Assembly (NCBI GenBank): GCA_963736705.1
Contig: CAVTPV010000001.1
Location: forward strand, 485,232-549,231
Source of the DNA: an uncultured Actinomycetota bacterium
GTDB lineage: Bacteria > Actinomycetota > Thermoleophilia > RBG-16-64-13
DNA: 64,000 bases
Direction: 5' to 3'
In this document: piece after piece, positions 1 through 64,000 of the stretch
How the letters are laid out: every line of letters starts with the position of its first letter
How positions within the stretch are numbered: the stretch's first letter is position 1
The notes under the pieces: model-generated
Told to the model about the DNA's origin: nothing
The model's input: the letters and a program-made list of their open reading frames with translations, nothing else
The model's database searches: none
Program-made: the position numbers and the translations under genes

Positions 1-2
1 AC

Positions 3-230
3 GACGACGTGCAGGTGGACATCCGCCCGGATGAGATGAGCGGCGTCACCTTCTCCATCCTGTTCATAGACGAACCGGCGGTATCCATCGGCGAAGTGGT
101 CACGGCCGGCAAGACCGCCATCGGCAAGGTGCGCGCGTGCCCGGAGGACCTGGGCAAGCAGCTGTCCATCTTCACGCACGACGAGGGGTCGCACGTGTTC
201 ATGCAGGCCACGGAGGAGCCCATCAGCTGA
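3..230 (+). CDS. hypothetical protein, C-terminal fragment (5' end outside window)
   Basis: Frame open from window edge to stop at 228-230 (ORF track 9..230); balanced composition; no family recognised. Confidence 0.4.
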   Translation, partial: DDVQVDIRPDEMSGVTFSILFIDEPAVSIGEVVTAGKTAIGKVRACPEDLGKQLSIFTHDEGSHVFMQATEEPIS

Positions 231-279
231 ACGCTCGCTTCTGCTAGCAAGTGCGGCGGTCAGATAGAGGTGCAGGACG

Positions 280-789
280 GTGGGGGACCGGCCTCGCGAC
301 GTCTGTGGCGTGTGCGGCTCGGTCTTCTATCAGAACCCTCTACCGGCCGCGGCCGCCCTCGTGCTGGACGACCTGCGCCGGGTGCTGCTGGTCAAGCGCA
401 AGTACCCGCCGGGCGAGGGCCTGTGGTGCCTGCCCATGGGCTTCGCGGAACTCGGGGAGACCATCGCCGAGGCGGCGCTGCGCGAACTGCACGAGGAGAC
501 GGGCGTCACCGGCCACGTGGTGCGCCTCATCAACGCCGAGTCGTCCTACGGGCCCTTCTATGGTGACGTACTCGTGGTGACGTTCGAGGTGGAGAAGCTC
601 CTGGGGATGGAGCGCGCGGGCGACGACGCCGAAGAGGTGGACTACTTCCCCCTGGACCAGCTTCCACCGCTGGCCTTCGCTCACAACGAGAAGGCCATCC
701 GGCTGTGCGCCGAACTCCACCGGGACGAGTGGGCCATCCACGATTCGTTCCGCCGGCTTCAGGAGGGCGCCAGCCGACAACGGGGCTGA
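280..789 (+). CDS. NUDIX hydrolase
   Basis: 169-aa ORF with GTG start; Nudix box GFAELGETIAEAALRELHEETGV fits the GX5EX7REUXEEXGU pattern. Confidence 0.85.
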   Translation: MGDRPRDVCGVCGSVFYQNPLPAAAALVLDDLRRVLLVKRKYPPGEGLWCLPMGFAELGETIAEAALRELHEETGVTGHVVRLINAESSYGPFYGDVLVVTFEVEKLLGMERAGDDAEEVDYFPLDQLPPLAFAHNEKAIRLCAELHRDEWAIHDSFRRLQEGASRQRG

Positions 790-817
790 AGGCTCCACGG
801 GCGCGGCCGGGGCGGAG

Positions 818-1246
818 ATGCTGTCCGACAGCCTCATCGGCTTCGTCAACGAGAGCATCCCTCTGGTGGCCCGGCTCTGGCTGGCCGACGTCCGTTCCAA
901 CCGCACCACCGCGAGCTACCTGCGCCTCGAACCCGACAAGCTCCTGGCCGAGTGCACCACCAGCCTGCAACAGCTGGGGCGCTGGCTCGAGGGCGAGAGC
1001 ACCGAGGAGCAGATCCGGCAGTTCTTCCACGACCTTGGCGTCCGCCGGAAGTCGCAGGGAGTGCCACTTCACGAGTTGCTGTCGGCCATCATGCTGCTCA
1101 AGCGGCAGATCTGGGCGCACGCCCGCTCGCAGGGCGTGTGGCAGCGCCCCATGGAGATGTACCGGGTGATGGAGCTGCAGAGCCGCTTCGCGGTGTTCTT
1201 CGACCGGGCGACGTACCACTCGGCCCGGGGCTACGTGGGGGAGTAG
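818..1246 (+). CDS. hypothetical helical protein (RsbR-N/sensor-like; family not firmly recognised)
   Basis: ATG at 818 preceded by GGCGGAG; 142 aa, uninterrupted, balanced composition. Confidence 0.5.
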   Translation: MLSDSLIGFVNESIPLVARLWLADVRSNRTTASYLRLEPDKLLAECTTSLQQLGRWLEGESTEEQIRQFFHDLGVRRKSQGVPLHELLSAIMLLKRQIWAHARSQGVWQRPMEMYRVMELQSRFAVFFDRATYHSARGYVGE

Positions 1247-1253
1247 GGCGCCC

Positions 1254-2270
1254 CTACACGTTGAACCGGAAGTTGACGATATCCCCGTCCTTGACGATGT
1301 AGTCCTTGCCCTCCACCCGCAGCACGCCGGCCTCCCGGGCCGACTTCATGCTGGCGTTGTGGGTCATGAAGTCGTCGTAGGAGATGATCTCCGCGCGGAT
1401 GAAGCCCCGCTGGATGTCGCTGTGGATGGCGCCCGCCGCTTCCTTGGCCGTCTCCCCCTTGCGGATGGGCCAGGCCCGCACCTCGTCGGTGCCCGCAGGT
1501 GAGGAAGCTGATGAGGCCGAGCTGCTCGAACGCGGCCTGAGCCACGATCTCGGAGGCAGGTCCGGGCAGCCCCAGCGCGGCGGCGTATTCGGCCTGCTCC
1601 TCTATAGAGAGCTGGGACACTTCGAGAGCGTCCGGGAAGGGGAACGCGATGATCCGCCGGCCCCGCGCGGGGCCCTCGAGCGCCGCCAGATCGGGCGTCG
1701 CGCCGGACTCGGTGTTGAGCAGCAGCAACTGCGGGGTGAGCGTCAGGAACTGGTATCCCCGGACGAAGGCCAGATCGGCCTCGTCGAAGTCCACCTCCCG
1801 CAGCGGGGTCTCGGCTTCGAGGTGTTCCTGGCACTTGAGCCAGGGCCTTCTTGCCGGAATCGGGGATGGGGGCCTTCTTGGCCCGCTCGAACGCCCGCTC
1901 GATGCGGATGAGATCGAACATCAGGAACTCGTTGTCCAGTTCGGCGAGGTCGGCGGCGGGATGGGCCTCTTCCCCGAGCATGGGGCTGTCGAAGCCGCGG
2001 AGCACGTGGACGTACACCTGGCCGCCGCCCAGCGCGTCGAGGTACTTCTCCATCTCCCCTTTGCGGCCGCTGGCCTCGGGCCACGCCACTTCGCGCACCT
2101 TGAACTCGGCGAAGGTGGTCTTCTTGGGCATGGAAGATCTCCGAGAGGGCCCGCACCCGGGCGTCGCCGACGTGGACGGTGGCCACGTGGCCGTCGCCGC
2201 GTCCTTCGGCAAGGGCCGCGACAAGGGTCGTCTTCCCGCACCCTTTGAGCCCGATGATACGTGCCTCCAC
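1254..2270 (-). pseudogene. ychF: YchF-like P-loop NTPase, at least 3 frame breaks as sequenced
   Basis: GTG at 2270 after GGGAGGAAG. P-loop GLKGCGKTT lies in ORF 1743..2486. Middle parts lie in ORFs 1364..2224 and 1231..1794. Typical YchF C-terminus ([31 protein letters not shown]...[12 protein letters not shown]) lies in ORF 1254..1481. Confidence 0.75.
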
Positions 2271-2433
2271 TGCTTCCTCCCGGTCGATCTGCGCCGCGCC
2301 GCCTGCCGCGACGTTCCAGCCTTCAGTGTAGCCCACGCGGTCGGCCACGTACGGATTTGGGATACGATGGGAGCCTGCAGTGCGTACAGTGCTACCCGGG
2401 GCTCGGCGCCTTAGGGGGCAGAGGAGGGCGATC

Positions 2434-3055
2434 GTGAAACGAGCACGCGGGTACATCGTCACCGGCGTCGTGGTCTTGGCCGTCATGCTGCTTTCGGCGG
2501 CGCTGGCAGGTTGCGGTTCCGGCGAGAAGCTCTACACGGACTCCACCTACGGCTACAGCTTCACGTACCCGAGCGGGTGGAAGGTCCAAGAGGGGTCCAG
2601 CGACGTGACCGCGGGAGGGCAGTCCGCCGGCAACGTGGGAGTCTACGACTCCGAACGGGACGAAGGTCGGTGAGACATATGTGGACTTGGCGATGATCAT
2701 GGTCTACCCCCTCAACTTCACTGTGGACGACCCGTGGTCTTCGGACATCAAGACCGAGCTGGAGGGCGTACTGACGGCGCTCGAGAACCAGACAGCCGAC
2801 GTGCAGGTGGAGACGCCGCTCGCGCAGACCACCAAGGCCGATCTTAAGGGCTACACCATCACGTACACGTTCACCAAGGACGGCACCGCGATGCGTTCGA
2901 CGCTCTACTTCCTGTTCGACAGCACCAGAGAGTACGAACTGACCGAGCAGGCGGCGGTCTCGGTGTGGGACACCACCAAGACGGCGCTGGACGACATCCT
3001 CGACAGCTTCCAGGTCGAGAAGCAGGTGACCACGACCACGGGCGAAACGAAGTAG
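2434..3055 (+). pseudogene. secreted lipoprotein (PsbP-like sequence pattern), one frame break near 2650
   Basis: GTG 2434 after GAGGAGG. Signal peptide plus lipobox LAGC. ORFs 2380..2673 and 2681..3055 join as ...GNVGVYD / PNGTKVGETYVDLAMIM.... Confidence 0.55.
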
Positions 3056-3098
3056 CAGCCGCGCCGGCGCCGACCGGCGCGAGACGCGGCTAGACAGC

Positions 3099-3133
3099 GG
3101 GGCCCGGCGGCGCCGAAAGGCGCCCCGGGCCCC
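3099..3133. terminator. long GC hairpin between convergent genes (bidirectional terminator candidate)
   Basis: GGGGCCCGGCGGCGCC-GAAA-GGCGCCCCGGGCCCC lies between the stop at 3055 (+) and the stop at 3171 (-). Confidence 0.5.
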
Positions 3134-3170
3134 GTTGCATTCCAGGTACCGAGCCGGACGGGGGCGCCGC

Positions 3171-4377
3171 CTACCTCTGCAGCGGGTACTCCTTGCAGAC
3201 CTTCTGCTCGTTCCGCTCGTCGTAGGCCACCAGCTTGCCGTCCTGCTCGTCCAGCGCGAACCACCACTTGTCGGTGGCTTCGGTGGGATGCACGTAGTTC
3301 TCGGCGACCAAGCGGGCCTTCTGCTCATCGGCGCGGCGGTGCAGCCACTCGATGCTGCCATCCCAGGCGGCGAAGTCCTCGGGCGTGGTGAACGGCACAT
3401 GCCACGGGCAGACCTTGGTGCACCGCCCGCAGACGCAGCCTTCCTTGTTGAGCACGTCGAAGTCGGAGCAGGTCTTGCTGTCGAGCTTCCAGGTGTAGTA
3501 GCCGTTGTAGAGGGTCTTCGGCCCGCGCGCGATGGCTCCGGACGGGCACTGCTGTGCGCAGACCGTGCACCGGCTGCAGTATTCCTGCAGGCCGAAGTCG
3601 ATGTAGCCGTCGACCTCCAACTCCATGTTGGTGAGCACGCAGGCCGCCTTGAAGTTGGCGCCCAGGAACGGGTTGAGGATGATGCCCATGCGGGACACCT
3701 CACCGAGGCCGGCGTCCAGCACCACTTGCGGCATGAGGGTCAGATAGCGGTTCATGTTCGAGGCTTCGGCCTCGAAGCCCAGCCTGCGCAGATAGTTGGC
3801 CGTGGTCTCGGTCTGCATGACCAGGCGCTGGTAGGCCTGGAAGCTCGCCGGATCGACGATCTCCTCCCAGCCGTTGGCCGCGTTCCAGGTGGGCTCGTGC
3901 TTCTGGCACAGGAAGACGATGGCGTACTTGTACGGCGCCTCGAGTTCCCGGCCCTTCATGTTGTGGGTGTAGACCGCAGACTGGCTCAGATGGCCGATGC
4001 CCACCATGTCGGCGCCCAGGAAGTGGGCCAGCATCTTGACGTGCCGGCTGAGTACCCGGGGATCGTCGGGGATGGGCGCCCGCTCGGGAGCCACCGGGTT
4101 GCGCTTGCGCAGGATGGCGTTGTTGACCAGGTCCTGCATATCCCAGAAGGAGCCGCCCAGGGGGTAGCGCCGGGTCATGCGCATGAACTCGCTGCTGGAT
4201 CTCCTCCCCGTACTCGCCGTACAGCGACTTGCCGAAGGGGCTCTGCCGCTCGTCCTGCCGCTCGATGGGCCCGACGATGTCGTTGGTGGGCTTGTCGACC
4301 CGCTTGAGCTTGTCGGTGGGCCATGGCCCGATCTGGCGGTCGTCGTACAGGATGTCTCGATACTTCAGGCGTTCCAT
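3171..4377 (-). pseudogene. reductive dehalogenase-family protein (cytoplasmic type, no TAT signal), one frame break near 4190
   Basis: N-terminus in ORF 3700..4377 (MERLKYRDILYDD...EYGEEIQQ); the rest in ORF 3171..4184. Two cluster motifs, CSRCTVCAQQCP and CVCGRCTKVCPW. RdhA-like segment AGLGEVSRMGIILNPFLG. The start overlaps the upstream stop (TGATG at 4375-4379). Confidence 0.7.
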
Positions 4378-5402
4378 CAGGCTATCCCCAGTCCGGCAGC
4401 GTTACGGAAATACAACAGTTCCTTCTCTTCCTGCGAGAGATCCAGGTTCTCAAGGAAAGCCAGGCTCTCGGTCATCTCTTCGTACGGGTAGTCGGTGCCC
4501 AGCAGGATCCACTCCATGCCGAACGCTTCGCGGCTGCACTTGAACGCCGCCGGCAGATAGTTGCCGCTGGTGGTCATGAGCATGTTGTCGCGCAGGTATT
4601 GGCTCGGGACCCTCTTGAGATCGGGCACGACGTCCGGGTCCGCCGCTTTGAGGTGCGGCCGTACGAACGGGTGGTCGATGCGCTGCATGAGGAAGGGCAG
4701 GCCCTCCGCGTAGTGGCCCAGCATGATCTTGAGCCTCGGGAAGGCGTCGAACGCGCCTGACAGCACCAGGCGCATCATGGCTGTGGCGGTCTCCACGCCG
4801 AAGCCGAACGCGGCGCCGGCCAGCGCCAGGCCATAGGTGCGCAGCTCCTTGATCATCGGAGCCACCGGGTGCAGGTAGATGACCACGCCCAGTTCCTCGG
4901 CCTTGGCTAGGATGGGCCAGTAGAGCTTCTCATCTATATAGGAGTCGCCGAAGTTGGAGTGTGTCTTCCAGCCTTTGAACCCGTACTCCTTCACGCAGCG
5001 CTCCAGTTCGGCGGCGGCCGCGGCGGGGTCTTTGGGCGCGAGGGCCGCGAAGCCCATGAGCCGGTCGGGATGCCTGGCGATGGCCGCGGCAAGCTCGTCG
5101 TTGGCCCGGCGGGCGATGCCCGTGCCGACGCTCGGCTCGAAGTGGTCGACTCCCGGGGAGGTCAGCGACAGGATGGCCTTGTCGATGCCGCCCTTGTCCA
5201 TCTCGGCTATTCGCCCGTCCCCGATGTCGAGCAGGCGGTTGAGCAGGAAGTCGCCGTGTGGCTCGAAGGCGTCCTCCCGGTAGTACATCCGGCGCCGCCC
5301 GGTGGCGGGATCATCCTTGAAGCGCGGGTACCCGGGGTTGGCGTACGTGGCGTCCACCCATTCCTGGGTGACGAAGTGGGTCTCGAAGTCGATGGTCTTC
5401 AT
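4377..5402 (-). CDS. Amidohydro_2-family metal hydrolase/decarboxylase-like protein
   Basis: ORF 4377..5465; probable start is ATG 5402 (MKTIDFETHF), with GGGAGG about 10 nt upstream. Amidohydro_2-like motifs IDFETHF and LGTDYPYE. Uninterrupted. Confidence 0.8.
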   Translation of the reverse strand: MKTIDFETHFVTQEWVDATYANPGYPRFKDDPATGRRRMYYREDAFEPHGDFLLNRLLDIGDGRIAEMDKGGIDKAILSLTSPGVDHFEPSVGTGIARRANDELAAAIARHPDRLMGFAALAPKDPAAAAAELERCVKEYGFKGWKTHSNFGDSYIDEKLYWPILAKAEELGVVIYLHPVAPMIKELRTYGLALAGAAFGFGVETATAMMRLVLSGAFDAFPRLKIMLGHYAEGLPFLMQRIDHPFVRPHLKAADPDVVPDLKRVPSQYLRDNMLMTTSGNYLPAAFKCSREAFGMEWILLGTDYPYEEMTESLAFLENLDLSQEEKELLYFRNAAGLGIA

Positions 5403-5507
5403 CTGGGACAGGCCTCCCGCTGTCGGGATGAACGCGAGTGCCGCCGCCCGTTGGTAAGCGTTCACTCAGTAACGCAGTAAGGATATCAACCTTGGCGGCA
5501 AAGTGCA

Positions 5508-5553
5508 GGGGAAAAAGAAGACCCCGGTCGCCGTTCCGGGCGGCGCCGGGGTC
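5508..5553 (-). terminator. rho-independent terminator after the solute-binding protein gene
   Basis: On the minus strand, GACCCCGG...CCGGGGTC with an inner CGCCG/CGGCG stem, followed by TTCTTTTTCCCC. It sits directly downstream of the stop at 5599. Confidence 0.6.
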
Positions 5554-5598
5554 CACTTTGCTACCCAGCCAAGGCCGGGCGGGCAGATTTGGTCAGGA

Positions 5599-7021
5599 CT
5601 ACGCCAGCGGCGTGGTGGCCTGTTCCACGGGGATGATCTCGTGGCCCGCGTTGCTCGTGATCTTGAGCTCGACGGCGTACTTCGTGCCTTTGACCCACTG
5701 ACCACCTGCGCACACCGTCCGGTACACGTTGGGAACCGGGTGTTTGGTGCCTTCGGCGACCGGAAGGGTGAAGTCGACCGGGCCGGCGATCGTGTCCAGT
5801 TTCATCGTGGACAGCGCCGTGGCGATGGCCGCTTTGTCGTCGAGGTTCTCGGTACGCTTCATCGCGTCGAGCGCCATCTCGAACAGCGCGTAGTGATACA
5901 GGGGCTGGACCCACTGCTCGCCCTGGCGTTTCTCGTACTCGGCCCCGTACTCCGCGCAGGTCTCGCCGGTGAGCGACGACTTGAACGGGAAGGTCGGGGT
6001 CCAGTAGACCACGGTGGTGAGGCCGAGGCCGATGTCGCCCAGCTTGTCGACGGTCTGCCAGAACTGGAGGGCCTTGCCGATGGTCACGGCTTTCGGAGAG
6101 TACCCCTGCTGCTTCGACTGCGTCCAGAAGTTGGTGAAGTCAGGAGCGGAGAGAACGCCGGCGACGATGTCGGCGCCATCATTCTTGAACGTGGAGATGA
6201 CCTTGGTGTAATCCTCGAGGCCATCCTCGAAAGCCCCCGGGTCGGAAAGCTTGTACCCCTTGGTTTCCAGCTTCGGCGGCCAGGACTTGCGATAGGCGTT
6301 GCCGTCGGCGTCGTTGGGCCACAGGGCGCCGTAGGTCTTGTTGTTCGGGAACTGGTCCCACATCGCGAAGTACAGTTCCTGGATGTCTTCCTGGCCCCAG
6401 AAGCAGTGGTAGACCCACTTGAGCTCTTTGGTGGCGTCGCCGCCCTTGAGGCCGTTGTACCAGGCCTGCCACGGGGTGTCGTTGGAGATACACGGGACGC
6501 CGGAAGCCTCCGCCTGAGCCGCCACGGGGACGGTGGTGTCGGGCGTGGAAGCGACCATCATCATGTCGATGCCCGTGTTGTTGATGAGGTCACCCGCCAC
6601 CTGGCTGGCCCTGTTCGGGTCGGACTGGCTGTCCTGCAGTTCGATCTGGATGGGGTGGCATCTTCTTGTCACCGAGGACGATGCCGTCCTTGGCATATTC
6701 GGTCCAGCGAGCCTGGACGTACTTGTCGGCCGTCCCGAAGGTGGCCAGTTTGCCGGTGATGGGGCTGACGAAGCCCAGCTTGATGGCGCGGCCCGTCTCG
6801 GCAGCGGCGCTCACGCTCGTGGTGGTCTCGCCCGCCGCGGTGGTAGTGGTCTCGCCGGCTGCGGCCGTGGTGGTGGTCGCCGCGGCTGCCGTGGTGGTGG
6901 TCTCGTCGCCGCCGCCGCAGGCCGCAAGCACGCCGCCAAGGCCGCCCGCGACGCCCAGGGATGCACCGGCGATCCCCGCCTTCTTCAGAAAATCACGCCT
7001 ACTGATCGTGTTGTCCAGCAT
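5599..7021 (-). pseudogene. ABC-type solute-binding lipoprotein (Leu/Ile/Val-binding-protein-like fold), one frame break near 6660
   Basis: Met at 7021: MLDNTISRRDFLKKAG...LAACGGG (TAT-like motif plus lipobox, then a Thr-rich linker) in ORF 6590..7114. This joins ORF 5599..6696 at ...GDKKM / HPIQIELQDSQSDPNRA. The span length is not a multiple of 3. Confidence 0.8.
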
Positions 7022-7092
7022 CTGCGCCCCCTCGCTACTCTTTTGTGTTGTTCGGCGACGACCCTGCGCATAGGGCCCCCGAGTCGAAATCA

Positions 7093-7141
7093 AGAATAGA
7101 GATTCTCGTGTCACAAGGCAAGGGATAAGAACGAGAATTCT
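7093..7141. promoter_or_regulatory. two 14-bp AGAA..TTCT palindromes in the divergent SBP/tetR intergenic region (operator candidates)
   Basis: AGAATAGAGATTCT (7093-7106) and AGAACGAGAATTCT (7128-7141). TATAGT at 7194-7199 lies 6 nt before the tetR ATG, suggesting a leaderless or near-leaderless transcript. Confidence 0.35.
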
Positions 7142-7205
7142 GATTTTTTTGTTGGACTCGCCAAATCCCCCTTCTCAGTGTCCGAGCGGTCTGTATAGTG
7201 GCCCC

Positions 7206-7857
7206 ATGGAAGACCAGTTGACGCCGTACAAGTCGCCACGCCAGAAGCGCAGCCGCGAGTCTCTCGAGCGGCTCCTGGAGTCTGCCGAGCAGCAGATCCG
7301 CGACAACGGCTTCGAGACGCTCACCGTCAGTGGGGTGGTCAACAACATCGGTCTATCTGTCGGTGCTTTCTACGCCCGCTTCCCGGACAAGACCGCCCTC
7401 CTTCACGCGGTGCAAGACAGGTTCCACGCCAAGCTGGAGCCGAAGATCCACCAGGAGATGCTCGATGAGGCCGCGACTCAGACCACCCTCGCGCGAGACT
7501 GTCGAGGCCGCCGTGGAAGTGCTCATCCGGAACGTCGTCGGCGAGCGGGAACTGTCCCGGGCGTTCATGACCCTTTCGGTCACCGATCCCATCCTTCGGG
7601 CGTTCGGCGAGCGGGTCAACCGGCAGAGGCGCGAGGCGTTCACCGAGATCGTCATGCCGCATGCCGCCGAGATCGGGCACGAGGATCCGCGGTTGGCCGT
7701 CGACATCGCCTACGGCATGTACGCCGCCGTCATCCGCGGACGCCTGGTGTTCGGGGCGGAGCACGAGCTGTACTACGGCATCGACAGCGCGACCCTCTAT
7801 CGGGAGCTCAAACAAGCCATCGTCCTGTACCTCAAGGGCGGCAAGACCACCGCCTGA
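7206..7857 (+). pseudogene. TetR-family transcriptional regulator, one frame break near 7495
   Basis: HTH segment TLTVSGVVNNIGLSVGAFYARFPDKTALL in ORF 7149..8042; C-terminal ligand domain in ORF 7330..7857. Confidence 0.8.
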
Positions 7858-7874
7858 TCCCCGCCGAAAAAGCG

Positions 7875-7900
7875 GAGAGCCCCGCTTTCGCGGGGCTCTC
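7875..7900. terminator. bidirectional rho-independent terminator
   Basis: GAGAGCCCCGC-TTTC-GCGGGGCTCTC (11-bp stem), flanked by an A-tract upstream and T-rich sequence downstream. It lies between convergent tetR (+) and the SBP gene (-). Confidence 0.6.
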
Positions 7901-7937
7901 GCTTCTCAGCGTGTCTGCTGAAGTATGTCAGCCGAAG

Positions 7938-9392
7938 CTACGCGCCGTAGGCCATGGGCTGGACTTTGGCGACCACCGGGAGGTCCGCATGGTTGGCGTT
8001 GCTCACCATGACCGGCTCGAACCCGAACTTCGGTGCCCTTGACCCACTGGGCGCCGCCCACCGGGCACTTGTAGATGTTCTTGACCGGGTGCTGGCTCTT
8101 GGCCAGGTCGGCCATGTCCACCGGCGCGGTGAAGTCGATCGGGCCGAGGCAGGTGTCCATCTTGGTGGTGTCCACCGCGGCGATGATCTCTTCTTTGTCG
8201 TCGATGTTCTTGACGCGCTTGAAGACATCCACGGCCCATTCGATACTTGGCGTACTGGGCGATGGGGGCGGTCCACTGCTCGTTGGTGGCGGCCATGTAG
8301 GCGTCGGCCATGTCCTGGCAGGACATGCCCGTGATGGAGTCTTTGTACGGCCAAGAGGGTTCCCACACGCCCTCTACCGTCATGTTGTAGTTGAACGGCC
8401 CCTCGCCGAGGCTGTCGAGCGTCTGCGGGAAGAGCAGCGCCTTGCCGATGGTGAGGACTTTGGGGTTGTAGCCCTGCTGCACCGACTGCTTCCAGAAGTT
8501 CACGAAGTCAGGGGTGATGACCGTACCGCAGCAGATCTCACAGCCGTTCTTCTTGAAGTCGGAGATGTACTTGGTGTAGTCCTCGGTGCCGACCGTGTAG
8601 AGATCGGGCAGGAAGTACTCGTACCCGGCACCCTTGACTGCCGGCGGCAGGCCGGTGGCCATGTCGGTCCAGGCTGCGCCGTCGGCGTCGTTGGCAAAGA
8701 GGAAGCCGACCTTCTTGTTGGTCTCGACCTGCCCCCACATGGCGATGAAGTTGCCGACGATGTCTTCGAGACCCAGAGCGTGAGCATAGGTCCACTTGAA
8801 GGGTTTGTCGGGCGCGCCGCCGCGGGCGAAGATGAAGGGCTGCCACGGTACGAAGTTGGCGATAGAGGGACAACCGAGCGCTTCGCACTGGTCGGCGACC
8901 GGGTTGGCGGTGTCCGGAGAGCCGGACGCCATCATCATGTCGACCTTGTCGTTGGCGATGAGGTCACCGGCCACCTGGGCAGCCCGGTTGGAGTCGGACT
9001 GGCTGTCGGTGCGCTTGATCTGGATCTTGTGCAGTTTGCCGTCGCCACCGATGATCCCGTCGGGGGTAGCGGTCTCGAGGGCGAACTTCACCCACCAGTC
9101 GTCGGCCTTGGCGAACAGGGCCAGCGGACCGGTGCTCGGGGAGACCAGCCCCAGGATGATGTCGCGGCCGGCTTCCGGGCCCGCGCTGACGGTGGTGGTG
9201 GGCTCGGCCGCGGTGGTGCTCGTGACGGCGCCGGTCGTGGTGGTCGGCCTGCGCGGTCACCGACGTCGTGGTCTCGTCACCGCCGCCGCAGGCCGCTACC
9301 ACTCCACCGAGGCCCGCGCCCAGACCGATGGTAGCTCCGGCGACCCCGGCGATCTTGAGAAAGTCACGACGGCTTACATGCTTGTCTTCCAT
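7938..9392 (-). pseudogene. ABC-type solute-binding lipoprotein, paralog of 5599..7021, at least 3 frame breaks
   Basis: ATG 9392 after GAGGAGGGG. MEDKHVSRRDFLKIAG...VAACGGG (TAT-like motif plus lipobox). Core in ORF 8003..9091; C-terminal pieces in ORFs 7906..8232 and 7938..8366. Colinear similarity to SBP1 (DSQSDxNRAxQVAGDLI, QWVKGT). Confidence 0.8.
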
Positions 9393-9640
9393 ATCCCCTC
9401 CTCAGCGGATACAACTGATGAGGGCCGCAACCAACGGCCCACGAGTCCATCCTAGCACTCAAAAAGCCTCTGAGCGATAGGCTAGTGAGCGTTCGCTTCG
9501 TTTCTTCGCGGACTTCTCGACCCTTCCCCCTGAACCGGCCGGTATCCACTGTTTTGGAGGCATCTTTATCTCCTCCTTACGCGAATCGGGCTATACTTCT
9601 CCGGCGCCGTCTTCGCAATCTCAGTCAAGAGAGGTTCTAA

Positions 9641-10915
9641 GTGACCAAGAAATCCCTCCTTGCCTTCTTCGTGGTGGTCCTCCTGGCCGGAACCGTCGGC
9701 CTCGTGGCCGGCTGCGGCGGCAACCTACCGAAGGATGCAGTGGCCAAGGTCGGTAGCGTCATCATCACTCAGGAGGCGTTCGACCAGCGTGTGGCGGACT
9801 TCGAAAAGCAGTACGCCGGCCAGATCCCCGACAAAGAGACCGCTCCCGAGGACTACAAACTCTTCCAGCAGGACGTGCTGGAGTACATGATCACGTACGA
9901 GTTGGCCAGCCAGGCCGCCGCCGATCTGAAGCTCACCGTCACCGATGCGGACGTGCAGACCGAGATCGACAAGATCCTCACGGAGACCTTCGCCGGGGAT
10001 CAGACCACGTTCGACGAAGCCCTCGTCACACAGGGCATGACCCTCGATCAGCTCAAGCGCAGCTACAAGGAATCGATGCTGCTGCAGAAGGTCTACGACG
10101 ACGCCACACAAGGCGTCACCACCGTCCCGGATGCCGACATCCAGGCCTACTACGATGCGCACATGACCGACTACTTCGTGGCCGAGACCCGCACGGCCCG
10201 GCACATCCTGCTGACCCCGGCCGCCGACCGCGTGGACGCCACGACGTCCACCTCCGCGGCGACGACCACCACCACAGCGGCGACAGGTAGCAGCGCTACG
10301 ACCACGGCCACCGCGGCCTCGACCACCACCACCGCCGAGCCGACGGAGGCCGACTGGGCTTCCGCGCTGGCAGCGGCCAAACTCGTGCAGTCGCAGCTCA
10401 AGGCTGGTGCCGACTGGACTATCGAGGCCAAGCAGTACTCCGACGATCCGGGCTCCAAGGAGACCGGTGGCGACCTGGGCACCATCTCCAAGGGCGAGAT
10501 GGTGCAGGAGTTCGAGGACGCCGTCTTCTCGCAGGAGAAGGACGCTGTCTCCGATCCGGTCAAGACCGCTTACGGCTACCACGTCATCCAGGTGACGGGC
10601 ATCAACGAGGCCAAGCAGTACACCCTCGAAGAGGTCAAAGAAGAGATCAGCAGCTCGCTCCTGAGCGAAGCCAAAGCCAAAGCCTGGAAGCAGTGGATCG
10701 ATGACCAGAAGGTGAAAGCAGACGTGGTCTACGCCGCCGCGTGGGTCACCACGACCACCACAGCCGCCACGACGGTCACCACCGCTCCCACGGGCGACAC
10801 GACGGCCACCACGGCCGCTGCCACCGCCACCACCGCGGCGCCCGCCTCGACGACCACCTCGGTCTCAGGCACCATCACCACGGCGGGAGCGACGGAGACG
10901 ACCACCGCGCCGTAG
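9641..10915 (+). CDS. PpiC/parvulin-type peptidyl-prolyl isomerase lipoprotein (PrsA/SurA-like)
   Basis: GTG 9641 after AAGAGAGG. Lipobox LVAGCGG. Parvulin core ARHILL...GGDLGTISKGEMVQEFEDAVF...YGYHVIQV. Thr/Ala-rich low-complexity insert and tail. Confidence 0.85.
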   Translation: MTKKSLLAFFVVVLLAGTVGLVAGCGGNLPKDAVAKVGSVIITQEAFDQRVADFEKQYAGQIPDKETAPEDYKLFQQDVLEYMITYELASQAAADLKLTVTDADVQTEIDKILTETFAGDQTTFDEALVTQGMTLDQLKRSYKESMLLQKVYDDATQGVTTVPDADIQAYYDAHMTDYFVAETRTARHILLTPAADRVDATTSTSAATTTTTAATGSSATTTATAASTTTTAEPTEADWASALAAAKLVQSQLKAGADWTIEAKQYSDDPGSKETGGDLGTISKGEMVQEFEDAVFSQEKDAVSDPVKTAYGYHVIQVTGINEAKQYTLEEVKEEISSSLLSEAKAKAWKQWIDDQKVKADVVYAAAWVTTTTTAATTVTTAPTGDTTATTAAATATTAAPASTTTSVSGTITTAGATETTTAP

Positions 10916-10971
10916 CGCCGGCGCCGAAGCGACCGCGCCGCGAGGCGCGAGGCTACCTCATAGAACGACCG

Positions 10972-11005
10972 AAGGCCGGGGGCCAAAACCCCCGGCCTTC
11001 TTCTT
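10972..11005 (+). terminator. rho-independent terminator
   Basis: AAGGCCGGGGG-CCAAAA-CCCCCGGCCTT followed by CTTCTTT. Confidence 0.65.
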
Positions 11006-11048
11006 TGGCACCGTGCCTCCGGTGCCGCGGCTCCTACCGCAAAGGAAA

Positions 11049-11075
11049 GGCCCGAGGGGCGATGCCCCTCGGGCC
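11049..11075 (-). terminator. hairpin terminator candidate for the cyclase operon
   Basis: GGCCCGAGGGG-CGATG-CCCCTCGGGCC; on the minus strand it is followed by TTTCCTTTG. Confidence 0.5.
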
Positions 11076-11155
11076 CTATGAGTCCCGAATCTGGAGACGG
11101 CGGGTCTGCCGCGCCGCGGCGGCGCTTCGCGCCCCGCGGCCGCGCTCAGCGCCCC

Positions 11156-11938
11156 TTACTTGCCGGTCTCGAAGCGGAAGTCACCATCCGGGTCGGTGAT
11201 GGCCAGCAGCCGCACGATGCAGCCGTCGCCCTCAGGCCAACGCCACGGGAAGCACATGAAGGTGCAGCGCTTGCCGCTGATCTCGTCCAGCGCGCCGCCG
11301 GCGTTCTCGATGCCGGGGATGCCGCCCTTGACCATGAGCGTCTTGTGCGCCGGTTCCCACTTGGGGAAGTCCTCGGACGGATCGTGCCCGTAGGTCTGCT
11401 TCCACTCCTCGATGAGGTGCGGGTGTGTGGGGCCAAGCCCATGATTCACGAGTTTGGTGGCGATCGGGTGATCGTTGGCCTGGCAGCCGTAAGCCACCAT
11501 CTTGACCTTGTGATCCACGAACCACTGCGCCGCGTCTTCCCGCGCGCCGGGGCCGTAGGCGAAGTACTCGTCGGTGTCGCCCCAGAGACGATGGAAGCCC
11601 GTGTTGATGACGACGATGTCGCCTTCCTGGATCTTCGGAGTGGCGTTCTCGAGATCCTCGGCGGTGATGGCGCCCCACTTGTCCTTGGGGAGATCGATGC
11701 ACACACCGGTGCCGAACAGGCGCCACAGCGGGTAGTCGTTGATGGTGGGGGTGTTCTCGGTCACGTGGATGGGAGCGTCCATGTGAGTGCAGCGGTGCAT
11801 GATGCCTTCCCACTGGACTTCGTAGACGCCGTCTTTGGCGTGGAACTTGTTGATGTCGATGTTCACGCTGGGCGTGGACGGCCATTCCGGCATGAACTGC
11901 GTGAAGGTGTGGGTGAGGTCGTATATCTTGAGGGCCAT
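11156..11938 (-). CDS. cyclase-family protein (kynurenine-formamidase-like fold)
   Basis: Met at 11938 (MALKIYDLTH) within ORF 11156..12217. Motif HRCTHMDAPIH matches the family HxGTHxDxPxH pattern. Confidence 0.8.
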   Translation of the reverse strand: MALKIYDLTHTFTQFMPEWPSTPSVNIDINKFHAKDGVYEVQWEGIMHRCTHMDAPIHVTENTPTINDYPLWRLFGTGVCIDLPKDKWGAITAEDLENATPKIQEGDIVVINTGFHRLWGDTDEYFAYGPGAREDAAQWFVDHKVKMVAYGCQANDHPIATKLVNHGLGPTHPHLIEEWKQTYGHDPSEDFPKWEPAHKTLMVKGGIPGIENAGGALDEISGKRCTFMCFPWRWPEGDGCIVRLLAITDPDGDFRFETGK

Positions 11939-11966
11939 CGCTAGTCCTTTCGGCTCCGCGGGATGA

Positions 11967-12773
11967 TTACTTACCAGGCTCGATGCGGCAGTTGCCACTC
12001 GGGTCGCACATGGCGACGAAGCGGACCTGGCAGGCATCGCCGTGCTCGAACTTCCACGGGGTCGCGGCGAGGGTGACGCGCTTGCCGCAGACGTCGTCGA
12101 CGTCGCCGCCCACCTGCTCGATGGTGGGGATGTCGGCGCCGAGGATCGTCCGGTGGGCGACGTTCCACTCGGGATGCTCTTTCTTGGGATCGAGACCGGT
12201 AGCCCGGGTGTATTCACCGGCGAGGCGCTTCATGTGCGGGCCGCCACGGTGGTTGGTCATGGAGGTGGCCAGCGGATGGTCGATGAACGGGGTGTCGATG
12301 GCGACCATCTTGGGCTTCATGGACACGAGGTACTCAGCGGCTTCCTTCGACAGGCCCGGAGCCTCGCCGTAGTACTCGAGAGCATCGGAGTACTTGTGAT
12401 GCCAGCCGGTGTTGATGACCACGATGTCGCCCTCTTTGATGCCCGGTTTGGCGTTCTTGAGGTCGTCGGCCGTGATGACTTCCCAGGACTTCTTGGGAAC
12501 GTCCAGGACGCAGCCGTTGCCGAAGTAACGCGCCGGGTCGACGGCGGCGAAGTCGGCGCCCTTCTGGATCATGTGGATGGGGGCGTTCATGTGGGTGCCC
12601 GTGTGCATCACGGTGATGATGCGCCAGGCGAGGACGCCGTGCTGCGCGTGCTTGACGCCACGCTTCATGATGACGTCGTTCTGGCCCGGATAGGACGGAG
12701 CCCCATGGCCCCACACGTGGCTCAGTTCGACGAACTGTAGCCCGGTGACGGGATCGACCACCGCGTTCGACAT
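11967..12773 (-). CDS. cyclase-family protein, paralog
   Basis: Met at 12773 (MSNAVVDPV) within ORF 11967..12806. Motif MHTGTHMNAPIH. Colinear with the neighbouring cyclase (IKEGDIVVINTGWH / IQEGDIVVINTGFH). Confidence 0.8.
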   Translation of the reverse strand: MSNAVVDPVTGLQFVELSHVWGHGAPSYPGQNDVIMKRGVKHAQHGVLAWRIITVMHTGTHMNAPIHMIQKGADFAAVDPARYFGNGCVLDVPKKSWEVITADDLKNAKPGIKEGDIVVINTGWHHKYSDALEYYGEAPGLSKEAAEYLVSMKPKMVAIDTPFIDHPLATSMTNHRGGPHMKRLAGEYTRATGLDPKKEHPEWNVAHRTILGADIPTIEQVGGDVDDVCGKRVTLAATPWKFEHGDACQVRFVAMCDPSGNCRIEPGK

Positions 12774-12809
12774 GCTTCGCTCCCCCTTGGGATGATTGGA
12801 TAGCACGAG

Positions 12810-12849
12810 GGTACATACTGGACATACCGGAAAACGGTACGAGTATACC
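12810..12849. promoter_or_regulatory. AT-rich promoter/operator candidates upstream of the cyclase operon
   Basis: GGTACATACTGGACATACC (ACATAC twice, 9-nt spacing) and GGTACGAGTATACC (GGTA..TACC arms). TATACT is the -10 candidate on the minus strand (12842-12847). Confidence 0.3.
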
Positions 12850-12899
12850 AGAAAGGGCTATTCGGTGCCTGTGAGGAAGTCGAACACCCTGCGTCATGT

Positions 12900-13856
12900 T
12901 CTCGCGGTCGCGAACTCGAGGGTACCGTGACCGGCGCCTGCGGCAGGATGTCGAGCTGGCAGCGCCCTGGGCCGACGCGCTCCTCGATGAACCTGGCGAA
13001 CTCCGGATGCGATTGCTGTACGTCGGGACCATGCGGATCAGGCGTCGCCGTGCTCGGATGAGGACTGCGGCGGGATCGCCCGGGTCGCAGGTACGTGGCC
13101 CGGGTCGGCGGCGCGGACCAGGTGCGGCGACCTCGGCAAGCTGGACGCGCCCAGGTACTCTCGATCTCCGGCGGAGCCGCTGGGAATCGGGCCCGGGGAG
13201 GCCGCAGCGGCGCCTGCGATCACAGGACCGCTGCTGGACCTCGCGCGCTCGGTCCGTGGCGGCGGCCCAGAGTCGAAAGCGTTCTCGGTCTTCAGACGGT
13301 CCCCTTGCACCAGTCGGCCAGGTCGGGTCGATTTGCCCGGCTGCCAGCCGGCGAGTCACCTCGCCGGTGGCGGCATGTTGGAGGCCTTGACCTGCCTGAG
13401 CATCGGTGACGTTCCGGCCGACCTCGGGGGTGAGCCCCTCGCCGGATGGTCGTCCGGGCGATGAGCGGCCACGTATGTCCACTCCGGAAGCCGCATCGTA
13501 GACACCGACTACCGATACGGCCCCGCGTCGGCGAGCATGGATACGGCACGTCTCACTGTTGGCCCTGCGCCAGCTGGAGAAGCGGGAGTGACGCTCATGG
13601 CGGCACTTCGACCGTTGAGAGCCGCTCAGCTCGGGTACGGCGACCGCCGACAATGCGGTCGGTCAGACGAACGGAAGTCTCCGGATAGAAGCAAGGCCCC
13701 ACTTGTCGCCCATCTCGAAGCCGCCCGACCGTGGATTCGAAGGATCACCGGGAACGGGCCCTCGCCCTCGCCGGGCAGGTGGATATCCGACCGCTGGGCA
13801 GGCGAGGAGACCGGCGTAGGGGCTATCAGACCACTTCGCGTGCTCGACTCGGACAT
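12900..13856 (-). pseudogene. possible decayed alpha/beta-hydrolase (esterase-like) remnant
   Basis: ORF 13626..13856 reads ...DIHLPGEGEGPFPVILRIHG. A neighbouring frame continues GGFEMGDKWG (an HGGG..GDK pattern seen in some esterases). Downstream similarity is only patchy across three frames; no intact ORF. Confidence 0.3.
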
Positions 13857-13980
13857 CCCGTCTCCTGTCTCATGGCACTACTCGTCTCCAGAATAGCGAA
13901 CGCCCGGCCCTCCGAAGAGAGGCCGGGCGTTCCGGGATCACCGGCCGAGCCCGTGGGGGGACGGCCAGGGCCGCTGTTGC

Positions 13981-15525
13981 CTACTTGCAGACCTTCTTGT
14001 CGCCCTCGGCCACGGTCTTCTTGAACTTGTCCAGCATGGCCCGCGGCGTCGCGTTCGGACGCTCGTAGCGCGGCATCTCGGGGTCGATGCCGGCCAGGTA
14101 GCGGGCGATGCCCTTGAGCGGTTCCAGGTCGTAGCGGGCCATCATGGTGATGGTCTCCATGACCGGCGAACCGCCGCCGTGCACACCGGCCACCATCTGG
14201 GCGCCGGAGAACGGGTCGCAGAGCTTGTTCTCCATCATCCGGAAGACCCGGTGCGCCTCTTCGGCGGTGTACTTCGGGTTGCGGGTGATGTACTTGTTCA
14301 TGAGATCGGCCGTCTCGGGATCGTAGAACGATTCCTCGGTCGGCAGCGACGCGCAGATGCCGCCGCAGAGGTCGGCCAGGACTTCGTACTCGTGGTAGAT
14401 CTCATTCCCCGCGATGCGGCGGCCGGCGTTGGTGAGGATCTCGTCCGGCACCCAGGAGCCGTTGGGGAACTCCGTGGCCCGGTAGGCGCTCATCTGGCCG
14501 GCGGCGAACACCAGCTCGGCGGTCCCGATGATGTGCGAGATCTTCTCCTGCACGTGGGGGTACTTGGTGATGCCGTTGACGTCGGCCACCAGCGCGGCCT
14601 GAGAGGCGATGACCTCCGACACGGCGGTCTTGCAGCCGCAGTACGAATGGCGGTGGAAGTGGGCGAACATGAGGGCCAGGTAGCCCGCGTACTGCACGAC
14701 GTCCGGATGCTCGAGACCGTTCATGAACACGCGCTCGTTGGGAACGAACACGTCGTCGAAGATGGTGAGGCTTTCCACGTCGCCCACGCAGGCGTCGGGA
14801 GAGTCGAGGCGCTTGCGCTTGTGGCGCAGGCCGGGGAGAGCCATGAGCTTGATGCCGTCCCAGTCGGAGGGCAGCGAGAAGGCCACTGCGTAGGCAGCCT
14901 CTTTGGGGCCCATGAAACGGGTCGGCAGGGCGATGATCTCGTCGGTGTAGGGGGCCGCCGAGTTGCAGACCTTGGCGCCGCGCACGATGATGCCGTCCTT
15001 CTGGACGTCCACGATGCGCAGGTACTGGTCGGGATCGGGCTGATCGATGGGACGCACCCCGCGGACACCCTTGACGTCGGTCTGGGCGCAGCAGCCCACG
15101 ATGTCCAGATCCTGCCAGTAGCGCAGCAGCTTTTCGAAGCGGGGGAAGTACTCGGTGCCGTTGGCTTCGTCGCAGTCGTAGGCGACGACCGAGATGGCGT
15201 TCATGGCGTCGGTGCCCATGCAGCGCTGGATGCAGCCGCCCACCCGGTGGCTGAGCAGCTTGGTCATGAGCTGCTTCTTGAGCAGGTCGTCCACGGAATG
15301 GTGGATGTGGGTGAAGCGGTTGATCTTCTCGCCGGTGAGGTGGGAGGTCGCCGTGCAGACGTCGTCATACTTGGGATCGTGCGCGCAGTCGAAGGTCTCC
15401 TTCATGACGTAGAGGCCGCCGCGCATGTAGTCCTCGGTGCGGTCGTGCTTCTTGCCGTCTATGTAGACGTTGGGCTTCATCTTCGAGAGCCGCTCGTAAA
15501 ACGCGTCGTAGGTGCCTATCCCCAT
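13981..15525 (-). CDS. 4-hydroxybutyryl-CoA dehydratase/vinylacetyl-CoA isomerase-like protein (AbfD/HpaB family)
   Basis: Met at 15525 after GGAGG. The Cys-x3-Cys (GGCIQRCMG) and His-x6-Cys (HFHRHSYC) spacing matches the AbfD [4Fe-4S] ligand pattern. 514 aa, uninterrupted. Confidence 0.8.
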   Translation of the reverse strand: MGIGTYDAFYERLSKMKPNVYIDGKKHDRTEDYMRGGLYVMKETFDCAHDPKYDDVCTATSHLTGEKINRFTHIHHSVDDLLKKQLMTKLLSHRVGGCIQRCMGTDAMNAISVVAYDCDEANGTEYFPRFEKLLRYWQDLDIVGCCAQTDVKGVRGVRPIDQPDPDQYLRIVDVQKDGIIVRGAKVCNSAAPYTDEIIALPTRFMGPKEAAYAVAFSLPSDWDGIKLMALPGLRHKRKRLDSPDACVGDVESLTIFDDVFVPNERVFMNGLEHPDVVQYAGYLALMFAHFHRHSYCGCKTAVSEVIASQAALVADVNGITKYPHVQEKISHIIGTAELVFAAGQMSAYRATEFPNGSWVPDEILTNAGRRIAGNEIYHEYEVLADLCGGICASLPTEESFYDPETADLMNKYITRNPKYTAEEAHRVFRMMENKLCDPFSGAQMVAGVHGGGSPVMETITMMARYDLEPLKGIARYLAGIDPEMPRYERPNATPRAMLDKFKKTVAEGDKKVCK

Positions 15526-15570
15526 CACGACCTCCAAGGTCTGATCGCGAGCTTTTGACCGATGGGGGCC

Positions 15571-15606
15571 ATTATACGACAAATCCGAGCGTAGAGCGAG
15601 CGCTCG
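15571..15606 (-). promoter_or_regulatory. -10 box TATAAT plus upstream CGAGCGCTCG palindrome (promoter/operator of the AbfD-like gene)
   Basis: A perfect TATAAT on the minus strand (15571-15576). A perfect 10-bp palindrome (15597-15606) sits over the -35 position. GAGCG occurs four times within 15587-15617. Confidence 0.4.
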
Positions 15607-15664
15607 ATTGACGAGCGGACCGTGACTGCACCACCGGCCGGCGCCCGGTGCGGGCGGCAGAGGC

Positions 15665-16951
15665 TCAGCGAAGCGTCAGCGGCACGAGCTTCCCGCCGGC
15701 ATCCAAACCAAGGCCGGTCCGGCCGTCATACGACAGGCACAGCGGCGCCACTTTCAGCGACAACTCCGTCTCCACCGGCAGCACGCCGGAGAAGTCCACG
15801 AGGGTCGTGGTGCCCGGTTCGGCTTCCGCATCCCCGTGACCCTTGATCACCATAAGGGTCTGGGCGTCCAGCCAGCGGCTCACGGGAGGCTCCGTCGAAT
15901 CGTCCCTTAGTTGCCACAGGGTCGAGCCGTCGGAGGCCGATAGCACCTCCACCCTGTTCTCGCTCGACACGGCCTTGCCCTGAGCGTCGGTGGTGGTGAA
16001 CGCCCACGAAGAGAGGACCATGCTTCCGTCCTCGTTGAACTCGGCCCCCGGTCCGGGCACGTCGATGGCCCACACTTCCCCGAGGTTATCCTCCCAGGCG
16101 TACATGGTGAGCAGAGCATCACCGGGGAGCGCTTCGATCCCCGGTCGGCTGACGGTGAGGGCCACCTCGCAGCCATCGACACTCAAGGCCACATGCTGAT
16201 CCTGATCGGACGCGAGGGTATGCGTCCCATCCGCGCGGAACAGCAGTGTCTGGAAGGCCTGGCCTCCGCCATCCTCGTATCGGACGAGCGTCAGTCCGGC
16301 CGATTCCAGATCGCCATCGATGGACCAGCCGGAGCAGAACCATCTGCCCGGGATCGCGAACTCCCGGATTGTCGTACCGTAGATGTCGATGACCTCGAGC
16401 GACCCGGTGGCGTCGGCAGAGGCATCCCCGGCCGCCGAAGTGAGCACGGCCACGCTCGCGCCGTCCCGGGCGATGGCCACCTCGACGGATTCGTTCTCGC
16501 CCACCGATATCTCGCGAAGCAGGGTGACGGTGGCGCCTCTGCCGTCGGAGTCCTGGTCGACGAGCAGGATGCGTTCCGTCCGGGGGCCGCTTCCGCTGTG
16601 CTCGAGGGGCCTCGCGGTCATGACCGCTCGATAGACCGTGGGACAGGCATCCATCTGCCCCGGCGCCCAGCCTCCAAGGATCAGCGACCAGCGGACCGTC
16701 GCCGATGCATCCAGGCAGTACAGACGGTCGCTCACGAGGTTGACGCCATCGGCGAGTTCGTCCTGGTGCTCGCTCCAATCCTTGCTGTACGACGTGGCGA
16801 GAAAGCGGTCTCCCCCGAAACCCGCGACGCCGGCGGGATAGAAGCTGGGGGTGTCCGAGCCTTCGCAGCCCGCGAGGACGCCGGCCAAAACCACCGCGGC
16901 AACGGCCATGGAAAGCAGCGTGAGCAGGCAGCGCAGATCGCGGCGCTTCAC
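15665..16951 (-). CDS. secreted lipoprotein, beta-rich (propeller-like?) hypothetical
   Basis: GTG 16951: VKRRDLRCLLTLLSMAVAAVVLAGVLAGCEG (signal peptide plus lipobox). 428 aa, uninterrupted; no family recognised. Confidence 0.6.
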   Translation of the reverse strand: MKRRDLRCLLTLLSMAVAAVVLAGVLAGCEGSDTPSFYPAGVAGFGGDRFLATSYSKDWSEHQDELADGVNLVSDRLYCLDASATVRWSLILGGWAPGQMDACPTVYRAVMTARPLEHSGSGPRTERILLVDQDSDGRGATVTLLREISVGENESVEVAIARDGASVAVLTSAAGDASADATGSLEVIDIYGTTIREFAIPGRWFCSGWSIDGDLESAGLTLVRYEDGGGQAFQTLLFRADGTHTLASDQDQHVALSVDGCEVALTVSRPGIEALPGDALLTMYAWEDNLGEVWAIDVPGPGAEFNEDGSMVLSSWAFTTTDAQGKAVSSENRVEVLSASDGSTLWQLRDDSTEPPVSRWLDAQTLMVIKGHGDAEAEPGTTTLVDFSGVLPVETELSLKVAPLCLSYDGRTGLGLDAGGKLVPLTLR

Positions 16952-17184
16952 ATCCGACCTCCTCACGGCTCGGCGCGGCGATGTCCCTCTGAACCGTATA
17001 TGTCCGGCACATGGATCTTTGTGACAGAAGCTGTGGCGTGCGGTCGGCACTCCCCTCAGAGGTGACGCCTTGCAGGGGAACCACGACATCTCCAGAATCG
17101 GTATTGCGTACGACTGCCCCCATGTTCGCTTATCGAGTCATGTGGCCGTGACAGTCGGAATTCGCTAACGAGAGGGGTGCGCAC

Positions 17185-17548
17185 ATGAGTTGGGGAAACG
17201 CAACGGGGATAGTCATCTACGTGATCGTTGTGTTAGCCGTAGCCGTCTTCATGCTGGCGGCGATGTGGCGAGTCTTCTCGAAGGCGGGGCAGCCGGGGTG
17301 GGCGATCTTCATCCCCATATACAACGCGATAGTGCTACTGCGCGTTGCGGGCAAGCCCTGGTGGTGGTTGTTCCTTTACCTCATCCCGATCGCTGGACAT
17401 CGTGGTGGCCATCATGGTCTACGCCGGAGTGGCCACGAACTTTGGCAAGGGCGCGGGCTTCACGCTTGGGCTTATCTTCCTCCCCTACATCTTCTACCCG
17501 ATCCTGGGGTTTGGTGGGGCCGTGTACCAGGGCCCAGTGAGTCGCTGA
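17185..17548 (+). pseudogene. small membrane protein, DUF5684-like, one frame break near 17395
   Basis: ORF 17185..17577 (..KAGQPGWAIFIPIYNAIVLLRVAGKPWWWLFLYLIPI) joins ORF 17345..17548 (..IVVAIMVYAGVATNFGKGAGFTLGLIFLPYIFYPILGFG). Confidence 0.65.
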
Positions 17549-17620
17549 ACCGGGACCGTCTGCGCGGCCACGGCTAGCTATCCGTGCCGACGCATCCGCC
17601 GGCAGCGTTGCTGAAAAGAC

Positions 17621-17655
17621 GAGGGCGGCTCCAGTGGAGCCGCCCTCGCTTTGTT
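17621..17655 (+). terminator. rho-independent terminator
   Basis: GAGGGCGGCTCC-AGT-GGAGCCGCCCTC (12-bp stem) followed by GCTTTGTT. Confidence 0.7.
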
Positions 17656-17835
17656 CGAAGATGATTCTGGATGAGGCCGGGCTCTCGATGGGAGCCGCGG
17701 CCCTGACGGGGTCTCCGCCTACGCGGCGACCACCTTCTTGGGTTCCCCCACCACCACCCGGCGGCACAGGTCATGCCTGTCGAGCGGACGAAGATCACGA
17801 CGAAGTAGCCGGACCGTGCCGCGGGGGGACGTGGT

Positions 17836-18813
17836 ATGTTCTTCGGCATGGCTACTCCTCTCGAGCCCATGGGGACCATCTACGATATCCAGGGCTTCTC
17901 AGTGCAGGACGGCCCGGGCATCCGCACCACCGTCTTCCTGAAAGGCTGTCCGCTGCGCTGCCCCTGGTGCCACAGCCCCGAATCCCAACGCTTCGACATC
18001 CAGCTCTCCTGGCAGGAACGCAAGTGCATCGGGATCGACGAGTGCGGCCGGTGCCTGGACTGCTGCCCCAACGACGCCATCAGCGCCGCCCGTGAGCCCG
18101 CGAGCGCCGGCGGGACAGGGGCTTCGGTCCGCGCCGTCCACGTGGACTGGCAGAGATGTGACGACTGCGGGGCCTGCGCGGAGAGTTGTCCGGCGGGTGC
18201 GCTTGCCATGTGGGGGAAGCGCTACACCGTGCGGGAGGTGGTCGACAGAGTGGTCCGGGACCGGCCGTTCTTCGAGCGATCCGGCGGGGGAGTCACGATC
18301 TCGGGCGGCGAACCACTATCCCAGGCCACCTTCACCACCGCACTGCTCAAGGCCTTCAAAGACCAGGGGCTGCACACGGCCCTGGACACCACCGGCTACG
18401 CCCCTTGGAGCGTGATGGAGGGGACCCTGGGCTTCACCGACCTGTACCTACTCGACCTCAAGTGCATGGACCCCAGGACGCACCGCGAGGTGGTGGGCGT
18501 GCCCAACGAACTCATCCTCGACAACGCCCGCAAGCTGGCGCAGCGGGGCGCCCTCATCCAGGTGCGCATCCCGCTGATCCCTCGCTTCAACGACACCATG
18601 GAGGCGATGGAGGCTCTGGGGCGGTTCATCTCGTCGCTGGGTAGCGCGGTGACCCTTGTGCAGCTTCTTCCCTACCACGCTATGGGAGTGTCCAAGTGGG
18701 AACGCATACGGCCGGAGGGCGCGGTCTTGGAGGCCGGCACCATCCCCGACGACCGGGTGGGAGACCTGCGGGTCGCCTTGCAAGACTGCGGTGTTCCGGT
18801 GCAGCTCCACTAA
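17836..18813 (+). CDS. glycyl-radical enzyme activating protein (radical SAM, with two extra ferredoxin-like clusters)
   Basis: IYDIQGFSVQDGPGIRTTVFLKGCPLRCPWCHSPE (CX3CX2C) plus CIGIDECGRCLDCCP and CDDCGACAESCP. 325 aa, uninterrupted. Confidence 0.9.
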   Translation: MFFGMATPLEPMGTIYDIQGFSVQDGPGIRTTVFLKGCPLRCPWCHSPESQRFDIQLSWQERKCIGIDECGRCLDCCPNDAISAAREPASAGGTGASVRAVHVDWQRCDDCGACAESCPAGALAMWGKRYTVREVVDRVVRDRPFFERSGGGVTISGGEPLSQATFTTALLKAFKDQGLHTALDTTGYAPWSVMEGTLGFTDLYLLDLKCMDPRTHREVVGVPNELILDNARKLAQRGALIQVRIPLIPRFNDTMEAMEALGRFISSLGSAVTLVQLLPYHAMGVSKWERIRPEGAVLEAGTIPDDRVGDLRVALQDCGVPVQLH

Positions 18814-18842
18814 AGGGTACTACCCTGCTACCATATGGTGCT

Positions 18843-21263
18843 ATGTACGAGTTCTCTCCCCTAGCTCCGCGGGTGACGGCCATTCGCCAGACCTACCGGG
18901 ACAGCGTGCCCAGCGTCTGCGTGGAACGGTTCGGACTTGTCAGCCGGTTCTATCAGGAACACCCGAACCTGCCGCCCATGATCAAGCGCGCCGAGAACCT
19001 TCGTAACCTGTGTGAGAGCGTCACGGTCTTGGTGAACGAAGACGAGGTCATCGTCGGCGAGGTGGGCTCCCGCTATCGCGCCTCCGCCCTGTTCCCCGAG
19101 TACGGCATCGGTTGGCTTTTCGACGAGATCCGGTCGGGCCACTTCCTCGACCGCGACTTGGACCCCTACGCCATGACTCAGGAAGACATGGAAGCCGTCA
19201 TGCCGTGGGAGGACTTCTGGGCGGTCAACAACCTGAGCGCGTACACCGACGCGGCGCTGCCCCCGGAATTTCACGACATCGTGGGCAACGGCGTGGTGCA
19301 GTTCGGCGTGAAGCACACGGGCGCCGGCCCGGTGGGCCACTTCTGCGCGGGCTACGACAAGCTCATCCGCACGGGCTTCGGCGCCATCAAACGGGAGGCA
19401 CTCGAGAAGATCGACGGTCTGAAGGGCAGGCTCTACGGCGAGGACGCCCTCAAAGAGGAGTTCTACCGCGCCGTCGCCATAACGGCCGACGCCACCATCG
19501 TCCTGGCCGGGCGCTACGCGGCCGAGTGCCGCCGACAGGCTGCCGAGTGCACCGGCGCGGCGCGGCGCGCTGAGTTGCTGACGATGGCCGAAGGGCTGGA
19601 GTGGGTCCCGGAGAACCCGGCACGCAGCTTCCAAGAAGCCGTGCAGTCGATGTACATGTACCAGATCGCCATGTCGCTCGACGGCAATCTGCACGGGCTG
19701 ACGTTCGGCCGGGTGGACCAGTACCTGATCGACTTCTACGAGGCCGACCTGTCCGCCGGGCGGATCACCCGCGAGCGCGCCCAGGAGATCCTCGACCTCT
19801 TCTGTCTCAAGATCGCCGAGATGAACAAGATCTGGCCCTCCTTCGCCACCGAGGCCGCGGGCGGCTACACCAGCGGCCAGCTCATCACCCTGGGTGGGGT
19901 CAAGAAGGACGGCGCCGACGCCACCAACGAGATCACCTACATGCTCCTGGAGTGCGCCCGCCGGCTGCTGCTGCACGATCCGCCCATGTCGCTACGCATC
20001 CACGAAGGCACGCCCGATCTGCTTTGGGACGTGGCGGTGGAGTGCACCAAGGCCTGCGGCGGGGTGCCGACCTTCGAGAGCGACAAGGTCATCATCCCCA
20101 ACATGCTGGACCGAGGCCTGTCACTCGAGTCGGCCCGCAACTACTGCCTCATAGGCTGCGTGGAGCCCGGAGGCTGCGGTGACGACTGGTCGGCCAACGG
20201 CGGACCGGGCCAGGAGAGCTTCTGGCGCATGCCGAGCGCGGTGCTGCTGGCCATCAACGACGGCGTCAACCCCATGCCCCGCTCCGATGGGCTTCCCCAG
20301 ACCCGAACGGGCTTGCCGACGGGCCACCTCTACGAGATGGAGACCTTCGACGAGGTGCTGGCCGCGGTCAAGACGCAGATGGAGTATTTCGTCGACTGGC
20401 AGGTGGCTTTCACCAACGTGCGGGAATCCGTGGCACGGCACTACATGCCTCTGCCGCTGGTCTCGGCCACTTTCGAGGGCTGCATGGAGAGCGGCAGAGA
20501 CGTCATGTGGGGCGGGGCGAAGTACAACGGCACCGGCACAGCCGCCGTGGGGATCGGGACGGCGACGGACAGCCTGGTGGCCATCAAGTACATGGTCTAC
20601 GACAAGAAGCTTGTTTCGGCGCGCGAGTTCTACGACGCGCTCATGGCCGGCTGGGTGGGCCACGAACCGCTGCGGCAGCGGATCATGAAGGAGGTCCCCC
20701 ACTACGGCAACGACCTCGACTACCCCGACGAGCTCGCCGAGTGGATCTCCAAGGTATACACCGACAAGGTGCGGTCGTGCGTGGGCATCCGAGGTAATCA
20801 CTGGTCACCGGGGTTCTACCCCGTCGCCACGCACGTGGCGTGGGGCAGACTGACCTGGGCCACGCCCGACGGCCGCAAGACCGGAGACCCGCTGTCCGAC
20901 GGCATCTCGCCCATCCAGTGCATGGACACGAGCGGTCCGGCGGCCACGCTCAAGTCGGCGCTCCGCGTCGACCACGAGCACTCCGGCAACGGGACGCTGC
21001 TCAACATGAAGTTCCATCCCAAAGCCCTGGAGGGCGGAGGCAAGGGCAAGCTCATCGACCTGATGCGCACCTACTTCGACCTGGGCGGCATGGAGCTGCA
21101 GTTCAACATTGCCAGCGCCGAGATGCTGCGCGACGCCCAGGTGCACCCCGAGGACCATCGCGACCTGGTGGTCCGCATCGCCGGGTTCAGCGCGTACTTC
21201 GTGGAACTGCACAAGAACCTGCAGAACGACGTCATCAGGCGGACCGAGCTCGACCTGGCGTAG
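18843..21263 (+). CDS. glycyl radical enzyme, PFL2/eliminase-decarboxylase-like clade, substrate unknown
   Basis: Met at 18843 (MYEFSPLAPRV). Cys loop IGCVEPGG. Glycine-radical motif RIAGFSAYF near the C-terminus. 806 aa, uninterrupted. No PFL-type CC pair. Confidence 0.9.
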   Translation: MYEFSPLAPRVTAIRQTYRDSVPSVCVERFGLVSRFYQEHPNLPPMIKRAENLRNLCESVTVLVNEDEVIVGEVGSRYRASALFPEYGIGWLFDEIRSGHFLDRDLDPYAMTQEDMEAVMPWEDFWAVNNLSAYTDAALPPEFHDIVGNGVVQFGVKHTGAGPVGHFCAGYDKLIRTGFGAIKREALEKIDGLKGRLYGEDALKEEFYRAVAITADATIVLAGRYAAECRRQAAECTGAARRAELLTMAEGLEWVPENPARSFQEAVQSMYMYQIAMSLDGNLHGLTFGRVDQYLIDFYEADLSAGRITRERAQEILDLFCLKIAEMNKIWPSFATEAAGGYTSGQLITLGGVKKDGADATNEITYMLLECARRLLLHDPPMSLRIHEGTPDLLWDVAVECTKACGGVPTFESDKVIIPNMLDRGLSLESARNYCLIGCVEPGGCGDDWSANGGPGQESFWRMPSAVLLAINDGVNPMPRSDGLPQTRTGLPTGHLYEMETFDEVLAAVKTQMEYFVDWQVAFTNVRESVARHYMPLPLVSATFEGCMESGRDVMWGGAKYNGTGTAAVGIGTATDSLVAIKYMVYDKKLVSAREFYDALMAGWVGHEPLRQRIMKEVPHYGNDLDYPDELAEWISKVYTDKVRSCVGIRGNHWSPGFYPVATHVAWGRLTWATPDGRKTGDPLSDGISPIQCMDTSGPAATLKSALRVDHEHSGNGTLLNMKFHPKALEGGGKGKLIDLMRTYFDLGGMELQFNIASAEMLRDAQVHPEDHRDLVVRIAGFSAYFVELHKNLQNDVIRRTELDLA

Positions 21264-23063
21264 CCTCCCCGCGCGGCGCCCGTGTCGGCCCGGCGGCGCA
21301 GCGCAGCCGCCGCCCCGCTAGATGGTCGGGTACCCCTCCGGCGCCGGCTGCGGCCGGCCCGGACCCGGCATGATGGGCGTGCTGGCGTGCTTCTCGCCGC
21401 TTCTCCCACTCCTCCGGGATCCAGTTGTACTGGCGGTCGCCGATGTAGTTGGGGTCGTAGCGCTCGCGGATGCCGCGCTGGAAGACGTAGGTCCAGGGCT
21501 GCTTGGCTTTGGACCATTTGTCGAAGGCCTGCTCGTCGGTGTAGCGCATCTCTATGTAGAGGGCTTCCTTGCCGGGCGGGTAGTTGATGGTCTTGGCGTC
21601 CTCGACCGCGTCGTCCATGTGATACCAGGCGGCCCGGGTGGAGTCGCGATCCGCTCCGTCGTAGGAGACGAACTGCTCCAGGCCCATGATGCCGCCGCCC
21701 GGGTAGGCGCCCACGGTGCCCATCATGGAGTCGCCGCCGGCCTGCACGAGAAGGCCGTTGCGGTAGTCACGCTCGTAACCGGCCGCCGCCACGGGGATGT
21801 ATCCCTTGACCCAGTCGGGGGTGCCCGCCTGCATCCAACTTCCGATGTAGTTGCCGGCGTAGACGTAGTTGATCTCTTTGTGGCCCAGCCGGTTCATGTA
21901 CATGTTGGTGAACTCGGACATCTCGGGCGTGCAGTACTTCTCGACCTTCCAGCCGCCCACTTCCTCGAGGATCTTGTCGAGCACCTTGTCCTGGAGTTCG
22001 ATGTCGGCCTCGCTGCGCCCGGCCATGACGATCTGCAGGGAGATGCGCATCTCCTCGCGGAGTTCGTCCATGCCCGGCTGCGCCATGATCTCCGGGAGGT
22101 CGCTGAGCTGCTTGGTGGCGTCGTTGTACATGAGCCAGAACGCCGGGGCCAGCTCGGCGCCGGCCAGGTTGTACTGGCGGTGCAGCGTGTAGCCGATCTC
22201 GTTGTCGTAGATCTTGTAGTAGAGGTCGGTCCAGGCGTCCCAGTCGGGGACGGCCACGGTGTAGACCCGGAAGGTGTCGTCGATGGGCAGGCGGTAGGCC
22301 GGCACGGTGCCCTGCACGTCCCAGTCGGTGGAGCCGGGCCAATGGGCCAGGCGGATGGCGCACTTGGTGTAGACGCCCATGCCGCCGCGGCTGCCGAGGG
22401 TGCCGCGCATGATGCCGCGCACGCTGACGGGCCGGGGCCTTCGCTGAAGAACCAGCCGTCGCCGGAGCCGAGCGAGCCGTTGCGGACGATCTCGCCGCTG
22501 GGGGTGACCCATTCCATCCCGAGGACGTTCTCGGCGTTGCCGCCCATCCACATGGTGCCGGCCCCGATGCCCGAGTAGGCGCAGGTGGAGGCGACCACCG
22601 AGCAGGACGAGCCGGCGCCGATGATGTTGCAGCTCCAACCCCGCTTGATGGCCTCGGCGTGCAGCTGCGCGTGGATGACGTACGGCCCCACGATGGCGAT
22701 GCCGTTCTTCTCGTCGATCTCGATGTCGTTCATGCGGCGCATGTCGAGCTGGACGGTGTCTTTCTCGTCGCCGTAGCGGGTGCCCGGGTCGTACATCGGC
22801 GAGGCCCAGTGGTACCAGCCGGTGCCGTGCGGCTTGACCCCGAAGTTGTACTTGTTGGCCGCCTTGACGATGGCCTGCACCTCTTCGGTGGAGCCCGGCA
22901 TGGCGATGGCTCCGGCGCGGGGCATGTAGTGGCTGGCGTTGGGCCGCACCAGCTCGACCAGCATCTGCAGGGCATACCCGTCGAGGATGGCCGGGTCGCG
23001 GGTGACGTTCCGTTCGCCCACGATGGCCTGGAGGGCTTCGTACGCTTCATTTGAAAGTGCCAT
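21235..23063 (-). pseudogene. FAD-binding (PCMH/VAO-GlcD-type) oxidoreductase, frame break near 22430; 3' end ambiguous
   Basis: N-terminal part in ORF 21894..23063 (MALSNEAYEALQAIVGERNVT...); the rest in ORF 21235..22638. An alternative frame gives ...EKHASTPIMPGPGRPQPAPEGYPTI with a stop at 21318-21320. Confidence 0.7.
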
Positions 23064-23075
23064 GGTCCCTCCTTC

Positions 23076-24384
23076 CTACAGAGCCTGCTCGACGAGCTCG
23101 AGCACGTCGATGGCCTTCATGGTGGTACCGTCGCCCGCCTTCGCGCTGCCCAGGATGCGGTTGCAGCTGGAGCACGCGGTGGCGATGGCCTCGGCGCCGG
23201 TGGACTTGGCTTCGTCCAAGCGTTTGGAGGCGGTGAAGTCGGCGAAGTCCGGATACGCCTGCGGGACGGCGCCGCCGCCGCCGCAACACCAGGCCGCTTC
23301 CTTGGTGCGCTCCATCTCCACCAGTTCCAGGCCGGGGATGGCTTTGAGCACGTCACGCGGCGGCTCGTAGACGCCGAAGGCGCCGTTGTAGCGGGGGCGC
23401 GGGGGATCGTAGACGACGGCCTGGCCGAAGATCTTGGCTTCCTCGCCGTCCCAGGGGACGTGGTCCTCGCCCTGGCGGCCGAGGTGGCAGGGGTCGTGAT
23501 AGGTGACCTTCATGTTCACCGGCTTGGTGAGCTTGAGCGAGCCCTCCTTGATGAGCCTGTCGGCCACCTGGGTGGTGTGCAGCACTTCGATGTCGTAGCG
23601 CGTCGCCGGCCACCTGGGGATAGAGGCGCTTGAAGGTCCAGAAGCAGGTGGCGCAGGGGGTGACGATGGTCTTGACGCCGGCCGCCGCCCACTTCTCGAG
23701 GTTGGCCTTGGCGGCCGCTGCGAAGTCGTCGCGGTAGCCCATGTCGTAGGCCTTGCCGCCGCAGCAGCCCTCGTCGCTGTCGATGGCGAAGTCCAGGCCG
23801 CCCTTGGCCAGCACCCGCGCGGAGGCCTGCACGACGTTGCGCAAGGCCGGGTTGAACGAGTAGAGGCAGCCGGCGTGGAACAGGACGTCGGTCTTGGCGA
23901 CGGTGTCGGGGCCGGCCGCCGCACCGGGGGCCGCCAGCTTCTTGAGGCCCAGTCCGTCGGACCAGTCGGCGCGTTTGGCCTGCGGGGCGCCGGCCATGTT
24001 GCCGGAGTCGCGCAGCTTGGCGATGACGCCGGGGTAGGCCGGCGGGACGACGCCCTGCTGGTTGAGGTGATACCGGAACTCCCGGGCCCCGTCGAGGATC
24101 CACATGTCGTAGCGGCATACCTTGCAGCTGACGTCGCAGTTGCCGCAGAGCGTGCATTCGTAGACGACGTCCACCAGTTCGTCGGTGATCTCGCTGCGCC
24201 CGTCGGTGAGCGACAGCAGGGCGACCATGCGGCCACCACCGGAATACGCGTGGAAGTGCCGGTAGTCGACACTCGGGCATCCCTTGGCGAACTCATGGCT
24301 GGTGATGCGGTCCTGCGGGATCCATTTGCAGTACGAGCAGCGGTTGCACCGCATCGCTACCGCTCGATAATCATCAAGTGCCAT
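23076..24384 (-). pseudogene. (Fe-S)-binding oxidoreductase with two CCG domains (GlcF/HdrD-like), frame break near 23600
   Basis: CNRCSYCKWIP and CTLCGNCDVSC cluster motifs. CCG motifs DEGCCGGKAY and AAWCCGGGG. Pieces in ORFs 23353..24384 and 23076..24296. Confidence 0.75.
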
Positions 24385-24409
24385 CGTGGCTACTCCTCTT
24401 CTCCGCGCC

Positions 24410-25907
24410 TCAGAAGCAGAGCTTGCTGGGGTTGAGCACGTTGTTGGGGTCGACGATCTTCTTGACCGTGCGCAGGGCGTCGCGGCCGGCCGCGTCCCGG
24501 TTGTAGACCGGGCCGGCCCACTCGCCGTAGGGGCGGGAGAAGTAGGCGCCGTCGTCGATCAGCCGCATGCTGGTGGCGGAGAAGAGCGCGCGGGCCTTGT
24601 CGGCGTCGCGCTTGTCGTCCTTCGCGTACGGCAGGCTGAATTCCATGTGATAGGCCACGCCCTGGTGCTGCGGCTGCAGGTACACGCCCACGTCGCCCAC
24701 CGGGTACTTGTGGCCCACAGCCGCGTCGAGCATGGTGGCCAGGTAGCCCGGCGCCTTGTCGAGCGGGGTGTGGAAAAGGATGTCGGCCACGCCGCCCTTG
24801 GCGCGCAGCTTCCAGTGAGCGGCGCCGTCGCCGGCGGCCGCCCCGTCGTACATCCCGAACACGACCTCTTCCACGCGGGAGGTGGCCAGGCCGGGGAGAG
24901 CCGTCAGCAGTTGCTTGCCGTAGGTCGCGGCCGCCTCGGCGATGTCTTTCTCGGCCACCGCCATGCGGTCTTCGGGGAACAGCGCCCGGCCGCCCACGCC
25001 CATGACCAGGACCCAGGCGGGCAGCGCTTCCCGGAGCGCGGCGACGTCCGCGGCATCCTTGCCGGTGAGGGCCGCCAGATAGGCGCCATTGACGATGAAG
25101 ATCTCATCGGCCACCCGGATGCGGACGACGCGGTACGTCAGTTCGACCAGGTCGTCCAGCTTGGTGGCCGCCACGAAGAGCAGCTTCTTGGGATCGGCGA
25201 GCAGTTCGCACTTGACCGACGCCCAGGTGACGATGCCGTACGAGCCCTGCGCCCCGGTGAGCAGGCGGTAGAAGTCGGTCTGCGCCGGACCCTTGGGGTC
25301 GACCTGCCGGCCGCCGGACGACCATTGCGCTTCCAGGTCCGCCGGGCCCCAGCCCGCGTCGCCGGTGAAGAACCGCTGGCCGCTGCCCCAGATGACCCCG
25401 CAGTTGCGGAGCGGCTCGGGGATAGAGTAGTTGTACCGAGTGATGAGGGTGGGCTGCCGCTCGAGCAGGCTGCCGATGACCGACTTGTTGGCCCGCGGGT
25501 AGAGGGGCGGGGTCACGCGCATGCCCTCTTTGGCCAGTTCGGCCTGAAGTTGCGCGTAGGTGACGCCCGGTTCGATGACCACCATGCGGTTCCGCCGGTC
25601 GACGCGCAGGATCTTGTTCATGCGGCTGAGATCGACCATGACGGCGCCGGGGACGCTCGGGACGGTATCGCCGTGGAAGTGGGGAGCGCCGGAGCTCACC
25701 GGGATCAGCGCGCGTGCCGGTCTGATTGGCCCAGACCACGAGAGCCTGTACCTCTGCTTCGTTCGCCGGCCGGACCACCAGTCTGGGCTTGATGGAAAGG
25801 ACGAAGCTCTCGTCCTTCGCATAAGCTTCGGTAATCACCGGATCATCGAGGACGTTACCCTCCCCGACGAGACCGATGAGGTCCTGTTTGATGCCTTCCA
25901 CGTTCAC
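24410..25907 (-). pseudogene. FAD-binding (GlcD/GlcE-like) oxidoreductase, frame break near 25700
   Basis: N-terminus in ORF 25104..25907 (MNVEGIKQDLIGLVGEGNV...VVRPANEAEVQALV); the rest in ORF 24410..25822, ending ...KKIVDPNNVLNPSKLCF. Confidence 0.75.
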
Positions 25908-26100
25908 TGACCGCCTTTCGCTATCACTCCGGCGAACCGCTGTTGCAGGTAAAAGCCGCTCGGACCGAGCCAGCAGATATCACTATAGACCCGCCGTGCG
26001 GAGAACACCGCCCCCGCCAAAGAGTTTGCATCACTGGTAGCAGGTATTACTCAGTTGCATGGCTGCAGCCGCGCAAGAGCCACAGCCGCGGCCGCGCCTA

Positions 26101-27198
26101 CTACATCAACAGCACGGGCTTGACGGTCTTGCCGGCAGCCGATTCGGCCCAAGCCTCGTTGATCTGCTCGAAGGCGAACGTCTTCACCAGACGATCCACC
26201 GGGAAGCGGCCGATCTTGTACCACTCGATCATCTGCGGGATGAAGAGCCGCGGCGTCGACGATCCCGCCAGGATGAACTGGATGCGGATGCCCTTCGGGA
26301 ACGACACGGTGGGGATGGAGAGATCGGGCTGCTCCGGCTCGGGTACGGCCAGCACGCCGAAGATGCCACCGCTCCCCAAGCACTTGAGGGCCGTGGAGAT
26401 GGAACTCTGCTTGGCGGAGGTGTCGATGGCGTACTTGAATCCGGCGGGCCGCAGTTCGGCCAGCCGGGCGACCACGTCGTCTTCGCGGGCGTTGAAGGCA
26501 TGGGTGGCGCCGAGTTCTTTGGCGAGTTCCAGACGGGCCGGGTGCACGTCGATGGCAACGAGCGGGTTCGCCCCGGAGATCTTCGCTGCCATTATGGCGC
26601 TCAGCCCGACCGCCCCCGCCCCGAACACCACCAGGTCGTCCTTGGGCCCGACCGCGAACGCGTTGATGACGGCGCCCGCGCCGGTCATGATGCCGCAGGG
26701 CATCGCCGCCCGCACTTGGGCCGGGATGCTGTCGTCGACCTTCACCAGGCTGCTGACCGGAGCGATCGCGTGGGTGGCGAACGAGGACTGCTGGAAGTAG
26801 GAGCCGTGGATGGGCTGGCCCTTGAGCTTGATGGTCTGGGTGCCGTCCGCACGGCGGCCGCCGAAGTTCAGCGGGAACTGCATCTCGCAGAGGTCGAGCC
26901 GGCCGACCAGGCATTTGGGGCACTTGCCGCACGTGGGCCAGGAGATGATCACCCGGTCGCCCGGCTTGACGAAGTCCACGCCGGGGGCCACTTCCTCCAC
27001 GATGCCGGTGCCCTCATGGCCGACTACCGCGGGCATGCCGAGGAGCGGCTGCATATTCATGTCGGTGTGACACACGCCCACCGCTTCGATCTTGACGTAG
27101 GCCTCACCGGAATGGAGGTCGTCGAGTTCGACGTCCTCGATGGTGAACGCGCCTTCCGGCTCGTAGACGACCGCGGCTCTCGCCTTCTTGCTCATCAA
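26101..27198 (-). CDS. zinc-dependent alcohol dehydrogenase (aryl-alcohol-DH-like)
   Basis: GVCHTD, GHEGTGIVEEV, structural-zinc CGKCPKC, and the GAGAVG dinucleotide fold. 365 aa. Confidence 0.85.
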   Translation of the reverse strand: MMSKKARAAVVYEPEGAFTIEDVELDDLHSGEAYVKIEAVGVCHTDMNMQPLLGMPAVVGHEGTGIVEEVAPGVDFVKPGDRVIISWPTCGKCPKCLVGRLDLCEMQFPLNFGGRRADGTQTIKLKGQPIHGSYFQQSSFATHAIAPVSSLVKVDDSIPAQVRAAMPCGIMTGAGAVINAFAVGPKDDLVVFGAGAVGLSAIMAAKISGANPLVAIDVHPARLELAKELGATHAFNAREDDVVARLAELRPAGFKYAIDTSAKQSSISTALKCLGSGGIFGVLAVPEPEQPDLSIPTVSFPKGIRIQFILAGSSTPRLFIPQMIEWYKIGRFPVDRLVKTFAFEQINEAWAESAAGKTVKPVLLM

Positions 27199-27331
27199 CG
27201 TCCTCCAGTCATTTCCTCAGCCCTCAGGGAGGTCTATGCCTCCGGCGCACCCTTCCAGCTTACTCAAGCACGCACTCGCGAGCAATCGCAGGAAGGGTCG
27301 CGGGGCTCCCTTTGCATCGCTCCCATTTTCC

Positions 27332-27346
27332 ATTACTATCCGTAAT
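27332..27346. promoter_or_regulatory. LysR-type T-N11-A dyad (ATTAC-N5-GTAAT)
   Basis: ATTACTATCCGTAAT ends 3 nt before the lysR ATG. The AT-rich patch contains TACTAT as a -10 candidate, implying a near-leaderless transcript. Confidence 0.35.
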
Positions 27347-27349
27347 GCA

Positions 27350-28246
27350 ATGGAACTGGACCAGCTCAGATCGTTCGTCGCTGTCGCCGAAGTGCGCAGT
27401 TTTACCCGCGCCGCGTCGCTGGCGCACCTCACCCAACCGGCGATAAGCAGACAAATCGCCCGTTTGGAGGGAGAACTCGGCGTCCGGCTGTTCGAGCGCT
27501 ACGGCCGCCGGGTGGAATGCACCCCCGACGGCAAACTTCTGCTCCCGCTGGCCAAGGCGATCGTGGCCCGGGCGGACGACGCCACTCGCATGATGCGCGA
27601 ACATGCCGGCATGGTCTCCAGCCGGGTGCGGGTGGGATCCACCGGCACGGTCTTCGGCTATCTCCTCTCGCCGGTGCTCGCTTCGTTCATCAAGACGTAT
27701 CCCAAGATCCATCTGGACCTCATCGAGCGGGACGACACGCTGCTCGAAGAAGGGGTCTTCAACGGCGAACTCGACTGCGCCATCATCACGGCGTGGGGGT
27801 CGTCCCGCGCCGCGGTCATGCACCTGGTGACCGAGGAGATCCTGCTGGTGGTCCGCGGCGATCACCCGCTGGCGGCCGAGAAGGTCGTCTCCCTGGCGGA
27901 CCTGGCCGAAGAGCCGTTCCTCTTGCCCGGGCATTCGCTCAACACATCCAACCTGCTCATGGACGCCTGCCGCCGGGCGGGCTTCGAGCCGAAGGTCCCC
28001 TACCGGGCCAACTACCTGGAGCTCTCCAAGGCTCTGGTGCGGCAGGGCCTGGGCATCGCCCTGCTCCCCAAGATGTTCGTGGGCCCGGGCACCATCGACG
28101 GGCTGGTGACCATCCCGCTCAAGGAGCACATCACCCGGGACCTGGACCTCATCTACTCCAACGAGCGGCCCCTGCCCGTGGCAGCCCGCTCGCTGGCTCT
28201 GCATATCCGAGCCAACCTGCAAGAGGCGCACGGGGTGGAGGGCTAG
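27350..28246 (+). CDS. LysR-family transcriptional regulator
   Basis: MELDQLRSFVAVAEVRSFTRAASLAHLTQPAISRQIARLE is the canonical LysR HTH. 298 aa. Divergent from the ADH gene. Confidence 0.85.
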   Translation: MELDQLRSFVAVAEVRSFTRAASLAHLTQPAISRQIARLEGELGVRLFERYGRRVECTPDGKLLLPLAKAIVARADDATRMMREHAGMVSSRVRVGSTGTVFGYLLSPVLASFIKTYPKIHLDLIERDDTLLEEGVFNGELDCAIITAWGSSRAAVMHLVTEEILLVVRGDHPLAAEKVVSLADLAEEPFLLPGHSLNTSNLLMDACRRAGFEPKVPYRANYLELSKALVRQGLGIALLPKMFVGPGTIDGLVTIPLKEHITRDLDLIYSNERPLPVAARSLALHIRANLQEAHGVEG

Positions 28247-28327
28247 AAAGAAGGGCGGGACCTTTCGGCCCCGCCCGCTCGCATCGCAGACTTCTATCTC
28301 TCGCCTAGCGCGGCGCTACACCACCCA

Positions 28328-29248
28328 CTAGCAGTACAGGCTGCCGCCCAGTTCCTTGTAGATGCGCGGCAGGAACTCGTTCCAGCGCGTGTACTCCTTG
28401 ACGTTGTGCCGGGCCAGACCCTGCACGGCCGCCGCGGGCACAGACACCTTCGGAGGCAGGCAGATCTCGGGCTTGTTCAGCTCGTTGATGCGGTAGCCCA
28501 TCCAGAATCGGGTGCGGTGCCGGAGCCCACCCTCTTCTTTGTAGAACACGTGCACCATCAGCGCCGGGGCGGTGATGGAGTCGTCGCACTTCTGCACCGT
28601 GACCGCCCAGCCCATGCCACCGGCGAAGGTGGCGATGACCTTGTCGAACCTGGCCATGTCGAAGCCCAGGTCGGCGGGGTTGCGGAAGTTGATGTCGATG
28701 TTCTCGTAGCCGCAGTCACAGTTCTCCGTGACGTAGTGCACGACGCCCCAGTTCTTCTCCTTCATGGGGACGGCCGGGTCGAGGATGCGGGCCCGGTCGA
28801 TGGGGCTCAGCATGATGCCGGCATGCTGCGGCGGGTACCAGATGCGGTAGCGCAGGTCCTCCAGCGGATGCCACGCGAACCACCAGTCGATCATCTCGGC
28901 GGTGCTGTTGGGATAGAGGATGCTGTTTGCGATGTAGCCGGCGCCGTTGGGCAGGACGCACCAGCCGATCTCGGTGCTGCTGCGCAGCCAATCCACGTCG
29001 AGGAGCCGGTTGATGTCCTCGGGATAGAAGGCTTCGCTCGGGTCGATGGGCGTGTCCATCTTCGCGTAGTGGGCGGGATCCGGCTGGGGGATCTCGTCGT
29101 AGTAGTACTTGGCGAAGGGCCGGGCCTTCTCTTCTTCGGTGAGTTCGGGCCGCATGGCCTTGAGGACGCTGTCCAGACGGTTCTGGGTGTAGGTCTTCTG
29201 AGCCCTCCACTCGGGCTTGGTCATGTCAGGAGTGATCATGTACGTCAC
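28328..29248 (-). CDS. DAPG/phloretin-hydrolase-like (PhlG-family) C-C hydrolase candidate
   Basis: 306 aa. The segment AEMIDWWFAWHPLED resembles the PhlG-family WWFxWH region as I recall it. The assignment rests on memory only. Confidence 0.5.
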   Translation of the reverse strand: MTYMITPDMTKPEWRAQKTYTQNRLDSVLKAMRPELTEEEKARPFAKYYYDEIPQPDPAHYAKMDTPIDPSEAFYPEDINRLLDVDWLRSSTEIGWCVLPNGAGYIANSILYPNSTAEMIDWWFAWHPLEDLRYRIWYPPQHAGIMLSPIDRARILDPAVPMKEKNWGVVHYVTENCDCGYENIDINFRNPADLGFDMARFDKVIATFAGGMGWAVTVQKCDDSITAPALMVHVFYKEEGGLRHRTRFWMGYRINELNKPEICLPPKVSVPAAAVQGLARHNVKEYTRWNEFLPRIYKELGGSLYC

Positions 29249-29249
29249 C

Positions 29250-30041
29250 TCAGTCTTTCGGCGGAGCGTCGTCGATGATGCGGACCGGGCGGACGTACAG
29301 GTAGAACGACTCCGACCAATCGGCGAAGTCGAGCGGGGATTCCTGCATGGCGGCCACGTACTGCCGGAAGGCGCCCGCCTGCTCGATGCTGTCGAGCCAG
29401 AACGACACGAACATGTCGTACACCGGCGGATCGACCATCTTGAAGTGGGCCCGCGCCGCGGCGTCGTTGTCGTTCACGCGGGAGCGCTTGCTCACGACGA
29501 TCTTGCGGAACTGCTCCTCGGCGTACGGCGAAGCGGCCATCGCAGCATCATGGGCCTGCTGCCAGAGCGCGTAATAGTCGTTGGGGAAGACGTCCGGCTT
29601 GCGCATGATGAAGTGCATGATCTTGAGCGCACCCACGCCGGGCTCGCCCAGGCCGGGGTTGAACTTGGGCCGGGGGTTCGCCACCGGCAGTTCGGTCTCC
29701 TCGGCCATGACGATGATGTTGGTGGGCTCGTCGGCGAAGAAGCGGCCGTCCTGGTTGGCCCGCGACGTGGTGACGCCTTCGGGCTCGAGGGTGGCAAGCA
29801 GCTCGCGGAAAGCGCTGAAGTGCAGCTCCACCACGCCGTCACGGTCGGCGACCTTGTTGTGATGGCTGGTGTCGGAGAGAGCACCGAAGGCGCCATCGAG
29901 CACGTGGTTCTGGATGTACTTGTCGATCTTGAAGCGTTCCAGACGGGCGACCGTGCCGTGGTAATGCTCGATATAGCGGAAATACTCCGCCCGTGTGAGC
30001 CCCGGCCGGCGGCGGGAGACCGCAGTCAGTTTGATGGGCAC
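29250..30041 (-). CDS. tandem EthD-like (dimeric alpha-beta barrel) protein
   Basis: GTG 30041 after GGAGG. N-terminal KLTAVSRRRPGLTRAEYFRYIEHYHG and a second half LKIMHFIMRKPDVFPNDYYALWQQAH both fit the EthD pattern. The stop lies 1 nt from the next start. Confidence 0.55.
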   Translation of the reverse strand: MPIKLTAVSRRRPGLTRAEYFRYIEHYHGTVARLERFKIDKYIQNHVLDGAFGALSDTSHHNKVADRDGVVELHFSAFRELLATLEPEGVTTSRANQDGRFFADEPTNIIVMAEETELPVANPRPKFNPGLGEPGVGALKIMHFIMRKPDVFPNDYYALWQQAHDAAMAASPYAEEQFRKIVVSKRSRVNDNDAAARAHFKMVDPPVYDMFVSFWLDSIEQAGAFRQYVAAMQESPLDFADWSESFYLYVRPVRIIDDAPPKD

Positions 30042-30076
30042 CGAACACCTCCTACTATCGCTATGCGCGAACCGTA

Positions 30077-30115
30077 ACTATAGGACTCTGTCTTGGTGTT
30101 ACTCAGAATAGAGTA
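30077..30115 (-). promoter_or_regulatory. TATAGT -10 box plus TACTC-N6-GAGTA palindrome upstream of the EthD/PhlG-like operon
   Basis: TATAGT on the minus strand (30077-30082). The palindrome TACTCAGAATAGAGTA (30100-30115) contains the 9-mer AGAATAGAG, also present at 7093-7101. Confidence 0.35.
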
Positions 30116-30163
30116 GCAGAATGCCCCGCATCGCGCACTGCTCGTGATAGACCGTCTCGTGCT

Positions 30164-31108
30164 TCAGGAAACGGCGTCGGGCGGCACCGGCGGCGGAGTC
30201 GCGGCCAGTTGCTTCACGGTGTCCGCGTAGCGGTCGAACTCGGCCTGGAGGTCGAGGCGTCCGGAGTACACGGCCTGCACCGCTAGGAACATACAGAGAG
30301 CCGCCCATAACACGTCGTCCCGGGAATAACGGTCGTCCCAGGAAGCGCGCATGACCACGTTCTCGACACCCCCGAGCAGCGCGTAGGCCATCAACTCATC
30401 CGCCACCGGGAGCCGGGTCCCCAGCTTTCGGCGGGTCTCCCCGAGATCGTCGAGCACGTCCTGGGTCATCCCTTTGTATGAGCGCTGGACGGCCTTCCGC
30501 AGAGCGCCATCCTCGTCCTCGTGAAGGGCCTCCGACCGCACCAGCCCCATGAGGTCCGGACTCAGCGTCTGCACCCCCAGATAGGCCTGCACCCTGGTGA
30601 GCTCGCGGGCGCCCGGGTCGGGCTCTTCGGCCAACCGGCTCTCGAGGAACTTGCGCATCCAGCCCACGAACACCCCGAAGGCCTCAACGAAAAGGTCCTG
30701 CTTGGAGGGGAAGTGGCCGTAGAAGACCGGCGGGGTGATGCCCACCTCTTTGATGATGTCGGCCACGCGGGTGCGCTTGTAGCCCTTGCGGACGAACAGC
30801 CGGGCCGCTGTTGCCAGGATGGCCTGCCGGGTCTGTTCGTTCTGCTCGGCTACGAGGTCGGTGTCGTCGGCCTCCGCGGCCTCGATCTTGTCTGCCAGAC
30901 GCTCCTTGACGGCATGCAGAGGGATCCCCTGCTCCTTGAGAGCGCTGATGTCGCTCAGCAGAGCCAGGTGCCTGTCGGTGTAGATGGCCCGGCTGGCCGC
31001 GGCCTTCTGGGCAGTCGGCAGCAATCCCTCGCGCACGTAATAGTAGATGGTGCTGCGCGGGATCCCGGAGGCCTTCTCGAGATCGATGATAGTAAGCGAC
31101 CGCATCAT
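30164..31108 (-). CDS. hybrid regulator: MerR-type N-terminal HTH fused to a TetR-type HTH/ligand domain
   Basis: MerR-like LTIIDLEKASGIPRSTIYYYVREGLLP...RAIYTDRHLALL, followed by TetR-like ILATAARLFVRKGYKRTRVADIIKEVGITPPVFYGHFPSKQDLF. Confidence 0.7.
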   Translation of the reverse strand: MMRSLTIIDLEKASGIPRSTIYYYVREGLLPTAQKAAASRAIYTDRHLALLSDISALKEQGIPLHAVKERLADKIEAAEADDTDLVAEQNEQTRQAILATAARLFVRKGYKRTRVADIIKEVGITPPVFYGHFPSKQDLFVEAFGVFVGWMRKFLESRLAEEPDPGARELTRVQAYLGVQTLSPDLMGLVRSEALHEDEDGALRKAVQRSYKGMTQDVLDDLGETRRKLGTRLPVADELMAYALLGGVENVVMRASWDDRYSRDDVLWAALCMFLAVQAVYSGRLDLQAEFDRYADTVKQLAATPPPVPPDAVS

Positions 31109-31158
31109 GAGCGATGATGACACCGGGCACGGCCACCGGCAAGCGATGGGACGGACAG

Positions 31159-31362
31159 ATGGAGTGTAAGAAGGAGACCAACCTCAGCCGCTGCACCTGC
31201 AGTTGGCCTTCGTGTTCGCGCAAGGGCGTCTGCTGCGACTGCATCGCCTACCACTTGGAGAGCCGGGAATTGCCGGCATGCGCCTTCCCCGCCGATGCGG
31301 AGCGCACCTACGACCGCACGTTCGAGCACTTCGCCAGGCTGGTGGAGCAGGGCAAGGTCTAA
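31159..31362 (+). CDS. small Cys-rich protein (DUF6485-like)
   Basis: MECKKETNLSRCTCSWPSCSRKGVCCDCIAYH...LPACAF. Met at 31159 within ORF 31114..31362. Divergent from the MerR-TetR gene. Confidence 0.45.
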   Translation: MECKKETNLSRCTCSWPSCSRKGVCCDCIAYHLESRELPACAFPADAERTYDRTFEHFARLVEQGKV

Positions 31363-32285
31363 GGAGTCTGCGCAGCCGGCCGCGGCCGCCTCATGGCCAG
31401 CAACCCCTGCACCGCCAATACCAACAGCGCGCCGATGATGCAGGCCATACCGACTGCCTCCAGCGCGGTCACCCGCTCGTGCAGCACCAACGCCGCCGCC
31501 CCGATGCCGATCACCGGCGTGGCCAGCGTGCTGATGCCCGCCACTCCGGTGGGCAGCACCTGCAGTACGTAGAGCCACAGCGCCCAGGCCAGCGCCGTCG
31601 CCGGGATGACGTTGTAGGCCAACGCCCCGATGAAACCGCCCGTCCACTCGATGGGCCGAGCATGCACGAACACCGCGATGACGATGATGGGAATGCTGCC
31701 GTAGAGCATCTGCCAGGCGGTCAGGTTGATGACGTCCGTGGGACCCCGGGCGCGGATCTTCTTGGCCACGATGGCGCTGAGCGCCCAGCAGAGGCCGGAG
31801 CCGAGAGCGAGCAGCTTGCTCTGCAGACTGCCGCCCAGGTGCGCCGGGTCGAGCACCAGCACCAGTCCGGCCAGCGAGAAGGCCGCGGCCAGCCAGCCAA
31901 GGCCACGAACGCGCTCCCCGAGCAGCGCCCAGCCGAGGATCATCGCCCAGAAGGGCATGGTGTAGACGAGCGCCGACACACGCCCCGCGGCCCCGCTCTG
32001 CAGGGCCCACATCAGCAGGCCGATCATGCCCGTGGTCTGGAGCAGGCCGAGGACGATGGTGAGCCCGATCTGCGTGGGCTTCATGGGCCGGCGCAGGATG
32101 GCGAGCACGATGAACAGGGCCACGGCGCCGAGGCCGCAGCGGAGGGCGGTGAAAGGCCAGGGGTCGGCGTGTTGCAGACCCTGCTTCATGACCACCCAGT
32201 TGTAGCCGAGGAAGATGGACTGGAGCGCCATGGCCCCGATGGCCAGGGGCATCCGGTAATGGTCTTCTCGTCGCGAAGCGGTCAT
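31359..32285 (-). CDS. EamA/DMT-family transporter
   Basis: Met at 32285 overlaps the upstream stop (ATGA). About 10 hydrophobic helices, typical of a duplicated EamA architecture. Confidence 0.75.
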   Translation of the reverse strand: MTASRREDHYRMPLAIGAMALQSIFLGYNWVVMKQGLQHADPWPFTALRCGLGAVALFIVLAILRRPMKPTQIGLTIVLGLLQTTGMIGLLMWALQSGAAGRVSALVYTMPFWAMILGWALLGERVRGLGWLAAAFSLAGLVLVLDPAHLGGSLQSKLLALGSGLCWALSAIVAKKIRARGPTDVINLTAWQMLYGSIPIIVIAVFVHARPIEWTGGFIGALAYNVIPATALAWALWLYVLQVLPTGVAGISTLATPVIGIGAAALVLHERVTALEAVGMACIIGALLVLAVQGLLAMRRPRPAAQTP

Positions 32286-33187
32286 GAACGAGGCCTTTCC
32301 TTTCGACGCAATGCCGGCCGGGACAGGTCGGCCGTGCTGGTCCACGCGGCCCCCGCCGCCGCCAGCACGATGGCCACGATGCCGAAGAGTTCACGCAGCG
32401 CGAGCCGCTGAGACAGGATGACAAACCCCCACAAAGCCGCGATGGCGGGCTCGATGCTGAGCAGCACCCCGTACGTGGAGGGGCGGACCCGTCTTATGGC
32501 CGCCAGCTCCAGCGCGTAGGGCAGGGCCGAAGACATCACGGCCACGGCGAGGCCGAGCAGCAGCGCCCGCCCGTGGCCCCCGAACTTGACGCCCGTCCCG
32601 ATGAAGATGGGAGTCAGCACCACGCTGGATCCCACGAGCATGAATATGGTCGCCCGCAGCGAGCCGACGTTCCGGGTGGCGAGCTTGGCCGAGAGGATGA
32701 ACGCCGCCCAGCATCCGCCGGCGACGAGCGCAAAGACGATGCCCAGCCAGGTGGTGGTCCCGCTTGGCTCGGCCAGCAGCGCGATGCCCGCGGCCGCCAG
32801 CACCACCCAAAGCCCGTCCAGCAGACGCCGCGACCCCGCTACCGCCACCCCCAGCGGCCCCAGGAACTCGATGGCCACCACGATGCCCACCGGCGCCCGG
32901 CTGATGGCTTCGTAGAAGGCGAAGTTCATAGCCAGCAGACTGACGGTGAGGGCCAGCAGCGGCAGCCGCTCCCCCTTGGCCGGCATCCGGAGCAGCCGCG
33001 GCCGGGCGGCCACCAGTATCAGCGCGGCCAGCGCGGTCCGCAGCCACAGCGCCTCCACCACGCCCACGTCCTCGATGACCAGGACGGCCACAGCGGAGCC
33101 GGCCTGCATGAGCAGGCCCACGACGACCACCAGCATGACCGCTGTGGCCGAGTCGCGCCGGGTGATCTGTGGGGCGTTCGCGAACAC
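32282..33187 (-). CDS. EamA/DMT-family transporter
   Basis: 301-aa polytopic membrane ORF, translationally coupled to the downstream EamA gene. Confidence 0.75.
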   Translation of the reverse strand: MFANAPQITRRDSATAVMLVVVVGLLMQAGSAVAVLVIEDVGVVEALWLRTALAALILVAARPRLLRMPAKGERLPLLALTVSLLAMNFAFYEAISRAPVGIVVAIEFLGPLGVAVAGSRRLLDGLWVVLAAAGIALLAEPSGTTTWLGIVFALVAGGCWAAFILSAKLATRNVGSLRATIFMLVGSSVVLTPIFIGTGVKFGGHGRALLLGLAVAVMSSALPYALELAAIRRVRPSTYGVLLSIEPAIAALWGFVILSQRLALRELFGIVAIVLAAAGAAWTSTADLSRPALRRKERPRS

Positions 33188-33279
33188 CTTCTGAAAGTAC
33201 AGCGGCGGACCCCATCAGGCAAACCCGAGGTGCGCGCGGGGTGGGACCGACGCCCACCTAGTGAACACAAAGGAGTATC

Positions 33280-34593
33280 ATGGCGGCCACTTCCCCCTCG
33301 TTAGCAAGGATATCGGAGGCCTCTTTGCGCGCAATGTGGCGCACCCCTGCGGGGCGCGGTTTCATCATGCTGGCTGTCATGACGGCCTGCTACGGCTTCG
33401 CGTCGAACGCCCAGGGCAACATCGTCACGAACTACCTGGAAGAGGTGCTCCACTTCTCCGGGCCGCAGTTCGGGTACTTCACGGCCATCCGGGAAGTGGG
33501 CGGACTCGTCCTCATCTTCCTCACCGCGCTGATGTACCGGATCTCCCTGCAGCGGGTCACGGCGGGCGCCCTGGTGATACTCGGTCTGGGCTTCGCGTTC
33601 TTCACCGTGGCCCACGACTTCGTCACCCTCATCCCCTGGGTGCTGCTCAGTAGCTTCGGCCTGCACACCATCCTGCAGACCCAGTACTCGCTCGGGTTGA
33701 CGCTCACCACCCAGGACAAGAGCGGCACCGTCCTCGGCAGGATAGCCGCGTTCGGCCAGGCGGGCACGCTCCTGGCCTACGTGATGGTCTTCTTCCTCTT
33801 CCAGTTCAAGTGGATGTCGTTCAAGTGGACGTTCATCATCCTCGGCGTGGTCGCGGTGCTCGGCGCCGTCGCCATCTTTCGCTTCCCGCACCTGCACGAG
33901 GGAGAGACAAGGAAGGTCGCGCCAAAGCGGGAGCGCATCGTCTTCCGGCGGGCCTACAAGTACTACTACTGGCTCAACCTGCTCGATGGAGGCCGCCAGC
34001 AGATCTTCTTCTCCTTTGGTGTGTGGGTGCTGGTGAAGGAGTTCGATTTCAAGGTCCCGCAGGTATCGCTGCTGCTCATCGCCGTGACGTTCGTCAGTAT
34101 GATCAGTTCGTCGTGGATAGGGCGCTCCATCGACCGGCTGGGAGAACGCCGTTCCCTTTCGTATATCAACATCCTGTACATCGTGGCGCTGGGCGGCTAC
34201 GCCCTCTCGGGCAACGTGTGGCTGGCCTGCTTCTTCTACCTCATCTACGCGGTCATCTCCCCGTTCTCGTACCTTGGGGCGGCCGTGTACCTGCGGAAGA
34301 TCGCGGTGCCCGAGGACGTCGCCTCCAGCCTCTCCATGGGCGTGACACTCCTTCACGCCACGGCGGTGGTGGTGCCGGTGGTGGCCGGCTACATCCTCAC
34401 CTTCACCGGCTACCAGATACCGTTCTTCATCGCCTGCGGGTTCGCGCTCGCCAACTTCTTCGTGACCCTGGGCCTCGACCCGGTCAAGCAGCGCTGCGCG
34501 GCGCGAGTGGCCCTGGATGAGGCGGCCCTGGCCGAGGCCGCGCGGGGAGATGCGGCCGAAGCGGAGTTGCGGCACGTGGGAGGGGACGCCTAA
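33280..34593 (+). CDS. MFS transporter
   Basis: 437 aa with about 12 hydrophobic segments and a central loop (HEGETRKVAPKRERIVFRR). Confidence 0.8.
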   Translation: MAATSPSLARISEASLRAMWRTPAGRGFIMLAVMTACYGFASNAQGNIVTNYLEEVLHFSGPQFGYFTAIREVGGLVLIFLTALMYRISLQRVTAGALVILGLGFAFFTVAHDFVTLIPWVLLSSFGLHTILQTQYSLGLTLTTQDKSGTVLGRIAAFGQAGTLLAYVMVFFLFQFKWMSFKWTFIILGVVAVLGAVAIFRFPHLHEGETRKVAPKRERIVFRRAYKYYYWLNLLDGGRQQIFFSFGVWVLVKEFDFKVPQVSLLLIAVTFVSMISSSWIGRSIDRLGERRSLSYINILYIVALGGYALSGNVWLACFFYLIYAVISPFSYLGAAVYLRKIAVPEDVASSLSMGVTLLHATAVVVPVVAGYILTFTGYQIPFFIACGFALANFFVTLGLDPVKQRCAARVALDEAALAEAARGDAAEAELRHVGGDA

Positions 34594-34696
34594 GAAAGAC
34601 CGGGGCCCCCGGGTTCGCACCCGGGGGCCCCTCGTGTTTCCGATTCCGCCCGTCCGGCCGCCGGTCGAGACCGGGCCTTGACGGCTGGTGAAAGAC

Positions 34697-37623
34697 TTAC
34701 CTGCCGACCTTCACCGTCTGGGAGGCGGTGTCACCGTTGGCGTCGTCACCAAGGATGGCTTCGTTGGTGATCTTGGTGCCCACCGGCGTGCCGTGGTTGA
34801 CCTTCACCGTGAACACGAGAGTCTTGATGGCGTGCGCCGGTAGAGTGCCCTTCCACTCGATGCTCTTGGTGGAAGCGTTGTAGTACATGCCCTTGACGAA
34901 CGTGGTCCCCGCGGGGATGGCATCGGTGAGCGTGTATGGCTGCGCCGCAGGGCTTATGTTCTTGACCGTCAGCACGTAGGTGATGGTCTTGCCGGAGAAG
35001 AACTTGGCTTGGGTGGCCATCATGCCCAGGTCGCCGAGCTGCTTGGCGTTCCAGAACGCGATGGTGCCCCAGCTGCCGTCCCTGGCTTTGTCGAGCACGG
35101 CCAGGTTGATGCCGTACTGGACGCCGTCGTCGCGCGGATCGCCGGTGCCGAGGATGGTGTCACCGAGATCGAATCCAAAGAAGTCGGGGATGAGGTTCTT
35201 GTCGCCGTCGGTGATCTTGGTGCTGTACGCGCCCTTGGTCAGGCATGGCGGCGCTGGCGAACGCATCCCAGAAGTAGAGACCCTCGTCGGCCGGCCGGTA
35301 CCGCAGACCCGGATAGTAGCCGAGCGAATCGTGGAACTGCGAGACTCCCGGCTGCGACGCGAACGTCTTGGTCTCGAGCACGTCCCCGGTCGCCGTATCG
35401 GCGCGGCGGATGGTGAACGATTTCGTCGGCTGCAGCGTGAACGTGGCGTTGCCCGGTTGCGCCCTCGAGTTGAGGCGCAGGTGAGCGTCGGTGGTGCCCA
35501 TGCCCTCCCACTCGAGCGGCCAGTAGTGGCTGTCCACCACGAGCAACGCGTGTTTGGGACCGTAGCTGGGCGGATCGATCAGAGCCCGCGTCGTAGAGCG
35601 TGTAGTCGAAGTCGTAGGCGCCGTTGCGGATCCACAGAAGCATGCCGGGCACCGTGTACGGAGCGCGGTCGACTTCCCACTCGGTGGTGGCTTCGTTGTT
35701 GTAGACCGTCACGTAGGGATACTTGAGGCCGCGGTCGAAGCCGCTGTTGTTGCGCCACTCGGCCAGGTAGTACACGGGATGGCTCTTCGTGAGAGGCACT
35801 ATGACGAAGTTGTTGGTGGTCCAGCCGTTCGGCGTGGTCTCGACGTCATCGGCGAAGAGGGTGGTAGCGCCATCGGCGAGCAAGAAGTCGTCTGCCTGCC
35901 AACCGGCCCATTGGACACCCACGTCGCTGACGTAGTGCAGCCGTAAGCTGATCTGCTTGCCCGCATAAGCGGCCAGGTCGAAGCGCAGAGTGCTCGTGCT
36001 CTCCCCGGTGAGGCCGATGCCGCCCATGCCGTCATCCACGAAGAGGCCGTCCATGTCGGGCAGCTGGGTCCAGTTGGTCCCGCCGTCCTCGCTGACCTCT
36101 ACGTAGCCGTAGTCGTATTCCTCCTCGAAGCTCCAGAAGCTGGCGAACGAGAAGATCGGGGCAGTGGCGGCCGTCAGATCGAAGTCGTGCGCCAGATAGA
36201 AGTCGGCAAGGTCACTGCGTTGAGACCAGTAGGCGTTGCCGGTGCCCGCTTTGTTGTCGACGGTGACGACCGTGTCGGGCAGGTTGATCTTGAGGCCCTG
36301 CTGGGTGCCCCTGGGCCGCAGCGAGAGCTGCCCGACCCTCAGGGTGGTCGCCTTGGAGTTGTAGTTCACCTCGACCGGCTTGGCCCAGCCCACGATGTAG
36401 CGGAAGTACAGCGAGAACGGAGCGGGCTGCATGCCGCCGAGGACGCCGTTCCAGGAGCCGGCTTCCATGATGGTCCAGTTGGACGGGGAAGCCTGAGCAT
36501 CCGTGGTGTAGATGTCCGGGAGACCGAACGCGGCGTGGCCGTATTCTTCGGAGATGACGCCCACATCGAGGTTCTCAGGATCCATGCTGTATTCACGGAC
36601 GTAGATATCCCGGACGCCGTTGTCGGCCGCGGATGATGCGAGGTAGCCCGCGGGATAGTCGATAGCAGAGGCGTGCGACCAGATGGAGTCCGCACCCTGC
36701 TGGCCTCCGCCCGCCTCCTGGCCCATGCCGGCATGGATGACGGTGAAGTTGTCGACGATGCCGTCGCCGTCGCCGTCGTACTGCACCCAGTCGAAGTCCG
36801 GGTCGTCGGCGTTGACGGCGTCCACGACCTCCCTGACCAGATCACCGGCGCGGGGACTGTTGTTCGTGTCGCTCTTGTCGTGGCCGTAATAGGCTTCGGA
36901 ATGCTCAGCCATCAGCCACTTGGGATAGACGGCGCCGTGCGGCTGGAACTTGCCTTCGGACTGTTCCAGATAGTAGTTGGCCATCGTGTTGCCGCGCAGG
37001 TCGACCGTTCCGAGGTTGGGATGGTCGACCACGACCCCAGCGGTGGGGCCGACGCCGAAGTACAGCTCTTCGTAGAGGCTCGGGGAGCTGTCGTCATACC
37101 AGATGGTGTTGTTGTCCCGCGGACCGGGCGCCGGGATCGTGTTGTGCAACGGGCCCGCGCCGGTGATGTCGGCACCCCCGTCGATCGGGTAACCCGGGAA
37201 GGTCTCTTCCGCGGCTGGGAACTCCACCGCCACGGCAAGGCTCATGAACTGCGACGTGGTCACCTGCACCGGGCTGCCCGCTTGCTCGTTGTGAAGGATC
37301 TTCTCGAGCTTGTGCGGGTTCGGAGTGGTGGGGTTGCGTTTCGCCCACTCCTGCCGGAAGGCCTGGATGGCCTGCGCCTTGAGGTTCCCCTTCATGGGGA
37401 TCTTGAAGTCGGCCAGGATGTCCTCGACGGCGTCGTCCTTGGGAACGACCAGATGCTGCGCGAACTTCCCTTCACTGAACATGGGAAGCGCCTTGACCTG
37501 GGCGGTCACATCGGCGGCGTCGGGACCGGATGCCAGCGCCACCGAGGTGATGGCCACAGCCACCACAATGACGGCGATCAGCGCCCCGGCGATCCACCAA
37601 AAACGAGGTCTCCGTCCACGCAT
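34697..37623 (-). pseudogene. M6-family (immune inhibitor A-like) secreted metalloprotease, 2 frame breaks (near 35585 and 35250)
   Basis: N-terminal anchor RFWWIAGALIAVIVVAVAI. M6 core ...ISEEYGHAAFGLPDIY in ORF 35239..37623. C-terminal parts in ORFs 35160..35546 and 34697..35266. Confidence 0.8.
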
Positions 37624-37919
37624 AATGCCACCCCTTCCAGATCACGGACCCCAGAACGCCGCTTTTCCCCTCGGGGCGAGCACTGCATACCCCTATGCAG
37701 GCTCCCAGAAAGCCCACAGTAGAAAAAAGCTTCCGCATTGTCAATGCGCTTTCGACCGGGCGGTCAAGGCAGCTGCGTGGGCTGCGCCGGAAGGTAGCGA
37801 CAGGCGAGGACGAAGCCCTCCGGGCTTGATAGGTGAGTAATATGCTTTGCGGATCATTTCAGTGGGCAACTGGGTATCTAGAGTCTCTGGAGGCCGCGGA
37901 GGGATCTTCGGAGGAATAG

Positions 37920-39155
37920 ATGAAGCGGTTACTGGTGATCGGTGCGGGCACGGCGGGCACGATGGTGGTGAACCGCCTGCGGCGGATCCTCGACGTCGAT
38001 GAATGGAAGATCACCATCGTCGACCCGGCTGGAGACCCACTACTACCAACCGGGCTTCCTGTTCATCCCCTTCGGCATGTACAGCAAGAACGACGTCGTC
38101 AAGCCCAAGCGGGACTTCATCCCGGCCGGCGTCGACGTCATCAAGGCCGCGGCCGACGTCATCGAGCCGGACAAGAACCAGGTGAAGCTGGTGGATGGCG
38201 ACGATCCTCCACTACGACGTCCTGGTGGTGGCCACCGGCACCGACATCCACCCGGAGGAGACCCCCGGTCTGCAGGGGCCCGAGTGGCGCCGCTCCATCT
38301 TCGACTTCTACAGCATCGACGGCGCTCAGGCGCTGGCCAAGCACCTGCGCACCTGGCAGGGCGGCCGGCTGGTGTTGAACGTGGTGGAGAACCCCATCAA
38401 GTGCCCGGTCGCGCCCCTCGAGTTCATCATGCTGGCCGACTGGTTCTTCCACGAGCAGGGCATCCGCGACCGGGTCGAACTGATCTACGCCACCCCGCTG
38501 CCCGGCGCGTTCACCAAGCCGATCGCCTCCAAGTATCTGGGCGACATCCTGGAGGGCAAGGGCGTCAAGGTGGTGCCGGAGTTCCTGGTGGAGCACGTGG
38601 ACCCGGAAGCCAAGAAGATCGTCCACTACGACGAGACCGAGTTGGAGTACGACCTCCTGGTGACGGTGCCGCTCAACAAGGGCGACGACCTCCTGGCCCG
38701 GTCGGGCATGGGGGACGAGCTCAACTACGTCCCCGTCGACAAGCACAGCTTCCTGTCGCCCGACCACCCGAACGTGTTCGTGCTCGGTGACGCAGCGTCG
38801 CTGCCCACGTCCAAGAGCGGTTCGGGCGCCCACTTCGCGGTCGACTGTTTCGCCGCCGAACTTCCTCCGCTACCTCGACGGGCTCGATACCAACCCGCCC
38901 TACGACGGCCACACCAACTGCTTCATCGAGTCGGGGTTCGGCAAGGGGCTGCTGATCGACTTCAACTACGACGTGGAGCCGCTGCCCGGCCGCTACCCGC
39001 TGCCCGGCATCGGCCCGTTCGCGTTGCTTCAGGAATCGGAGATGAACCACTGGGGCAAGATGATGTTCCGCTGGATGTACTGGAACATCCTGTTGAAGGG
39101 CAAGGAACTACCATTGCCGGCGCTCATGAGCATGTCCGGCAAGTACAGGAAGTAG
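37920..39155 (+). pseudogene. sulfide:quinone-oxidoreductase-like FAD-dependent oxidoreductase, 3 frame breaks
   Basis: MKRLLVIGAGTAGT (ORF 37920), ETHYYQPGFLFIPFG (ORF 37999), ENPIKCPVAPLEF...VFVLGDAAS (ORF 38195), and the C-terminus in ORF 38787..39155. Confidence 0.75.
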
Positions 39156-39165
39156 GGGTGGCGTG

Positions 39166-39899
39166 ATGGAAGAGCGTCCCATCTCCGCGGCGCCCGCCGC
39201 GCCCGGCCCGGCGGCGGAGCCCGCCGCGGCAGTGCCCCCGGCCACGGACCTCGCCGCTCTCGATCAGAAGCTCGACGTCCTCTCGGTGCAGGTGAACTAC
39301 CTCATCGAACAGGCGCAGGAGACGGCCCGCCGTCAGCGGGAGCGCTCGGAGCTGCTGCACGACGCCCTGCCCATCGCCAACGACGCCCTCGGCTTGGTGA
39401 CCGAGCAGTTGGACGAGATCCAGGGATACATCGACCTCTCCGACATCCTCCGCCTCCTCAAGCGGCTGCTCCGGAACGGCCGCAACATCGACAGGATGCT
39501 CGATCAGCTCGAAGGCCTCATGGACCTGGCCTCGACGGCCGGCCCGCTGGCCAACGACGTCTTCGGAAGGATCACCGACCAGCTCGAGGTGGCCGAGCAA
39601 CGCGGCTACTTCGCCCTCGCCAAGGGTGGCGCCCGTGCGATCGACCGGGTGGCCGGCTCCCTGACGCCCGAGGACCTCGATTGCCTGGCCGACAACGCCG
39701 TGGTGGTGATCTCGGCCTTCCAGGGACTCTGCCAGCCGGTGGACGCCCCGTCGTTCCGAGGGCTGCTGCGCCAGATGCGCGATCCCGGACGTGCGCCGGG
39801 GCCTCGTCGATAGTGATGCGCATGCTGCGCGCCGTCGGCGCCGAAGCGGCCGCCAGACAACAGGCGAGCGCCGCGCCCGGCAGCGGCGCGACCGAATAG
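39166..39899 (+). pseudogene. DUF1641-domain protein, frame breaks near 39790-39810
   Basis: ORF 39163..39813 holds the coiled N-terminal part. A DUF1641-like tail, ...LLRQMRDP / DVRRGLV / IVMRMLRAVG, is spread over three frames; stop at 39899. Confidence 0.65.
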
Positions 39900-39937
39900 A
39901 GACGAACCAGGAATCCCCGACCAGGAGGAACGACCGA

Positions 39938-40258
39938 ATGGCTACCCGGGTCATCGCAGGCAAAGAAGTGCAGGTCAACGACGAAGGCTTCATGACCGAC
40001 GCCACCGAGTGGAACAAGGACATCGCGGTGGCCATCGCGGTGGAGGAGGGCATCCCGGAACTCACCGACGACCACTGGAAGGTGATCGACTGGGCCCGCG
40101 ACCAAGCCAAGAACGCGAACTGGAAGTCCCCGACGCTCCGCCAGATCACGACGGGCACCGGGGTCAACACCAAGCAGCTCTTCGCGCTGTTCCCGAAGGG
40201 GCCGGCCAAGAAGGTCGCCCGCGTGGCCGGACTGGGCAAACCCGAAGGTTGCGTGTAA
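39938..40258 (+). CDS. TusE/DsrC-family sulfur-relay protein (single C-terminal Cys)
   Basis: Met at 39938. The C-terminus ...VAGLGKPEGCV matches the DsrC/TusE PxGCV tail. Ala sits where DsrC carries its second Cys, 11 residues upstream of the terminal one. Confidence 0.8.
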   Translation: MATRVIAGKEVQVNDEGFMTDATEWNKDIAVAIAVEEGIPELTDDHWKVIDWARDQAKNANWKSPTLRQITTGTGVNTKQLFALFPKGPAKKVARVAGLGKPEGCV

Positions 40259-40269
40259 GGAGGCAGCAC

Positions 40270-40777
40270 ATGGCCGACGACGACCACCCGCCACATCGCG
40301 TTCATCTGTTCGAAGGGCGATCTGGACATGGCCTATCCCGCGCTGGTCATGGGCTGGGCCGCGCTCGGCAACGGCGTGGACGTGAGCATCTTCTTCACGT
40401 TCTGGGGCCTGGACATGATCACCAAGCACCGGATCGACAAGCTGCAGCTCGCCCCGGTGGCCAACACCAGCATGAAGATGAGCATGATGATGCCGTTACC
40501 GAAGAACTGGGGCATCCCCAACCTCATGGGCGTCCTCCCGGGCATGACCCGCTTCGCCACGTGGATGATGCGCAAGAAGATCAAGGAGGTCGGCGCCCCG
40601 CCGGTGCGCGAGTACCTGGAGATGATGCAGGACGGCGGCGCCAAGCTCTACGCCTGCAAGATGAGCTGCGACATGATGGGCCTCGGCAAGGGGGACTTCA
40701 TCGACGGGGTCATCGACGGCACCACGGCCGCCGACTTCATCGACATGACCGAGGGGGCGCAGATCGTCTTCATCTAG
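40270..40777 (+). pseudogene. DsrE/DsrF-like (DrsE_2-type) protein, frame break within the first 10 codons
   Basis: ATG 40270 (MADDDHP) runs in one frame. The conserved ...HIAFICSKGDLDMAYPALVMGWAALGNGVDVSIFFTFWGL... runs in the +1 frame (ORF 40328..40777 lacks this strand). Confidence 0.7.
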
Positions 40778-40886
40778 GAGTGGGGACGGCGCCACGCCTG
40801 GCGCGGATTGAGGATTCTCGTGAGGGCCGGAGCACGCCGCTTCGGCCCTCTTGGTTTGCCGGCCCGAGATCCTGTTGCCCCAAGTA

Positions 40887-40916
40887 TTGACAGGTGACGC
40901 TATCTACGTATATCAT
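40887..40916 (+). promoter_or_regulatory. sigma70-like promoter with imperfect palindrome (ArsR operator candidate)
   Basis: TTGACA (40887-40892), then a 16-nt spacer and TATATC, or an 18-nt spacer and TATCAT. The dyad TATCTAC|GTATATA (40901-40914) overlaps the -10. Confidence 0.5.
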
Positions 40917-40958
40917 CAACTCTGCAAATACGGGATTGCAGGAGTGGCCTCGGTGGAT

Positions 40959-41468
40959 ATGCGCCCTCTCTTCAAGTTGCACGCTTCGGTCTGCCAAGCT
41001 CTTTCGAGCGAGCACCGCTTGGCCATCATGTACGGCCTCAAGGAAGGCGAGCGCCGGGTGAGCGACATCGCCGACGACCTGGGCATCTCCGTGCACAACG
41101 TCTCCCAGCACCTGCGCATCCTGCGGCAGGCTCTTCTGGTCAAGCCTCGCAAAGAGGGCCAGACGGTCTACTACTCCATCGCCAATCCCAAGTTCATGGA
41201 AGCCTGCGCCCTCATGCGCCAGGCCCTGCTCGAAGAGCACCAGGCCGAGGGTACGGCGCTCCACGCCGCCGCCGGGAGTGTTCGACCCCGTGGCGGCCAT
41301 GTCCACCATGTACGAGAACGGCATCGACGCGGATCACGATTCCGCGGGCAAACCGGCAACGACCCCCGAATCAGGCGCAAACGCATAACGAGCGATCAAC
41401 CGAGCAACGTTCGGACGAAAGGAAGACGATCATGGACCTCTCCACACTCAAAGGCGACAAAGTCGTAG
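40959..41468 (+). CDS. ArsR/SmtB-family transcriptional regulator (3' tail uncertain)
   Basis: LSSEHRLAIMYGLKEGERRVSDIADDLGISVHNVSQHLRILRQALLVKPRKEGQTVYYSI. The Arg-rich tail after about residue 110 overlaps the tusA start and may be out of frame. Confidence 0.7.
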   Translation: MRPLFKLHASVCQALSSEHRLAIMYGLKEGERRVSDIADDLGISVHNVSQHLRILRQALLVKPRKEGQTVYYSIANPKFMEACALMRQALLEEHQAEGTALHAAAGSVRPRGGHVHHVRERHRRGSRFRGQTGNDPRIRRKRITSDQPSNVRTKGRRSWTSPHSKATKS

Positions 41469-41677
41469 ACGCGCGCGGCACCTCCTGCCCCGGCCCCATC
41501 CTGGCCGCGAAGAAGGGCATGGCCGACGTCAAGGTCGGCGAGATCATGGAAGTGCTCGCCACCGACTCCGGCACCCAGAAGGACCTGCCCGCCTGGTCCA
41601 AGAAGCTGGGCCACGAGTACCTCGGTTTCGTCGAAGAGCCCGGCTACATGAAGCTCTTCGTCAAGAAGCTCAAGTAA
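41432..41677 (+). CDS. TusA-family sulfurtransferase
   Basis: 81 aa. VVDARGTSCPGPILAAKKGM carries the conserved CPxP active-site motif. Confidence 0.85.
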   Translation: MDLSTLKGDKVVDARGTSCPGPILAAKKGMADVKVGEIMEVLATDSGTQKDLPAWSKKLGHEYLGFVEEPGYMKLFVKKLK

Positions 41678-41701
41678 CGCACGGACGACCAAGGACCGGC
41701 C

Positions 41702-42153
41702 GTGACCGCAAGCGCGGGGTTCGCCCCCAAGATACTGGTCTTCTCGACCAACAACATCTCCGATCCGGGGATCGACCTGGCGGGTAGCTCGCATCTGCAC
41801 TACTCGCCGACCGTCATGGTCATCAGCATGCCCTGCACCAGCGGCATCCGGCCGGATTGGATCCTGTACGCCATCGAGCAGGGGTTCGATGGCGTCTTCA
41901 TCGCGTCGGACGGGGAGGAGTGCGCCTTCCTGCCCGACTGCGCGGAGCGGAGTTCGCACATCATGGCCAGCGCTCAGGAGATGCTGAAGGAGCGAGGGCC
42001 ACGAGCCCCGGCGGGTGAAGATGGCCGCCGTCTGCTCGGTGTGCGCCGACCCGTTCGTCAACTACATGGGCGAGTTCTCCAAGGCGCTCGCGGAGCTCGG
42101 GCCCTCCACCGACCGGGCCCGCGGCCGGACCGTCCGAGGAGCAGGCCGCATGA
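41702..42153 (+). pseudogene. MvhD-like (methyl-viologen-reducing hydrogenase delta-type) FeS protein, about 2 frame breaks
   Basis: KILVFSTNNISDPGIDLAG...VISMPCTSGIRPDWILYAIEQGFDGVFIASDGEECAF, then ..PRRVKMAAVCSVCADPF in another frame. One frame ends in a TGA overlapping the next ATG (ATGA at 42150-42153). Confidence 0.7.
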
Positions 42154-44916
42154 AGTACGACGCGCTGGTCATCGGCAGCGGCATCAGCGGCATGGAGTCC
42201 GCCCTCAAGCTCGGCGACATGGGCTACAAGGTGCTGGTGGTCGAGAAGGAGGCCAGCGTCGGCGGCAAGATGATCCTGCTGAGCAAGGTCTTCCCCACGC
42301 TCGACTGCGCCAGCTGCATCTCCACGCCCAAGATGGGCGCCACCATCCACCATCCCAACCTCGACGGTGCTCACCTACTCCGAGGTGGACAGCATCGAGC
42401 GCCAGAACGGCGAGCTTCAAGGCCAAGATCAAGCAGAAGGCCCGCTTCGTGGACGAGGAGGCCTGCACCGGCTGCCGGCAGTGCGAGATGGTCTGCAGCG
42501 TGGCCGTGCCCGACGAGTTCAACGCCGACCTGGTGTCGCGCCGGGCGGCCTACATCGCCTTCCCGCAGGCGGTGCCCAAGAAGGCCGTCATCGAGCGGCG
42601 AGGGCACCTCGCCCTGCACCTACACCTGCCCGGCGGGCATCAAGGCCCACGGGTACGTGGCGCTCACCCGCAGCGGCGAGTACGAGAAGGCCTTCCAGCT
42701 CGTGGCCGACGCCACCCCGTTGGTGGGCAGCCTGGGCCGGGCCTGCTACGCGCCCTGCGAAGAGGAGTGCACGCGGGGAGACCTCGAGGGCCCGGTGAAC
42801 ATCCGGCGCATCAAGCGCTTCCTGGCCGACACCCACTACGCCAAGCCGAGGGTGGCGCCCGAGAAGCCGGCGCCCAACGGCAAGAAGGTGGCCGTCGTCG
42901 GCTCGGGCCCGGCGGGCCTCACCGCCGCCTGGCACCTGGCCCGCAAGGGCTACGAGGTCAAGATCTTCGAGGCGGCGCCGCTGGCCGGCGGCATGCTCCG
43001 CCTGGCCCTGCCGCCCTACCGGCTGCCCAGCGAGGTGGTCGACGAGGACGTGGCCAACGTCACCGACCTCGGCGTGACGATCGTCACCGACACCAAGGTC
43101 GAGGACCTGGAGGCCCTCAAGGCCGAGGGCTACGACGCCGTGCTGGTCGCCATCGGCACCCATCTGGGCACCAAGCTGCGGGTCCCCGGCGAGGACCTGC
43201 AGGGTGTGACTGCGCGCCACCGAGTTCCTCCGGGCCGCCAAGCTCGGCGAGCCGCTCGAGGTGGAGGGCAAGCGCGTGGTGGTCATCGGCGGCGGCAACG
43301 TGGCCATCGACGCGGCCCGCACCGCGCTCCGCCTGAAGGCCGCTTCGGTGCGAGGTGCTCAGCCTGGAATCGCTGCAGCAGATGCCGGCCCACGCCTGCA
43401 GGAGATCGCAGGAGGCCAAGCCGGAGGGCGTCACCTTCCGCAACTCCTGCGGCGTGCGCAACTTCGAGGGCGACGGACAGCGTCCGGAGCATCGTGCCCG
43501 ATGCGCTGCGTGTCCGTGTTCGACGAGAAGGGCCGCTTCAGCCCCAAGTACTCCGACAAGACGCTCGGGCACCATCGAGTGCCGACCTGGTGATCGTGGC
43601 CGCCGGCATGCGGCCCGACTCGGGCGAGTTCGGCCTGCCGATCAACCCCTCCGGCACCATCAGGTCGACGCAGCGACACCCTGCAGACCGAGCATACCCT
43701 ACGTGTTCGCCGCGGGCGACGTGGTGCTGGGCCCGTCCATGATCACCACCGCGGCCGGCCACGGCCGCCGGGCGGCGTACTTCATGGACCGCTGGCTGCA
43801 GGGCCAGCCCATCGACGCGCTACGACCTCGACACCCCGCTCCCGATCGTGGACAAGGCCGACGTGCTCGGCCGGCAGATGACCTGCTACCGGGAGATCAC
43901 GCCCAAGCGGCCCGCGCGAGATCGTGCAGGCTGGCCCCGGGCGAGTTCTATCCCGACGAGGAGACCCTCACCGAAGACGAGGCCTCTGCCTGCACCGGCC
44001 GCTGCCTCGACTGCGGCGTCTGCTCGCGAGTGCCACGCGTGCGTGGACATCTGCCCGGCCGACTGCATCGACCTGAACATGAAGGGCGAGGAGATCGAGG
44101 TCGAGGTGGACGCGGTGGTCCTCGCCACCGGCTACACGCTCTTCCCGGCCGAGCTCAAGCCGCAGTACGGCTACGGCAAGTACAAGAACGTCATCACCGG
44201 CATGCAGATGGACCGCCTGCTGGCCCCCACCCGGCCGTACAACGCGCGTGGTGCGCCCGGGCGACGGCAAGGTGCCCGACAACATCGCCTTCATCCTCTG
44301 CACCGGCTCCCGCGACGAGACCCTCGGCAACCCGCTCTGCTCGCGCATCTGCTGCATGTACTCCGTCAAGCACAACCAGCTGATCATGGGCGCGCTGCCG
44401 CTGGCCGACGTCACCGTCTACTACATGGACATCCGCACGCCGGGCAAGGGCTACGACGAGTTCTACGAGCAGGCCAAGGCCATGGGCGCCAACTTCGTGA
44501 AGGGCCGCGTGGCCGAGCGTCACCGAGAAGGAGGACGGCAACCTGGTCCTCACGCTACGAGGACATCGAGAACGGCACCCTCACCGAGGCGGAGCACGAC
44601 CTGGTGGTGCTCGCGGTGGGCGTGCGGCCCAACGACGAAGCGCGCCCACGCTGTTCGCCGACGGCGAGCTGGCGCTGGACGACTACGCCTACGTGGGCGA
44701 AGCCGACGAGGACATGAACCCCGGCGCCACCAACATCCCCGGCGTGTTCGTGGCCGGCGTCGGCCTCGGGCGTCAAGGACATCCCCGATTCGATCCTTCA
44801 CGCGGGCGCCGCGGCGGCGCAGGCGGCCGCTCACCTGGAGAGCAAGCGGACGGCCGGCCGAGACGGCGGCCGACGCCGGCGACCGAGCCGCGACGTCGCG
44901 GAGGTGGCGCCGATGA
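42150..44916 (+). pseudogene. large HdrA-like flavoprotein interrupted by a GltD/NfnB-like NAD(P)H module (HdrL-like), many frame breaks
   Basis: Read across frames: KYDALVIGSGISG, CASCISTPKM, CTGCRQCEMVC. Then the GltD-like block: CPAGIKAHGYV, KKVAVVGSGPAGLTAAWHLARKGYEV, VVVIGGGNVAIDAAR, VFAAGDVV. Then CTGRCLDCGVCSECHACVDICP. Then the HdrA C-part: FILCTGSRD, CSRICCMYSVK, GVFVAGV..KDIPDSI. Confidence 0.7.
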
Positions 44917-46733
44917 GCACCGAGACCGGCAAGCGGCGCATCGGCGTCTACGTCTGCCATTGCGGCGGCAACATCTCCGACTACGTCGACGTGGACAAGG
45001 TGGTCGCGGCGCTGGAGGGCGACCCGGACGTGGTGGTGGCCAAGACGGCCATGTTCACCTGCTCCGACGCCACCCAGCAGGAGATCATCGAGGACATCCA
45101 GGAGCAGGGCCTCGACGGCATCGTCGTGGCCTCCTGCTCGCCCAAGCTGCACACCTTCACCTTCCGCGAGGTGGCCAAGCGGGCGGGGCTCAGCCCCTTC
45201 CAGTACACCCAGGTGAACGTCCGCGAGCAGTGCTCCTGGACCCACACCGACGACCACGAAGGCGCCACCGACAAGGCCACCAAGCTGGTCAAGGCCGGCA
45301 TCGGCCGCACCCGGCTGACGGTGCCGCTGGAGCCGATCGTCGTGGAGACGGTGCCCAAGGCGGTCGTCATCGGCGGCGGCATCACCGGTCTGCGGGCGGC
45401 CCTCGGGCTGGCCGAGATCGGCCTCGCGCGTGTTCCTGGTGGAGAAGGAGGCGCAGCTCGGCGGCTGGGCCGCCGGGTTCGGCGAGATGTACCCGTACGG
45501 CAAGAACGGCCGGGAGCTGGTGGCCGAGCTGATCGAGAAGGTGCGCGGCAACCCGGACATCACGGTGTTCACGAACGCCGAGGTCACCGGCAAGGCCGGC
45601 AGCTTCGGCAACTACGAGGTGGCCATCCGGGTGAACGGCGGCGCCGGCGAAGCCGCGGCCGAGCGCCGAGACCATCACCGTGCGAGGCGGGCTCCATCAT
45701 CGTGGCCACCGGCTTCGACGCCTACCCGGTGGCCGAGGACGAGTTCGGCTACGGCCTGGACGGCGTGGTCACGCTGCCCGAGTTCAAGCAGCTGGTGGAC
45801 GGCGCCGAGCGGCCCGCTCGCAGTACGACGGCAAGCCGGTCAAGAACATCGTCTACATCTACTGCGTGGGCAGCCGGCAGGACGCGGACGAGGTGGACGA
45901 CGCCCACGAGTACTGCTCCCGCTACTGCTGCACGGCCGCGGTGCACGCCTCCCTCGCAGGTGGCGGCCAAGCCCGGGCAAGCGTCCACCAGTACCACCTG
46001 CACCGCGACATCCGCACCTACGGCAAGTACGAGATGCTGTACGACGAGTCGCTCAACAAGGGCTCCGTCTACCTCAAGGTGCCCGACGACGAGCCGCCGG
46101 TGGTGACGCGCGACGACGAAGACCGGCCGCCTGCTGGTGACCACCCGCGACCTTCTGAGCCGAGGGCGAGGAGATCGAGATCCTGGCCGACCTGGTGGTG
46201 CTGGTCACCGGCATGGTGCCGCGCGAGAACGACGACCTGATCAAGACCCTCAAGCTGCCCGTGGGCAAGGGCGGCTTCTTCAACGAGATCCATCCCAAGC
46301 TGCGCCCGGTGGAGACCGTGGTCGACGGCGTCTACATCTGCGGCACCTGCCAGCAGCCGAAGAACTCGGCCGAGGCGGTCGCCTCCGGCCTGGCGGCGGT
46401 CACGCAGAGCGCCTCCATCCTCAAGCGCGGCTTCGCCGAGCTCGACCCGCTGGTCGCCATGGTCGACACGGACCTCTGCACCTGGTGCGGCACTGTGCCT
46501 GGAGGCCTGCCCCTACGACGCGCCCCGGCAGGTGGAGGAGGACGGCAAGAAGGTCGCGCTTCATCGACAAGACCGCCTGCAAAGGCTGCGGCGGCTGCGT
46601 GCCCGGTCTGCCCGGTCAAGACGCCATCGACCTCGAGGGCTACACCGACGCCCAGATCCGGGCCATGATCGACGGCCTGCTGTCGGAGCCGGCGAATGCC
46701 CGGATGCGTGACCGCAGGAGGTGCTCGGCATGA
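44913..46733 (+). pseudogene. hdrA: HdrA-like heterodisulfide-reductase subunit A flavoprotein, about 8 frame breaks
   Basis: ATG 44913 after GGAGGTG. IGVYVCHCGGNISDY, AVVIGGGITG, YIYCVGSRQ, CSRYCC, GVYICGTCQQPK, and a C-terminal CKGCGGCVPVCP-like ferredoxin motif. The stop overlaps the next ATG (ATGA at 46730-46733). Confidence 0.75.
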
Positions 46734-47028
46734 GCACGCCTGAATACTGCGCCGGCAGCCGGCGCGAGCGACGCCGGAAGCCCCGGCACCGCGATCCGTC
46801 CGCGAGATCATCCGCGACGAGCAGATCATGCGGGCGCCGCATCCTCAAGCTGCTCGACGACGGCGCCTCTGACCATCCCCGAGATCGCCGAGGCCTCGGG
46901 CGTCCCGACGTCACGAGGTGACCTTCTGGGTCATGGGCATGCGCAAGTACGGCTAGGTGCGCGAGGACAAAGAGGTCACCGACGAGGGCTACTTCCGGTA
47001 CCAGGCGATCGAGAGAGAGATCGGATGA
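46730..47028 (+). pseudogene. small winged-helix-like protein with frame breaks and an in-frame TAG
   Basis: ATG 46730 after GCAGGAGG. Pieces: ..ILKLLDDG.., ..IPEIAEASGVP.., ..EVTFWVMGMRKYG-TAG-VREDKEVTDEGYFRYQAIEREIG. The stop overlaps the next ATG (ATGA at 47025-47028). Confidence 0.4.
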
Positions 47029-48202
47029 CCACGCGACTTGAATCCCGAGCTCGTCGACGACCTCGGCGCCTGTACGGCGCCGAGGACGTGCAGAAGTGCT
47101 ACAACTGCGGCAACTGCACGGCCACCTGCTCGCTCGCCGACCAGCACGACAACTTCCCGCGCAAGTGCATGCACGCCCTGCAGATGGGCATGGAGAAGAA
47201 GCTCAAGGGCAGCCTGGAGCCCTGGCTCTGCTACTACTGCGGCGAGTGCTCCACGGACTGCCCGCGGGAGGCCTCAGCCGGGCGAGACCATGATGAGCCT
47301 GCGCCGCTGGTTGACCGTCGCGCTATGACTTCACCGGCATCGGCCGCCTGTTCTACCGGCGCCCGTGGATCGAGATCGCTCGTGGTGATCATCGTGGCCC
47401 TGCTCACCGGCGTCGGCTTCACCCTGTTCGGCGTGTTCGGCGGCGACATCCACCAGTACACCGGCGAGAACTCGTTCCTGCCGGCGGAGACCGTCCACAT
47501 CTTCGACTGGATCCTCGGCGGCGGTGCTGCTGGCCTTCCTCATCCCCAACATGATCCGCATGTGGTGGTTCACGCTCGGCCGGGACACCCTGGGCCGGGA
47601 CCGCACCAGGCAAGCTGCCGCGCATGCGCCTACCTCAAGTCCGTCTACCTGTTCCCGCTGCACTTCATGACCCAGAAGCGCTACGCGCAGTGCGAGCGCA
47701 AGCGGCCCTGGGTGATCCACCTGGCTCTGATGCTGAGCTACGTGACCATGCTCATGCTCATCATGTTCTTCCTCAAGTACATGTGGAACGGGCCCAAGAT
47801 CGACTGGCGCGTGCACGTGTTCGGCTACCTGGCCAGCGCCGGCCTGATCGCCGGCGACCACTCTGGGCGCATCGTCGGCCGCCTCAAGAAGATGGAGGCG
47901 CAGCTACAAGCACTCCCACGAGAGCGACTGGATGTTCCTGATCCTGCTGCTGGTGGTGGCGCTCACCGGGGTGCTGCAGCACGTGCTGCACCGCGCCGGC
48001 GCCGACGTGGCGGCCAACGTCTCCTACGTCGTGCACCTGATGGCGGTGGTCCCGATGCTGGGACTGGAGGTGCCCTTCAGCAAGTGGTCGCACATGGCCT
48101 ACCGGCCGCTGGCCATGTACTTCTCGGTGCTCCGCAAGCAGATCGTGCCGGTACCGGCCGAAGAAGAGGCGCCCGAGCGGCATGCAGACCGAAGCCGCCT
48201 GA
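47025..48202 (+). pseudogene. QmoC-like protein: HdrC-type di-cluster domain fused to an HdrE/NarI-type multi-TM domain, about 8 frame breaks; 3' end uncertain
   Basis: CYNCGNCTATC and CYYCGECSTDCP, then hydrophobic helices (LVVIIVALLTGVGFTLFGVF, VIHLALMLSYVTMLMLIMFFL, WMFLILLLVVALTGVL, VVHLMAVVPMLGL) spread over frames. Candidate stop at 48200-48202. Confidence 0.6.
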
Positions 48203-48240
48203 CCGACGACCCGACCCGAGATCGCGACAGAAGGAGTCCC

Positions 48241-48721
48241 ATGGCAGACACCCACCAAGAAGACCATCATCCTGTTCAGCGGCGACTTCGACAAAGTCAT
48301 GGCCGCCCTCATCATCGCCAACGGCGCTGCCGCGATGGGCGACGACGTCACCATCTTCTGCACCTTCTGGGGCCTCAACGCGCTCCGCAAGCCGCAGAAG
48401 GTCAAGGCGAAGAAGAAGTTCCTGCAGGGCATGTTCGGCATGATGATGCCGCGCGGCGTCAACAAGCTCGGCATGTCGAAGATGAACTTCGCCGGCATGG
48501 GCCCGCAGATGATGGGCATGGTCATGAAGGGCGAGGGCGCCATGACCCTGCAGCAGCTCCTCGACGCGGCCATCGAGCAGGGCGTCAAGCTGGTGGCCTG
48601 CACCATGACCATGGACCTGCTGGGCTTCAAGAAGGAAGAGCTGCTGGACGGCGTCGAGTACGCCGGCGTGGCCGCCTATCTGGGCGAAGCCGACGAGGCG
48701 AACGTCAACCTGTTCATCTAG
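48241..48721 (+). pseudogene. DsrE/DsrF-like (DrsE_2-type) protein, paralog of 40270..40777, frame break within the first 6 codons
   Basis: AAGGAG then ATG 48241 (MADT..). The conserved KKTIILFSGDFDKVMAALIIANGAAAMGDDVTIFCTFWGL runs in the +1 frame. Removing one C from the CCC at 48251-48253 restores the frame. Confidence 0.7.
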
Positions 48722-48743
48722 CCTCAGCAGACTCCGACGAAAA

Positions 48744-48772
48744 GGGCGCCGCAAGGCGCCCCTTCTGTTTCT
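48744..48772 (+). terminator. rho-independent terminator
   Basis: GGGCGCC-GCAA-GGCGCCC followed by CTTCTGTTTCTC. Confidence 0.6.
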
Positions 48773-48921
48773 CGCCGGCGTCACGTGTTCTAAGAGATTT
48801 CTCATGCGCCCCTCATCCTGGCCTCACGACCCCGCTCTATGCTCGGCGCATACCCCGTTGGGTATGGACCCGCCCTTCCTTTGTGGGCGAGCGGCCGAAA
48901 GAGCGACCAAGGAGAGCGGGC

Positions 48922-50572
48922 ATGGGAGTCAGCACGGGTACGACGAGCGCTGCGGGAACAGCAGGCCGGACCAGGAAGCGCAAGCCGAGGCGCACCATTC
49001 ACTGGCTGCGTCTGGGCGTGCAGATCGTGGTGGCGGTCTTCGTGCTCCTCCTGAGCATCGGGCACACCCTGGCCTGGAGCTGGTCCGCCAACCTGCACAG
49101 CATCTGCCCGTTCGGCGGCGTCGCCAACCTGTACACGTACTTCTCCACCGGGGGCTACGTGGCCAAGCTCCATTCGGCTGTGTTCGTGATGCTCCTCGCC
49201 CTGGTGATCGGCCTGGTGCTCACCGGGAAGTCGTTCTGCGGGTGGATCTGCCCGCTGGGGACTGTCCAGGAACTGCTGGGCAAGGCCGGGCAGGCGGCTC
49301 TGGCCGCGGCTGTACAACCGGGTGCCCCACAAGGTGGAGCGCGTCCTTTTCTACGGCAAGTACGTGATGCTCATCTGGATCATCGTGCAGACGGCCCGCT
49401 CCGCCCGACTGTTCTTCGAGTCTTTCGATCCGTACTACAACCTGTTCACCATCTGGTCGGACGAGGTGGCGTGGATCGGCTACTTGGTGGTGGGAGCCAC
49501 GCTGTTCGCCGCCCTCTTCATCGAGCGGCCCTTCTCGCGCTATGCCTGCCCGCTCGGCGCGGTCAACGGGTTCTTCAACTCCTTCTCGCTCTTCCAGATC
49601 AAACGCGACGCCGCCAGTTGCACCGACTGCGGCCGCTGCGACAAGGTCTGCCCGGTGAAGATCGACGTCTCGCATGCAACCGCGGTCCGGAGCATCGAAT
49701 GCACCCGGTGCCTCGAATGTGTCGAGGCCTGTCCGGTGAACACCCGGACCGGCAACACCCTCAAACTGAAGACCATCTTCCCCTGGACCCGCATGGGCCG
49801 TAAGCCCCTGCCCACGCGCGTGTTCGCGGTCATCGCCATCCTCGCGTTCGCTGCGCCGATCGCGATCACCATCGGCACCGGGGACTTCGTGGTCACCAAC
49901 ACCCACGTCTATTCCAGTCCGGCGGACATCAAGGGTTCGTCCCCGCTCGATGATCTCGTGGACAACTTCTCGGTGTCCAAGGAGGCGCTCTACAACGGCA
50001 TAGGTATCCCGTCGTCGGTGGGCGCGGCCACCCAGATCAAGGACCTGGCCGCCAAGATGGGGCTCCCGGAGGGCGAAGAGACGGTGTCGCCCTCCACGAT
50101 CCGGATCATCATCACCTACCTTGACTCCCCGCTGTCCACCTTCGTGACTGAGGGAGGGGCGGACCAAGCGGCGGTGTCGGCGGCGGCGGCCGCGGCCGGG
50201 CTCACAGAGTCATCCACCGTCCGCCAACTCATGGAGTTGGGGGCCCCGGGAGCGGTGCTTCTGGCGCTGACGACGACTTCGGCGGAGGCGCCCGGGGCGA
50301 CGGAAAGCACGGCGCCGGCGAGCGCGGAGCCGGCGCCGGCGACGCCCACCTCGGAGACGCCCGCCGCGTCTGAGACGGGAGACGGCACTGCCGAGATCAA
50401 GGGCTCGACGACCCTCGACCAGGTAAGAGGCATGGTGTCCGACTTCCCGGCCTTCCTGTCCGAGTTCGGCATCGATCCTTCGGAGCCCGGTACCGCCGCG
50501 ATGAAGGATCTCAAGACCACGTACGGGTTCGAGTTGGACAGCGTTCGCACCTACATCGCGGACCATCAGTGA
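48922..50572 (+). pseudogene. NapH/MauN-like membrane polyferredoxin with a long C-terminal extension, frame break near 49290
   Basis: AAGGAGAG then ATG 48922. SFCGWICPLGTVQE, RYACPLGAV, CTDCGRCDKVCP, CTRCLECVEACP. The C-terminal extension has two IKGS-type about-45-aa repeats separated by an Ala/Thr/Pro linker. Confidence 0.65.
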
Positions 50573-50651
50573 TCGGTCACGACTGAGGCTATACTCGATG
50601 ACGGGACGGCGGCCTACGGCCGACCGTCCCGTATCAGGCTTGGAGGTGGAG

Positions 50652-51098
50652 ATGAAGCGATTCGGCCGATGGACGGTACCCCTGACGGGTGTGGGCGTTG
50701 TCGCCCTCGTCGCCCTTGCCGCCTTCCTCATCCTCGACTTGAGCAGCCGCTCGGTGGACCCGTCGTCACTCCCGGTCATCCAACTGGGGCAGACGGGAAC
50801 AAGCCAATCAGGCCAGAACACGCCCGGGTCTGGAACCGCGGGTCAGGGCCCCGGGCCGGGCCAGTCCACCGGCGACCCGGGCACGTCCACCACCGTGGCG
50901 CCGGGACCGGGCGTCACCTCGGTGACGGCGGCGGGCGCTACCTCAACGACCACGACGCCAGGAGGGTCCACCACCACGGGCAGTACCGTCCGCGAGACCA
51001 TCAACGGGGGCGTGCATACTGGGACCACCGGCGGCACGAGTTCCAGCGGGACGACCGGGACTTCGACAGGATCGACAGGATCGACCGGAGGACGGTGA
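50652..51098 (+). CDS. membrane-anchored low-complexity (Gly/Thr/Ser/Pro-rich) protein
   Basis: MKRFGRWTVPLTGVGVVALVALAAFLILDL anchor, then a disordered G/T/S-rich tail. The stop lies 4 nt before the response-regulator ATG. Confidence 0.45.
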   Translation: MKRFGRWTVPLTGVGVVALVALAAFLILDLSSRSVDPSSLPVIQLGQTGTSQSGQNTPGSGTAGQGPGPGQSTGDPGTSTTVAPGPGVTSVTAAGATSTTTTPGGSTTTGSTVRETINGGVHTGTTGGTSSSGTTGTSTGSTGSTGGR

Positions 51099-51102
51099 TG
51101 GC

Positions 51103-51777
51103 ATGCGGGTGCTGGTAGTCGAAGACGAAGAGAGAGTGGCCTCCTTCATCGCGAAGGGGCTCGAGGGCGCCGGCTACGCGACCGAGGTGGCGAGCAGTGG
51201 CGCCGAAGCCCTGGATTCGTTCCGGGAGCGGGGCGCCGATCTGGTCCTCCTGGACGTCGGCCTTCCCGATATCGACGGGTTCTCCGTACTCAAAGAACTG
51301 CGCAAGGTCGACCAGGAGACCCCGGTGATCATGCTGACCGCGCGGGGAGACGTGGCTTCCCGGGTGCAGGGACTCGACCTGGGCGCTGACGACTACCTGC
51401 CCAAACCGTTCGACTTCGACGAGTTGGTGGCCCGCATCCGGGCTCAGCTCCGTCACAGCGGGCAGCCGCAGGCGTCCGTGCTGCAGGCCGGCGATCTTCA
51501 GCTGGACCTCAAGACCCGGCGCGCCCAGCGCGGCGAACGCGGCACCGACCTCACCTCTCGCGAATTCGCCTTCCTGGAGTTCCTCCTGCGGCACGAAGGC
51601 CAGGTGCTGTCCCGCTCTCAGATCCTCGGCAGCGTCTGGGGATACGGGTTCGATCCGCAGAGCAACGTGGTGGACGTCTACGTGGGCTACCTGCGCGGCA
51701 AGCTTGACCGGCCCGGAGAGACGACCATCATCGAGACCGTCCGGGGAGGCGGCTATCGCCTCCGGGTACCCGCTTGA
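51103..51777 (+). CDS. OmpR-family response regulator
   Basis: Receiver domain (VLVVEDEE...DLVLLDVGLPDIDG...MLTARG) plus a winged-helix output domain (LTSREFAFLEFLLRHEGQVLSR...VDVYVGYLRGKL). Confidence 0.9.
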   Translation: MRVLVVEDEERVASFIAKGLEGAGYATEVASSGAEALDSFRERGADLVLLDVGLPDIDGFSVLKELRKVDQETPVIMLTARGDVASRVQGLDLGADDYLPKPFDFDELVARIRAQLRHSGQPQASVLQAGDLQLDLKTRRAQRGERGTDLTSREFAFLEFLLRHEGQVLSRSQILGSVWGYGFDPQSNVVDVYVGYLRGKLDRPGETTIIETVRGGGYRLRVPA

Positions 51778-53150
51778 GGCGCCGCCTCACCCTTTGGTTC
51801 GTCTTCGCGGTCCTGCTCATGGCTGTTCTCGGGGCAGCCGCTATGTACGCGACCCTGTCCCATCAGCTCCATGACGGCCTGGACTCGCGCTTGGAGCAAC
51901 AGCTCACCCGGTATCAGGAGACGGCTTCCACCGCCACCGACGAGCAGTCCCTGATAGACATCACCCGCTCCTTCCTCTCGGGCAGCAAGGCCAACCCTCT
52001 GCGGCAGAACGGTCTCGTGCTGACACTCCTCACCCAGAGCGGCTCCGTCATCTCGAGCTCGGACGCCATCCATCCGGAGGAACTCTCGCAGAGCGCCCAG
52101 GTCCTCGCGACCGGTAAGCCCTTCCTGGCAGACGCGCGGCTGGGCAGCGGGGAGTACCGCGTGGCCGGCACCGCTGTGAAGAACGGCACCGAGGTGGTGG
52201 CCGCGGTCATGATCGCCGGCTCTCTCTCCGAAGTGACCTCGACGCTCAACAGCCTGCTCCTCCTGCTCGTCGTGGGAGGCATCATCGGATGCGCCGTTGT
52301 GGGCCTCGGCACCTGGTTCCTTCTGGGCCGCGCCCTGGAGCCGGTGCGCCGGATCACCCGCACCGCCGCCGCCATCTCCCGCGAAGACCTGTCCGAACGC
52401 ATCGGCTACCACGGTCCCAAGGACGAGATAGGCGATCTGGCCAGCACCATGGACGGCATGCTCGATCGCATCGAGACGGCATTCTCAGCCCAGGAACAGT
52501 TCATCTCCGACGTATCCCACGAGCTGCGCACGCCCCTCACCATCGTGAAGGGCCACCTTCAGGTGCTGGACCGGGTCGAGGAGCCCGACCCACGGCTGGT
52601 CAAGGCCGAGCACTCGCTCGTGATCGACGAACTGGACCGGATGAACCGGCTCATCGCCGACCTGCTCACCCTCGCCCGGGCGGGGCGCGGGGACTTCCTG
52701 CGGAAGGAGCGGCTCGACCTCGACCTGTTCGTCAGCTCGCTCGCTGCCCAGGGGCAGCATCTGGGTGAGAGGGAGTGGAAGGTGGACGGACTTCCCGGTG
52801 GCGCCATCGAGGCCGACCAAGACCGCCTGACCCAGATCTTCCTCAACCTGATGCAGAACGCAGTGGCTCACACGACGCCCGGTCAGACGATCGCCCTCGG
52901 AGGCTCGCGGGACGATGGTGCAGCCAAGGTGAGCTTGTGGGTGCGGGACGAAGGCGAAGGGATGGGCGAAGAGGTTGCCCGCCACGTGTTCGAGCGCTTC
53001 TATCGCGGCAAGGGCGACACCGCGGGGGGCCGCGTCGGCCTCGGTCTCGCGATCGCGAAGGCGCTTGTGGCGGCCCACGAGGGGACCATCTCGGTGGAGA
53101 GCTCGCCCGGGCGCGGAGCCACCTTCACCGTGACGCTTCCGAGCGCCTGA
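51774..53150 (+). CDS. sensor histidine kinase (two TM segments, HAMP, HisKA, HATPase)
   Basis: TTG start overlapping the RR stop. H-box FISDVSHELRTPLT. N/G boxes LMQNAVAHT, DEGEGM, GLGLAIAK. Confidence 0.9.
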   Translation: MRRRLTLWFVFAVLLMAVLGAAAMYATLSHQLHDGLDSRLEQQLTRYQETASTATDEQSLIDITRSFLSGSKANPLRQNGLVLTLLTQSGSVISSSDAIHPEELSQSAQVLATGKPFLADARLGSGEYRVAGTAVKNGTEVVAAVMIAGSLSEVTSTLNSLLLLLVVGGIIGCAVVGLGTWFLLGRALEPVRRITRTAAAISREDLSERIGYHGPKDEIGDLASTMDGMLDRIETAFSAQEQFISDVSHELRTPLTIVKGHLQVLDRVEEPDPRLVKAEHSLVIDELDRMNRLIADLLTLARAGRGDFLRKERLDLDLFVSSLAAQGQHLGEREWKVDGLPGGAIEADQDRLTQIFLNLMQNAVAHTTPGQTIALGGSRDDGAAKVSLWVRDEGEGMGEEVARHVFERFYRGKGDTAGGRVGLGLAIAKALVAAHEGTISVESSPGRGATFTVTLPSA

Positions 53151-53302
53151 GCCCCGGCGCGGCGGCCCGCCGCGCTCTCCTGGACACTCTAAGGGCTTTC
53201 TCATCCGCCGTTAATGATGGCCTCATCGGCACGCCCGATAGTAGTAAGTGTCGGGCAAGACCGACAAGCCATGCACAAGGAATGTGATGCAAGGAGGCAG
53301 TA

Positions 53303-53749
53303 ATGCTTAAACGGAAATGGGTGATCATCCTCGCGGTGGTCGTCCTCTTCACACTGGTCGTAGCTGGCACGGCTCTGGCCGGCGCCGGCCCGCAGTCGAG
53401 GACCAACAGCACCGTCGTGCCGAGCAGTTCCACGACAGGCGTACCGAGCACCGCGACCACGTGCTCCCCCAGCACCACCTGCACGCCGAGCACCCTGAGA
53501 GGAGCCGCGGTGGCGCCGGCGGCAGCCACCAGCACCGCCAGCACGCTCCGCACTCAGACCCAGCTGCAGGACGAGACCTGCGACGGCACCTGCACGCCGA
53601 GCACCCTGCGGACGCAGACCCAGTTGCAGGACGAGACCTGCGATGGCACCTGCGATCCGACGAGCGCCACGGCACAGGACCAGTCCAGGGATCATTCTGG
53701 CGTCCGCGATGGTAGCGGTGACGGCAACAACTACGCCCACGGCAACTGA
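53303..53749 (+). CDS. secreted Thr/Ser/Cys-rich repeat protein
   Basis: AAGGAGG then ATG 53303. Signal peptide ...VVAGTALAGA. Repeated STLRTQTQLQDETCDGTC units; Asp/Gly-rich tail. Confidence 0.6.
   Translation: MLKRKWVIILAVVVLFTLVVAGTALAGAGPQSRTNSTVVPSSSTTGVPSTATTCSPSTTCTPSTLRGAAVAPAAATSTASTLRTQTQLQDETCDGTCTPSTLRTQTQLQDETCDGTCDPTSATAQDQSRDHSGVRDGSGDGNNYAHGN
53541..53660 (+). repeat. tandem 60-nt coding repeat (2 full units; an 18-nt partial copy at 53480-53497)
   Basis: Units 53541-53600 and 53601-53660 differ at about 9 positions. TGCACGCCGAGCACCCTG is exact at 53480 and 53591. Confidence 0.85.
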
Positions 53750-53802
53750 GGGGAAGCTGTTTCCGGCACCCGGGAACGGTAGTCCGATCCTGAGATGAGT
53801 CC

Positions 53803-53839
53803 GGGGCGCATGCCCCCCGATCCGGGGGGCATGCGCCCC
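53803..53839. terminator. perfect 16-bp hairpin between convergent genes
   Basis: GGGGCGCATGCCCCCC-GATCC-GGGGGGCATGCGCCCC. The T-tract is weak (GTTCCCC). Confidence 0.55.
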
Positions 53840-53915
53840 GTTCCCCGATGTACAGAAGGATTGTGTGGCTACAGCACCTGGTAGACGTCGTACTGACGCC
53901 CAGAGCCTCTGCAGT

Positions 53916-54383
53916 CTACTGCCCGCCGGCGCCGCGGATCTTGGCGACGGCGTCAACGGCGTGTTCTGAGAGTCGCTGCATGGAATTCGCCCGCTGCGAC
54001 AGGGAATGAGCCATCACCTCGAGAGCCTCCAGGCCCTGCTGCGTGATGAGGTAGACCCGCCTGCCCGGCCCGGACTCCGGCGTCTCCCACGACGAGGTGA
54101 CGAGTCCCTCTTCCTCCATGGCGCGCAGGAGCCGGTACATGCTGCCGGCGTCGATGCACACCAGTTCCGAAGCCAGAGCATCGAGCTGGTCGACGAGTTC
54201 GTAGCCGTGGGAGCTCGATTCGGCGAGCGACGAAAGTATCGCCACCTCCATGACCGACCTCCGGTAGCGCCCGCCGCCCGCTCCGCCTCCGCCGGCCCAG
54301 CCTTCGGCGGCGCCACCACATGCGGCGCGCCCCGCCCCCTGCCTGCCTCGACCGCGAGGTCCAGTATCGTCAGTACTAGCCAT
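53916..54383 (-). CDS. PadR-family transcriptional regulator with a Gly/Arg-rich N-terminal extension
   Basis: AILSSLAESSSHGYELVDQL...GSMYRLLRAMEEEGLVTSSWE...GRRVYLITQQG. The ATG overlaps the upstream stop by 8 nt. Confidence 0.75.
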   Translation of the reverse strand: MASTDDTGPRGRGRQGAGRAACGGAAEGWAGGGGAGGGRYRRSVMEVAILSSLAESSSHGYELVDQLDALASELVCIDAGSMYRLLRAMEEEGLVTSSWETPESGPGRRVYLITQQGLEALEVMAHSLSQRANSMQRLSEHAVDAVAKIRGAGGQ

Positions 54384-54774
54384 CGGCTGACACCCGGCCT
54401 CTCTCCTGCTTGCTGACTGGTCTGAACACGAAATCGTCTATCGCGTTGCGAAGAGCAGTCGCCGCGTGGGCGGAACAATGCTCCTTCGCGGCCGGCAACC
54501 CGCCCAAAGCGCGCACGATATCGACGTCGTCGACCTGGTACGCGTCTTCGAGCGTCATGCCCGACACCATCTCGCTCATCATACTGCAGCAGGCTATCGC
54601 TGCCGGGCATCCTTGCACCTTGTACTTCACTTCGCACAAGCGCTCGTCGCCGATCCGTATCCACACCTTGAAGAAGTCGCCGCACCCGGGATCCCCGACC
54701 GTCCCCACGCCGTGCGGATCCTCTATCTCCCCGACATTGCGAGGGTTGAAGAAGTGATCCAGCACCGGGGCCAC
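54376..54774 (-). CDS. NifU/IscU-like Fe-S scaffold N-terminal-domain protein
   Basis: GTG 54774 after GGGAG gives MAPVLDHFFNPRNVGEIEDP...GDPGCGDFFKVWI...VQGCPAAIACCS...EHCSAHA. Confidence 0.75.
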   Translation of the reverse strand: MAPVLDHFFNPRNVGEIEDPHGVGTVGDPGCGDFFKVWIRIGDERLCEVKYKVQGCPAAIACCSMMSEMVSGMTLEDAYQVDDVDIVRALGGLPAAKEHCSAHAATALRNAIDDFVFRPVSKQERGRVSADG

Positions 54775-54809
54775 GTAGACTCCCGGCCGGCGGGGGACGT
54801 CGACTGGAT

Positions 54810-56033
54810 CTAGTGGTCGCACACGTTATCCCCGGTGACGAGCTGACCGGCCAGGTAGTCGCCGACCACCGTTGCCGGCTCCATGGCCGGCGCCCCGGTG
54901 ATCACCGTGATGCCCTGCTCGACGAACAGTTCATGGGCCCGCGATCCCATCCCCCCGGCGATGATGAACTGGGCGCCTCGGGCCGCCAGCCAAGCGGGCA
55001 GCTTGCCGGGCTCGTGCACCGGCGCCGTCACCATGGTGGTGTCGAGCAGCTGCTTGGAGAGGGCATCGACATCGATGAGGGCGAACTCGTCGCAATGGCC
55101 GAAGTGCTGGCAGAGCACGCCGCCGGTGACGGGCACGGCGAAACGAGTGACGGATTCGTTGATGGGAGCAGCGGCCACGGGGGCCTCCTTTTCCAGATCC
55201 ATGGCGAGGATCGGCTCGAGCGCTTTGGCGAACTCACGGGCGGCGGGGCTGGACGGGTGTAGATGAACGAACGACACGCCTGCATCGCCGGAACTGACGA
55301 TCGCCGGGTCGAGCGGGATGCTGGCGAGCAACGGGACGCCGGCCTTCTCCGCCATGGCCGCGCCGCCACCCTTGCTGAAGACGTGCGTCACTTCCCCGCA
55401 ATGGGGGCAGACGAAGCCGGCCATGTTCTCGACGACCCCGAGGACCTTCAGGTCGAGCATCGAGCAGAACTTGATCGAGCGGCGGACGTTGGCGAGCGCC
55501 GTCTCCTGGGGAGTCGTCACGATGATGGCGCCGTCCAACACGCCGATCGCCTGGCAGACTGCCAGCGGCTCGTCGCCGGTACCGGGCGGGGAGTCGACTA
55601 TGAGGTAGTCGAGTTCGCCCCACTCCACTTCGCCGAGGAACTGCTGGATGGCCACGGCCTTCATGGGCCCGCGCCACACGACCGCTTCATCCTTCTCCCC
55701 GAGCAGGAACCCGATGGACATGACCTTGAGGTTCGAGCCGACCTCGATGGGCACGAGCGTCTCGCCGTCGACCGCCGGGCGGCTGCCCTGAAGCCCGAGC
55801 AACTGGGGCACGGTGGGGCCGTGCAGATCGACGTCCAAGAGCCCCACCTGCTTGCCTTCCAGCGCCAGCGAGGTGGCCAGGTTGACCGAGACGGTGCTCT
55901 TGCCCACGCCGCCCTTGCCCGACAGCACGACGATCTTGTGCTTGATACGGGCCATCCTCTGTCCGATCGCGTCGTCCCGCTCGTCGTGCGGGTGCGAGCA
56001 ATCTGTTTCCCCGTGCGAACAACTCATACTCAT
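54810..56033 (-). CDS. Mrp/ApbC (NBP35)-type Fe-S carrier ATPase fused to a C-terminal NifB/NifX-family domain
   Basis: ATG 56033 overlaps the upstream stop (ATGA). His/Cys-rich N-terminus, KIVVLSGKGGVGKSTV, FVCPHCG. C-terminal RFAVPVTGGVLCQHFGHCDEFALIDV...FIIAGGMG. Uninterrupted. Confidence 0.8.
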   Translation of the reverse strand: MSMSCSHGETDCSHPHDERDDAIGQRMARIKHKIVVLSGKGGVGKSTVSVNLATSLALEGKQVGLLDVDLHGPTVPQLLGLQGSRPAVDGETLVPIEVGSNLKVMSIGFLLGEKDEAVVWRGPMKAVAIQQFLGEVEWGELDYLIVDSPPGTGDEPLAVCQAIGVLDGAIIVTTPQETALANVRRSIKFCSMLDLKVLGVVENMAGFVCPHCGEVTHVFSKGGGAAMAEKAGVPLLASIPLDPAIVSSGDAGVSFVHLHPSSPAAREFAKALEPILAMDLEKEAPVAAAPINESVTRFAVPVTGGVLCQHFGHCDEFALIDVDALSKQLLDTTMVTAPVHEPGKLPAWLAARGAQFIIAGGMGSRAHELFVEQGITVITGAPAMEPATVVGDYLAGQLVTGDNVCDH

Positions 56034-56960
56034 GCCTCCATCAGCATTGCCTGGATTGAATCCCACATTTCCGCTATCTGCCGGGCCACCGGGCTCCGGC
56101 CGTATTCGATGATGCTCTTGCCATCGGTCTGCGCGCGAGCGACGGCGAGGTCGTAGTCGAGTCTCGCGACCACCGGCGCGTCCCACTCGACGCAGCGCTT
56201 CTCTATCTCTGCCGCCATGTCGGGGTTGATGTCCCACCTGTTGATGCACACGGCAAGCGGCCGGCCGAATCCCTTCGCCAACTCGACCACTCTCTGCAGG
56301 TCGTGCAGCCCGGAGACGCTCGGCTCGGTTACCAGGAGCACGAGGTCGGCGCCCGTCACGGACGCGATGACCGGGCAGCCGATGCCCGGAGGGCCATCGA
56401 CCAGCACGAGCGGAGTGCTCGCCTGCTCCGCCAGCTCCCGCGCCCGCTCCCTCACGAGACGTCACCAGCTTCCCGGAGTTCTCGCCCCCGGCGAACAAGC
56501 GGGCATGCACGAGCGGCCCATGCCGGGTATCGGAGAGGAAGAGTTCGCCCCTTTGCGGTTCGAACGTCTCGATGGCCGCGTCCGGGCATGCCAGTTCGCA
56601 CAGCCCGCAGCCTTCGCACGCAAGCGGATCGATCGAGTGGATCAAGGCGCCGTCTCGGTCCTTGCCGTTCGCCGGCCCCAGCAGGACGGCCTCGAACCGG
56701 CAGAGTAGGCGGCAGTCCCCGCACTGGCTGCAGCGGTCCGCGTCGATCCGGGCCTGATACCCGGAGAAGAACGGCTCCTTCTTGAGCCGGACCGGAGCCA
56801 GCACGAGATGCAGGTCCGGCGCGTCGACATCACAATCGGCCAGCACGGTGTGGTCAGCCAGGGAAGCGAGGGCAGCGATGACGCTCGTCTTGCCCGTGCC
56901 CCCCTTGCCGCTCAGCACCACCAACTCTTTCGGCTTCGCTCCCGGCGGACACGCGCTCAT
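56030..56960 (-). pseudogene. MinD/CooC-like P-loop ATPase with inserted 2x[4Fe-4S] ferredoxin domain, frame break near 56455
   Basis: ATG 56960 (ATGA overlap). LVVLSGKGGTGKTS, CSQCGDCRLLC, CEGCGLCELACP. C-terminal part in ORF 56030..56455. Confidence 0.75.
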
Positions 56961-57875
56961 CGGGCCACCTCCTCGCCATGATGGTGCGCACATCCATGTG
57001 CGGCGGACGCGCTTCTCGAGGCCGCCGATGGGCCCATGGCGAGCAGCGTGCGACCCAGGCCGCGCAGACCGGCGGTGAACCCTGCTTCGACCCCCGCGAG
57101 GGTCTCGCCACGCGATGACGCTTCCGCGATGCCGCGATCCTCCGGGATCTCCAGCAGAGACGGGTATCCGCTGCTCCCGGCAGTACCGCGCGACACCGTC
57201 GTCGCCGATCCCCGCCCGGTTGATGACGACTCCGAAGGGGACGCCGAGTTCGCGCACCGTCTCCACGGCAAGCCGCAGATCGTGCAGTCCGAAGCGAGTG
57301 GGCTCCGTCACCAGTATCGCGTGGTCGCAGTCCTTCATCGCCTCGACCGCAGGGCACGCCACTCCGGGAGGAGCATCGATGATGACGAGATCGAGCGGCG
57401 GAGCCCCGGTCAGGTCCTTGACCTCCCGGATCACCGGAGCGGACCGCGCCTCGCCCACGTTCAGGCTCCCCCACCTCAGGTAGACGCCTTGGACGAAGCC
57501 CGCTCCGACGCCACCTATCTCCCGGCTCCCCTGGGCGATCGCCACCTCAGGGCAGGCGTAGGTGCAGACGCCGCAACCGTGGCAGAGTTCGGGCAGCAGG
57601 AGCGGGCGGCCGGGAAGAGCGACCAGCGCGTGGAACCGGCAGGCGCGAGCGCACGCGCCACATCCGGTGCAGATAGCGTCGTCGATGTCGGGGACCATGG
57701 TCGTCACCGGGGAAGTGGCGGCGAAGGACGGCCGCAGGTACAGGTGGCAGTTGGGCTCCTCGACGTCGCAATCGAGAAGCCCGACCGCCGCTTCTTCCGC
57801 CATCACCAGCGCCAGATTGACCGCCACCGTGGTCTTCCCGGTGCCGCCCTTGCCGCTGGCTACAACGATCTTCAT
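56957..57875 (-). pseudogene. MinD/CooC-like P-loop ATPase with inserted 2x[4Fe-4S] ferredoxin domain, frame break near 57170
   Basis: ATG 57875 after GAAGGAAGG. KIVVASGKGGTGKTT, CTGCGACARAC, CHGCGVCTYACP. C-terminal part in ORF 56957..57271. Confidence 0.75.
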
Positions 57876-57892
57876 TCCGCGAGACCTTCCTT

Positions 57893-58252
57893 CTACCAAT
57901 GGCCGTCGACGTTGGCCGACCCGGCCGGCAGGAACTGGCCGTGATCGAACTTGTCCAGGTTCTCACTCACGGTACCTTCCGGCGCGAGGTAGACCCTGAT
58001 GCCGGCGGCCTGCAACGCTCGAAATGCCTTCGGGCCACAATTGCCCGTGATGACCGCCTCAGCCTTGTTGTCGATGACGTTCTGCGCGGCCTGGATGCCG
58101 GCGCCTTCGGCCACGTTCATCGCCACCGCGTTGTCGAGGGCGGTGAAGGTGCGTAGCGGCGTGTCTACGAAGAGCAGGTACTTGGCCCTGCCGAACCGAG
58201 GATCGAACGGGCTGGAGAGTTCAGGACCGGTGGACGTGATGGCCAGCTTCAT
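57893..58252 (-). CDS. NifB/NifX-family (dinitrogenase Fe-Mo cofactor-binding-fold) protein
   Basis: MKLAITSTGPELSSPFDPRFGRAKYLLFVD...AVITGNCGPKAFRAL; 119 aa. Confidence 0.8.
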   Translation of the reverse strand: MKLAITSTGPELSSPFDPRFGRAKYLLFVDTPLRTFTALDNAVAMNVAEGAGIQAAQNVIDNKAEAVITGNCGPKAFRALQAAGIRVYLAPEGTVSENLDKFDHGQFLPAGSANVDGHW

Positions 58253-58742
58253 GGGTTGCTCCTTCTGATCGAGATGCCTTGCTTACGAGCCGGTTCGGCA
58301 CCGGCTTCTTCGACCCATACCTCCGCGCCTCCGCCGGCCCATCCCCCGCTGCCGCTGAGCCGGATCGAGACCGGCCGGAGCGGCCCTTTCCGGCGCATTC
58401 CCGCCGGTCTCGAACGTCGAGGACGAACGTGAGAAGGCCATAGACCCCGGAGATCAGCCTTTCGACGGTCTCCAGAGGCCGACTGGTGGACGGTGGGGAA
58501 ACCCCCGGCCGCGCTGGGGGCGGCGCCTGTTCTCGGCCGGGGGTCAAGGAAGAGGGCCCATCCAAGACGATGCTGACGGACCGGATGGCGCCGGTCATGC
58601 AGATCGCGGCGCAGCGGCCACAGTCTATGCACAGCGCCTGGTCTATCACCGCCGAGTTGCCGTTGATCGAGATCGCCTGGCGCTCACATGCGTCGAGACA
58701 AAGACCGCAACCCGAGCAAAGAGTACTATCAACGTAAATCAT
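58221..58742 (-). CDS. 2x[4Fe-4S] ferredoxin-domain protein with a Gly/Arg-rich tail (3' end uncertain)
   Basis: MIYVDSTLCSGCGLCLDACE...CIDCGRCAAICMTGAI. All three frames stay open downstream. An alternative frame ends in a TGA overlapping the next ATG at 58249-58252, so a frame break is likely. Confidence 0.55.
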   Translation of the reverse strand: MIYVDSTLCSGCGLCLDACERQAISINGNSAVIDQALCIDCGRCAAICMTGAIRSVSIVLDGPSSLTPGREQAPPPARPGVSPPSTSRPLETVERLISGVYGLLTFVLDVRDRRECAGKGRSGRSRSGSAAAGDGPAEARRYGSKKPVPNRLVSKASRSEGATHEAGHHVHRS

Positions 58743-58748
58743 GTTCCC

Positions 58749-58836
58749 GCCATCTAAGTGCTAATCGCATCTATATGATGACGGCGCAAGCCCTGCTTGT
58801 CAATGGGTTGCCATCTAGATGCTGTTGGCATATAGT
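58749..58836. promoter_or_regulatory. divergent promoter region with three CATCTA-type sites
   Basis: Plus strand: TTGCCA (58808-58813), 17-nt spacer, TATAGT (58831-58836). The perfect palindrome CATCTAGATG (58812-58821) lies in the spacer. Minus strand: TTGACA (58798-58803). Related sites are GCCATCTAAGTGCT (58749-58762) and CATCTATATGATG (58868-58880). Confidence 0.45.
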
Positions 58837-58861
58837 CGGCGAAGGTCAAGGGAGGTTCAAC

Positions 58862-59613
58862 ATGATCGCTGAGGAGATCCGGAGAAGCCGTAGAGCGGGG
58901 CGGCAGCCGAACGCACCGTCGCCGACGTCCGCATCGGGCTGGGCTACACCGCCGTTATGCTGGACGACGGAGGCGTGGGAGTCGCCTACACCTTCCATGG
59001 AGATGCCAGAGGCGGCTGCTCGGTGTTCACCGGGAGCAGGCCGATCGCCGGACGGCCGGCGCAGGACGTGCTGCGGTATCTCGGCTCCGCGGACCGGATA
59101 GAGTGCGCCGTGGGCTTGGCCGTCGCCAACGCGCTCGCGAACCGGCCTTCGCCCGGACAGAGCGAGGGCGACATCCTCGACCTTCTGCCGGTGCGCGCCG
59201 AGGACCGGGTCGGCATGGTGGGCTTCTTCGGGCCTTTGGTCGCTCCGCTCGAGAGACGGGCCCGCGAGTTGCTCATCTTCGAGCGCGATCCGGGCCGTTC
59301 CCAGCGGACGCTGCCGGCCGAGGAAGCCCTGCGAACGCTGCCTCAGTGCGACGTCGCGGTGATCACGTCGACCGCGCTGATCCTGGGCGAACTGGACGGC
59401 CTGCTGGAAGCCACGCGAGATTGCCGCGAAGTGGCGCTCGTCGGCGCATCCACTCCGCTCATCCCGGATGTCTTCGCCCCGCTCGGGGTCACCCTGTTAT
59501 CGGGTATCACGGTGACGGACGGTCCCGGTATCCTTCAGATAGTGAGTGAAGGTGGCGGCATGGGATTCTTCGGTGGCCGGGTGCGCAAGGTCAATGTGAC
59601 GGTCGCCGGCTGA
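58862..59613 (+). pseudogene. DUF364/DUF4213 (putative metal-chelation Rossmann-like) protein, frame break near 58950
   Basis: GGGAGG then ATG 58862 (MIAEEIRRS...). The conserved ...VRIGLGYTAVMLDDGGVGVAYTF... continues in ORF 58957..59613. Confidence 0.65.
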
Positions 59614-59637
59614 GGCGGGAGGCTGCTGGACGCGGAT

Positions 59638-60787
59638 ATGACCGGGCTGATCGACATCGGGTCCACTACGGCGAGGCTGGTCCGTAACGGTCTTCGGTAC
59701 CGGTGGCTGCGCGTCACCGGCAGACCGGGCAGACCTCAAGCCATCAGCCTCGAGATCACCCACCGCTGCGTCTGCAAGTGCGTGATGTGCAATATCTGGC
59801 GCGTCCCCGATTCCGTCTCGGACCTTGATGGCGAAGCGTGGCTCCGGCTTCTGTCGAGTGACGCTCTGGGCGATCTGCGGGAGCTGGATATCACCGGGGG
59901 CGAACCGTTCCTGCGCGATGATCTTGCTCGCGCTCGTCCAGGGGGTCTGCGAACGGAAGCGGAGCCATCTGAAGCGGCTGCGCTCGATAGCCATCACCAC
60001 CAACGGGGTGCTCGCCGGCCACGTGGTCCAGACGGTCGAGCGGATGCTCCCCTTCATCAAAGAGGCGGGGCTGCAGCTGGTCGTGGTGTGCGCGCTCGAC
60101 GCGGTCGACGAGACGCATGACCGCATCCGCCGGTACCCCGGCGCCTGGGAGGCCGTCGACAGCTGCATCACCGGTCTGGTGGCGCTCCGGGCCGCGTCTC
60201 CCGAGTTGATCATCGGGGTGAAGACGACGGTCCTACCGGACAACGTCGGGCAACTCGACCGGATCTCCGCCTATGCGGCCGAGCGCGGTCTGTTCACCAT
60301 CATCTCGCCGGGCATCTTCACCGGCGGCCGCTACCTGAATCCCGAGAAGAAGGACCGCCTTTCGCTGGCGCCGCAAGACCGGGAGTCACTCGCCCGCTTC
60401 TACGAAGGCTCGGCGTTCAAGTGGAGCTACCACGCGGATGCGCTGGCCCGCTTCCTGCGGGGCGGCCGGATGAGCAAGCCCTGCACCTGCGGCTTCAACT
60501 ACTTCTTCGTCCGCAGCACGGGAGAGCTGCACCTGTGCCCGCTGGCGGGCGAGTCGGTCGGCAACATCGGCGAGACACCGGTCCGGGAGCTGCTGCGTTC
60601 GGCTCGCGCGCGCAGGGCACGGGCCCGCACCGGCGGGTGGCCGGAATGCCTGCACTGCACCGAGCCGGGACTGGAACGATACTCGCTGCCCTACGAGGGC
60701 TTCGCCTATCTGCGCGTGCTTCTCACCAAAGGGCCCCGGTCGTTCCTCGAACTCCACCGCCACCTCGGTCTGGACAAGTACGTGTAG
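59638..60787 (+). pseudogene. radical SAM protein with a Cys-rich C-terminal (SPASM-like) region, frame break near 59930
   Basis: LEITHRCVCKCVMCNIW (CX3CX2C), LDITGGEPFLRDD, then ORF 59825..60787 with ITTNG and C-terminal KPCTCGFNYFFV...LHLCP...CLHCTEPG. Confidence 0.75.
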
Positions 60788-60804
60788 CGGGGGCGCGCCC
60801 GCGC

Positions 60805-61974
60805 CTACATCCCCGGGATGCGCGGCACCTTGCCGAGCTTCCGCAGCCGGTAGTACGTACCCCAGCTCTTCTTGAGCCAGTGCCCGACGATGGGCATGGG
60901 GATGAACATGGCCCGCTTGTCGTTGCGATAGATGAAGCCGGCGCCGTTCCCCATGTCCATGACGCAGAGGATGCAGACCTCGTCCACATAGCTGCCCCGC
61001 TCGCCCCGCCCGGTGATCTTCCGTTCGATGTCTTCGGCCGCCGTGCGCGCCATGACCTCCGCGATGTGGCCCTGCTTGGCCTTCCAGTCGGGCCCTTCCA
61101 GCGCCGCCACGTCGCCGATGGCGTACAGCCAGGGATGCCCCTGCACCTCGCACGCGCCGTCGGTCTGCACGAACCCGGCCTCGTTGAGCGGCAGGTCTGA
61201 CGCTTTGATGACGCCGTGTCCGTCGCCGGCGGCGATGAACATGAACAGGTCGGCCTCGATCCTGGTGCCGTCCTCCAGGGTCACCGCGCCCTCTTCGAAC
61301 CCGGTGATCTTCTTGCCGGTGTACGAGCGGATCCCGAGGGACTTGAACATCTTGTCCATCATCTGCACGGCCTTCTCGCCCATGCGGATGCCCGGCTTGG
61401 GCATGGGAGCGAAGAAGACCAGATCGAACTTGTCGCGCAGTCCCAGCTTCTTGAGGCGATGGTGCACGTTGAGCAGGAACTCGAACGCCGGTCCGCCCCG
61501 CACTCCGCTGCTGTCGTTGGGATTGCCGCCGAACCCCACCGCGATGGTCCCCTTGCCTTTGGCGATCAAGGCGTCGAGACGCTCCTTCACGGTGACGCTC
61601 TCTTCCGGGGCGCCGCAGATGGAGAGCACGTGCTCTTTGCCCTTGTGCTGCATCTTGTGCGCACCGAGAGCCAGCACGAGATAGTCGAAGTCGGAGCGGA
61701 CGCCACCGGTCGCGAGGGTGAAGCTCTTCTCTGCGCCGCTCACCGCCACGACCTCGTCCACGGTGACGCTGAACCCGTGGGCCTTGGCGATCTCGTGAAG
61801 GCTGATCTTGACCCGGTCGAATGAGCGTTCGCTCGTGGGGATCCAGATGGCCAGCGGATAGACGAACAGGTAGTCGCGGTCGGACACCACCTCCACCTGG
61901 AGGCCCTTCTTGCGCAGTTCGATGGCGGCTTCCACTCCGCCGATACCGCCGCCCAGCACGATCGCCTTCTTCAT
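60805..61974 (-). CDS. NAD(P)/FAD-dependent oxidoreductase (SQR/NDH-2-like, lacks the KCxxAP cysteine)
   Basis: Met at 61974: MKKAIVLGGGIGGVEAA...YLVLALGA...LYAIGDVA. VRGGPAFEF sits where the SQR-like gene at 37920 has IKCPVAPLEF. 389 aa, uninterrupted. Confidence 0.8.
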   Translation of the reverse strand: MKKAIVLGGGIGGVEAAIELRKKGLQVEVVSDRDYLFVYPLAIWIPTSERSFDRVKISLHEIAKAHGFSVTVDEVVAVSGAEKSFTLATGGVRSDFDYLVLALGAHKMQHKGKEHVLSICGAPEESVTVKERLDALIAKGKGTIAVGFGGNPNDSSGVRGGPAFEFLLNVHHRLKKLGLRDKFDLVFFAPMPKPGIRMGEKAVQMMDKMFKSLGIRSYTGKKITGFEEGAVTLEDGTRIEADLFMFIAAGDGHGVIKASDLPLNEAGFVQTDGACEVQGHPWLYAIGDVAALEGPDWKAKQGHIAEVMARTAAEDIERKITGRGERGSYVDEVCILCVMDMGNGAGFIYRNDKRAMFIPMPIVGHWLKKSWGTYYRLRKLGKVPRIPGM

Positions 61975-61999
61975 GGCGCTGCTCTCCTTCAGCTCCCCA

Positions 62000-62040
62000 T
62001 TGCATTCTGCAAGGAGCCAAGTATAATGCACAATCGTGCA
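62000..62040 (+). promoter_or_regulatory. near-consensus sigma70-type promoter plus downstream dyad
   Basis: TTGCAT (62000-62005), 16-nt spacer, TATAAT (62022-62027). The dyad TGCACAATCGTGCA (62027-62040) covers the predicted transcription start. Confidence 0.55.
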
Positions 62041-62064
62041 AAACAACCAGTCCGGAGGGACGGT

Positions 62065-62802
62065 TTGGCCCGGCCAGCGAAATGGCGTTGTCTTGAGTGT
62101 CGTCCCGGTTCGAAGCTGTTCGGCCCGGTGGGAGTACCCGCCCGGCAACTCGAGAAGCTGAGGATCTCGTTCGACGAGCTCGAAGCGCTGCGCCTGCTCC
62201 ACATCGAAGGGGCCACGCAGGCGGAGGCCGGCCGGCGGCTGGGGGTGTCGGCGTCCACGGTCAGCCGGATGGCGGACCGGGCCCATCGCCTCATCACCGA
62301 GGCGCTGGTGGCCGACAAGGCCGTGTGTGTGGAGGGCGGACCGGTCACGGTCGTGCGCGTGAGCGGCAGCGGAAACCCCGGCGATCCGAACACGGGTTTG
62401 GAGTCGGGTGAAGATGAGAATGAGACCTCAGAGCAAGGAGACAGGATGATCGTCGCAGTCCCCTATCTACAGGGCCAGGTCAACGCCCACTTCGGCAGCA
62501 CGCAGAGCTTCATGGTGGCCGAAGGCGTCGACGGCAAGATCGAGAAGACCACCGTGTTCGAAGTGCAGGGCATGCAGCACAACCACTCCGGTATTGCCGG
62601 CTTCCTCAAGGAGCAGGGCGTCGAGGTCATCCTCGCCGGGGGCATGGGCGGCCCGATGCAGCAGGCCCTCAAGATGCAGGGCTTCGAACTCTACTGCGGC
62701 GTCCAGGGCCCGGCCATCGCGGCGGTGGAGGCGTTCCTCCGCGGCGAGATCGAGCAGTCCGAGAGCACCTGCGGCCACCATCACGGCGAACACGAACACT
62801 AG
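62065..62802 (+). CDS. DUF134 (UPF0251) DNA-binding domain continuous in frame with a NifB/NifX-family domain
   Basis: GGAGGGA then TTG 62065: (M)ARPAKWRCLECRPGSKLFGPVGVP...LRISFDELEALRLLHIEGATQAEAGRRLGVSASTVSRM. An acidic linker follows. An internal AAGGAG+ATG at 62446 starts MIVAVPYLQGQVNAHFG...VILAGGMGG, with a His-rich tail. No stop between the two domains. Confidence 0.7.
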   Translation: MARPAKWRCLECRPGSKLFGPVGVPARQLEKLRISFDELEALRLLHIEGATQAEAGRRLGVSASTVSRMADRAHRLITEALVADKAVCVEGGPVTVVRVSGSGNPGDPNTGLESGEDENETSEQGDRMIVAVPYLQGQVNAHFGSTQSFMVAEGVDGKIEKTTVFEVQGMQHNHSGIAGFLKEQGVEVILAGGMGGPMQQALKMQGFELYCGVQGPAIAAVEAFLRGEIEQSESTCGHHHGEHEH

Positions 62803-62816
62803 AAAGGGTAGCGGCA

Positions 62817-63218
62817 ATGGCAGACATGGAAGTCTTCTTTCCCGGCGGTAAGCGCGTGTACGCGAACTACGGCGGGTTCACCATCGAGACCGACCAGCCG
62901 GTGCGCGGCGGCGGCGAGGGGACGGCGCCGGCGCCGTTCGACCTGTTCCTGGCGTCCATCGGCACCTGCGCGGGCATCTACGCCCTGGGCTTCATGCAGC
63001 AGCGCGGCATCGACCCGGCGGGCTCCAAGCTCATCATGCGGCCACAGTACAACCCGGCGGTGGGCCTGATCGACAAGATCGATCTGGAGCTGATCACCCC
63101 TCCCGGCTTCCCGGAGAAGTACCGCGACGCCATCATCAACTCCATGGAACTCTGCGCGGTCAAGAAGCACCTGGCGCAGCCGCCCGCGTTCTCGGTCACG
63201 ACGGTCGCCGGCTCGTAG
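62817..63218 (+). CDS. OsmC-family peroxiredoxin-like protein
   Basis: 133 aa. GGGEGTAPAPFDLFLASIGTCAGIYALGF...SMELCAVKKHL carries the two OsmC-type Cys. Confidence 0.85.
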   Translation: MADMEVFFPGGKRVYANYGGFTIETDQPVRGGGEGTAPAPFDLFLASIGTCAGIYALGFMQQRGIDPAGSKLIMRPQYNPAVGLIDKIDLELITPPGFPEKYRDAIINSMELCAVKKHLAQPPAFSVTTVAGS

Positions 63219-63306
63219 CCGGCGAAGCAGTCCATCCTGGAATCGTCTATCCTGTGGGTCAAGTAGCTCAGCCCACGGCCGCACCGCCCCCACAGAAGGA
63301 GAGAAC

Positions 63307-63915
63307 ATGGGTCCCAGACTCCGCCCGACAGCCGCCACGGCGACTCGCCGGTCCGCCCTGCTGGCGATCGCACTGCTAGCGATTCTGCTTGTCACCGCCG
63401 GCCTGCTTCTTGCGGCGTGCGGCGGTTCGGATGATTCCACTGCCACCACGGCGGCCGGCGGCAGCGCCACCACCGCGGCGGCCACTCCCACCTCGGAAGC
63501 GGCGGCAGCCCTGGGCGCCAACGAACTGGGCGATCAGATCGGCGCGGTGTACGTAGGCTCCATCGAAGCCGTGGCCGTCCTTCTCAAGGACAAACCGGAA
63601 GCGGCGACCGTGAAAGCGCAGGTCGAGGACCTCAAGGCATCCACCATCACCAAGCTGGTGGAACTTGGCAAGGCGCGCGAAGCCATGAGCACGTCAGACC
63701 GGGCGAAGGTGGACTTCCAGATCAACGCCGCTCTCACGGCGGCCGGGTCCAAGGACTGGTACACCACGTACAACGATGTCTGGAAGCACTACTCCGCGGC
63801 CGACACCGAGTTCGGCAACCTGATCGCAGCCTTCAACATCATCGGGCAGTACGCCAACTTCGACCTGCTCAAGCAGCAGTTGCCGGAGGAAGCTACGCGC
63901 CTCGGCATCAAGTAG
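63307..63915 (+). CDS. lipoprotein, hypothetical (helical)
   Basis: Signal peptide plus lipobox LLLAACGGS; 202 aa; no family recognised. Confidence 0.55.
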   Translation: MGPRLRPTAATATRRSALLAIALLAILLVTAGLLLAACGGSDDSTATTAAGGSATTAAATPTSEAAAALGANELGDQIGAVYVGSIEAVAVLLKDKPEAATVKAQVEDLKASTITKLVELGKAREAMSTSDRAKVDFQINAALTAAGSKDWYTTYNDVWKHYSAADTEFGNLIAAFNIIGQYANFDLLKQQLPEEATRLGIK

Positions 63916-63959
63916 TAGGCTGGCCCGGGCTTCGGGCCCGGCCAAACGCGCGCACAGAA

Positions 63960-63988
63960 CCCGTCGGAGGTGACTCCGGCGGGTTTTT
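63960..63988 (+). terminator. rho-independent terminator
   Basis: CCCGTCGGA-GGTGAC-TCCGGCGGG (one mismatch) followed by TTTTT. Confidence 0.65.
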
Positions 63989-64000
63989 CGTGCTACTGCG

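Follow-up and report, generated by a model that had tools for sequence, protein, structure and literature searches.

The HdrABC-type enzymes characterised so far operate in the reductive direction. QmoABC is run oxidatively by sulfur oxidisers (PMC13293266), and 'type II Qmo' proteins, which are closer to HdrA, have been reported both from organisms that possess Apr/Dsr and from others that lack them (PMC10504309). The sHdr system is accompanied by TusA and DsrE (PMC11094781), while proteins of the DUF1641 family act as scaffolds that deliver quinone to soluble dehydrogenases (PMC13524794, PMC8808070). Here, we analysed a gene set within a 64,000-nucleotide window (the whole stretch of DNA under study) and compared it with these systems. 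Its core is a widespread and apparently undescribed cluster that joins sulfur carriers to an Hdr/Qmo-like flavoprotein complex.

Gene content and organization

The first-pass annotation had listed 13 same-strand genes. After frame correction, all 13 were found in the same order on the + strand, with starts agreeing within a few bases, and every identity was backed by Pfam/NCBIfam profiles (Table 1). The genes had also been described as one colinear set, spaced mostly by less than 40 nt. This spacing holds in general, but two of the gaps are long: one of 175 nt (40778-40952), which contains a 12-bp hairpin and a promoter-like site, and one of 200 nt (48722-48921), which contains a hairpin. These elements, which resemble terminators and a promoter, probably divide the region into three transcription units rather than one, and wide conservation is limited to the unit from ArsR to the second DsrE2. 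More specifically, unit 1 (37920-40777) probably comprises the type III SQR, DUF1641, TusE-like and first DsrE2-type carrier genes, unit 2 (40953-48721) the genes for ArsR, TusA, MvhD, HdrL, HdrA, the small protein, the QmoC-like subunit and DsrE2, and unit 3 a lineage-specific NapH-like polyferredoxin gene. The promoter-like site overlaps a block, GTATAT...TGCAAATAC, that is conserved in L001, L003 and L004 and represents a candidate ArsR operator.

Table 1. Features of the locus, in order of position, with the frameshifts mapped in each gene.
Feature	Coordinates	Strand	Profile or description	Frameshifts
Type III sulfide:quinone reductase-like flavoprotein	37920..39155	+	Pyr_redox_2	3 (+1), near 38028, 38200, 38855
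DUF1641 protein	39166..39899	+	PF07849, 37.9 bits (cut-off 21)	2, near 39784 and 39806
TusE/DsrC-family protein, intact	39938..40258	+	PF04358, 108 bits; TIGR03342, 76.6 (cut-off 53.5)	0
DsrE2-family (DrsE_2) sulfur carrier, copy 1	40270..40777	+	PF13686, 125 bits	1, near 40282
Terminator-like hairpin, probable end of unit 1	40822..40850	+	12 pairs, 9 GC	
Promoter-like site	40887..40935	+	TTGACA-18-TATCAT	
ArsR-family regulator	40953..41388	+	PF01022	1 (+1), near 41274
TusA sulfur carrier, intact ORF	41432..41677	+	PF01206, 76.5 bits; CPGP motif	
MvhD/FlpD-type [2Fe-2S] adaptor	41702..42153	+	PF02662, 99.7 bits	near 41996 and 42113
HdrL-like protein, ~900 aa	42150..44916	+	HdrA with inserted GltD/NfnB-like module	~21
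Second HdrA, full-length	44913..46733	+		~16
Small winged-helix-like (HTH-like) protein	46730..47028	+		3, plus in-frame TAG at 46954
QmoC-like membrane subunit	47025..48202	+	HdrC-like 2x[4Fe-4S] domain and transmembrane helices	9
DsrE2-family (DrsE_2) sulfur carrier, copy 2	48241..48721	+	PF13686, 215 bits	1, near 48253
Terminator-like GC hairpin, probable end of unit 2	48744..48761	+		
NapH-like membrane polyferredoxin	48922..50572	+	PF12801 Fer4_5	1, near 49309

In unit 1, the SQR-like protein retains both catalytic cysteines of SQR (KCPVAP and TNCFIE), and the alignment with human SQOR spans both. Its ortholog on contig L003 (92% identical) reaches 616 bits on the NCBIfam model NF049943 'type III SQR', for which the cut-off is 525. 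By analogy with its family, the adjacent DUF1641 protein is a candidate quinone-conduit partner of this enzyme. Of the two DsrC cysteines, the protein encoded at 39938 has just the penultimate one (C-terminus ...GKPEGCV), so it is TusE-like; identity as a two-cysteine DsrC is ruled out. The first DsrE2 copy scores 112 bits on the NF047629 DsrE2 model, below the cut-off of 210.

Unit 2 opens with the ArsR-family regulator, which has two cysteines (C12, C83), is unbroken in L001 and L003 (144-147 aa) and has PDB matches that include SqrR (1.7e-8) and BigR (1.7e-4). The cysteine of the TusA CPGP motif is invariant (79 of 79 loci), as is Cys120 of the second DsrE2 copy (43 of 43), which is consistent with the sulfur relay proposed earlier for these proteins. 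MvhD has five conserved cysteines. The module inserted into HdrL is a GltD/NfnB-like NAD(P)H/FAD unit (Fer4_20 and Pyr_redox_2) with two [4Fe-4S] clusters and fits the suggested NAD(P)H link, while the second HdrA combines an N-terminal 4-Cys domain, FAD and a C-terminal 2x[4Fe-4S] ferredoxin domain. The small protein (92-97 aa) is free of cysteine and occurs in 76 of 80 loci. Eight cysteines, four histidines and transmembrane segments are conserved in the QmoC-like subunit; the histidines are consistent with two b haems, and the whole pattern fits the quinone link that had been suggested. The NapH-like protein of unit 3 carries a long C-terminal extension rich in Ala/Thr/Ser; its gene is found on the contig of the closest relative only and in none of the 80 loci.

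Conservation across genomes

Two related contigs (those of P0001 and P0003) have identical gene order, with all genes intact. Beyond them, unit 2 keeps its gene order in about 80 genomes of different species from at least seven phyla, with hosts in Actinomycetota, Chloroflexota, Bacillota, Gemmatimonadota, Acidobacteriota and Dormibacterota, and one Thermoplasmata MAG. The order TusA, MvhD, HdrL, HdrA, small protein and either QmoC-like or HdrC plus HdrB is kept, together with DsrE-family genes, in 79 of 80 GTDB loci; TusA lies directly upstream of MvhD in 79 of the 80, and nearly every locus has a DsrE-family gene. Chance falls far short of explaining a core order that repeats in about 80 independent genomes. 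The gene combination singled out in the first-pass annotation is real, and the core cluster is almost certainly a genuine conserved functional unit.

The absence of hdrB and rhodanese genes, by contrast, proved to be a trait of this lineage and not of the system: about 28 of the 80 homologous clusters encode soluble HdrC and a single-CCG HdrB-like protein in place of the QmoC-like subunit, and SQR, rhodanese and CoADR-rhodanese genes recur near the cluster in other genomes. The window itself encodes a CCG protein at 23076-24345 on the minus strand, in a GlcD/GlcF-like context.

Proposed function of unit 2

Overall, we read the region as a conserved sulfur gene set with artefactual frameshifts, in which unit 2 may encode a bifurcating, carrier-linked Hdr/Qmo-like complex, and we give this reading a probability of roughly 0.45. 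Taken by itself, the claim that unit 2 encodes a complex of Hdr/Qmo type that is tied to sulfur carriers and coupled to NAD(P)H and quinone has about even odds. The complex would be Qmo-like and use HdrA-type flavin-based electron bifurcation. NAD(P)H would be oxidised at the HdrL insert. Along one branch, electrons would reach menaquinone, the high-potential acceptor, by way of the QmoC-like subunit with its HdrC-like clusters and b haems; in about one third of related clusters, the soluble HdrC and HdrB pair would take the place of this subunit. The other branch would run through MvhD and the ferredoxin domain of HdrA to sulfur bound to TusA/DsrE2 (a persulfide, possibly a thiosulfonate), or to ferredoxin. 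The SQR unit of this lineage could supply carrier-bound sulfane sulfur, which the ArsR repressor might sense. Operation in the reductive direction, with the carriers on the low-potential branch, is a tentative and rather doubtful part of the proposal. Persulfide reduction, at about -270 mV, is not a classical low-potential acceptor reaction. Against the sulfur branch, the QmoC-type variant has no CCG domain, and no recognised sulfur-redox active site was found in any of its subunits. The carriers could equally take up a product of sulfide oxidation.

The same missing site would suit a sulfur-independent, FixABCX-like NAD(P)H:menaquinone/ferredoxin bifurcating enzyme, in which TusA and DsrE2 serve some other purpose, for example cofactor thiolation, maturation or regulation. 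All redox modules that it needs are present, and it would be the simplest three-way coupling in thermodynamic terms. It leaves unaccounted for, however, the fixed position of TusA directly upstream of MvhD, the near-constant DsrE-family gene with its invariant active-site cysteine, the recurrent SQR, rhodanese and CoADR-rhodanese neighbours and the resemblance of the ArsR-type regulators to sulfane-sulfur sensors, and we consider it unlikely.

Rather unlikely, too, is an oxidative enzyme that would parallel the SQR unit, bifurcating electrons from sulfide or carrier thiols between a high-potential acceptor, menaquinone, and a low-potential one, NAD(P)+, while TusA/DsrE2 accept sulfane sulfur. 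In potential, the S0/H2S couple sits between menaquinone and NAD(P), both unit 1 and unit 2 encode a flavoenzyme together with carriers of its own, and the oxidative use of QmoABC in sulfur oxidisers provides a precedent. However, the QmoC variant has neither a cysteine-pair flavin site nor a CCG site for sulfide oxidation, and the reductive habit of characterised HdrABC-type enzymes speaks against this direction.

It is quite improbable that the cluster is simply a standard QmoABC or sHdr, with the genes for the customary partners (AprAB/Sat, or HdrB/LbpA) lying at some other place in the genome. Two HdrA-like flavoproteins next to a QmoC-like subunit, a full-length alignment of the latter to the qmoC model NF038018 (E 3e-60), the TusA and DsrE that accompany sHdr and the type II Qmo reports would all suit it. 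Yet the QmoC-like score of 204 bits falls below the curated cut-off of 300, and HdrA2 matches methanogen HdrA far better (E about 1e-116 for its ortholog; 5odc_A, 9.5e-116) than sHdrA (6tjr, 1e-29). The separate MvhD, the NfnB-like insert in HdrL and the full-length HdrA2 are unlike QmoA/QmoB, and a search of the 7 kb around the cluster in the 80 loci found no recurrent family of the Apr, Sat, Dsr or LbpA-like kind. Furthermore, Propionicimonas, Phycicoccus and Cellulomonadaceae, none of them known to reduce sulfate, are among the hosts.

Origin of the frameshifts

About 60 frameshifts interrupt the region, and TusE-like and TusA are the only intact ORFs among the 13 listed genes. Frameshift-aware protein-to-DNA alignment to the intact ortholog contig L003 mapped 58 frameshifts in 37920-48718: 48 with one extra base, six with two extra bases and four deletions. 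In a nucleotide alignment with L168 (87% identical), 30 one-base gaps reflect an extra base in the window and one an extra base in L168; all four bases (A, C, G and T) occur among the insertions, which lie mostly outside homopolymers. Comparison with independent short-read contigs (L001 and L002, 96-97% identical) was possible at two sites, and these contigs have the insertion at neither. With its frameshift zones masked, the window HdrL is 81.0% identical to the outgroup P0006, as against 81.5, 80.5 and 79.8% for the intact HdrL of P0001, P0003 and P0004, and this relative-rate test shows no excess of amino-acid substitution. Codon bias is fully kept. YchF, a universally conserved housekeeping protein, likewise has three +1 shifts, across which its PDB alignment is continuous, and other genes have +1 shifts as well.

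With relatives intact, HdrL free of excess change and YchF also affected, the frameshifts are very likely assembly or consensus artefacts, and the genes intact in nature. Real decay into a pseudogene cluster with some 60 accumulated indels is highly improbable: it could draw on the density of frameshifts (roughly one in every 130 nt between 41.7 and 48.2 kb, against none in the adjacent MFS gene or in the response regulator/kinase and glycyl-radical enzyme genes), on the in-frame TAG and on the upstream ArsR of relatives that is missing here, but bacterial gene decay is deletion-biased, opposite to the 30:1 excess of insertions, and decay should have left dozens of nonsense codons where one is observed. 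Over the 3 kb downstream, identity to short-read contigs is 98-99.6%, with zero 1-nt indels. No composition or motif was found behind the insertion clustering at 43-48 kb, beyond a roughly 2-fold enrichment of GCG/CGC.

Comparison with known systems

A full-text literature search found no published description of the cluster, and by the features compared it falls outside canonical QmoABC, sHdr and methanogen Hdr-Mvh, in agreement with the initial view that it matches no described system. In unit 1, as in the DUF1641 scaffolds Ncp/Ndh, HucM/Huc and ForE/ForC, the DUF1641 gene directly follows one for a soluble flavoenzyme that reduces quinone and belongs to the NDH-2/SQR superfamily. Pairing with a type III SQR, as seen here, is not among the cases described in PMC13524794 and PMC8808070, and the two proteins would form a candidate assembly.

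Unit 2 resembles sHdr in the genetic tie of an Hdr-type complex to TusA, DsrE2-family carriers and an ArsR-type regulator. It differs in that LbpA, the HdrB1/B2 and HdrC1/C2 pairs and the short sHdrA are all missing, and has instead a putatively quinone-linked membrane subunit. With the HdrL of Desulfobacterium autotrophicum-type sulfate reducers, Flox-Hdr and HdrABC-MvhAGD, it shares an NfnB/GltD-like module within HdrA, MvhD and the logic of flavin-based bifurcation. Hydrogenase and Flox genes are absent, in contrast to Flox-Hdr and HdrABC-MvhAGD; the terminal module is QmoC-like, and sulfur-carrier genes are conserved alongside. With QmoABC and its Gram-positive variant QmoAB-HdrCB, type II Qmo (PMC10504309) included, it has in common two HdrA-type flavoproteins adjoining a membrane subunit in which HdrC-like FeS and dihaem cytochrome b parts are fused, and the alternation of membrane QmoC with soluble HdrC plus HdrB between lineages. 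Unlike QmoABC, it has no aprBA or sat nearby and encodes MvhD separately, one flavoprotein bears an NfnB/GltD-like NAD(P)H module and the other is a full-length HdrA, and TusA and DsrE2 are its constant companions.

Gene content after frame correction

Base composition averages about 66% G+C over the window and reaches 70% at 42-46 kb. Between 37.9 and 50.6 kb, a plain ORF listing returns fragments only, and unbroken plus-strand coding with repeated frame changes is evident both from GC3 plotted by frame and from Viterbi decoding of codon usage. Frames were stitched first, and the products were then scanned for families in Pfam, NCBIfam and the PDB. All gene identities proposed in the first-pass annotation held after this procedure (see the table). 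That annotation had also read the 13 genes as a single row. Their order and strand stand, but they probably do not form one unit: two hairpins and a promoter-like site most likely divide them into U1 (SQR, DUF1641, TusE-like protein, DsrE2 copy 1), U2 (ArsR to DsrE2 copy 2) and U3 (the NapH-like gene).

Table. Features of the window, with the frameshifts found in each
Feature	Position	Strand	Frameshifts	Identity or remark
SQR		+	3	SQR-like flavoprotein, Pyr_redox_2
DUF1641 protein		+	2	DUF1641
TusE-like protein		+	0	DsrC/TusE family
DsrE2 copy 1		+	1	DrsE_2
Terminator-like hairpin	40822-40850	+		12 bp
Promoter-like site	40887-40916	+		TTGACA-18-TATCAT
ArsR		+	1	ArsR
TusA		+	0	CPGP motif
MvhD		+	1	FlpD/MvhD
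HdrL	42150-44916	+	21	900-aa HdrA with internal Fer4_20 + Pyr_redox_2 (GltD/NfnB-like) module
HdrA2	44913-46733	+	16	full-length HdrA, C-terminal dicluster domain
Small protein		+	3	HTH-like
QmoC-like protein		+	9	HdrC-like dicluster domain + transmembrane helices
DsrE2 copy 2		+	1	DrsE_2
Second GC hairpin	48744-48761	+		
NapH-like polyferredoxin		+	1	Fer4_5
YchF	1254-2351	-	3	universal ATPase
ABC substrate-binding protein	7938-9365	-	3	
4-Hydroxybutyryl-CoA dehydratase/HpaB-family protein	13981-15555	-		
Glycyl-radical enzyme and activase	17836-21263	+		enzyme 806 aa
FAD-linked oxidases and CCG protein	21318-25907	-	1-2 each	oxidases (GlcD-like) at 21318-23051 and 24410-25907
HdrD/GlcF-like CCG protein	23076-24345	-		two CCG domains + dicluster domain
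Peptidase M6	34697-37593	-	2	stitched 966 aa matches 973-aa homolog on the P0001 contig
Radical SAM gene	59623-60787	+	1	
Second SQR/NDH-2-superfamily flavoprotein	60805-61995	-		intact, Pyr_redox_2, 396 aa

Upstream of ArsR, a block around the -10 box (GTATAT...TGCAAATAC) is kept in three related loci (L001, L003 and L004) and may be an ArsR operator. Among PDB entries, the regulator matches the sulfane-sulfur-sensing repressors SqrR (1.7e-8) and BigR (1.7e-4), with Rv0081 and CadC scoring better, and its two cysteines lie 71 residues apart; the sensing cysteines of SqrR are separated by 66. The P0001 and L003 contigs carry an extra ArsR gene ahead of SQR, which the window lacks at 37624-37919, where no remnant was detected.

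Origin of the frameshifts

The closest HdrL homologs led to L003, an intact orthologous contig of 15.9 kb, whose proteins were aligned with the window by a custom frameshift-aware dynamic-programming method. This replaced plain tblastn because high G+C content lets HSPs continue out of frame. Between 37920 and 48718 the alignment contains 58 frameshift events, comprising 48 with one extra base, six with two extra bases and four deletions; two additional shifts fall at the junction of MvhD and HdrL and in the NapH-like gene, respectively. After correction, the window proteins share 70-96% amino-acid identity with those of L003. The sole in-frame stop is a TAG at 46954, where L003 has TGG.

Six lines of evidence point to an artefact of the sequence rather than to decay of the operon. 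First, the insertion bias is extreme: against L168, a related locus with 87% nucleotide identity, one-base gaps with the extra base in the window number 30, versus a single one with the extra base in L168. Second, at the two sites that could be compared (~41274 and ~41996), two short-read contigs of independent origin and 96-97% identity lack the shifts, and ArsR and MvhD are unbroken in them. Third, with the frameshift zones masked, window HdrL is 81.0% identical to an outgroup and three intact relatives are 79.8-81.5% identical to it, giving no sign of relaxed selection in this comparison. Fourth, there is only one nonsense codon, and fifth, codon bias is undiminished. Lastly, +1 shifts are not confined to the operon: YchF, for instance, has three, and its stitched product aligns unbroken with PDB 8kie over all three junctions.

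The density of shifts is very uneven. It reaches about one per 130 nt at 41.7-48.2 kb; the adjacent MFS gene, the regulator/kinase pair and the glycyl-radical enzyme gene have none, nor do the other long genes of the window outside those tabulated. The 3.3 kb downstream of the operon (50533-53843) are 98.2-99.6% identical to four short-read contigs (L164-L167, from JGI 3300003541, 3300003432 and 3300047517 and from Logan SRR407529) without any one-base indel, indicating that the window's population is present in those samples. The sequences differ only by 21 nt at 50863, where the copy number of an in-frame repeat varies within a Thr/Gly/Ser-rich membrane protein, and by 6 nt near 50322-50332. 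The L003 peptidase proved uninformative as a flank control, being only 30% identical and not orthologous, and the MFS gene was used instead.

No simple sequence feature was found that accounts for the hot zone at 41.7-48.2 kb. Inserted bases are A, C, G or T and mostly do not extend a homopolymer in the comparison with L168, which speaks against a homopolymer cause. Among k-mers within ±6 nt of the insertions, GCG/CGC was enriched only about 2-fold and CGCGC was seen six times against 1.2 expected, so that no convincing motif emerged. Our search for independent DNA nearly identical to the hot region found nothing closer than L168, and the best relative in the metagenome scan had 82% amino-acid identity. 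As a working idea, the hot zone may be a consensus artefact of long reads from mixed strains. The operon is common to several co-occurring populations (five MAGs of sample MFD04716 have it, for example), and it diverges more from same-sample contigs than its flank does.

The sequence quality of the contig is patchy, with consequences for annotation. Indels near the ATGA overlaps at 42150 and 44913 let MvhD run into HdrL and HdrL into HdrA2 in the same frame, so automated gene prediction could yield spurious fusions, and the insertion errors would cause an automatic annotation of the contig to miss or fragment the whole operon. Apart from these errors, the window adds nothing unusual to the system.

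Conservation of the cluster and its hosts

On the two contigs that encode the closest HdrL homologs the gene order is the same and every cluster gene is intact, which answers the first-pass call for a check of gene order. These contigs also share the window's flanks, with peptidase M6, MFS and EamA genes upstream and a two-component system downstream. An HdrL alignment scanned against one genome per GTDB species retrieved at least 80 loci, and the 80 listed were searched by tblastn with the L003 proteins, after which the remaining ORFs were clustered. TusA, MvhD, HdrL, HdrA2 and the small protein are colinear in essentially all of these 80 loci, and ArsR and at least one DsrE-family gene almost always accompany them. 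The conserved entity is U2. U1 adjoins it in the nearest relatives only; in L055, L067 and L076 it is also close by, but placed or oriented differently. The NapH-like gene (U3) was rejected as a member of the system, having no match in the 80 loci.

The terminal gene of U2 varies. It is QmoC-like in about 45 of the 80 loci; in about 28 it is replaced by genes for a 103-aa HdrC-like dicluster protein and a ~340-aa single-CCG HdrB-like protein (among them L005, L008, L010, L012-L016, L019, L020, L022, L024, L035, L036, L044, L050, L056, L057, L065, L068, L071, L074, L078 and L083). The exchange occurs even between close relatives, as L004 is of the QmoC type and L005 of the HdrCB type. Other recurrent neighbours among the listed loci are PadR, hemerythrin, a secreted rhodanese and a CoADR-rhodanese. 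Four Chloroflexota loci (L025, L028, L030 and L081) carry a second, divergently oriented sulfur-carrier cluster just downstream of the core, in which ArsR, TusA, DrsE_2 and rhodanese are joined by proteins resembling SAM methyltransferases and the membrane protein ICMT.

Hosts among the listed loci include Actinomycetota (Thermoleophilia, Gaiellales, Acidimicrobiia, Propionicimonas, Phycicoccus, Cellulomonadaceae), Bacillota (Desulfofundulus thermobenzoicus DSM 14055, Desulfocucumis, Symbiobacterium), Chloroflexota, Gemmatimonadota, Acidobacteriota, Dormibacterota, one Thermoplasmata MAG and MAGs labelled delta-proteobacteria. Two carriers are cultured: Propionicimonas sp. T2.31MG-18, of the QmoC type with an SQR module nearby, and D. 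thermobenzoicus DSM 14055, of the HdrCB type. A metagenome scan added more than 500 further relatives from wetland, peat, sediment and bioreactor assemblies. As for the window's own host, the glycyl-radical enzyme with its activase and the 4-hydroxybutyryl-CoA dehydratase/HpaB-family protein suggest an anaerobic or facultative actinomycetote.

The SQR unit and the small proteins

The L003 ortholog of SQR scores 616 bits on NF049943 (type III SQR), above the cut-off of 525, and the cysteines of its KCPVAP and TNCF motifs, both present in the window, align with the catalytic ones of human SQOR. The gene that follows after 8 nt encodes a protein with a C-terminal DUF1641 domain (PF07849, 37.9 bits; cut-off 21). 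DUF1641 proteins such as HucM, ForE and Ncp serve soluble dehydrogenases as scaffolds and as conduits for menaquinone (PMC13524794, PMC8808070). Given this family role, SQR and the DUF1641 protein plausibly form such a pair, in which the latter may build the hydrophobic, menaquinone-binding tube of its family; the likeness consists of the domain and the adjoining gene for a quinone-reducing enzyme. The pairing would extend a new family of quinone conduits to sulfide oxidation. Elsewhere in the window, the second SQR/NDH-2-superfamily flavoprotein lies in a region (54.3-63.2 kb) with MinD/ParA-type 4Fe-4S ATPases and Mrp/ApbC, NifU-like, NifX-like, DUF364 and OsmC-like proteins.

Bona fide DsrC carries two conserved C-terminal cysteines (CysA and CysB), whereas the window protein ends in ...KKVARVAGLGKPEGCV, with the penultimate cysteine only. 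For this reason we call it TusE-like, and it fits only the TusE/DsrC subfamily model; a database look-up found no record of the exact protein. The active-site cysteines of the U2 carriers are conserved: among the listed loci, Cys19 of TusA is invariant in 79 of 79 and Cys120 of DsrE2 in 43 of 43. What DsrE2-family carriers do is still unclear, also in the systems that have been studied (PMC11094781). The separately encoded MvhD has 141 aa (FlpD PF02662, 99.7 bits), and five of its cysteines are conserved in the listed loci. The small protein gave only weak HTH matches in a PDB profile search, and its identification as a DsrD-like winged helix found no support (hhalign probability 0.4%, 26-sequence profile against D. 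vulgaris DsrD).

Flavoproteins and proposed mechanism

Intact homologs of HdrL, about 900 aa long, make up more than 120 clusters. Both ends of HdrL match methanogen HdrA (2e-105; residues ~1-150 and 617-890), and its middle (residues 154-552) matches NfnB, GltD and DPD subunit A from the PDB, in keeping with the HdrL-type architecture found with Pfam. HdrA2 is shorter, at about 600 aa. The N-terminus of the QmoC-like protein matches HdrC, and its eight cluster cysteines and four histidines in hydrophobic segments are conserved.

From this set of modules we infer an HdrA-type flavin-based bifurcating enzyme. NAD(P)H would enter at the HdrL insert and electrons would pass the two HdrA flavins and the MvhD adaptor, with a ferredoxin-like exit at the HdrA2 C-terminus. 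The high-potential exit would be menaquinone via the QmoC-like subunit here and a CCG site in other lineages. The sulfur carriers would then sit on the other branch, because a swap of the high-potential module leaves TusA and DsrE2 in place and TusA is always beside MvhD. There they would act as electron acceptors bearing a persulfide, possibly a thiosulfonate; ferredoxin is an alternative acceptor on that branch. The main weakness of this mechanism lies in the QmoC variant, where no site for sulfur chemistry can be recognised.

Two other readings compete with it. The complex may run in the opposite direction, with sulfide oxidation reducing menaquinone and NAD(P)+ and the carriers taking the sulfane product. 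It may also have a sulfur-independent role. We give roughly one chance in four to the most far-reaching reading, in which TusA-MvhD-HdrL-HdrA-small-{QmoC-like or HdrCB}-DsrE2 encodes an unrecognised, widespread, energy-coupling flavin-based bifurcating NAD(P)H oxidoreductase, with menaquinone (or a disulfide) as the high-potential acceptor that drives a thermodynamically difficult reduction of carrier-bound sulfur. A candidate reaction for this bifurcating enzyme would be reductive cleavage of a TusA/DsrE2 thiosulfonate, amounting to cytoplasmic thiosulfate or tetrathionate reduction; the reverse would be NAD(P)+ reduction driven by sulfide.

If true, in either direction, the enzyme would add to Qmo-Apr and sHdr a third sulfur pathway of the Hdr type, hosted by Actinomycetota, Chloroflexota and Bacillota of soil, peat and sediment. 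A sulfur-carrier-dependent Hdr/Qmo-type complex would connect protein-bound sulfur with NAD(P)H and the quinone pool in a new way. The host lineages are abundant and for the most part uncultured, and Dsr/Apr marker genes are missing from the neighbourhood of the cluster, which bears on 'cryptic' sulfur cycling that surveys of marker genes would miss. The exchange of QmoC for HdrCB furthermore offers a natural experiment on how Hdr-type complexes plug into the membrane, and the two cultured carriers make the cluster testable.

Comparison with known systems

Like QmoABC, the cluster has two HdrA-like flavoproteins encoded directly upstream of a membrane-subunit gene. QmoA is short and FAD-only, and QmoB carries a fused MvhD-like domain; here, in contrast, MvhD is separate, an NfnB-like module is inserted in one flavoprotein, and the second flavoprotein is HdrA at full length, complete with its N-terminal and ferredoxin domains. 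The QmoC-like protein also stays below the qmoC equivalog cut-off: its ortholog on L003, which shares 80% identity with the frame-corrected protein, scores 204 bits against 300 on NF038018 and aligns over positions 5-360 of 360. The aprBA/sat linkage typical of QmoABC was found neither in the 64-kb window nor as a recurrent family within 7 kb in the 80 listed loci.

With sHdr the cluster shares TusA, DsrE-family sulfur transferases and an ArsR-type regulator. It differs in having no short sHdrA-type flavoprotein, since HdrA2 fits methanogen HdrA end to end (5odc_A, 9.5e-116, residues 24-604) far better than sHdrA (6tjr, 3e-29). The window's operon encodes no CCG protein like the HdrB/HdrC subunits of sHdr, and LbpA is absent from the window and from the recurrent ORF families of the 80 listed loci. 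The window's only CCG protein is the HdrD/GlcF-like one between the two FAD-linked oxidase genes, in what looks like a glycolate/lactate-oxidase-type cluster, a context unrelated to the operon.

Full-length HdrA together with MvhD recalls methanogen HdrABC-MvhAGD, whereas NCBIfam HdrA models reach 320-450 bits against cut-offs of 1100-1400, and the window and the 80 listed loci lack a two-CCG HdrB and the MvhAG hydrogenase. The cluster does not show the tested defining features of QmoABC, sHdr or methanogen Hdr-Mvh. No paper describing TusA-MvhD-HdrL-HdrA-QmoC/HdrCB was found in the full-text literature searched, which mostly excludes subscription journals. Neukirchen et al. described 'type II' Qmo proteins that are closer to HdrA, occur in hosts with or without Apr/Dsr and were left open in function (PMC10504309), and the cluster may overlap this group. 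In its working it would most resemble QmoABC and QmoAB-HdrCB, and it unites familiar modules in a widespread arrangement whose partners, like the arrangement itself, are not yet characterised.

Follow-up and report, generated by a model that had tools for sequence, protein, structure and literature searches.

Metagenome assembly can give rise to bubbles between strains or haplotypes and to chimeric consensus sequences. Small indels in the consensus of long-read genomes and metagenomes fragment gene calls (PMC9262707; proovframe preprint 10.1101/2021.08.23.457338; Kastor PMC12007338); in nanopore consensus sequences homopolymer indels usually dominate, and long near-identical DNA is common to related strains (PMC9262707). 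The window analysed here, 64,000 nucleotides from an uncultured Actinomycetota assembly (G000; 3.2 Mb in 6 contigs, 71% completeness), contains an Hdr/Qmo-like operon with many interrupted reading frames. We propose that these breaks are probably an assembly artefact clustered in strain-variable segments with poor read support, and represent neither a pseudogene nor recoding.

The operon brings together an FlpD/MvhD protein, HdrA-like FAD/FeS subunits and a QmoC/HdrE-like FeS-membrane subunit, as judged by Pfam matches on the intact orthologues and on pieces of the window, and by the gene order of natural contigs, which is the same as in the window and has overlapping stop and start codons. 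All of the genes are on the + strand. At the left flank is an intact gene for the sulfur carrier TusA (41432–41677; Pfam PF01206, E = 1.4e-21), whose exact protein is also encoded by L102 and L103, natural JGI contigs that share 96-97% identity with window positions 40753-42050. The FlpD/MvhD-like gene (41702–42122; PF02662, E = 2e-20) has one extra base at ~41996-41999; its alignment to the orthologue in G004, a genome of the same genus (84% aa identity), contains a single +1 shift at 41996, and L103 is one base shorter at ~41999 (GGG-C vs GGGC in the window). Gene A (42147–44906; ~915 aa) encodes an HdrA-like flavoprotein into which a GltD-like NAD(P)H module is inserted; frameshift-aware alignment to the intact G004 protein (85.6% identity) passes through 21 shifts, mostly +1, and no stops. 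The intact orthologue matches Pfam Pyr_redox_2, Fer4_20 and FAD_binding_2, and the corrected gene A protein has a best natural match of only 87% among 5.8 billion proteins. Gene B (44898–46729; ~605 aa) encodes an HdrA/QmoB-like FAD and 2x[4Fe-4S] protein (Pfam Pyr_redox_2 and Fer4 families) with 15 shifts and no stops relative to the intact G004 protein (83% identity). A small winged-helix-like ORF (46733–47022; ~92-97 aa), translationally coupled between genes B and C, is 76% identical to its G004 counterpart and has three +1 shifts (46837, 46871 and 46914) and an in-frame stop at 46954; intact natural contigs have a 96-97 aa ORF in this position. Gene C (47025–48193; ~388 aa) is QmoC/HdrE-like, with an N-terminal 2x[4Fe-4S] segment (Pfam Fer4_17 and Fer4_8) and a membrane domain, and has 11 shifts and no stops relative to the intact G001 protein (80% identity). 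The right flank is a DrsE_2 (DsrE/F-like) gene with an open frame (48299–48721; PF13686, E = 5.9e-59).

In gene content the operon resembles flavo-FeS complexes of the QmoABC and HdrA-MvhD types associated with a TusA-DsrE-DsrC sulfur relay, sharing with them FlpD/MvhD, two HdrA-like flavoproteins, a QmoC-like FeS and membrane subunit, and TusA/DsrE-family neighbours. It differs in the GltD-like NAD(P)H module of gene A and in the small wHTH-like ORF between genes B and C. The best explanation, from sequence comparison, is that it would be a normal, functional FlpD-HdrA/GltD-HdrA(QmoB)-wHTH-QmoC unit within a sulfur-relay locus (TusA, DsrE, DsrC).

Frameshift-aware alignment of the window with the intact orthologous proteins of G004 and G001 yields 51 frame shifts, together with the one in-frame stop, across the five co-transcribed genes (41,702-48,193), somewhat above the 35-45 frame changes that the preliminary description had estimated between ~41.9 and 48.3 kb. 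Some are compensating pairs, as had also been suggested, with +1 followed by +2 (e.g. 43352/43399, the pair initially placed near 43385, and 47037/47071-72), and the ATGA stop/start overlaps reported at the hdr gene junctions are visible both in the window and in natural contigs. A reference-free codon-usage Viterbi analysis, which merges close pairs and hence counts fewer events, finds 28 between 41.9 and 48.3 kb (4.4 per kb), while the remaining 57.6 kb contain 25 (0.43 per kb). This 10-fold difference (binomial P = 7e-15) bears out the claimed concentration in the operon as well as the figure of 25-30 breaks outside it. There are also long clean stretches, e.g. 9.3-17.3 kb and 25.7-35.2 kb. 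The density profile places the error-dense block at 42300–48250, with ~4.3 detectable frame changes per kb vs 0.43-0.51 per kb in its flanks. The operon is within the top 4 of the 1,282 5-kb windows of the genome and other blocks are equally dense; it is one of several error-dense blocks and not a unique hot spot.

The species is present in four independent short-read-era metagenomes (X11, X4, X12 and X3), in pieces of up to 3.6 kb at 98-99.5% identity, and the extra bases are missing from these sequences. Outside the block, one letter of the window is missing, in 100% of the depth wherever covered, at 2132, 2651, 4191, 6657, 7492, 8242, 9246, 35240, 35583, 38858, 39783, 39806 and 41272, and a letter is also missing from metagenome contigs at 21401; 11 of the missing-letter sites outside the operon had been predicted blindly by the Viterbi analysis. 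Within the operon at least nine sites are affected, and every contig that crosses one lacks the extra base: 41999 (in L103), 44026, 44515, 44551 and 44759 in gene A, 46601 in gene B (omitted in three metagenomes; depth 10.3/10.3, 27.2/33.9 and 13.5/13.5), and 47040, 47072 and 47074 in gene C, where an X3 contig lacks the letters at the predicted +1 and +2 sites. Further metagenome pieces within the operon stop at insertion sites (45429, 45800 and 45957 in gene B). The long contigs that match at 98-99.5% extend over 35.0-41.76 kb and 48.69-55 kb, and not over the interior of the block. Run X3 contains a 0.59 share of the 31-mers of 17.5-23.5 kb vs 0.06 of those of the block. The sampled 31-mers of the block reach a maximum share of 0.09 in any run compared, so that none of these runs is a candidate for the source reads. 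Two contigs considered as the operon allele of the main population were rejected: L104, chosen for its 96% FlpD match, belongs to another species (nucleotide identity 75-92%) and has many errors of its own, and L022 is an intact relative but only 85% identical.

The same type of error is found throughout the genome and in further members of the genus assembled into few contigs, and is absent from those in many contigs. Genome-wide there are 2,657 events in G000, with a skip-1 to skip-2 ratio of 2217:440 (insertions vs deletions 5:1), and they also strike essential genes such as glyS and ftsW. The few-contig assemblies G005, G002 and G001 have 29, 13 and 6 mostly +1 shifts in the operon, with errors in the flanks as well. 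There are no operon shifts in G004, G007, G009, G012, G018 and G025, several of which are many-contig assemblies, and a negative control of 20 kb of G004 contains no real events.

Window-private insertions number 34 of 1 nt and 8 of 2 nt, and private deletions are almost absent. The preliminary description had noted that the breaks it could localise are often an extra C or G next to the same base; the bases are indeed extra, and C or G in 27 of the 34 single insertions, but because an identical base adjoins in only 8 of the 42 cases the breaks are not homopolymer-type errors. The surroundings of 87 insertion sites share no motif (KL of at most 0.05 bit at each position, and no trinucleotide enriched beyond base composition), which refutes motif-specific (methylation) basecalling error, one of the technical options raised earlier. 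A preference for wobble-adjacent positions is also absent among the insertions (13/10/9), and the inserted base equals the relatives' alternative allele at the neighbouring column ("SNP doubling") in 17 of 29 cases vs 13.9 expected at the same sites, which is not significant (P = 0.11). The insertion-only, non-homopolymer bias departs from the usual nanopore picture, and we counted both of these results against the explanation that we favour.

Bacterial gene decay is deletion-biased, and the operon has ~42 insertions and roughly no deletions, with a single stop in ~2,110 codons despite 51 shifts. Its amino-acid identity to G004 (80-86%) equals the values of the sister genomes, and is not below that of intact sisters. 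Real pseudogenisation, in which the operon is decaying in the lineage and the indels are true mutations, is consistent with the concentration of breaks in a single operon, and both the near-even distribution of window-private substitutions over codon positions (38/31/49) and the in-frame stop would fit relaxed selection too. However, natural contigs lack every extra base that they cross and the same type of indel recurs genome-wide, glyS and ftsW included, so that we regard it as very improbable. The preliminary description had left room for pseudogenisation while preferring an assembly or polishing failure, and had called for a comparison with orthologous operons; that comparison (insertion-only indels, one stop and normal protein identity), together with the independent same-species contigs without the extra bases, supports the preference and effectively excludes decay. 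Programmed recoding, with many sites of +1 frameshifting or quadruplet decoding, would account for events that are nearly all +1 and for stop-free frames between them, but the 87 sites have no common codon, slippery sequence or motif and are not conserved, the orthologues' frames are uninterrupted, and natural populations of the same species do not have the extra bases; it is scarcely credible here.

Evidence for strain heterogeneity comes from a second hot block, C5:666,062-683,522, with 3.7 events per kb vs 0.7-0.8 in its flanks. It aligns end to end, at 85-93% identity, with the small contig C6 of the same bin, which is clean (0.17 events per kb). The differences between the two reflect real divergence (10/7.2/22% at codon positions 1/2/3), and the hot copy has 101 extra and 17 missing single bases relative to C6. 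C6 is well represented in the metagenomes (31-mer share 0.84 in X12, 0.78 in X3 and 0.73 in X11), whereas the C5 hot block is found in no run. The long natural contigs likewise end at the edges of the hdr block, although an alternative (S1) copy of that block is absent from the bin, unlike C6 for the C5 block, and this counts against heterogeneity. Heterogeneity is further supported by the different gene upstream of DrsE in the JGI contig L023 (described below) and by the best natural match of only 87% for the corrected gene A protein. Strain mixture or low effective coverage, technical options named at the outset, gains support from the C6 and C5 pair and from the loss of long contigs exactly over the operon block. 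The block is not a simple mosaic of four sequenced congeners, sliding windows being 80-95% identical to all four with no near-identical tracts. Private third-position changes amount to ~2.2% in the block (uniform component removed) vs 5.5% in a clean control region; a blended consensus read from these terminal-branch lengths is suggestive only, as gene histories differ between block and control.

In the explanation that we favour, the frame breaks are errors in the consensus of a metagenome assembled from noisy long reads. They are single and essentially random extra bases that do not exist in the DNA of the organism and that are accompanied by ~1-2.5% error-like substitutions. One error process acts genome-wide at ~0.4-0.8 detectable events per kb, and in discrete blocks, each of 5-18 kb, its rate is 5- to 10-fold higher. 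These blocks may be segments with ~7-15% divergence between strains or species that occur together, in which the main path of the assembler would follow reads from a minority or a mixture. Effective coverage would therefore be low, as would the support for polishing, and many raw-read insertions would survive. The hdr/qmo block at ~42.3-48.25 kb would be one such segment. Both the coverage of the block and its mixture of haplotypes are inferred, which weighs against this explanation.

The same artefact could instead be clustered for reasons intrinsic to the sequence or pipeline, such as an error rate that depends on GC, a window in which short-read polishing failed, or long-read depth that was low by chance, and we consider this possible but unlikely. 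Event density climbs monotonically with local G+C, from 0.15 events in 2 kb up to 3.3, and the block is 69-70% GC, so its excess may be partly intrinsic or reflect higher detection power in GC-rich coding sequence; yet it is still ~3.5 times above the expectation for its GC. The autocorrelation of counts extends over only ~6 kb, roughly the scale of a read or polishing window. The block edges match the loss of near-identical natural contigs. In at least one block of equal density, as the C5/C6 twin shows, the sequence is a diverged alternative version and does not simply stand out by its GC content. The operon is enriched 2-2.5 times over its flanks in the error-prone G005 and G002, and not in G001. 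It is also conceivable, although rather doubtful, that the error-dense blocks are not mis-joins and that the assembled strain has undergone true allelic replacements, each the size of an operon. The hdr/qmo, cell-division and other cassettes would then have been imported from congeners by homologous recombination, and the error clusters would merely flag cassettes for which the dominant strain's reads were unable to provide support or polishing. The S1-like JGI contig L023 is 94.5% identical to the window over the DrsE_2 gene and 98.9% from 48741 onward, and has a different gene, for an HdrB/D-like CCG protein, upstream of DrsE; under allelic replacement the population would be polymorphic for the third subunit, with a QmoC-type membrane anchor vs a soluble HdrB/D-like CCG protein as in L023.

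These findings bear on data quality and not on biology. G000, apparently the species representative in a one-genome-per-species collection, contains 2,650 or more false frame breaks, and one or more of its blocks duplicates another contig in the same bin. For this genome and for its few-contig congeners G005 and G002, the gene calls, the counts of pseudogenes, the fusion proteins and the estimates of completeness are unreliable; judging by completeness, the same probably holds for G006 and G008. It would be wrong to claim that the Hdr/Qmo-like sulfur-relay complex has been inactivated in this lineage. Local frameshift density is a practical marker of segments where an assembly misrepresents the main population.

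Among described cases, the window is like those of long-read indel frameshifts (PMC9262707; 10.1101/2021.08.23.457338; PMC12007338) in its fragmented genes and lower apparent completeness, in being worse in low-coverage bins, and in that short reads of the population give the true sequence. It is unlike the homopolymer indels of PMC9262707 in that its errors are nearly all insertions, mostly outside homopolymers, and whereas the errors in the long-read cases are spread evenly, those of the window are strongly clustered in multi-kb blocks. The genome also resembles strain or haplotype bubbles, with two diverged versions of one 17.5-kb segment in a single bin, that in C5 embedded and that in C6 orphaned; the embedded version matches no public run and could stem from a mis-join, from blending in the consensus or from a strain that is truly recombinant.

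The sulfur-relay locus occupies 41.4 to 48.7 kb of the window, in an assembly of 3.23 Mb in 6 contigs whose estimated completeness is only 71%; the window is 485,232-549,231 of contig C1, and the source names attached to homologues indicate an uncultured Thermoleophilia-like actinobacterium. TusA (41432-41677) is its first gene, followed by an FlpD/MvhD-like gene (41702-42122), gene A encoding an HdrA-like flavoprotein into which a GltD-like module is inserted, the HdrA/QmoB-like gene B, a small winged-helix-like ORF of about 92-97 codons (46733-47022), the QmoC/HdrE-like gene C, and DrsE_2 (48299-48721); all except the small ORF are assigned by Pfam. Intact natural contigs have the identical gene order with overlapping stop and start codons, and in these the small ORF is conserved and translationally coupled (96-97 aa); the window copy contains 3 shifts and the only in-frame stop of the operon, at 46954 (W to stop).

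Frame breaks were counted with a purpose-written protein-versus-DNA aligner allowing frame shifts, using intact orthologues from two genomes of the same genus (G004 and G001) as references. This identifies 51 shifts in five genes (1 in FlpD, 21 in gene A, 15 in gene B, 3 in the small ORF, and 11 in gene C), and the encoded proteins share 76-86% aa identity with the reference orthologues. A reference-free codon-usage Viterbi analysis is blind to close pairs and gives lower counts, with 28 events in 41.9-48.3 kb versus 25 across the remaining 57.6 kb, so that density differs 10-fold (P = 7e-15); applied to 20 kb of G004, a many-contig genome, it reports no real event. The break counts in the preliminary description agree with these analyses, as do its compensating pairs and long intact genes.

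Comparison with natural DNA reveals the nature of the breaks. The clean 17.5-23.5 kb stretch is present in several 2012-2017 metagenomes with 31-mer shares of 0.42-0.59, and the best share for the error-dense part of the operon (the hdr block, about 42.3-48.25 kb) is only 0.09. Metagenome contigs of up to 3.6 kb align to the window at 98-99.5% identity and a depth of 5-10, and represent a natural population that we refer to as S1. At 2132, 2651, 4191, 6657, 7492, 8242, 9246, 21401, 35240, 35583, 38858, 39783, 39806 and 41272 one letter of the window is missing from 100% of the depth in every covering run (between one and all four runs per site), and a letter is also missing at 39901/39903, where the runs assign the gap to neighbouring positions. 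Eleven blind Viterbi predictions match these sites (2132, 4191, 6658, 7494, 8245, 9242, 21399, 35243, 35583, 38858 and 41277), and the reverse case, a letter absent from the window, occurs at only a few sites such as 37747. Metagenome contigs inside the operon are short; wherever one crosses a predicted site the extra base is absent (44026, 44515, 44551, 44759, 46601, 47040 and 47072/74), that at 41999 is absent from JGI contig L103, and many further pieces terminate exactly at operon insertion sites. The extra bases are therefore no part of the organism's DNA, and the frame breaks of the operon are almost certainly an assembly artefact; the earlier preference for assembly failure over decay is upheld by the natural contigs at every site crossed.

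Several other differences from natural contigs were noted. The otherwise clean stretch has extra letters at 21274-21286 (1+1+1+6) and a single one at 21401 relative to three independent metagenomes. At 10970-11144, in a region whose AT skew is unusual (0.35 at 10-11 kb), the window lacks the letters G, T, G, GCCG and C present in contigs of metagenome runs X3 and X11, and at 50863 it lacks 21 in-frame letters present in contigs of runs X11 and X12, reflecting either real variation or an assembly deletion.

In a five-genome alignment the breaks are almost exclusively insertions (34 of 1 nt and 8 of 2 nt private to the window), with private deletions nearly absent, and the inserted bases (C 15, G 12, T 4, A 3) mirror base composition. 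The extra base had been described as usually lying beside an identical base, but only 8 of the 42 private insertions extend a run. Nor is there a shared motif, which had been proposed as a check: across 87 insertion sites from four affected genomes, information content is at most 0.05 bit at every surrounding position, which rules out quadruplet codons, slippery sites and error at methylation motifs. The proteins of the window match those of G004 at the same level of identity as do those of its sister genomes. Substitutions private to the window show little codon-position bias (38/31/49; 15/10/73 in the congener G002), which we read as probably about 1.5-2.5% error-like substitutions besides the insertions.

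The Viterbi analysis gives 2,657 non-boundary frame changes across the assembly (0.82 per kb; skip-1 to skip-2 ratio of 2217:440). These are strongly over-dispersed, with gaps of >5 kb covering 32% of the genome against a Poisson expectation of 8%, and their density is autocorrelated across about 6 kb. Among 1,282 5-kb windows the hdr block is one of the four densest. Other blocks of equal density contain housekeeping genes (PknB, FtsW/PBP and GlyS; Mqn/UbiD; SelA/SelB; a NuoF-GltD fusion). Three few-contig congeners have operon shifts, mostly +1 (29 in G005, 13 in G002 and 6 in G001), and are likewise error-laden in the operon flanks; six other genomes have no operon shifts. Few-contig genomes of the genus (G005, G006 and G008) are 57-69% complete. 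Insertion-type breaks are also present in G005 and in contig_41381, an unrelated ENA/NCBI MAG locus with 31 events in 20 kb, and the same fault appears to be widespread among deposited MAGs of this group.

We favor population heterogeneity as the cause of the clustering, with moderate confidence. The clearest clue is a second error-dense segment, C5:666,062-683,522, which has 3.7 events per kb (0.7-0.8 in its flanks) and aligns over its full length, at 85-93% identity, with the 18.2 kb contig C6 of the same bin. C6 is clean, and 0.73-0.84 of its words are present in the same metagenomes; the C5 segment is matched by no metagenome run. Compared with C6 it contains 101 additional single bases and lacks 17, and the two copies differ mainly at third codon positions (10/7.2/22%), a mark of real divergence. 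At least the C5 segment is therefore a diverged alternative version inside the main contig, with the main population's version left as an orphan contig. The bin thus holds two versions of a 17.5-kb housekeeping segment (PknB, FtsW/PBP, GlyS and others), one embedded in a 1.78-Mb contig, a situation suggestive of a strain bubble or of chimerism at the contig level. Contig C3 (14.6 kb), parts of which match C5:445,111-448,899 at 92-95% identity, may be another alternative-haplotype contig; error enrichment there is mild (1.3 per kb).

At the hdr block, long S1 contigs are present on either side, over 35.0-41.76 kb and 48.69-55 kb, with none over the interior, and two short pieces (95-97% identity) carry coverage to about 42.25 kb. 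The S1-like contig JGI20214J51088_10076651 is 98.9% identical to the window downstream of 48741, but upstream of DrsE (positions 1-446, against window 48247) an HdrB/D-like CCG-domain gene replaces the QmoC-like gene, and there seem to be two operon variants in closely related populations. A loose end in metagenome run X4 places the window-like junction in nature too, and frame-corrected gene A has no natural match above 87%. From these three observations we infer that co-occurring strains differ at this locus and that a minority or mixed read set underlies the consensus; the join itself could be an assembly error or could reflect a genuine recombinant strain. Intrinsic factors may also share in the clustering, either GC content, as events become denser where local G+C is higher, or a 2-fold operon effect on error density such as that observed in G005 and G002.

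We recommend regarding the operon as intact, and these findings are a warning on data quality for this assembly and its few-contig congeners. Consensus-indel frameshifts are well described in long-read assemblies, being worse in low-coverage bins and gone with accurate reads (PMC9262707; 10.1101/2021.08.23.457338; PMC12007338). The errors described here differ from these in that their bias is insertion-only and non-homopolymer, and in that they are clustered in blocks apparently tied to population heterogeneity.

Follow-up and report, generated by a model that had tools for sequence, protein, structure and literature searches.

Identification of an HdrL-type gene

The locus described here raises the question of whether a region that is fragmented in all three forward frames encodes one composite flavoprotein and, if so, which electron carriers that protein would connect. 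The window, a stretch of 64,000 nucleotides from an uncultured Actinomycetota bacterium, had been predicted from its letters to encode at 42150-44916 an HdrA-like flavoprotein with an internal GltD/NfnB-type module. All of the HdrA and GltD-like motifs named in that prediction were recovered from the + strand of this interval by three-frame translation. Phase 0 contained KYDALVIGSGISG, CASCISTPKM, CPAGIKAHGYV, VAVVGSGPAGL and KDIPDSI, phase 1 contained VVVIGGGNVAIDAAR, FILCTGSRD and CSRICCMYSVK, and VFAAGDVV was found in phase 2. The motifs are therefore scattered over three frames in the window and are colinear with a single protein of about 900 residues. No ORF longer than 575 aa is present in the region, which is not an open reading frame as assembled.

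42150..44916, + strand: HdrL-type gene, whole; HdrA flavoprotein with embedded NfnB/GltD module (ortholog alignment, translation, Pfam)

A gapped tblastn search with an intact ortholog forced the alignment into one frame (49.8% identity) and masked the frameshifts; ungapped HSPs and DNA alignment were used instead. The ungapped search resolved the ortholog into 17 colinear segments that switch among all three frames. An ATG at 42150 is a reasonable start for hdrL, and a TGA at 44914-44916, which shares bases with the start codon (ATG) of the following gene, is a reasonable end. A hand-stitched reading of 903 aa matched Pfam Pyr_redox_2 (E=7.7e-51) and Fer4_20 (E=3.3e-13), and the motif and domain matches of the predicted protein are far beyond those expected by chance.

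A single ORF without stops encodes the same-genus ortholog, which shows 85% identity over residues 2-899. Among 80 loci from more than eight phyla, 76 encode the protein as one intact ORF, nearly all of 886-940 aa. The alternative that the corrected sequence would resolve into two or three separate genes therefore fails. Taken together, these data show that 42150-44916 encodes an HdrL-type protein of about 900 aa, an architecture found as a single ORF, with its cofactor motifs kept, in near and distant relatives. HdrL protein clusters of similar length number at least 7786, and soil, peat and sediment have yielded more than 600 species-level genomes with such fusions.

Domain architecture of HdrL

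Alignment to the HdrA chain of the MvhADG-HdrABC structure (5ODC, 5odc_A) divided the protein into three parts:

42150..42602, + strand: HdrL residues ~1-158; first half of the HdrA thioredoxin-reductase-like FAD domain and first CxxCxxCxxxC motif of the inserted ferredoxin domain (aligns with 5odc_A 145-291)
42603..44009, + strand: HdrL residues ~159-621; NfnB/GltD-like insert (Pfam Pyr_redox_2 and Fer4_20, PDB matches, Foldseek)
44010..44916, + strand: HdrL residues ~622-end; second CxxCxxCxxxCP motif and second half of the HdrA FAD domain (aligns with 5odc_A 289-565)

Residues 12-158 of HdrL align with 145-291 of HdrA and residues 622-895 with 289-565. The HdrA halves, expected to lie about 450 residues apart, are separated by 463 residues (159-621). 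The NfnB/GltD module splits the inserted 2x[4Fe-4S] ferredoxin domain of HdrA between its two Cys motifs, C113xxC116xxC119xxxC123 and C626xxC629xxC632xxxC636P, which are the ferredoxin-type motifs noted earlier on either side of the insert. HdrL lacks regions corresponding to 5odc_A 1-144 and 566-654, the N- and C-terminal HdrA domains, and so departs from the canonical four-domain layout of N-terminal Fe-S domain, FAD domain, inserted ferredoxin domain and C-terminal ferredoxin domain.

The first part carries GSGISG and TLDC61ASC64, the two cysteines being equivalent to HdrA Cys194/Cys197. Within the insert, an Fe-S region (C163, C167, C206, C210, C214) is followed by VAVVGSGPAGL as FAD site and VVVIGGGNVAIDAAR as NAD(P)H site, after which come SLES, FAAGD, a linker and RCLDCG; C620 and C623 could conceivably complete an NfnB-type cluster. 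The last part contains the FAD-proximal cluster motif CTGSRD...CSRICC and the FAD contact GVKDIPDSI.

Searches of the PDB with the intact ortholog returned HdrA structures at E~1e-99 to 1e-101 and NfnB (4ylf_B) at 8e-61. Matches to the insert comprised 4ylf_B, 5jca_L (NfnI-L), 2vdc_G (GltD), 8oh5_C (StnC) and 9bov_A (NfnABC), at 8e-61 to 1e-49. The AF2 model of the ortholog had a pLDDT of 86.6 and a pTM of 0.81. Foldseek with this model matched NfnB/GltD chains with target-normalised TM scores of 0.75-0.80 (rmsd 2.6-3.3 A) and, for the HdrA part, TM scores of up to 0.92 of the target; no Foldseek match covered the NfnB and HdrA parts together. No full-length HdrL match was found among the solved structures of the PDB searched by sequence and by Foldseek.

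All cofactor motifs and 20 Cys residues are invariant among 95 sequences, with C206 at 90% or more. The invariant residues include C61, C64, C113, C116, C119, C123, C163, C167, C210 and C214 as well as C718, C731, C735 and C736, and the second dinucleotide motif VVVIGGGNVxxDAAR and FAAGD are invariant or nearly so. A GltD-like block devoid of NAD(P)H/FAD-binding residues, which would have undermined the original prediction, is thus refuted by the retention of the FAD, dinucleotide and FAAGD motifs and of the Cys ligands. Coupling of HdrL to NAD(P)H is suggested by these conserved motifs.

Gene organisation and the HdrA' neighbour

The gene lies in a cassette of the order (arsR)-tusA-mvhD-hdrL-hdrA'-small ORF-qmoC-like-(dsrE2), which is conserved across phyla:

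40938..41288, + strand: ArsR-family regulator at the head of the cassette (tblastn, 90.6% over 117 aa to the G004 ortholog; ortholog Pfam HTH_5 E=4e-11)
41432..41677, + strand: TusA sulfur-carrier, 81 aa, intact ORF (93.8% identity to the G004 ortholog; ortholog Pfam TusA E=1.8e-21)
41690..42150, + strand: MvhD/FlpD-like iron-sulfur subunit, approximate ends (two tblastn segments in different frames; ortholog Pfam FlpD E=2.2e-27)
44913..46733, + strand: HdrA' (complementary HdrA), broken by 12 single-base and 2 two-base insertions (tblastn segments, indel count)
46730..47020, + strand: small conserved ORF between hdrA' and qmoC, approximate, frame-broken (gene call in relative, window translation)
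47025..48190, + strand: QmoC-like membrane subunit, approximate, frame-broken (tblastn mapping)
48241..48720, + strand: DsrE2-like sulfur carrier (tblastn with the L022 protein; L022 NCBIfam SulfCarrDsrE2 E=4.7e-26)

The cassette of a relative was mapped from the genes called on the contig carrying an 87%-identical HdrL ortholog. Start and stop codons overlap there by 4 nt, including those of mvhD directly upstream of hdrL, and the cassette is translationally coupled. The same contig has a called 97-aa gene at the position of the small ORF, which is ~97 aa in relatives and helix-turn-helix-like, and a DsrE_2 gene at the position matching dsrE2; its gene map shows no nfnA or gltB beside hdrL. 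Of the 80 loci, 79 carry TusA, 78 MvhD, 75 DsrE2 and 73 the QmoC-like gene. The MvhD ortholog also matches the NCBIfam VhuD/HdrA2 C-terminus, and in the window at least one single-base insertion near 41995 disrupts the frame of mvhD. The QmoC-like protein combines an HdrC-type 2x[4Fe-4S] region with six transmembrane helices predicted from hydrophobic segments. Its homolog from locus L022 matched NCBIfam qmoC with E=1.2e-50 in an alignment spanning positions 7-358 of the 360 in the model, but the score of 173 bits falls short of the cut-off of 300. A literature search by cassette gene names found no description of the cassette.

Neither a CCG-domain gene (HdrB/DsrK-type) nor HdrBC is encoded in the cassette. 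In the incomplete genome dsrA was not found and aprA gave no match above cut-off (best 58.6 bits against 641.75); canonical Qmo function and dissimilatory sulfate/sulfite reduction were rejected, neither gene having been found.

The neighbours of hdrL had been described as a canonical second HdrA and an MvhD-like protein. Both neighbours are present, but the HdrA is not canonical: the HdrA' ortholog aligns only to 5odc_A 4-234 and 313-651, residues 235-312, the inserted ferredoxin domain, are absent, and N and A occupy the positions of Cys194 and Cys197. Because HdrA' lacks the ferredoxin domain and the Cys197 that HdrL has, the sequences suggest that the two form a heterodimer. The same complementarity, of N-terminal domain and Cys197, has been described for tandem HdrA genes of ANME (PMC9012536).

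Proposed function of the complex

The inserted ferredoxin arm of methanogen HdrA passes low-potential electrons to free ferredoxin. In the mechanism proposed here, HdrL and HdrA' would form an obligate asymmetric heterodimer in which HdrL provides the Cys197-equivalent ligand (C64) and the sole inserted ferredoxin arm. By way of the NfnB-type clusters, this arm would have a fixed connection to a second FAD and to NAD(P)(H), probably NADH. The QmoC-like subunit would replace HdrBC and form the link from the FAD-proximal cluster to the pool of menaquinone. Three partners would then be joined by the complex: NAD(H), quinone and, via MvhD, a third, plausibly sulfur carried on TusA/DsrE2, with coupling possibly achieved by flavin-based bifurcation or confurcation.

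Gene content points to a complex that is Qmo-like, with a membrane QmoC homolog and TusA/DsrE2 and without HdrBC, and the putative NAD(P)H binding, heterodimer, quinone coupling and TusA/DsrE2 role all derive from sequence and synteny. Since the cassette is without an HdrB/DsrK-type CCG subunit, it offers no recognised active site for chemistry on disulfides or persulfides. A bolder proposal is that the cassette encodes an undescribed membrane enzyme, very widespread across lineages, in which HdrL/HdrA' as an obligate heterodimer with three flavins would couple NAD(H), menaquinone and protein-bound sulfane sulfur on TusA/DsrE2, through flavin-based bifurcation or confurcation and without any such subunit; we hold this to be speculative and on balance unlikely. 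The function of the cassette would clarify the links between NAD(H), quinone and sulfur in abundant uncultured Actinomycetota, Chloroflexota and others.

Alternatively, HdrL/HdrA' may be the core of a soluble bifurcating Hdr complex, not a Qmo-like one, in which CCG-domain proteins of the HdrB/HdrD type are encoded elsewhere and NAD(P)H reduces ferredoxin together with a protein disulfide or persulfide (DsrC/TusE-like, TusA). This is the role first proposed for HdrL (PMC2702500, PMC5947623). CCG-domain genes are numerous elsewhere in the genome, with one in the window at ~23.2-23.9 kb, a second HdrL paralog of this genome directly adjoins CCG-domain genes, and a DsrC-family gene and sulfur carriers adjoin the cassette. 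However, the overlapping gene after hdrA' encodes a six-helix QmoC homolog and not HdrBC, as at 73 of the 80 loci, the cassette itself contains no CCG gene, and a genomic dsrA was not found. A soluble complex is accordingly judged improbable.

Origin of the frame breaks

DNA alignment of hdrL with its same-genus ortholog revealed 21 single-base insertions and only 1 single-base deletion. Across 37.9-46.7 kb the respective counts were 41 and 1, and no single-base insertion was found in 31.4-34.6 kb. With the insertions removed, dN/dS of hdrL was 0.26 compared with 0.20-0.22 in intact pairs (a comparison of orthologs that leaves out locus L011), in-frame stops were absent and 160 of 161 family-invariant residues were retained. 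Short-read contigs of other samples lacked the extra base at 42599, 44245/6, ~44515-7 and 44551/2, the four insertion sites covered by this check, for which support is thin and only short contig pieces span hdrL. No public run contained more than 8% of the 31-mers of 42100-45000; for the flank at 31400-34600 the figure reached 74%. The source assembly consists of 6 contigs yet has a completeness of only 71%, and about ten further patches elsewhere in the genome are equally frame-broken.

The insertion-biased spectrum, the dN/dS of 0.26, the absence of stops, the retained invariant residues and the 76 of 80 intact loci together indicate that the fragmentation of hdrL most likely reflects consensus errors of a patchy, long-read-like metagenome assembly. 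Could hdrL, hdrA', mvhD and the qmoC-like gene instead form a true pseudogene cluster, decayed by frameshift mutations and nonfunctional in this strain? As assembled, these four consecutive genes have no intact ORF, and frame changes around the operon, at 30 phase switches per 8 kb, are denser than at the genome's 99th percentile. Spontaneous bacterial indels do not show insertion-only spectra, however, and a decayed cluster is difficult to reconcile with 41 insertions against 1 deletion, with a dN/dS resembling that of intact orthologs, with the lack of in-frame stops and the near-complete retention of invariant residues, with the missing bases in other samples or with similar broken patches in a 6-contig assembly of low completeness. 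Decay is thus very improbable. Programmed frameshifting or an alternative genetic code was rejected in view of the 21 irregular +1 events without a common slippery motif and the existence of intact orthologs.

The overall explanation, an HdrL-type gene disrupted by consensus errors within a conserved cassette whose products would form an HdrL/HdrA'/QmoC-like complex, is likely to be correct. The window locus itself adds little, being a damaged copy of an already described kind of protein, and annotation pipelines run on this assembly will overlook the entire operon or break it into pieces. An error spectrum made up of insertions alone, outside homopolymers, is unusual and counts against the artefact reading, as does the puzzling concentration of the insertions in the two most conserved genes.

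Comparison with known systems

Fusions of HdrA and NfnB were reported as HdrL in 2009 and from ANME-1 in 2022 (PMC9012536). The description of HdrL-type fusions as known but uncharacterised agrees with the literature that was found (PMC2702500, PMC5947623, PMC12142623, PMC9012536), and no enzymology for any HdrL-type member was found in the searchable literature. For HdrL1-3 of Desulfobacterium autotrophicum HRM2 and Sfum_0819-0824 of Syntrophobacter fumaroxidans, the suggested role is to channel electrons from NADH into sulfur metabolism (PMC2702500, PMC5947623). As judged from published descriptions, each copy in these loci (HdrABC/HdrL/MvhD) stands beside mvhD and one locus has tandem hdrL/hdrA, as in the window. 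They differ in carrying hdrBC, FeS or dsrABC genes and some selenoproteins, whereas the window locus has QmoC-like, TusA and DsrE2 genes and Cys, and belongs to an actinobacterial (Thermoleophilia-like) MAG in which dsrA/aprA were not found.

In HdrA9/10/11 of ANME-1 the NfnB module interrupts the inserted ferredoxin domain with the same topology as in HdrL, and two potential bifurcating flavins with NADPH coupling were proposed (Chadwick et al. 2022, PMC9012536). HdrL fusions would likewise place two candidate bifurcating flavins in one polypeptide. The ANME-1 fusions are archaeal and methane-oxidising with HdrBC/FdhAB-type partners; that of the window is bacterial, with QmoC-like/TusA/DsrE2 partners and an NADH-type nucleotide motif.

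Residues 159-555 of HdrL resemble NfnAB (4YLF), NfnI (5JCA), StnC (8OH5) and NfnABC (9BOV, 9N5U) in fold and motifs at 34-35% identity, and the RCLxCG Cys pair after the module is common to HdrL, StnC and the NfnABC large subunits. Unlike NfnB/GltD, the module is embedded and not a free ~460-aa subunit, has no NfnA/GltB partner gene and carries SLE in place of YRR; its match to Fer4_20 leaves out the first ~30 positions of that model.

In QmoABC, as in the cassette, a pair of HdrA-related flavoproteins is encoded alongside an MvhD-type module and a membrane protein, which is QmoC (HdrC-like FeS and multi-helix b-type domain) in the one and QmoC-like in the other. The cassette differs in a QmoC similarity below the family cut-off, a separate mvhD gene, an NfnB module in one flavoprotein and attached sulfur-carrier genes, and AprAB was not found in the incomplete genome. 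Features common to the cassette and MvhADG-HdrABC (5ODC) are an MvhD partner and, within HdrA, the FAD domain, the FAD-proximal CxGSRD...CxxxCC cluster and the motifs of the inserted ferredoxin domain, but in the cassette hydrogenase and HdrBC are absent and the functions of the HdrA homodimer are divided between two polypeptides.

Nucleotide specificity

At the nucleotide site, 53 of the 95 sequences have YRR, also found in the NADPH-binding NfnB and StnC, and the remaining 42 have xLE, among them the SLE of the window. An acidic residue ending the second strand is a classic signature of NADH-preferring Rossmann folds. Because SLE stands where the NADPH-type YRR would be, the sequence suggests that NADH is likelier than NADPH to be the nucleotide in this clade. 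The YRR/xLE split and the complementarity of HdrL and HdrA' offer concrete, testable predictions.

The replacement of YRR in 42 of 95 members, the window included, could also be read as loss of, or change in, the substrate site, the module of this clade no longer binding pyridine nucleotide and serving as a flavin/Fe-S wire or with another hydride carrier. Such a loss is extremely unlikely, as the GGGNVxxDAAR dinucleotide-binding motif is conserved, the replacement would place an acidic residue of the NADH type at the end of the second strand, and the remainder of the module is strongly conserved.

Domain architecture and cofactor sites of HdrL

The hdrL gene occupies positions 42150-44916 of the forward strand, where the longest open reading frame does not exceed 575 aa. 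The motifs on which the original prediction was based are real, since every one was recovered by three-frame translation of this stretch, spread over all three phases. A hand-stitched reading of 903 aa matched Pfam Fer4_20 at residues 153-230 (E = 3.3e-13) and Pyr_redox_2 at residues 244-538 (E = 7.7e-51). Residue numbers otherwise refer to P0002, the intact ortholog from the same-genus relative G004, in which hdrL has an uninterrupted translation of 920 aa identical to P0002.

In HMMER alignments to solved HdrA chains, HdrL residues 12-158 corresponded to residues 145-291 of 5odc_A, the methanogen HdrA chain of MvhADG-HdrABC, and residues 622-895 to residues 289-565; the HdrA N-terminal domain (1-144) and C-terminal ferredoxin domain (566-654) have no counterpart. 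As predicted, the two HdrA parts are separated by a GltD/NfnB-type insert, residues 159-621, which matched NfnB (4ylf_B, 8e-61), NfnI-L (5jca_L) and the glutamate synthase small subunit (2vdc_G, 6s6s_G), with the NfnB-like domains of StnC (8oh5_C) and NfnABC (9bov_A, 9n5u_A) as top matches. The split point lies inside the inserted ferredoxin domain, C-terminal to its first CxxCxxCxxxC motif (C113/116/119/123) and N-terminal to its second (C626/629/632/636-P), so that ferredoxin-type motifs flank the insert. This domain order and insertion point, as aligned to 5odc_A and NfnB, support the HdrL-type interpretation. Exactly the same topology is exhibited by HdrA9-11 of ANME-1, where an NfnB-like insertion of approximately 500 aa interrupts the inserted ferredoxin domain, possibly providing two bifurcation sites (PMC9012536). 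HdrL has been found in the proteome of Syntrophobacter fumaroxidans under sulfate-reducing conditions (PMC5947623) and invoked in Desulfurivibrio dismutans (PMC12142623). The window gene is a further HdrL-type protein of this already described, uncharacterised kind; a literature search yielded no enzymology for the family.

An AF2 model built from a 95-sequence alignment was confident (pLDDT 86.6, pTM 0.81). Foldseek matched it to NfnB-type chains with TM-scores of 0.75-0.80 of the target and to HdrA chains with up to 0.92 of the modelled target. No Foldseek match covered both halves, the highest query-normalised TM-score being 0.47, and structure searches returned no solved structure of a full-length relative.

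Across the 95 sequences, C61/C64 (equivalent to HdrA Cys194/Cys197), both ferredoxin motifs, C163/C167/C210/C214 and the FAD-proximal cluster ligands C718/C731/C735/C736 were invariant, C206 was conserved at 90% or more, and the glycine motifs for FAD and NAD(P)H were conserved. The GltD-like block therefore keeps its FAD- and NAD(P)H-binding residues. An extra cysteine pair just before the second ferredoxin motif, C620/C623 (RCLDCG; window ~43990-44010), was likewise invariant in all 95 and is common to StnC (8oh5_C) and the NfnABC large subunits (9bov_A, 9n5u_A); these two cysteines may make up for ligands missing from the truncated Fer4_20 region.

Nucleotide-binding site

The second Rossmann strand is followed by YRR in 53 of 95 HdrL sequences, as at the same place in the NADP(H)-binding NfnB and StnC, and by (S/C/T)LE in the other 42, including that of the window (LSLES; residues 411-413, window ~43370-43385). 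In Rossmann folds, an acidic residue at this end-of-strand site generally favours NADH. Because such a residue occupies the YRR position, NADH is probably the nucleotide used by the window HdrL, judging from sequence, and the dimorphism suggests that the family comprises NADPH-using and NADH-using subfamilies.

Distribution and integrity of hdrL

Six-frame searches of 30 related genomes yielded full-length, single-frame orthologs without stops: that of G004 was 85% identical across query residues 2-899 and six others had full-length identities of 69-78%. In GTDB species genomes, at least 600 hdrL loci were located. The best 80 of these belonged to Actinomycetota (Thermoleophilia, Gaiellales, Acidimicrobiia and Propionibacteriales), Chloroflexota, Bacillota, Gemmatimonadota, Acidobacteriota, Dormibacterota and one Thermoplasmata archaeon; cultured carriers include Desulfofundulus thermobenzoicus DSM 14055 (Bacillota) and Propionicimonas sp. 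In 76 of the 80, the protein is encoded by a single intact ORF, which in nearly every case spans 886-940 aa. Among 8000 candidates scored in a protein database, at least 7786 HdrL-like clusters were significant; the 120 among the matches listed were of ~830-950 aa and named 'heterodisulfide reductase subunit A(-like polyferredoxin)' or 'FAD-dependent oxidoreductase'. The alternative that the stretch represents two or three separate genes fails, since relatives encode hdrL as one intact ORF, stop-free in G004.

The window copy is nevertheless broken. Ungapped tblastn with the ortholog produced 17 colinear segments alternating among three frames, and in a GC3-phase plot coding-phase runs measured ~250 nt at 41.4-49.3 kb against ~1000 nt or more over most of the window, whose G+C content is 0.64-0.70. 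Aligned to G004 DNA (85-86% nucleotide identity), hdrL contained 21 single-base insertions; its deletions were limited to one of 1 nt and one of 2 nt within the variable C-terminal tail. The adjacent hdrA' gene (44913-46733, forward strand) had 12 single-base and 2 two-base insertions, arsR-tusA-mvhD 3 and the SQR-like to DsrC block 5. From SQR to HdrA' there were in total 41 single-base insertions versus 1 single-base deletion, whereas two control blocks at 31.4-34.6 kb had no insertions relative to G004. The inserted bases were mostly C or G, and homopolymer runs were absent at those hdrL insertion sites inspected.

These breaks are very probably consensus errors of a patchy assembly. True pseudogenisation would be the alternative, but after discounting the insertions, dN/dS against G004 was 0.26 (dS 0.39), near the 0.20-0.22 of two intact-intact ortholog pairs, and hdrL had no in-frame stop. 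The corrected protein retains 160 of 161 positions invariant among the 95 family members, the one lost position coming from a segment where two indels lie next to each other. Moreover, public short contigs lacked the extra base wherever they crossed inferred insertions (42599, 44245/6, ~44515-7 and 44551/2). Public metagenome runs contained up to 74% of 31-mers from the flank and at most 8% of those from the hdrL stretch. The value of the finding lies with the HdrL family and its operon rather than with the damaged window copy.

The source assembly, in which the window spans C1:485232-549231, comprises 3.23 Mb in 6 contigs with an estimated completeness of only 71%. The focal 8 kb contained 30 phase switches (genome median 13, 99th percentile 28), and approximately ten other 8-kb patches matched it in frame-break density. 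Besides window 37920-49300, frame-broken patches of this assembly were:

C5:668-682 kb
C5:1436-1452 kb
C4:212-226 kb
C1:442-450 kb
C1:586-598 kb

Since the depth of public metagenome contigs spikes to 100-1300 over the highly conserved operon, our guess for the origin of the insertion-only spectrum is that polishing recruited reads from related populations there.

Gene neighbourhood

On a contig bearing an 87%-identical ortholog, the called genes were, in order, ArsR, Pyr_redox_2 (SQR-like), DUF1641, DsrC-family, DsrE_2, ArsR, TusA, FlpD/MvhD (141 aa), HdrL (903 aa), HdrA-like (589 aa), a 97-aa ORF, a Fer4_8/Fer4_17 protein (387 aa), DsrE_2 and DsrE, with 4-nt overlaps joining the genes from mvhD through the 387-aa gene. 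This set maps onto window 37920-48720, the first part being:

37920-40780, forward strand (as the cassette): SQR-like Pyr_redox_2 flavoprotein, DUF1641, DsrC/TusE-family and DsrE-like proteins

This part is a second sulfur-handling module, with its own ArsR in relatives, adjoining the Hdr/Qmo-like cassette on its upstream side. At 46730-47020, a small ORF that is conserved and helix-turn-helix-like in sequence (97 aa in the close relative) follows hdrA' and precedes the qmoC-like gene, stop and start codons overlapping at these junctions.

At L022, a related locus carrying the cassette, the homolog of the 387-aa protein aligned with nearly the full length of the NCBIfam qmoC model at E = 1.2e-50, although its 173 bits fall short of the 300-bit cut-off, and has six predicted hydrophobic helices. 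Gene order was nearly constant across the best 80 loci, with homologs of TusA in 79, MvhD in 78, DsrE2 in 75 and the QmoC-like protein in 73, in other taxa. The MvhD-like neighbour was correctly recognised; the context as a whole, from its gene content, appears to be Qmo-like with sulfur carriers, which corrects the original prediction. No match to dsrA or aprA above the cut-off was found in the genome (71% estimated completeness), and a literature search found no paper on the tusA-mvhD-hdrL-hdrA'-qmoC-like-dsrE2 cassette.

HdrA' and a proposed electron path

HdrA', described previously as a canonical second HdrA, is not canonical. Its ortholog at L018:14191-16044, another cassette-bearing locus, aligned only to residues 4-234 and 313-651 of 5odc_A; it therefore lacks the inserted ferredoxin domain (235-312), and carries Asn and Ala at the Cys194 and Cys197 positions. 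The two proteins are complementary, since HdrL has the ferredoxin arm and cysteine pair absent from HdrA' and is itself without the N- and C-terminal domains, and they look like the halves of one asymmetric HdrA dimer. From the same pattern in tandem HdrA genes of ANME archaea, Chadwick et al. proposed heterodimers (PMC9012536).

What was observed directly is the domain composition, the conservation of the ligands and a translationally coupled cassette that is itself conserved; from these we infer the following wiring, modelled on the electron paths of MvhADG-HdrABC as summarised in PMC9012536, where the inserted ferredoxin arm of methanogen HdrA passes low-potential electrons to ferredoxin. 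HdrL and HdrA' would form an asymmetric dimer, with the N-terminal cluster of HdrA' completed by C64 of HdrL and its C-terminal ferredoxin domain as a docking site for MvhD. The only inserted ferredoxin arm, that of HdrL, would be wired via the NfnB-type [4Fe-4S] clusters to a second FAD and NAD(H). In place of HdrBC, the QmoC-like subunit would form the high-potential outlet to menaquinone. Sulfur bound to TusA/DsrE2 is a candidate substrate. The complex could run either towards oxidation of NADH, with bifurcation, or towards NAD+ reduction by confurcation.

CCG-domain genes and HdrL paralogs

Many CCG-domain genes occur elsewhere in the genome, outside the cassette. One encodes a two-CCG-domain protein (HdrB/HdrD-like) at window ~23157-23886 on the reverse strand, ~18 kb upstream of the cassette. 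The same assembly encodes a second HdrL paralog (35-49% identity) at C5:1101992-1107144, with only two frame changes. It is directly preceded by CCG-domain (HdrB-like) matches and followed by another HdrA-like gene, a cluster of the HdrB/HdrL type that is closer to the Syntrophobacter arrangement. Most related genomes possess an HdrL paralog class at 36-42% identity.

Follow-up and report, generated by a model that had tools for sequence, protein, structure and literature searches.

Which of the genes crowded into a short stretch of actinobacterial DNA work together in the handling of metalloclusters, and is the system that they form a new one? The stretch, 8.9 kb long, is part of a window of 64,000 nucleotides (the whole DNA analysed here) and encodes a minus-strand operon as well as a DUF364 protein, a radical SAM enzyme, an SQR/NDH-2-like flavoprotein and a DUF134 regulator. 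A sequence-only reading of this DNA had taken the neighbourhood to be without an assigned function. The genes that it named are all present where it had placed them, with the Pfam domains that it had given, and there is indeed no NifH-type gene: the three deviant Walker A ATPases encoded in the 64 kb all belong to the operon.

The operon itself probably has a known counterpart. With a probability of roughly 0.78, the minus-strand genes at 53,916-58,742 constitute an Actinomycetota counterpart to the operon for the orange protein (ORP) complex of Desulfovibrio vulgaris (DvH), whose cluster (Orp3/4/8/9; PMC6345978) supplies the identity that the neighbourhood had seemed to lack. The core represents a known system in a lineage-specific variant, which has a regulator of its own and further conserved partners.

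Counterparts of the ORP complex proteins

Orp3, Orp4, Orp8 and Orp9 of the D. vulgaris ORP complex cluster have counterparts here: judged by their sequences, the core genes appear to encode an Orp8-like orange protein, an Orp3/Orp4-like pair of MinD ATPases and MrpORP (Orp9). The last of these (54,810-56,033, minus strand), an Mrp/NBP35 P-loop Fe-S carrier with a C-terminal Di-Nase domain, matches the NCBIfam equivalog model NF041136 'MrpORP' at model positions 1-365 of 365 with 509.7 bits (cutoff 450). Its motifs, GKGGVGKS, CPHC (residues 209-212), CQHFGHCD (308-315) and a terminal CDH, are those published for MrpORP, namely, GKGGhGK[ST], CXXC, CXHFGHC(E/D) and terminal CDH; fusions of the Mrp-Di-Nase type have several independent origins (PMC6345978). 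The orange protein homologue (57,893-58,252, minus strand; 119 aa) is a stand-alone Nitro_FeMo-Co (Di-Nase) domain (PF02579, 68.9 bits) that is 56-66% identical across six relatives and finds as its top PDB match 2WFB, the 'ORP' of D. gigas (E=1.3e-19, residues 2-111).

The two ATPases, MinD1 (56,957-57,875, minus strand) and MinD2 (56,030-56,960, minus strand), form a paralogous pair, each with an inserted ferredoxin domain (2x[4Fe-4S]). MinD1 shows the Walker A sequence GKGGTGKT. Both proteins have a Walker A of the deviant kind and two CxxCxxCxxxC motifs for [4Fe-4S] clusters, and both conform to the published description of Orp3 and Orp4. A separate small Orp5-like protein is not encoded in the operon (the families to which Orp5 and Orp7 belong are known from secondary descriptions), and no cysteine desulfurase was found near the locus.

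In the literature, the role of the Desulfovibrio ORP complex is given as 'putatively cell division', and membership of the ATPases in the MinD/ParA superfamily, together with the polar localization of MrpORP-GFP in DvH, would suit a system that positions the division machinery or the chromosome, with the metalloclusters serving as redox sensors. We consider this very unlikely for the present operon. The ATPases score only 60-74 bits against the archaeal MinD model (cutoff 201.75) and 43-44 bits against the bacterial one (cutoff 212.9), every conserved partner is a metallocluster protein (NifU, Di-Nase domains, ferredoxin or DUF364), and there are no division genes among the recurrent neighbours of ORP cores.

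Integrity of the reading frames

Overlaps had been described at nearly every junction of the operon. This holds for MinD1/MinD2 (ATGA, 56,957-56,960), MinD2/Mrp (ATGA, 56,030-56,033), Mrp/NifU (13 nt) and NifU/PadR (8 nt), but a 17-nt gap separates the orange protein (NifX) gene from MinD1, and the 32-nt overlap between the ferredoxin and orange protein genes may be a frame artefact.

Four genes that had been treated as intact are each broken in frame: MinD1 near 57,160 (between RIPV and LLEIPEDRG), MinD2 near 56,459 (between GKLVT and LVRERAREL), DUF364 near 58,895 and radical SAM near 59,925. A fifth break probably lies in the tail of the ferredoxin gene, so the 3' end of that gene is uncertain, with the real stop probably near 58,249. 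Such a concentration, four to five breaks inside 8.9 kb, could be taken to mean that the locus is decaying and that the interrupted MinD, DUF364 and radical SAM genes are true pseudogenes, which we regard as extremely improbable. Breaks are at least as dense in other parts of the window, as in the 41-47 kb interval, where the mapped ORFs of relatives switch frame at least eight times; the closest relative, likewise a long-contig MAG (L012), has similar breaks at other positions; and both flanks of each break are 59-96% identical to intact homologues, without stop codons. The break sites of all four genes read through uninterrupted in relatives: MinD1 residues 1-273/299 are in a single frame in five of them (L001-L005; 59-67% identity), MinD2 is uninterrupted at 60-64% identity, and an intact radical SAM protein exists at 96% identity. 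The breaks are window-wide assembly indel noise rather than gene decay.

Conservation and additions to the core

The order NifX-MinD-MinD-MrpORP, closed by a PadR gene, is kept in all six Actinomycetota relatives (MAGs), and the NifX-MinD-MinD-Mrp core also occurs in Lentisphaerota, Planctomycetota, Syntrophorhabdus, Spirochaetota, Bipolaricaulota and archaea. The operon is, as had been proposed, a conserved metallocluster-handling unit. Three genes are added to the core in this clade: the first gene of the operon, for a ferredoxin with a Gly/Arg tail; a gene for a scaffold of the IscU/NifU type; and the last gene, for PadR.

The ferredoxin (58,221-58,742, minus strand; Pfam Fer4 families, 2x[4Fe-4S]) carries the motifs CSGCGLCLDAC and CIDCGRCAAIC; after its Fe-S part it has a hydrophobic helix that is conserved and then a tail rich in Gly and Arg, a layout shared by the relatives' ferredoxins of 197-216 aa. 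The scaffold (54,376-54,822, minus strand) is of the IscU/NifU-N type (Pfam NifU_N, 121.6 bits; NCBIfam NifU_clost, 142 bits, under the cutoff of 187.9). Both genes are kept in five of the six relatives, the sixth (L004) having no match for either. In our survey of 46 ORP-core loci, NifU lies near the core in 14/26 loci from genomes and 12/20 from metagenomes, and is a recurrent accessory of ORP operons across phyla. The PadR-family regulator (53,916-54,383, minus strand; Pfam PadR, 66.9 bits), which has an N-terminal extension rich in Gly and Arg, accompanies the ORP core only in the Actinomycetota clade and is presumed to be the autorepressor of the operon.

The divergent control region

Between the ferredoxin and DUF364 genes (58,743-58,861) lie two predicted back-to-back sigma70-like promoters, one on the minus strand (58,803-58,775) and one on the plus strand (58,808-58,836); the promoter scan of this region gave 3 sites against 0.9 expected. 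The region 58,749-58,836, for which dyads had been noted, does contain genuine conserved repeats. An operator-like motif, CAT(A/C)TAGATG, occurs three times, at 58,751-58,760 (degenerate), 58,768-58,777 and 58,812-58,821, with one copy covering the -35 box of the DUF364 promoter, and the palindromic sequence CATCTAGATG is conserved over the promoter in related Actinomycetota. The exact motif is confined to the control region in the 64 kb and, within the relatives' loci, to the upstream region of the ferredoxin gene, where it forms a tandem pair 17 bp apart. It is absent upstream of the radical SAM and DUF134 genes. A further dyad, reported at 62,027-62,040, is a 5-bp stem on a start codon; the frequency of sites of this kind does not exceed that in shuffled sequence.

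Transcription of the Desulfovibrio orp genes depends on sigma54 and OrpR, whereas PadR is the regulator proposed here; the window lacks a gene for an OrpR-like sigma54 activator, so regulation differs from that of the Desulfovibrio model system.

A possible path for the clusters

MrpORP of D. vulgaris carries a [4Fe-4S] cluster and, in vitro, hands it to apo-Orp3-Orp4-Orp8, the recipients shown in DvH being the ORP proteins themselves (PMC6345978). Nothing in the present analysis lends support to the suggestion that the locus serves the other Fe-S enzymes encoded in the region. Extrapolating the steps from NifU to the orange protein from DvH biochemistry, we suggest that the NifU scaffold would pass Fe-S clusters to an MrpORP dimer, to be held as a bridging [4Fe-4S] on the CXXC motif, and that MrpORP would then load the ferredoxin inserts of both ATPases. 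The two MinD-like ATPases and the orange protein would form a complex, in which the orange protein may hold a non-covalently bound metal-sulfide cluster. PadR would repress the operon and DUF364 at CATCTAGATG operators overlapping both promoters. For the actinobacterial proteins, the formation of a complex, the metals contained in the orange protein homologue and binding by PadR are all predictions from sequence.

DUF364 and the nature of the metal

The divergent DUF4213+DUF364 gene (58,862-59,613, plus strand; Pfam DUF364, 131 bits; DUF4213, 70.8 bits) was expected to travel with the operon, and it does: of the 34 DUF364 loci flanked by 5 kb or more, 20 contain a MinD-Fdx ORP core, with which DUF364 often shares an operon, and the gene lies inside the ORP operon in L108, L110, L123, L125, L131 and L139. 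Across phyla, ORP operons recurrently have DUF364 as an accessory partner.

This association raises the question of whether ORP and DUF364, perhaps with NifU, handle Mo/W sulfide (thiometallate or heterometal) clusters and not only Fe-S, for example in the buffering or delivery of Mo/W-S in sulfidic cells. The orange protein of D. gigas contains a [S2MoS2CuS2MoS2] cluster (cited in PMC6345978). DUF364 genes lie within many ORP-type operons and elsewhere adjoin molybdate and tungstate transporters, one M. maripaludis DUF364 gene is co-fit with nifH, molybdopterin oxidoreductase genes lie in or beside the locus in L164, the P0002 contig and P0021, and the recurrent neighbours of ORP cores include sulfur-handling genes, with CoADR-rhodanese in 9 loci. 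We nevertheless consider such a role unlikely. No Mo/W transporter family is among the genes that recur around the 46 ORP-core loci, the window has no molybdopterin oxidoreductase homologous to that of L164, and the one DUF364 enzyme that has been characterised biochemically has a derivative of SAM, and no metal, as its substrate. Moreover, formation of the Mo-Cu cluster in the orange protein may be adventitious.

Neighbouring genes outside the ORP operon

The radical SAM/SPASM enzyme (59,638-60,787, plus strand; Pfam Radical_SAM+SPASM) belongs to a tightly conserved, uncharacterised family of about 381 aa. Its scores stay far below the cutoffs of all NCBIfam models (best 56 bits vs 500), and the top PDB match is PqqE (E=3.5e-6). 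We also considered, and rejected, the identification of the radical SAM and DUF364 genes with the characterised MeAZE pair, which employs a B12-dependent radical SAM methylase (PMC12930334).

The flavoprotein (60,805-61,974, minus strand; 389 aa; Pfam Pyr_redox_2, 84 bits), with Aquifex SQR as its top PDB match (E=3.9e-22), had been called cysteine-less, which is incorrect: Cys120, 275, 334 and 337 are present, C120 and C337 align with C124 and C347 of Aquifex SQR, and the equivalent of C156 alone is missing. The adjacent gene (62,026-62,802, plus strand) encodes a fusion of a DUF134 (UPF0251) DNA-binding domain with a Di-Nase domain (Pfam DUF134+Nitro_FeMo-Co) of a highly conserved family and is followed in the same unit by OsmC (62,817-63,218).

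That the entire 8.9 kb, from the ORP-like operon through DUF364, radical SAM/SPASM and the SQR-like protein to DUF134-NifX, encodes one dedicated, previously unassigned pathway of cluster assembly or carriage now appears quite improbable; by the co-conservation test that the sequence-only reading had itself proposed, the inclusion of radical SAM and the SQR-like protein fails. In L164, all these genes do lie within some 10 kb of one another, although there are insertions and rearrangements (protein identity to the window: DUF134-NifX 75%, DUF364 64%, radical SAM about 65%), the DUF364-radical SAM adjacency is preserved in two short, very close contigs (L112 and L154), a small Nitro_FeMo-Co gene lies immediately upstream of one radical SAM homologue, and ORP-type operons often have DUF134 genes nearby, frequently at their head (12/26 genome loci). 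Yet L164 is the only related genome where the radical SAM and SQR-like genes recur with an ORP locus; neither is found in any of the 46 ORP-core loci, and the contexts of radical SAM homologues vary, with DUF364 or ORP genes in 0 of 7. The closest relatives of the ORP operon (L012, L001-L005) have no radical SAM, SQR-like or DUF134-NifX gene within 10 kb, genome P0123 reads RR-HK-hyp, SQR-like, DUF134-NifX with nothing between, in the P0002 contig the place of ORP is taken by a molybdoenzyme operon, and the lack of the operator motif upstream of the radical SAM and DUF134 genes likewise argues against a single pathway.

The radical SAM enzyme is a neighbour unrelated to the ORP set. The SQR-like gene is divergent to DUF134-NifX in P0123, L164 and the P0002 contig, and OsmC(-HMA) lies downstream of DUF134-NifX in P0123 and L164; SQR-like and DUF134-NifX-OsmC constitute a conserved module distinct from the ORP operon. 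Separately, a DUF134-Di-Nase fusion heads the ORP operon in a Syntrophorhabdus locus (L010).

Identification of an ORP complex gene cluster

Pfam assigned the seven minus-strand genes at positions 53916-58742 of the window, in the order of transcription, to a 2x[4Fe-4S] ferredoxin (58221-58742), a 119 amino acid Nitro_FeMo-Co (NifX-like, or Di-Nase) protein (57893-58252), two CbiA/ParA P-loop ATPases with an inserted Fer4 domain, MinD1 (56957-57875) and MinD2 (56030-56960), a fusion of an Mrp (ParA/NUBPL P-loop) ATPase with a Nitro_FeMo-Co domain (54810-56033), a NifU_N protein (54376-54822), and a PadR regulator (53916-54383). Next to this operon are genes for a DUF4213+DUF364 protein (about 58862-59613) and a Radical_SAM+SPASM (rSAM) protein (59638-60787), both on the plus strand, a minus-strand sulfide:quinone reductase (SQR)-like Pyr_redox_2 flavoprotein (60805-61974), and a plus-strand DUF134+Nitro_FeMo-Co fusion (62026-62802), which carries the sole further Di-Nase domain beyond the operon. 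Many spurious ORFs are also present because the G+C content of the window is 64-70%. All domains that an earlier, sequence-only reading had named in the 53.9-62.8 kb region were recovered; its observations were largely right and its interpretation partly so. The gene overlaps it described at nearly every junction include two ATGA overlaps, one of 13 nt and one of 8 nt, and the NifX-like and MinD1 genes are separated by a 17-nt gap.

Several lines of evidence converge on the identity of the operon. Against NF041136, the NCBIfam equivalog model for "iron-sulfur cluster carrier protein MrpORP", the Mrp fusion scores 509.7 bits, above the cutoff of 450, with all of the model aligned (positions 1-365 of 365). 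The motif set that defines MrpORP, namely GKGGhGK[ST], CXXC, and a Di-Nase domain with CXHFGHC(E/D) and a terminal CDH (PMC6345978), is represented by the deviant Walker A motif GKGGVGKS, CPHC, CQHFGHCD and the terminal CDH. The top PDB match of the stand-alone Nitro_FeMo-Co protein is 2WFB, the 120 amino acid orange protein (ORP) of Desulfovibrio gigas (E=1.3e-19); an exact-sequence look-up of the NifX-like protein returned no record. MinD1 and MinD2 each contain GKGGTGKT, two CxxCxxCxxxC motifs, and CbiA/ParA and Fer4 domains, and are assigned to the Orp3/Orp4 type by agreement with the published description (PMC6345978). Given the NF041136 match and motifs, the similarity to 2WFB, and the Orp3/Orp4-type ATPases, we identify the operon, on sequence grounds, as a predicted ORP complex gene cluster. 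The operon contains no separate small gene of the Orp5 type. Its NifU protein is well above the Pfam NifU_N cutoff (121.6 bits, cutoff 22) and falls below those of NifU_clost (142.4 versus 187.9 bits) and iscU (98.3 versus 192.4 bits).

Two other assignments were considered. Assembly of a nitrogenase cofactor would call for a Nitro_FeMo-Co protein encoded together with nifHDK, nifEN or nifB. The score against the NifH model is 20.5 bits, with a cutoff of 394. The three deviant Walker A ATPases of the entire 64 kb are the two MinD-like proteins and Mrp, all from the ORP operon, so the window lacks a NifH-type gene, in agreement with the earlier statement that nitrogenase genes are missing. Nor do MinD1 and MinD2 show equivalog-level similarity to the cell division ATPase MinD: they score 73.8 and 59.6 bits against minD_arch (cutoff 201.75), and 42.6 and 44 bits against minD_bact (cutoff 212.9).

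Comparison with known systems

In D. vulgaris Hildenborough, the ORP cluster (DVU2103-DVU2109) encodes Orp3, Orp4, Orp5, OrpR, Orp7, Orp8 and Orp9/MrpORP, of which Orp3, Orp4, Orp5, Orp8 and Orp9 form the complex (PMC6345978); Orp5 is a small [2Fe-2S]-binding protein. The operons of D. vulgaris are under the control of sigma54, IHF and OrpR, an Fe-S PAS redox sensor. MrpORP holds a bridging [4Fe-4S] and a [3Fe-4S] cluster, transfers Fe-S clusters in vitro to aconitase and to apo-Orp3-Orp4-Orp8, and is polar in cells (PMC6345978); the published physiological role of the complex is "putatively cell division". Our literature search found no later work on bacterial ORP. The actinobacterial cluster shares with that of Desulfovibrio an orange protein homologue, two paralogous MinD-like ATPases with two [4Fe-4S] motifs each, an MrpORP with all motifs, a nearby DUF134-type gene and further Di-Nase domains, and an anaerobic host. 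It differs in host phylum (Actinomycetota versus Desulfobacterota), in layout (one operon versus two divergent ones), and in control (PadR, sigma70-like promoters and a palindromic putative operator versus OrpR, sigma54 and IHF). Furthermore, its operon includes an extra Gly/Arg-tailed ferredoxin and a scaffold of the IscU/NifU type, DUF364 is a divergent partner, and a separate Orp5 gene is apparently lacking. We regard the locus as a lineage-specific form of an established system, characterized by a single operon, a putative PadR/operator switch, an added ferredoxin and NifU, and a DUF364 partner, and it adjoins two separable modules; no new kind of system is revealed.

[quoted passage not shown] With the Mrp/NBP35/ApbC carriers (ApbC, Nbp35-Cfd1, Ind1), the Mrp fusion has in common its role as a carrier, the deviant Walker A motif, and the CXXC that coordinates a bridging [4Fe-4S] cluster, but it adds a C-terminal Di-Nase domain with Cys/His motifs, scores below the ApbC cutoff (226.6 versus 348 bits), and is the dedicated carrier of an operon that encodes its clients. 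In the IssA-type thioferrate storage proteins of Pyrococcus, a small Di-Nase domain is followed by a low-complexity C-terminal tail. Of the 46 loci with an ORP core (the MinD-ferredoxin set; 26 from genomes and 20 from metagenomes), 10 encode similar NifX-plus-tail proteins; in the window, by contrast, it is the ferredoxin and PadR, and no Di-Nase protein, that carry a low-complexity Gly/Arg tail.

Frame breaks and assembly quality

Four genes are split between reading frames, which the sequence-only reading did not report: MinD1 (near 57160, ...RIPV / LLEIPEDRG...), MinD2 (near 56459), DUF364 (in the N-terminus, near 58895) and the rSAM gene (near 59925). The ferredoxin tail probably contains a fifth break. 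In five related actinobacterial loci (L001-L005), MinD1 and MinD2, as well as DUF364 where present, are read in a single frame across the break sites, with 59-68% identity, and an intact rSAM homologue (P0001) is 96% identical to the frame-repaired protein and spans 100% of it. Elsewhere, at 40900-46710 and throughout the window, intact ORFs of the relatives align in many frames; for example, a 718 amino acid ORF of L002 aligns to 44922-46706 in frames 3, 2, 3, 1 and 3. The closest relative, L012, a metagenome-assembled genome (MAG) with very long contigs, contains comparable breaks at other positions. Because the relatives are unbroken at the break sites, an intact rSAM exists, and multi-frame mapping recurs in other parts of the window, the breaks are best read as assembly noise; taken together with L012, the same comparisons lead us to reject real frameshifts or locus-specific pseudogenization. 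The assembly behind the window, here a 630-kb contig, is prone to indels, so that any ORF-based interpretation of the window requires frame repair.

A putative PadR-operator switch

In the 119 bp that separate the ferredoxin gene from DUF364, a promoter scan placed two back-to-back sigma70-like promoters; the same stretch has three copies of the motif CAT(A/C)TAGATG, including the perfect palindrome CATCTAGATG. The rest of the 64 kb has no exact match. In the relatives, exact copies are confined to the sequence just upstream of the ferredoxin gene, where they usually form a tandem pair, 17 bp apart, that is flanked by a conserved TTGAC box and the start codon. One copy in the window lies over the -35 box of the DUF364 promoter, and in the genomic locus L164 a copy precedes a NifX-C_GCAxxG-DUF364 unit. 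The putative operator became apparent only through comparison with relatives; an inverted-repeat finder run with seed 6 on both intergenic regions yielded nothing. From the placement of the motif in the window, in the relatives and in L164, we infer that PadR, the product of the last gene of the operon, would act as a repressor on this putative operator and that DUF364 would belong to its regulon. A dyad at 62027-62040, pointed out in the sequence-only reading, is a weak operator candidate that sits on a start codon.

An OrpR-like gene was not detected in the window. OrpR-like PAS-sigma54 activators are encoded in seven other, non-actinobacterial ORP loci (L014:2125-3525 and six more). With OrpR-like proteins in some lineages and PadR limited to Actinomycetota, the regulator appears to have been swapped between lineages; control by sigma54, OrpR and IHF is a trait of regulation in the model organism and not of the ORP complex.

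Conservation and genomic context of the ORP core

A genome scan with the Mrp fusion as the query identified uncultured Actinomycetota/Gaiellales MAGs as the closest relatives (68-80% identity). The NifX-MinD-MinD-MrpORP array and PadR are kept, in the same order, in all six relatives, and the ferredoxin and NifU in five, with no match for either in L004. The NifX-MinD-MinD-Mrp(+Di-Nase) core is also present in Victivallis/Lentisphaerota, Sedimentisphaerales/Planctomycetota, Syntrophorhabdus, Bacteriovoracaceae, Spirochaetales, Bipolaricaulota and several archaea. Among the 26 genomic loci with the MinD-ferredoxin core, an orange protein type gene is nearby in 21, NifU in 14, DUF134 in 12, DUF364 in 6, and PadR in 6, all of the latter from Actinomycetota; the window-type rSAM and the SQR-like gene are near none.

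The literature proposes cell division as the function of the ORP complex, a question dating from 2011, and the biochemistry points to metallocluster handling. The window locus and its relatives show the ORP core to be widespread well beyond sulfate reducers, with an Fe-S scaffold and DUF364, rather than division genes, as its steady companions. These results offer concrete hypotheses, with the simple putative PadR/operator switch of Actinomycetota as a cleaner regulatory handle.

Additional genes recur beside ORP cores (for example, at L127:19351-20250 and L018:12018-12989). An MBL-fold hydrolase, absent from the window, is encoded in 22 of the 46 loci, and an rSAM protein with a C-terminal winged-helix domain, likewise absent, in 20. 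DUF89, TrmO_N and DUF1847 are each found in 7-8 of the 46. Nine ORP-core loci encode a flavoprotein that resembles CoA-disulfide/persulfide reductase and has a rhodanese domain (CoADR-rhodanese; for example, L002:4270-5976, L005:1362-3122 and L015:13498-15210). In two relatives it is located between DUF364 and the ORP operon. Its recurrence hints at a sulfur or persulfide link.

Gly/Arg-rich low-complexity segments also recur (window 58221-58480 and 54250-54383; L002:6138-6776; L164:360-695). In the ferredoxin, the tail follows a conserved hydrophobic helix (...LSGLFxxxxFxLD...), in PadR the segment is N-terminal, and in seven other loci and L164 such segments form separate DUF5320 proteins. 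The N-terminus of PadR scores 17.8 bits against DUF5320 (cutoff 27), a similarity that is missing in the L002 orthologue and that we regard as purely compositional. The window also has HdrA-like, FlpD and ArsR-type genes (40900-46710), at a distance of about 7-13 kb upstream from the PadR end of the ORP operon. In the relatives, these genes are within about 2 kb downstream of PadR (L002:12784-18750; L005:10781-16617); in the window, Fer4 membrane protein and response regulator-histidine kinase (RR-HK) genes are inserted in between.

DUF364 as a partner of the ORP complex

Among the loci from a metagenome scan with the window DUF364 as the query, 34 had 5 kb or more of flanking sequence, and 20 of these contain the MinD-ferredoxin core. 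In diverged lineages (L108, L139, L110, L123, L125, L131), DUF364 and NifU are inside the operon on the same strand, for example, as Mrp-DiNase-NifX-MinD-MinD-NifU-DUF364 in L108; the order in L139 is DUF364-NifX-MinD-MinD-Mrp-DiNase. These counts and the placement within operons argue that DUF364 is a real, facultative ORP partner; the literature search found no paper stating this partnership. The window protein shares the DUF4213+DUF364 architecture with Dhaf4260 (PDB 3L5O; E=9e-15) and with Orf5, the one characterized DUF364 enzyme, which cyclizes a methyl-SAM as the 4-methylazetidinecarboxylate synthase of bonnevillamide biosynthesis in a Streptomyces natural product cluster, working with a cobalamin-dependent rSAM C-methyltransferase (PMC12930334). 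The rSAM and DUF364 genes of the window do not form such a methylazetidinecarboxylate pair. The neighboring rSAM contains solely Radical_SAM and SPASM domains, the adjacency is missing in all seven contexts of rSAM homologues, and the window DUF364 subfamily travels with ORP operons.

A broader and, in our estimate, quite unlikely interpretation is that ORP cores, DUF364 and an IscU-type scaffold constitute one conserved bacterial and archaeal module that builds or buffers Mo/W (heterometal) sulfide clusters in sulfidic anaerobes. DUF364 would then be the enzyme, acting in metal handling or on a small molecule, that the long-unexplained orange protein system had been missing. The circumstantial arguments for it are the Mo-Cu chemistry of the orange protein, the association of DUF364 in the literature with molybdate/tungstate transporters (and with nifH co-fitness), and the molybdoenzymes and sulfur-handling genes nearby; however, Mo/W transporters are not among the recurrent neighbors of ORP cores.

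Neighboring modules

The sequence-only reading had joined the rSAM and SQR-like genes with the operon in one pathway. Neither is near any of the 26 genomic ORP cores, and none of the seven rSAM-homologue contexts includes DUF364 or ORP genes, which argues against such a pathway. The SQR-like protein had been described as cysteine-less, but two of the three cysteines of SQR are retained. It is not the CoADR-rhodanese of other ORP loci, to which it shows a weak local match (E=8e-4 over 91 residues). The DUF134-NifX fusion is highly conserved. Its steady partners are an SQR-like gene, transcribed divergently, and OsmC(-HMA) on the downstream side, as seen in the P0123 genome, on the P0002 contig and in L164. 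The SQR-like/DUF134-NifX-OsmC array (window 60805-63218; HMA in relatives) forms a separate conserved module, which may respond to sulfide, persulfide or metal stress under the control of the DUF134-Di-Nase protein.

Between this module and an RR-HK-hypothetical gene array (window flanks 60805-63218 and 51103-53749) lies a slot of variable content. Nothing occupies it in the P0123 genome, where RR-HK-hypothetical is followed directly by SQR-like/DUF134-NifX. The slot contains the ORP operon, DUF364 and rSAM in the window (53.9-60.8 kb), and a molybdoenzyme operon, PadR and rSAM in the P0002 contig. In L164, the ORP operon, DUF364, a molybdoenzyme pair, rSAM, the SQR-like gene and DUF134-NifX-OsmC-HMA are found together, with RR-HK elsewhere; given this joint occurrence in one genome, the large neighborhood is partly conserved in a narrow clade, not beyond it.

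The rSAM family itself is tightly conserved (about 381 amino acids) in Actinomycetota and Desulfobacterota, and no characterized relative was found, the best NCBIfam score being 56 bits (cutoff 500) and the best PDB match PqqE (E=3.5e-6). Assignments to NifB, MoaA, AhbD/NirJ or a tungsten-cofactor maturase were rejected (37-56 bits versus NCBIfam cutoffs of 284-500), and no NifB model is among the listed NCBIfam matches. There is also no significant similarity to the winged-helix-tailed rSAM of other ORP loci (blastp E=2.1). The actinobacterial neighbors vary: two of the contexts include a molybdoenzyme, and one includes a small Nitro_FeMo-Co gene; in Desulfobacterota, the context is a multi-rSAM/GT2/MoaA-like/ThiS/ThiF cluster. 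Two Desulfobacterales loci (L087:1-11143 and L088:1-11295) contain this conserved cluster, matched to no described pathway, in the order two Pup-ligase-like genes, a 727 amino acid rSAM, a 59-61 amino acid ORF, a GT2 glycosyltransferase, a 383 amino acid rSAM, the window-type rSAM/SPASM, a MoaA-like rSAM, ThiS-like and ThiF-like genes, and a DAO oxidoreductase.
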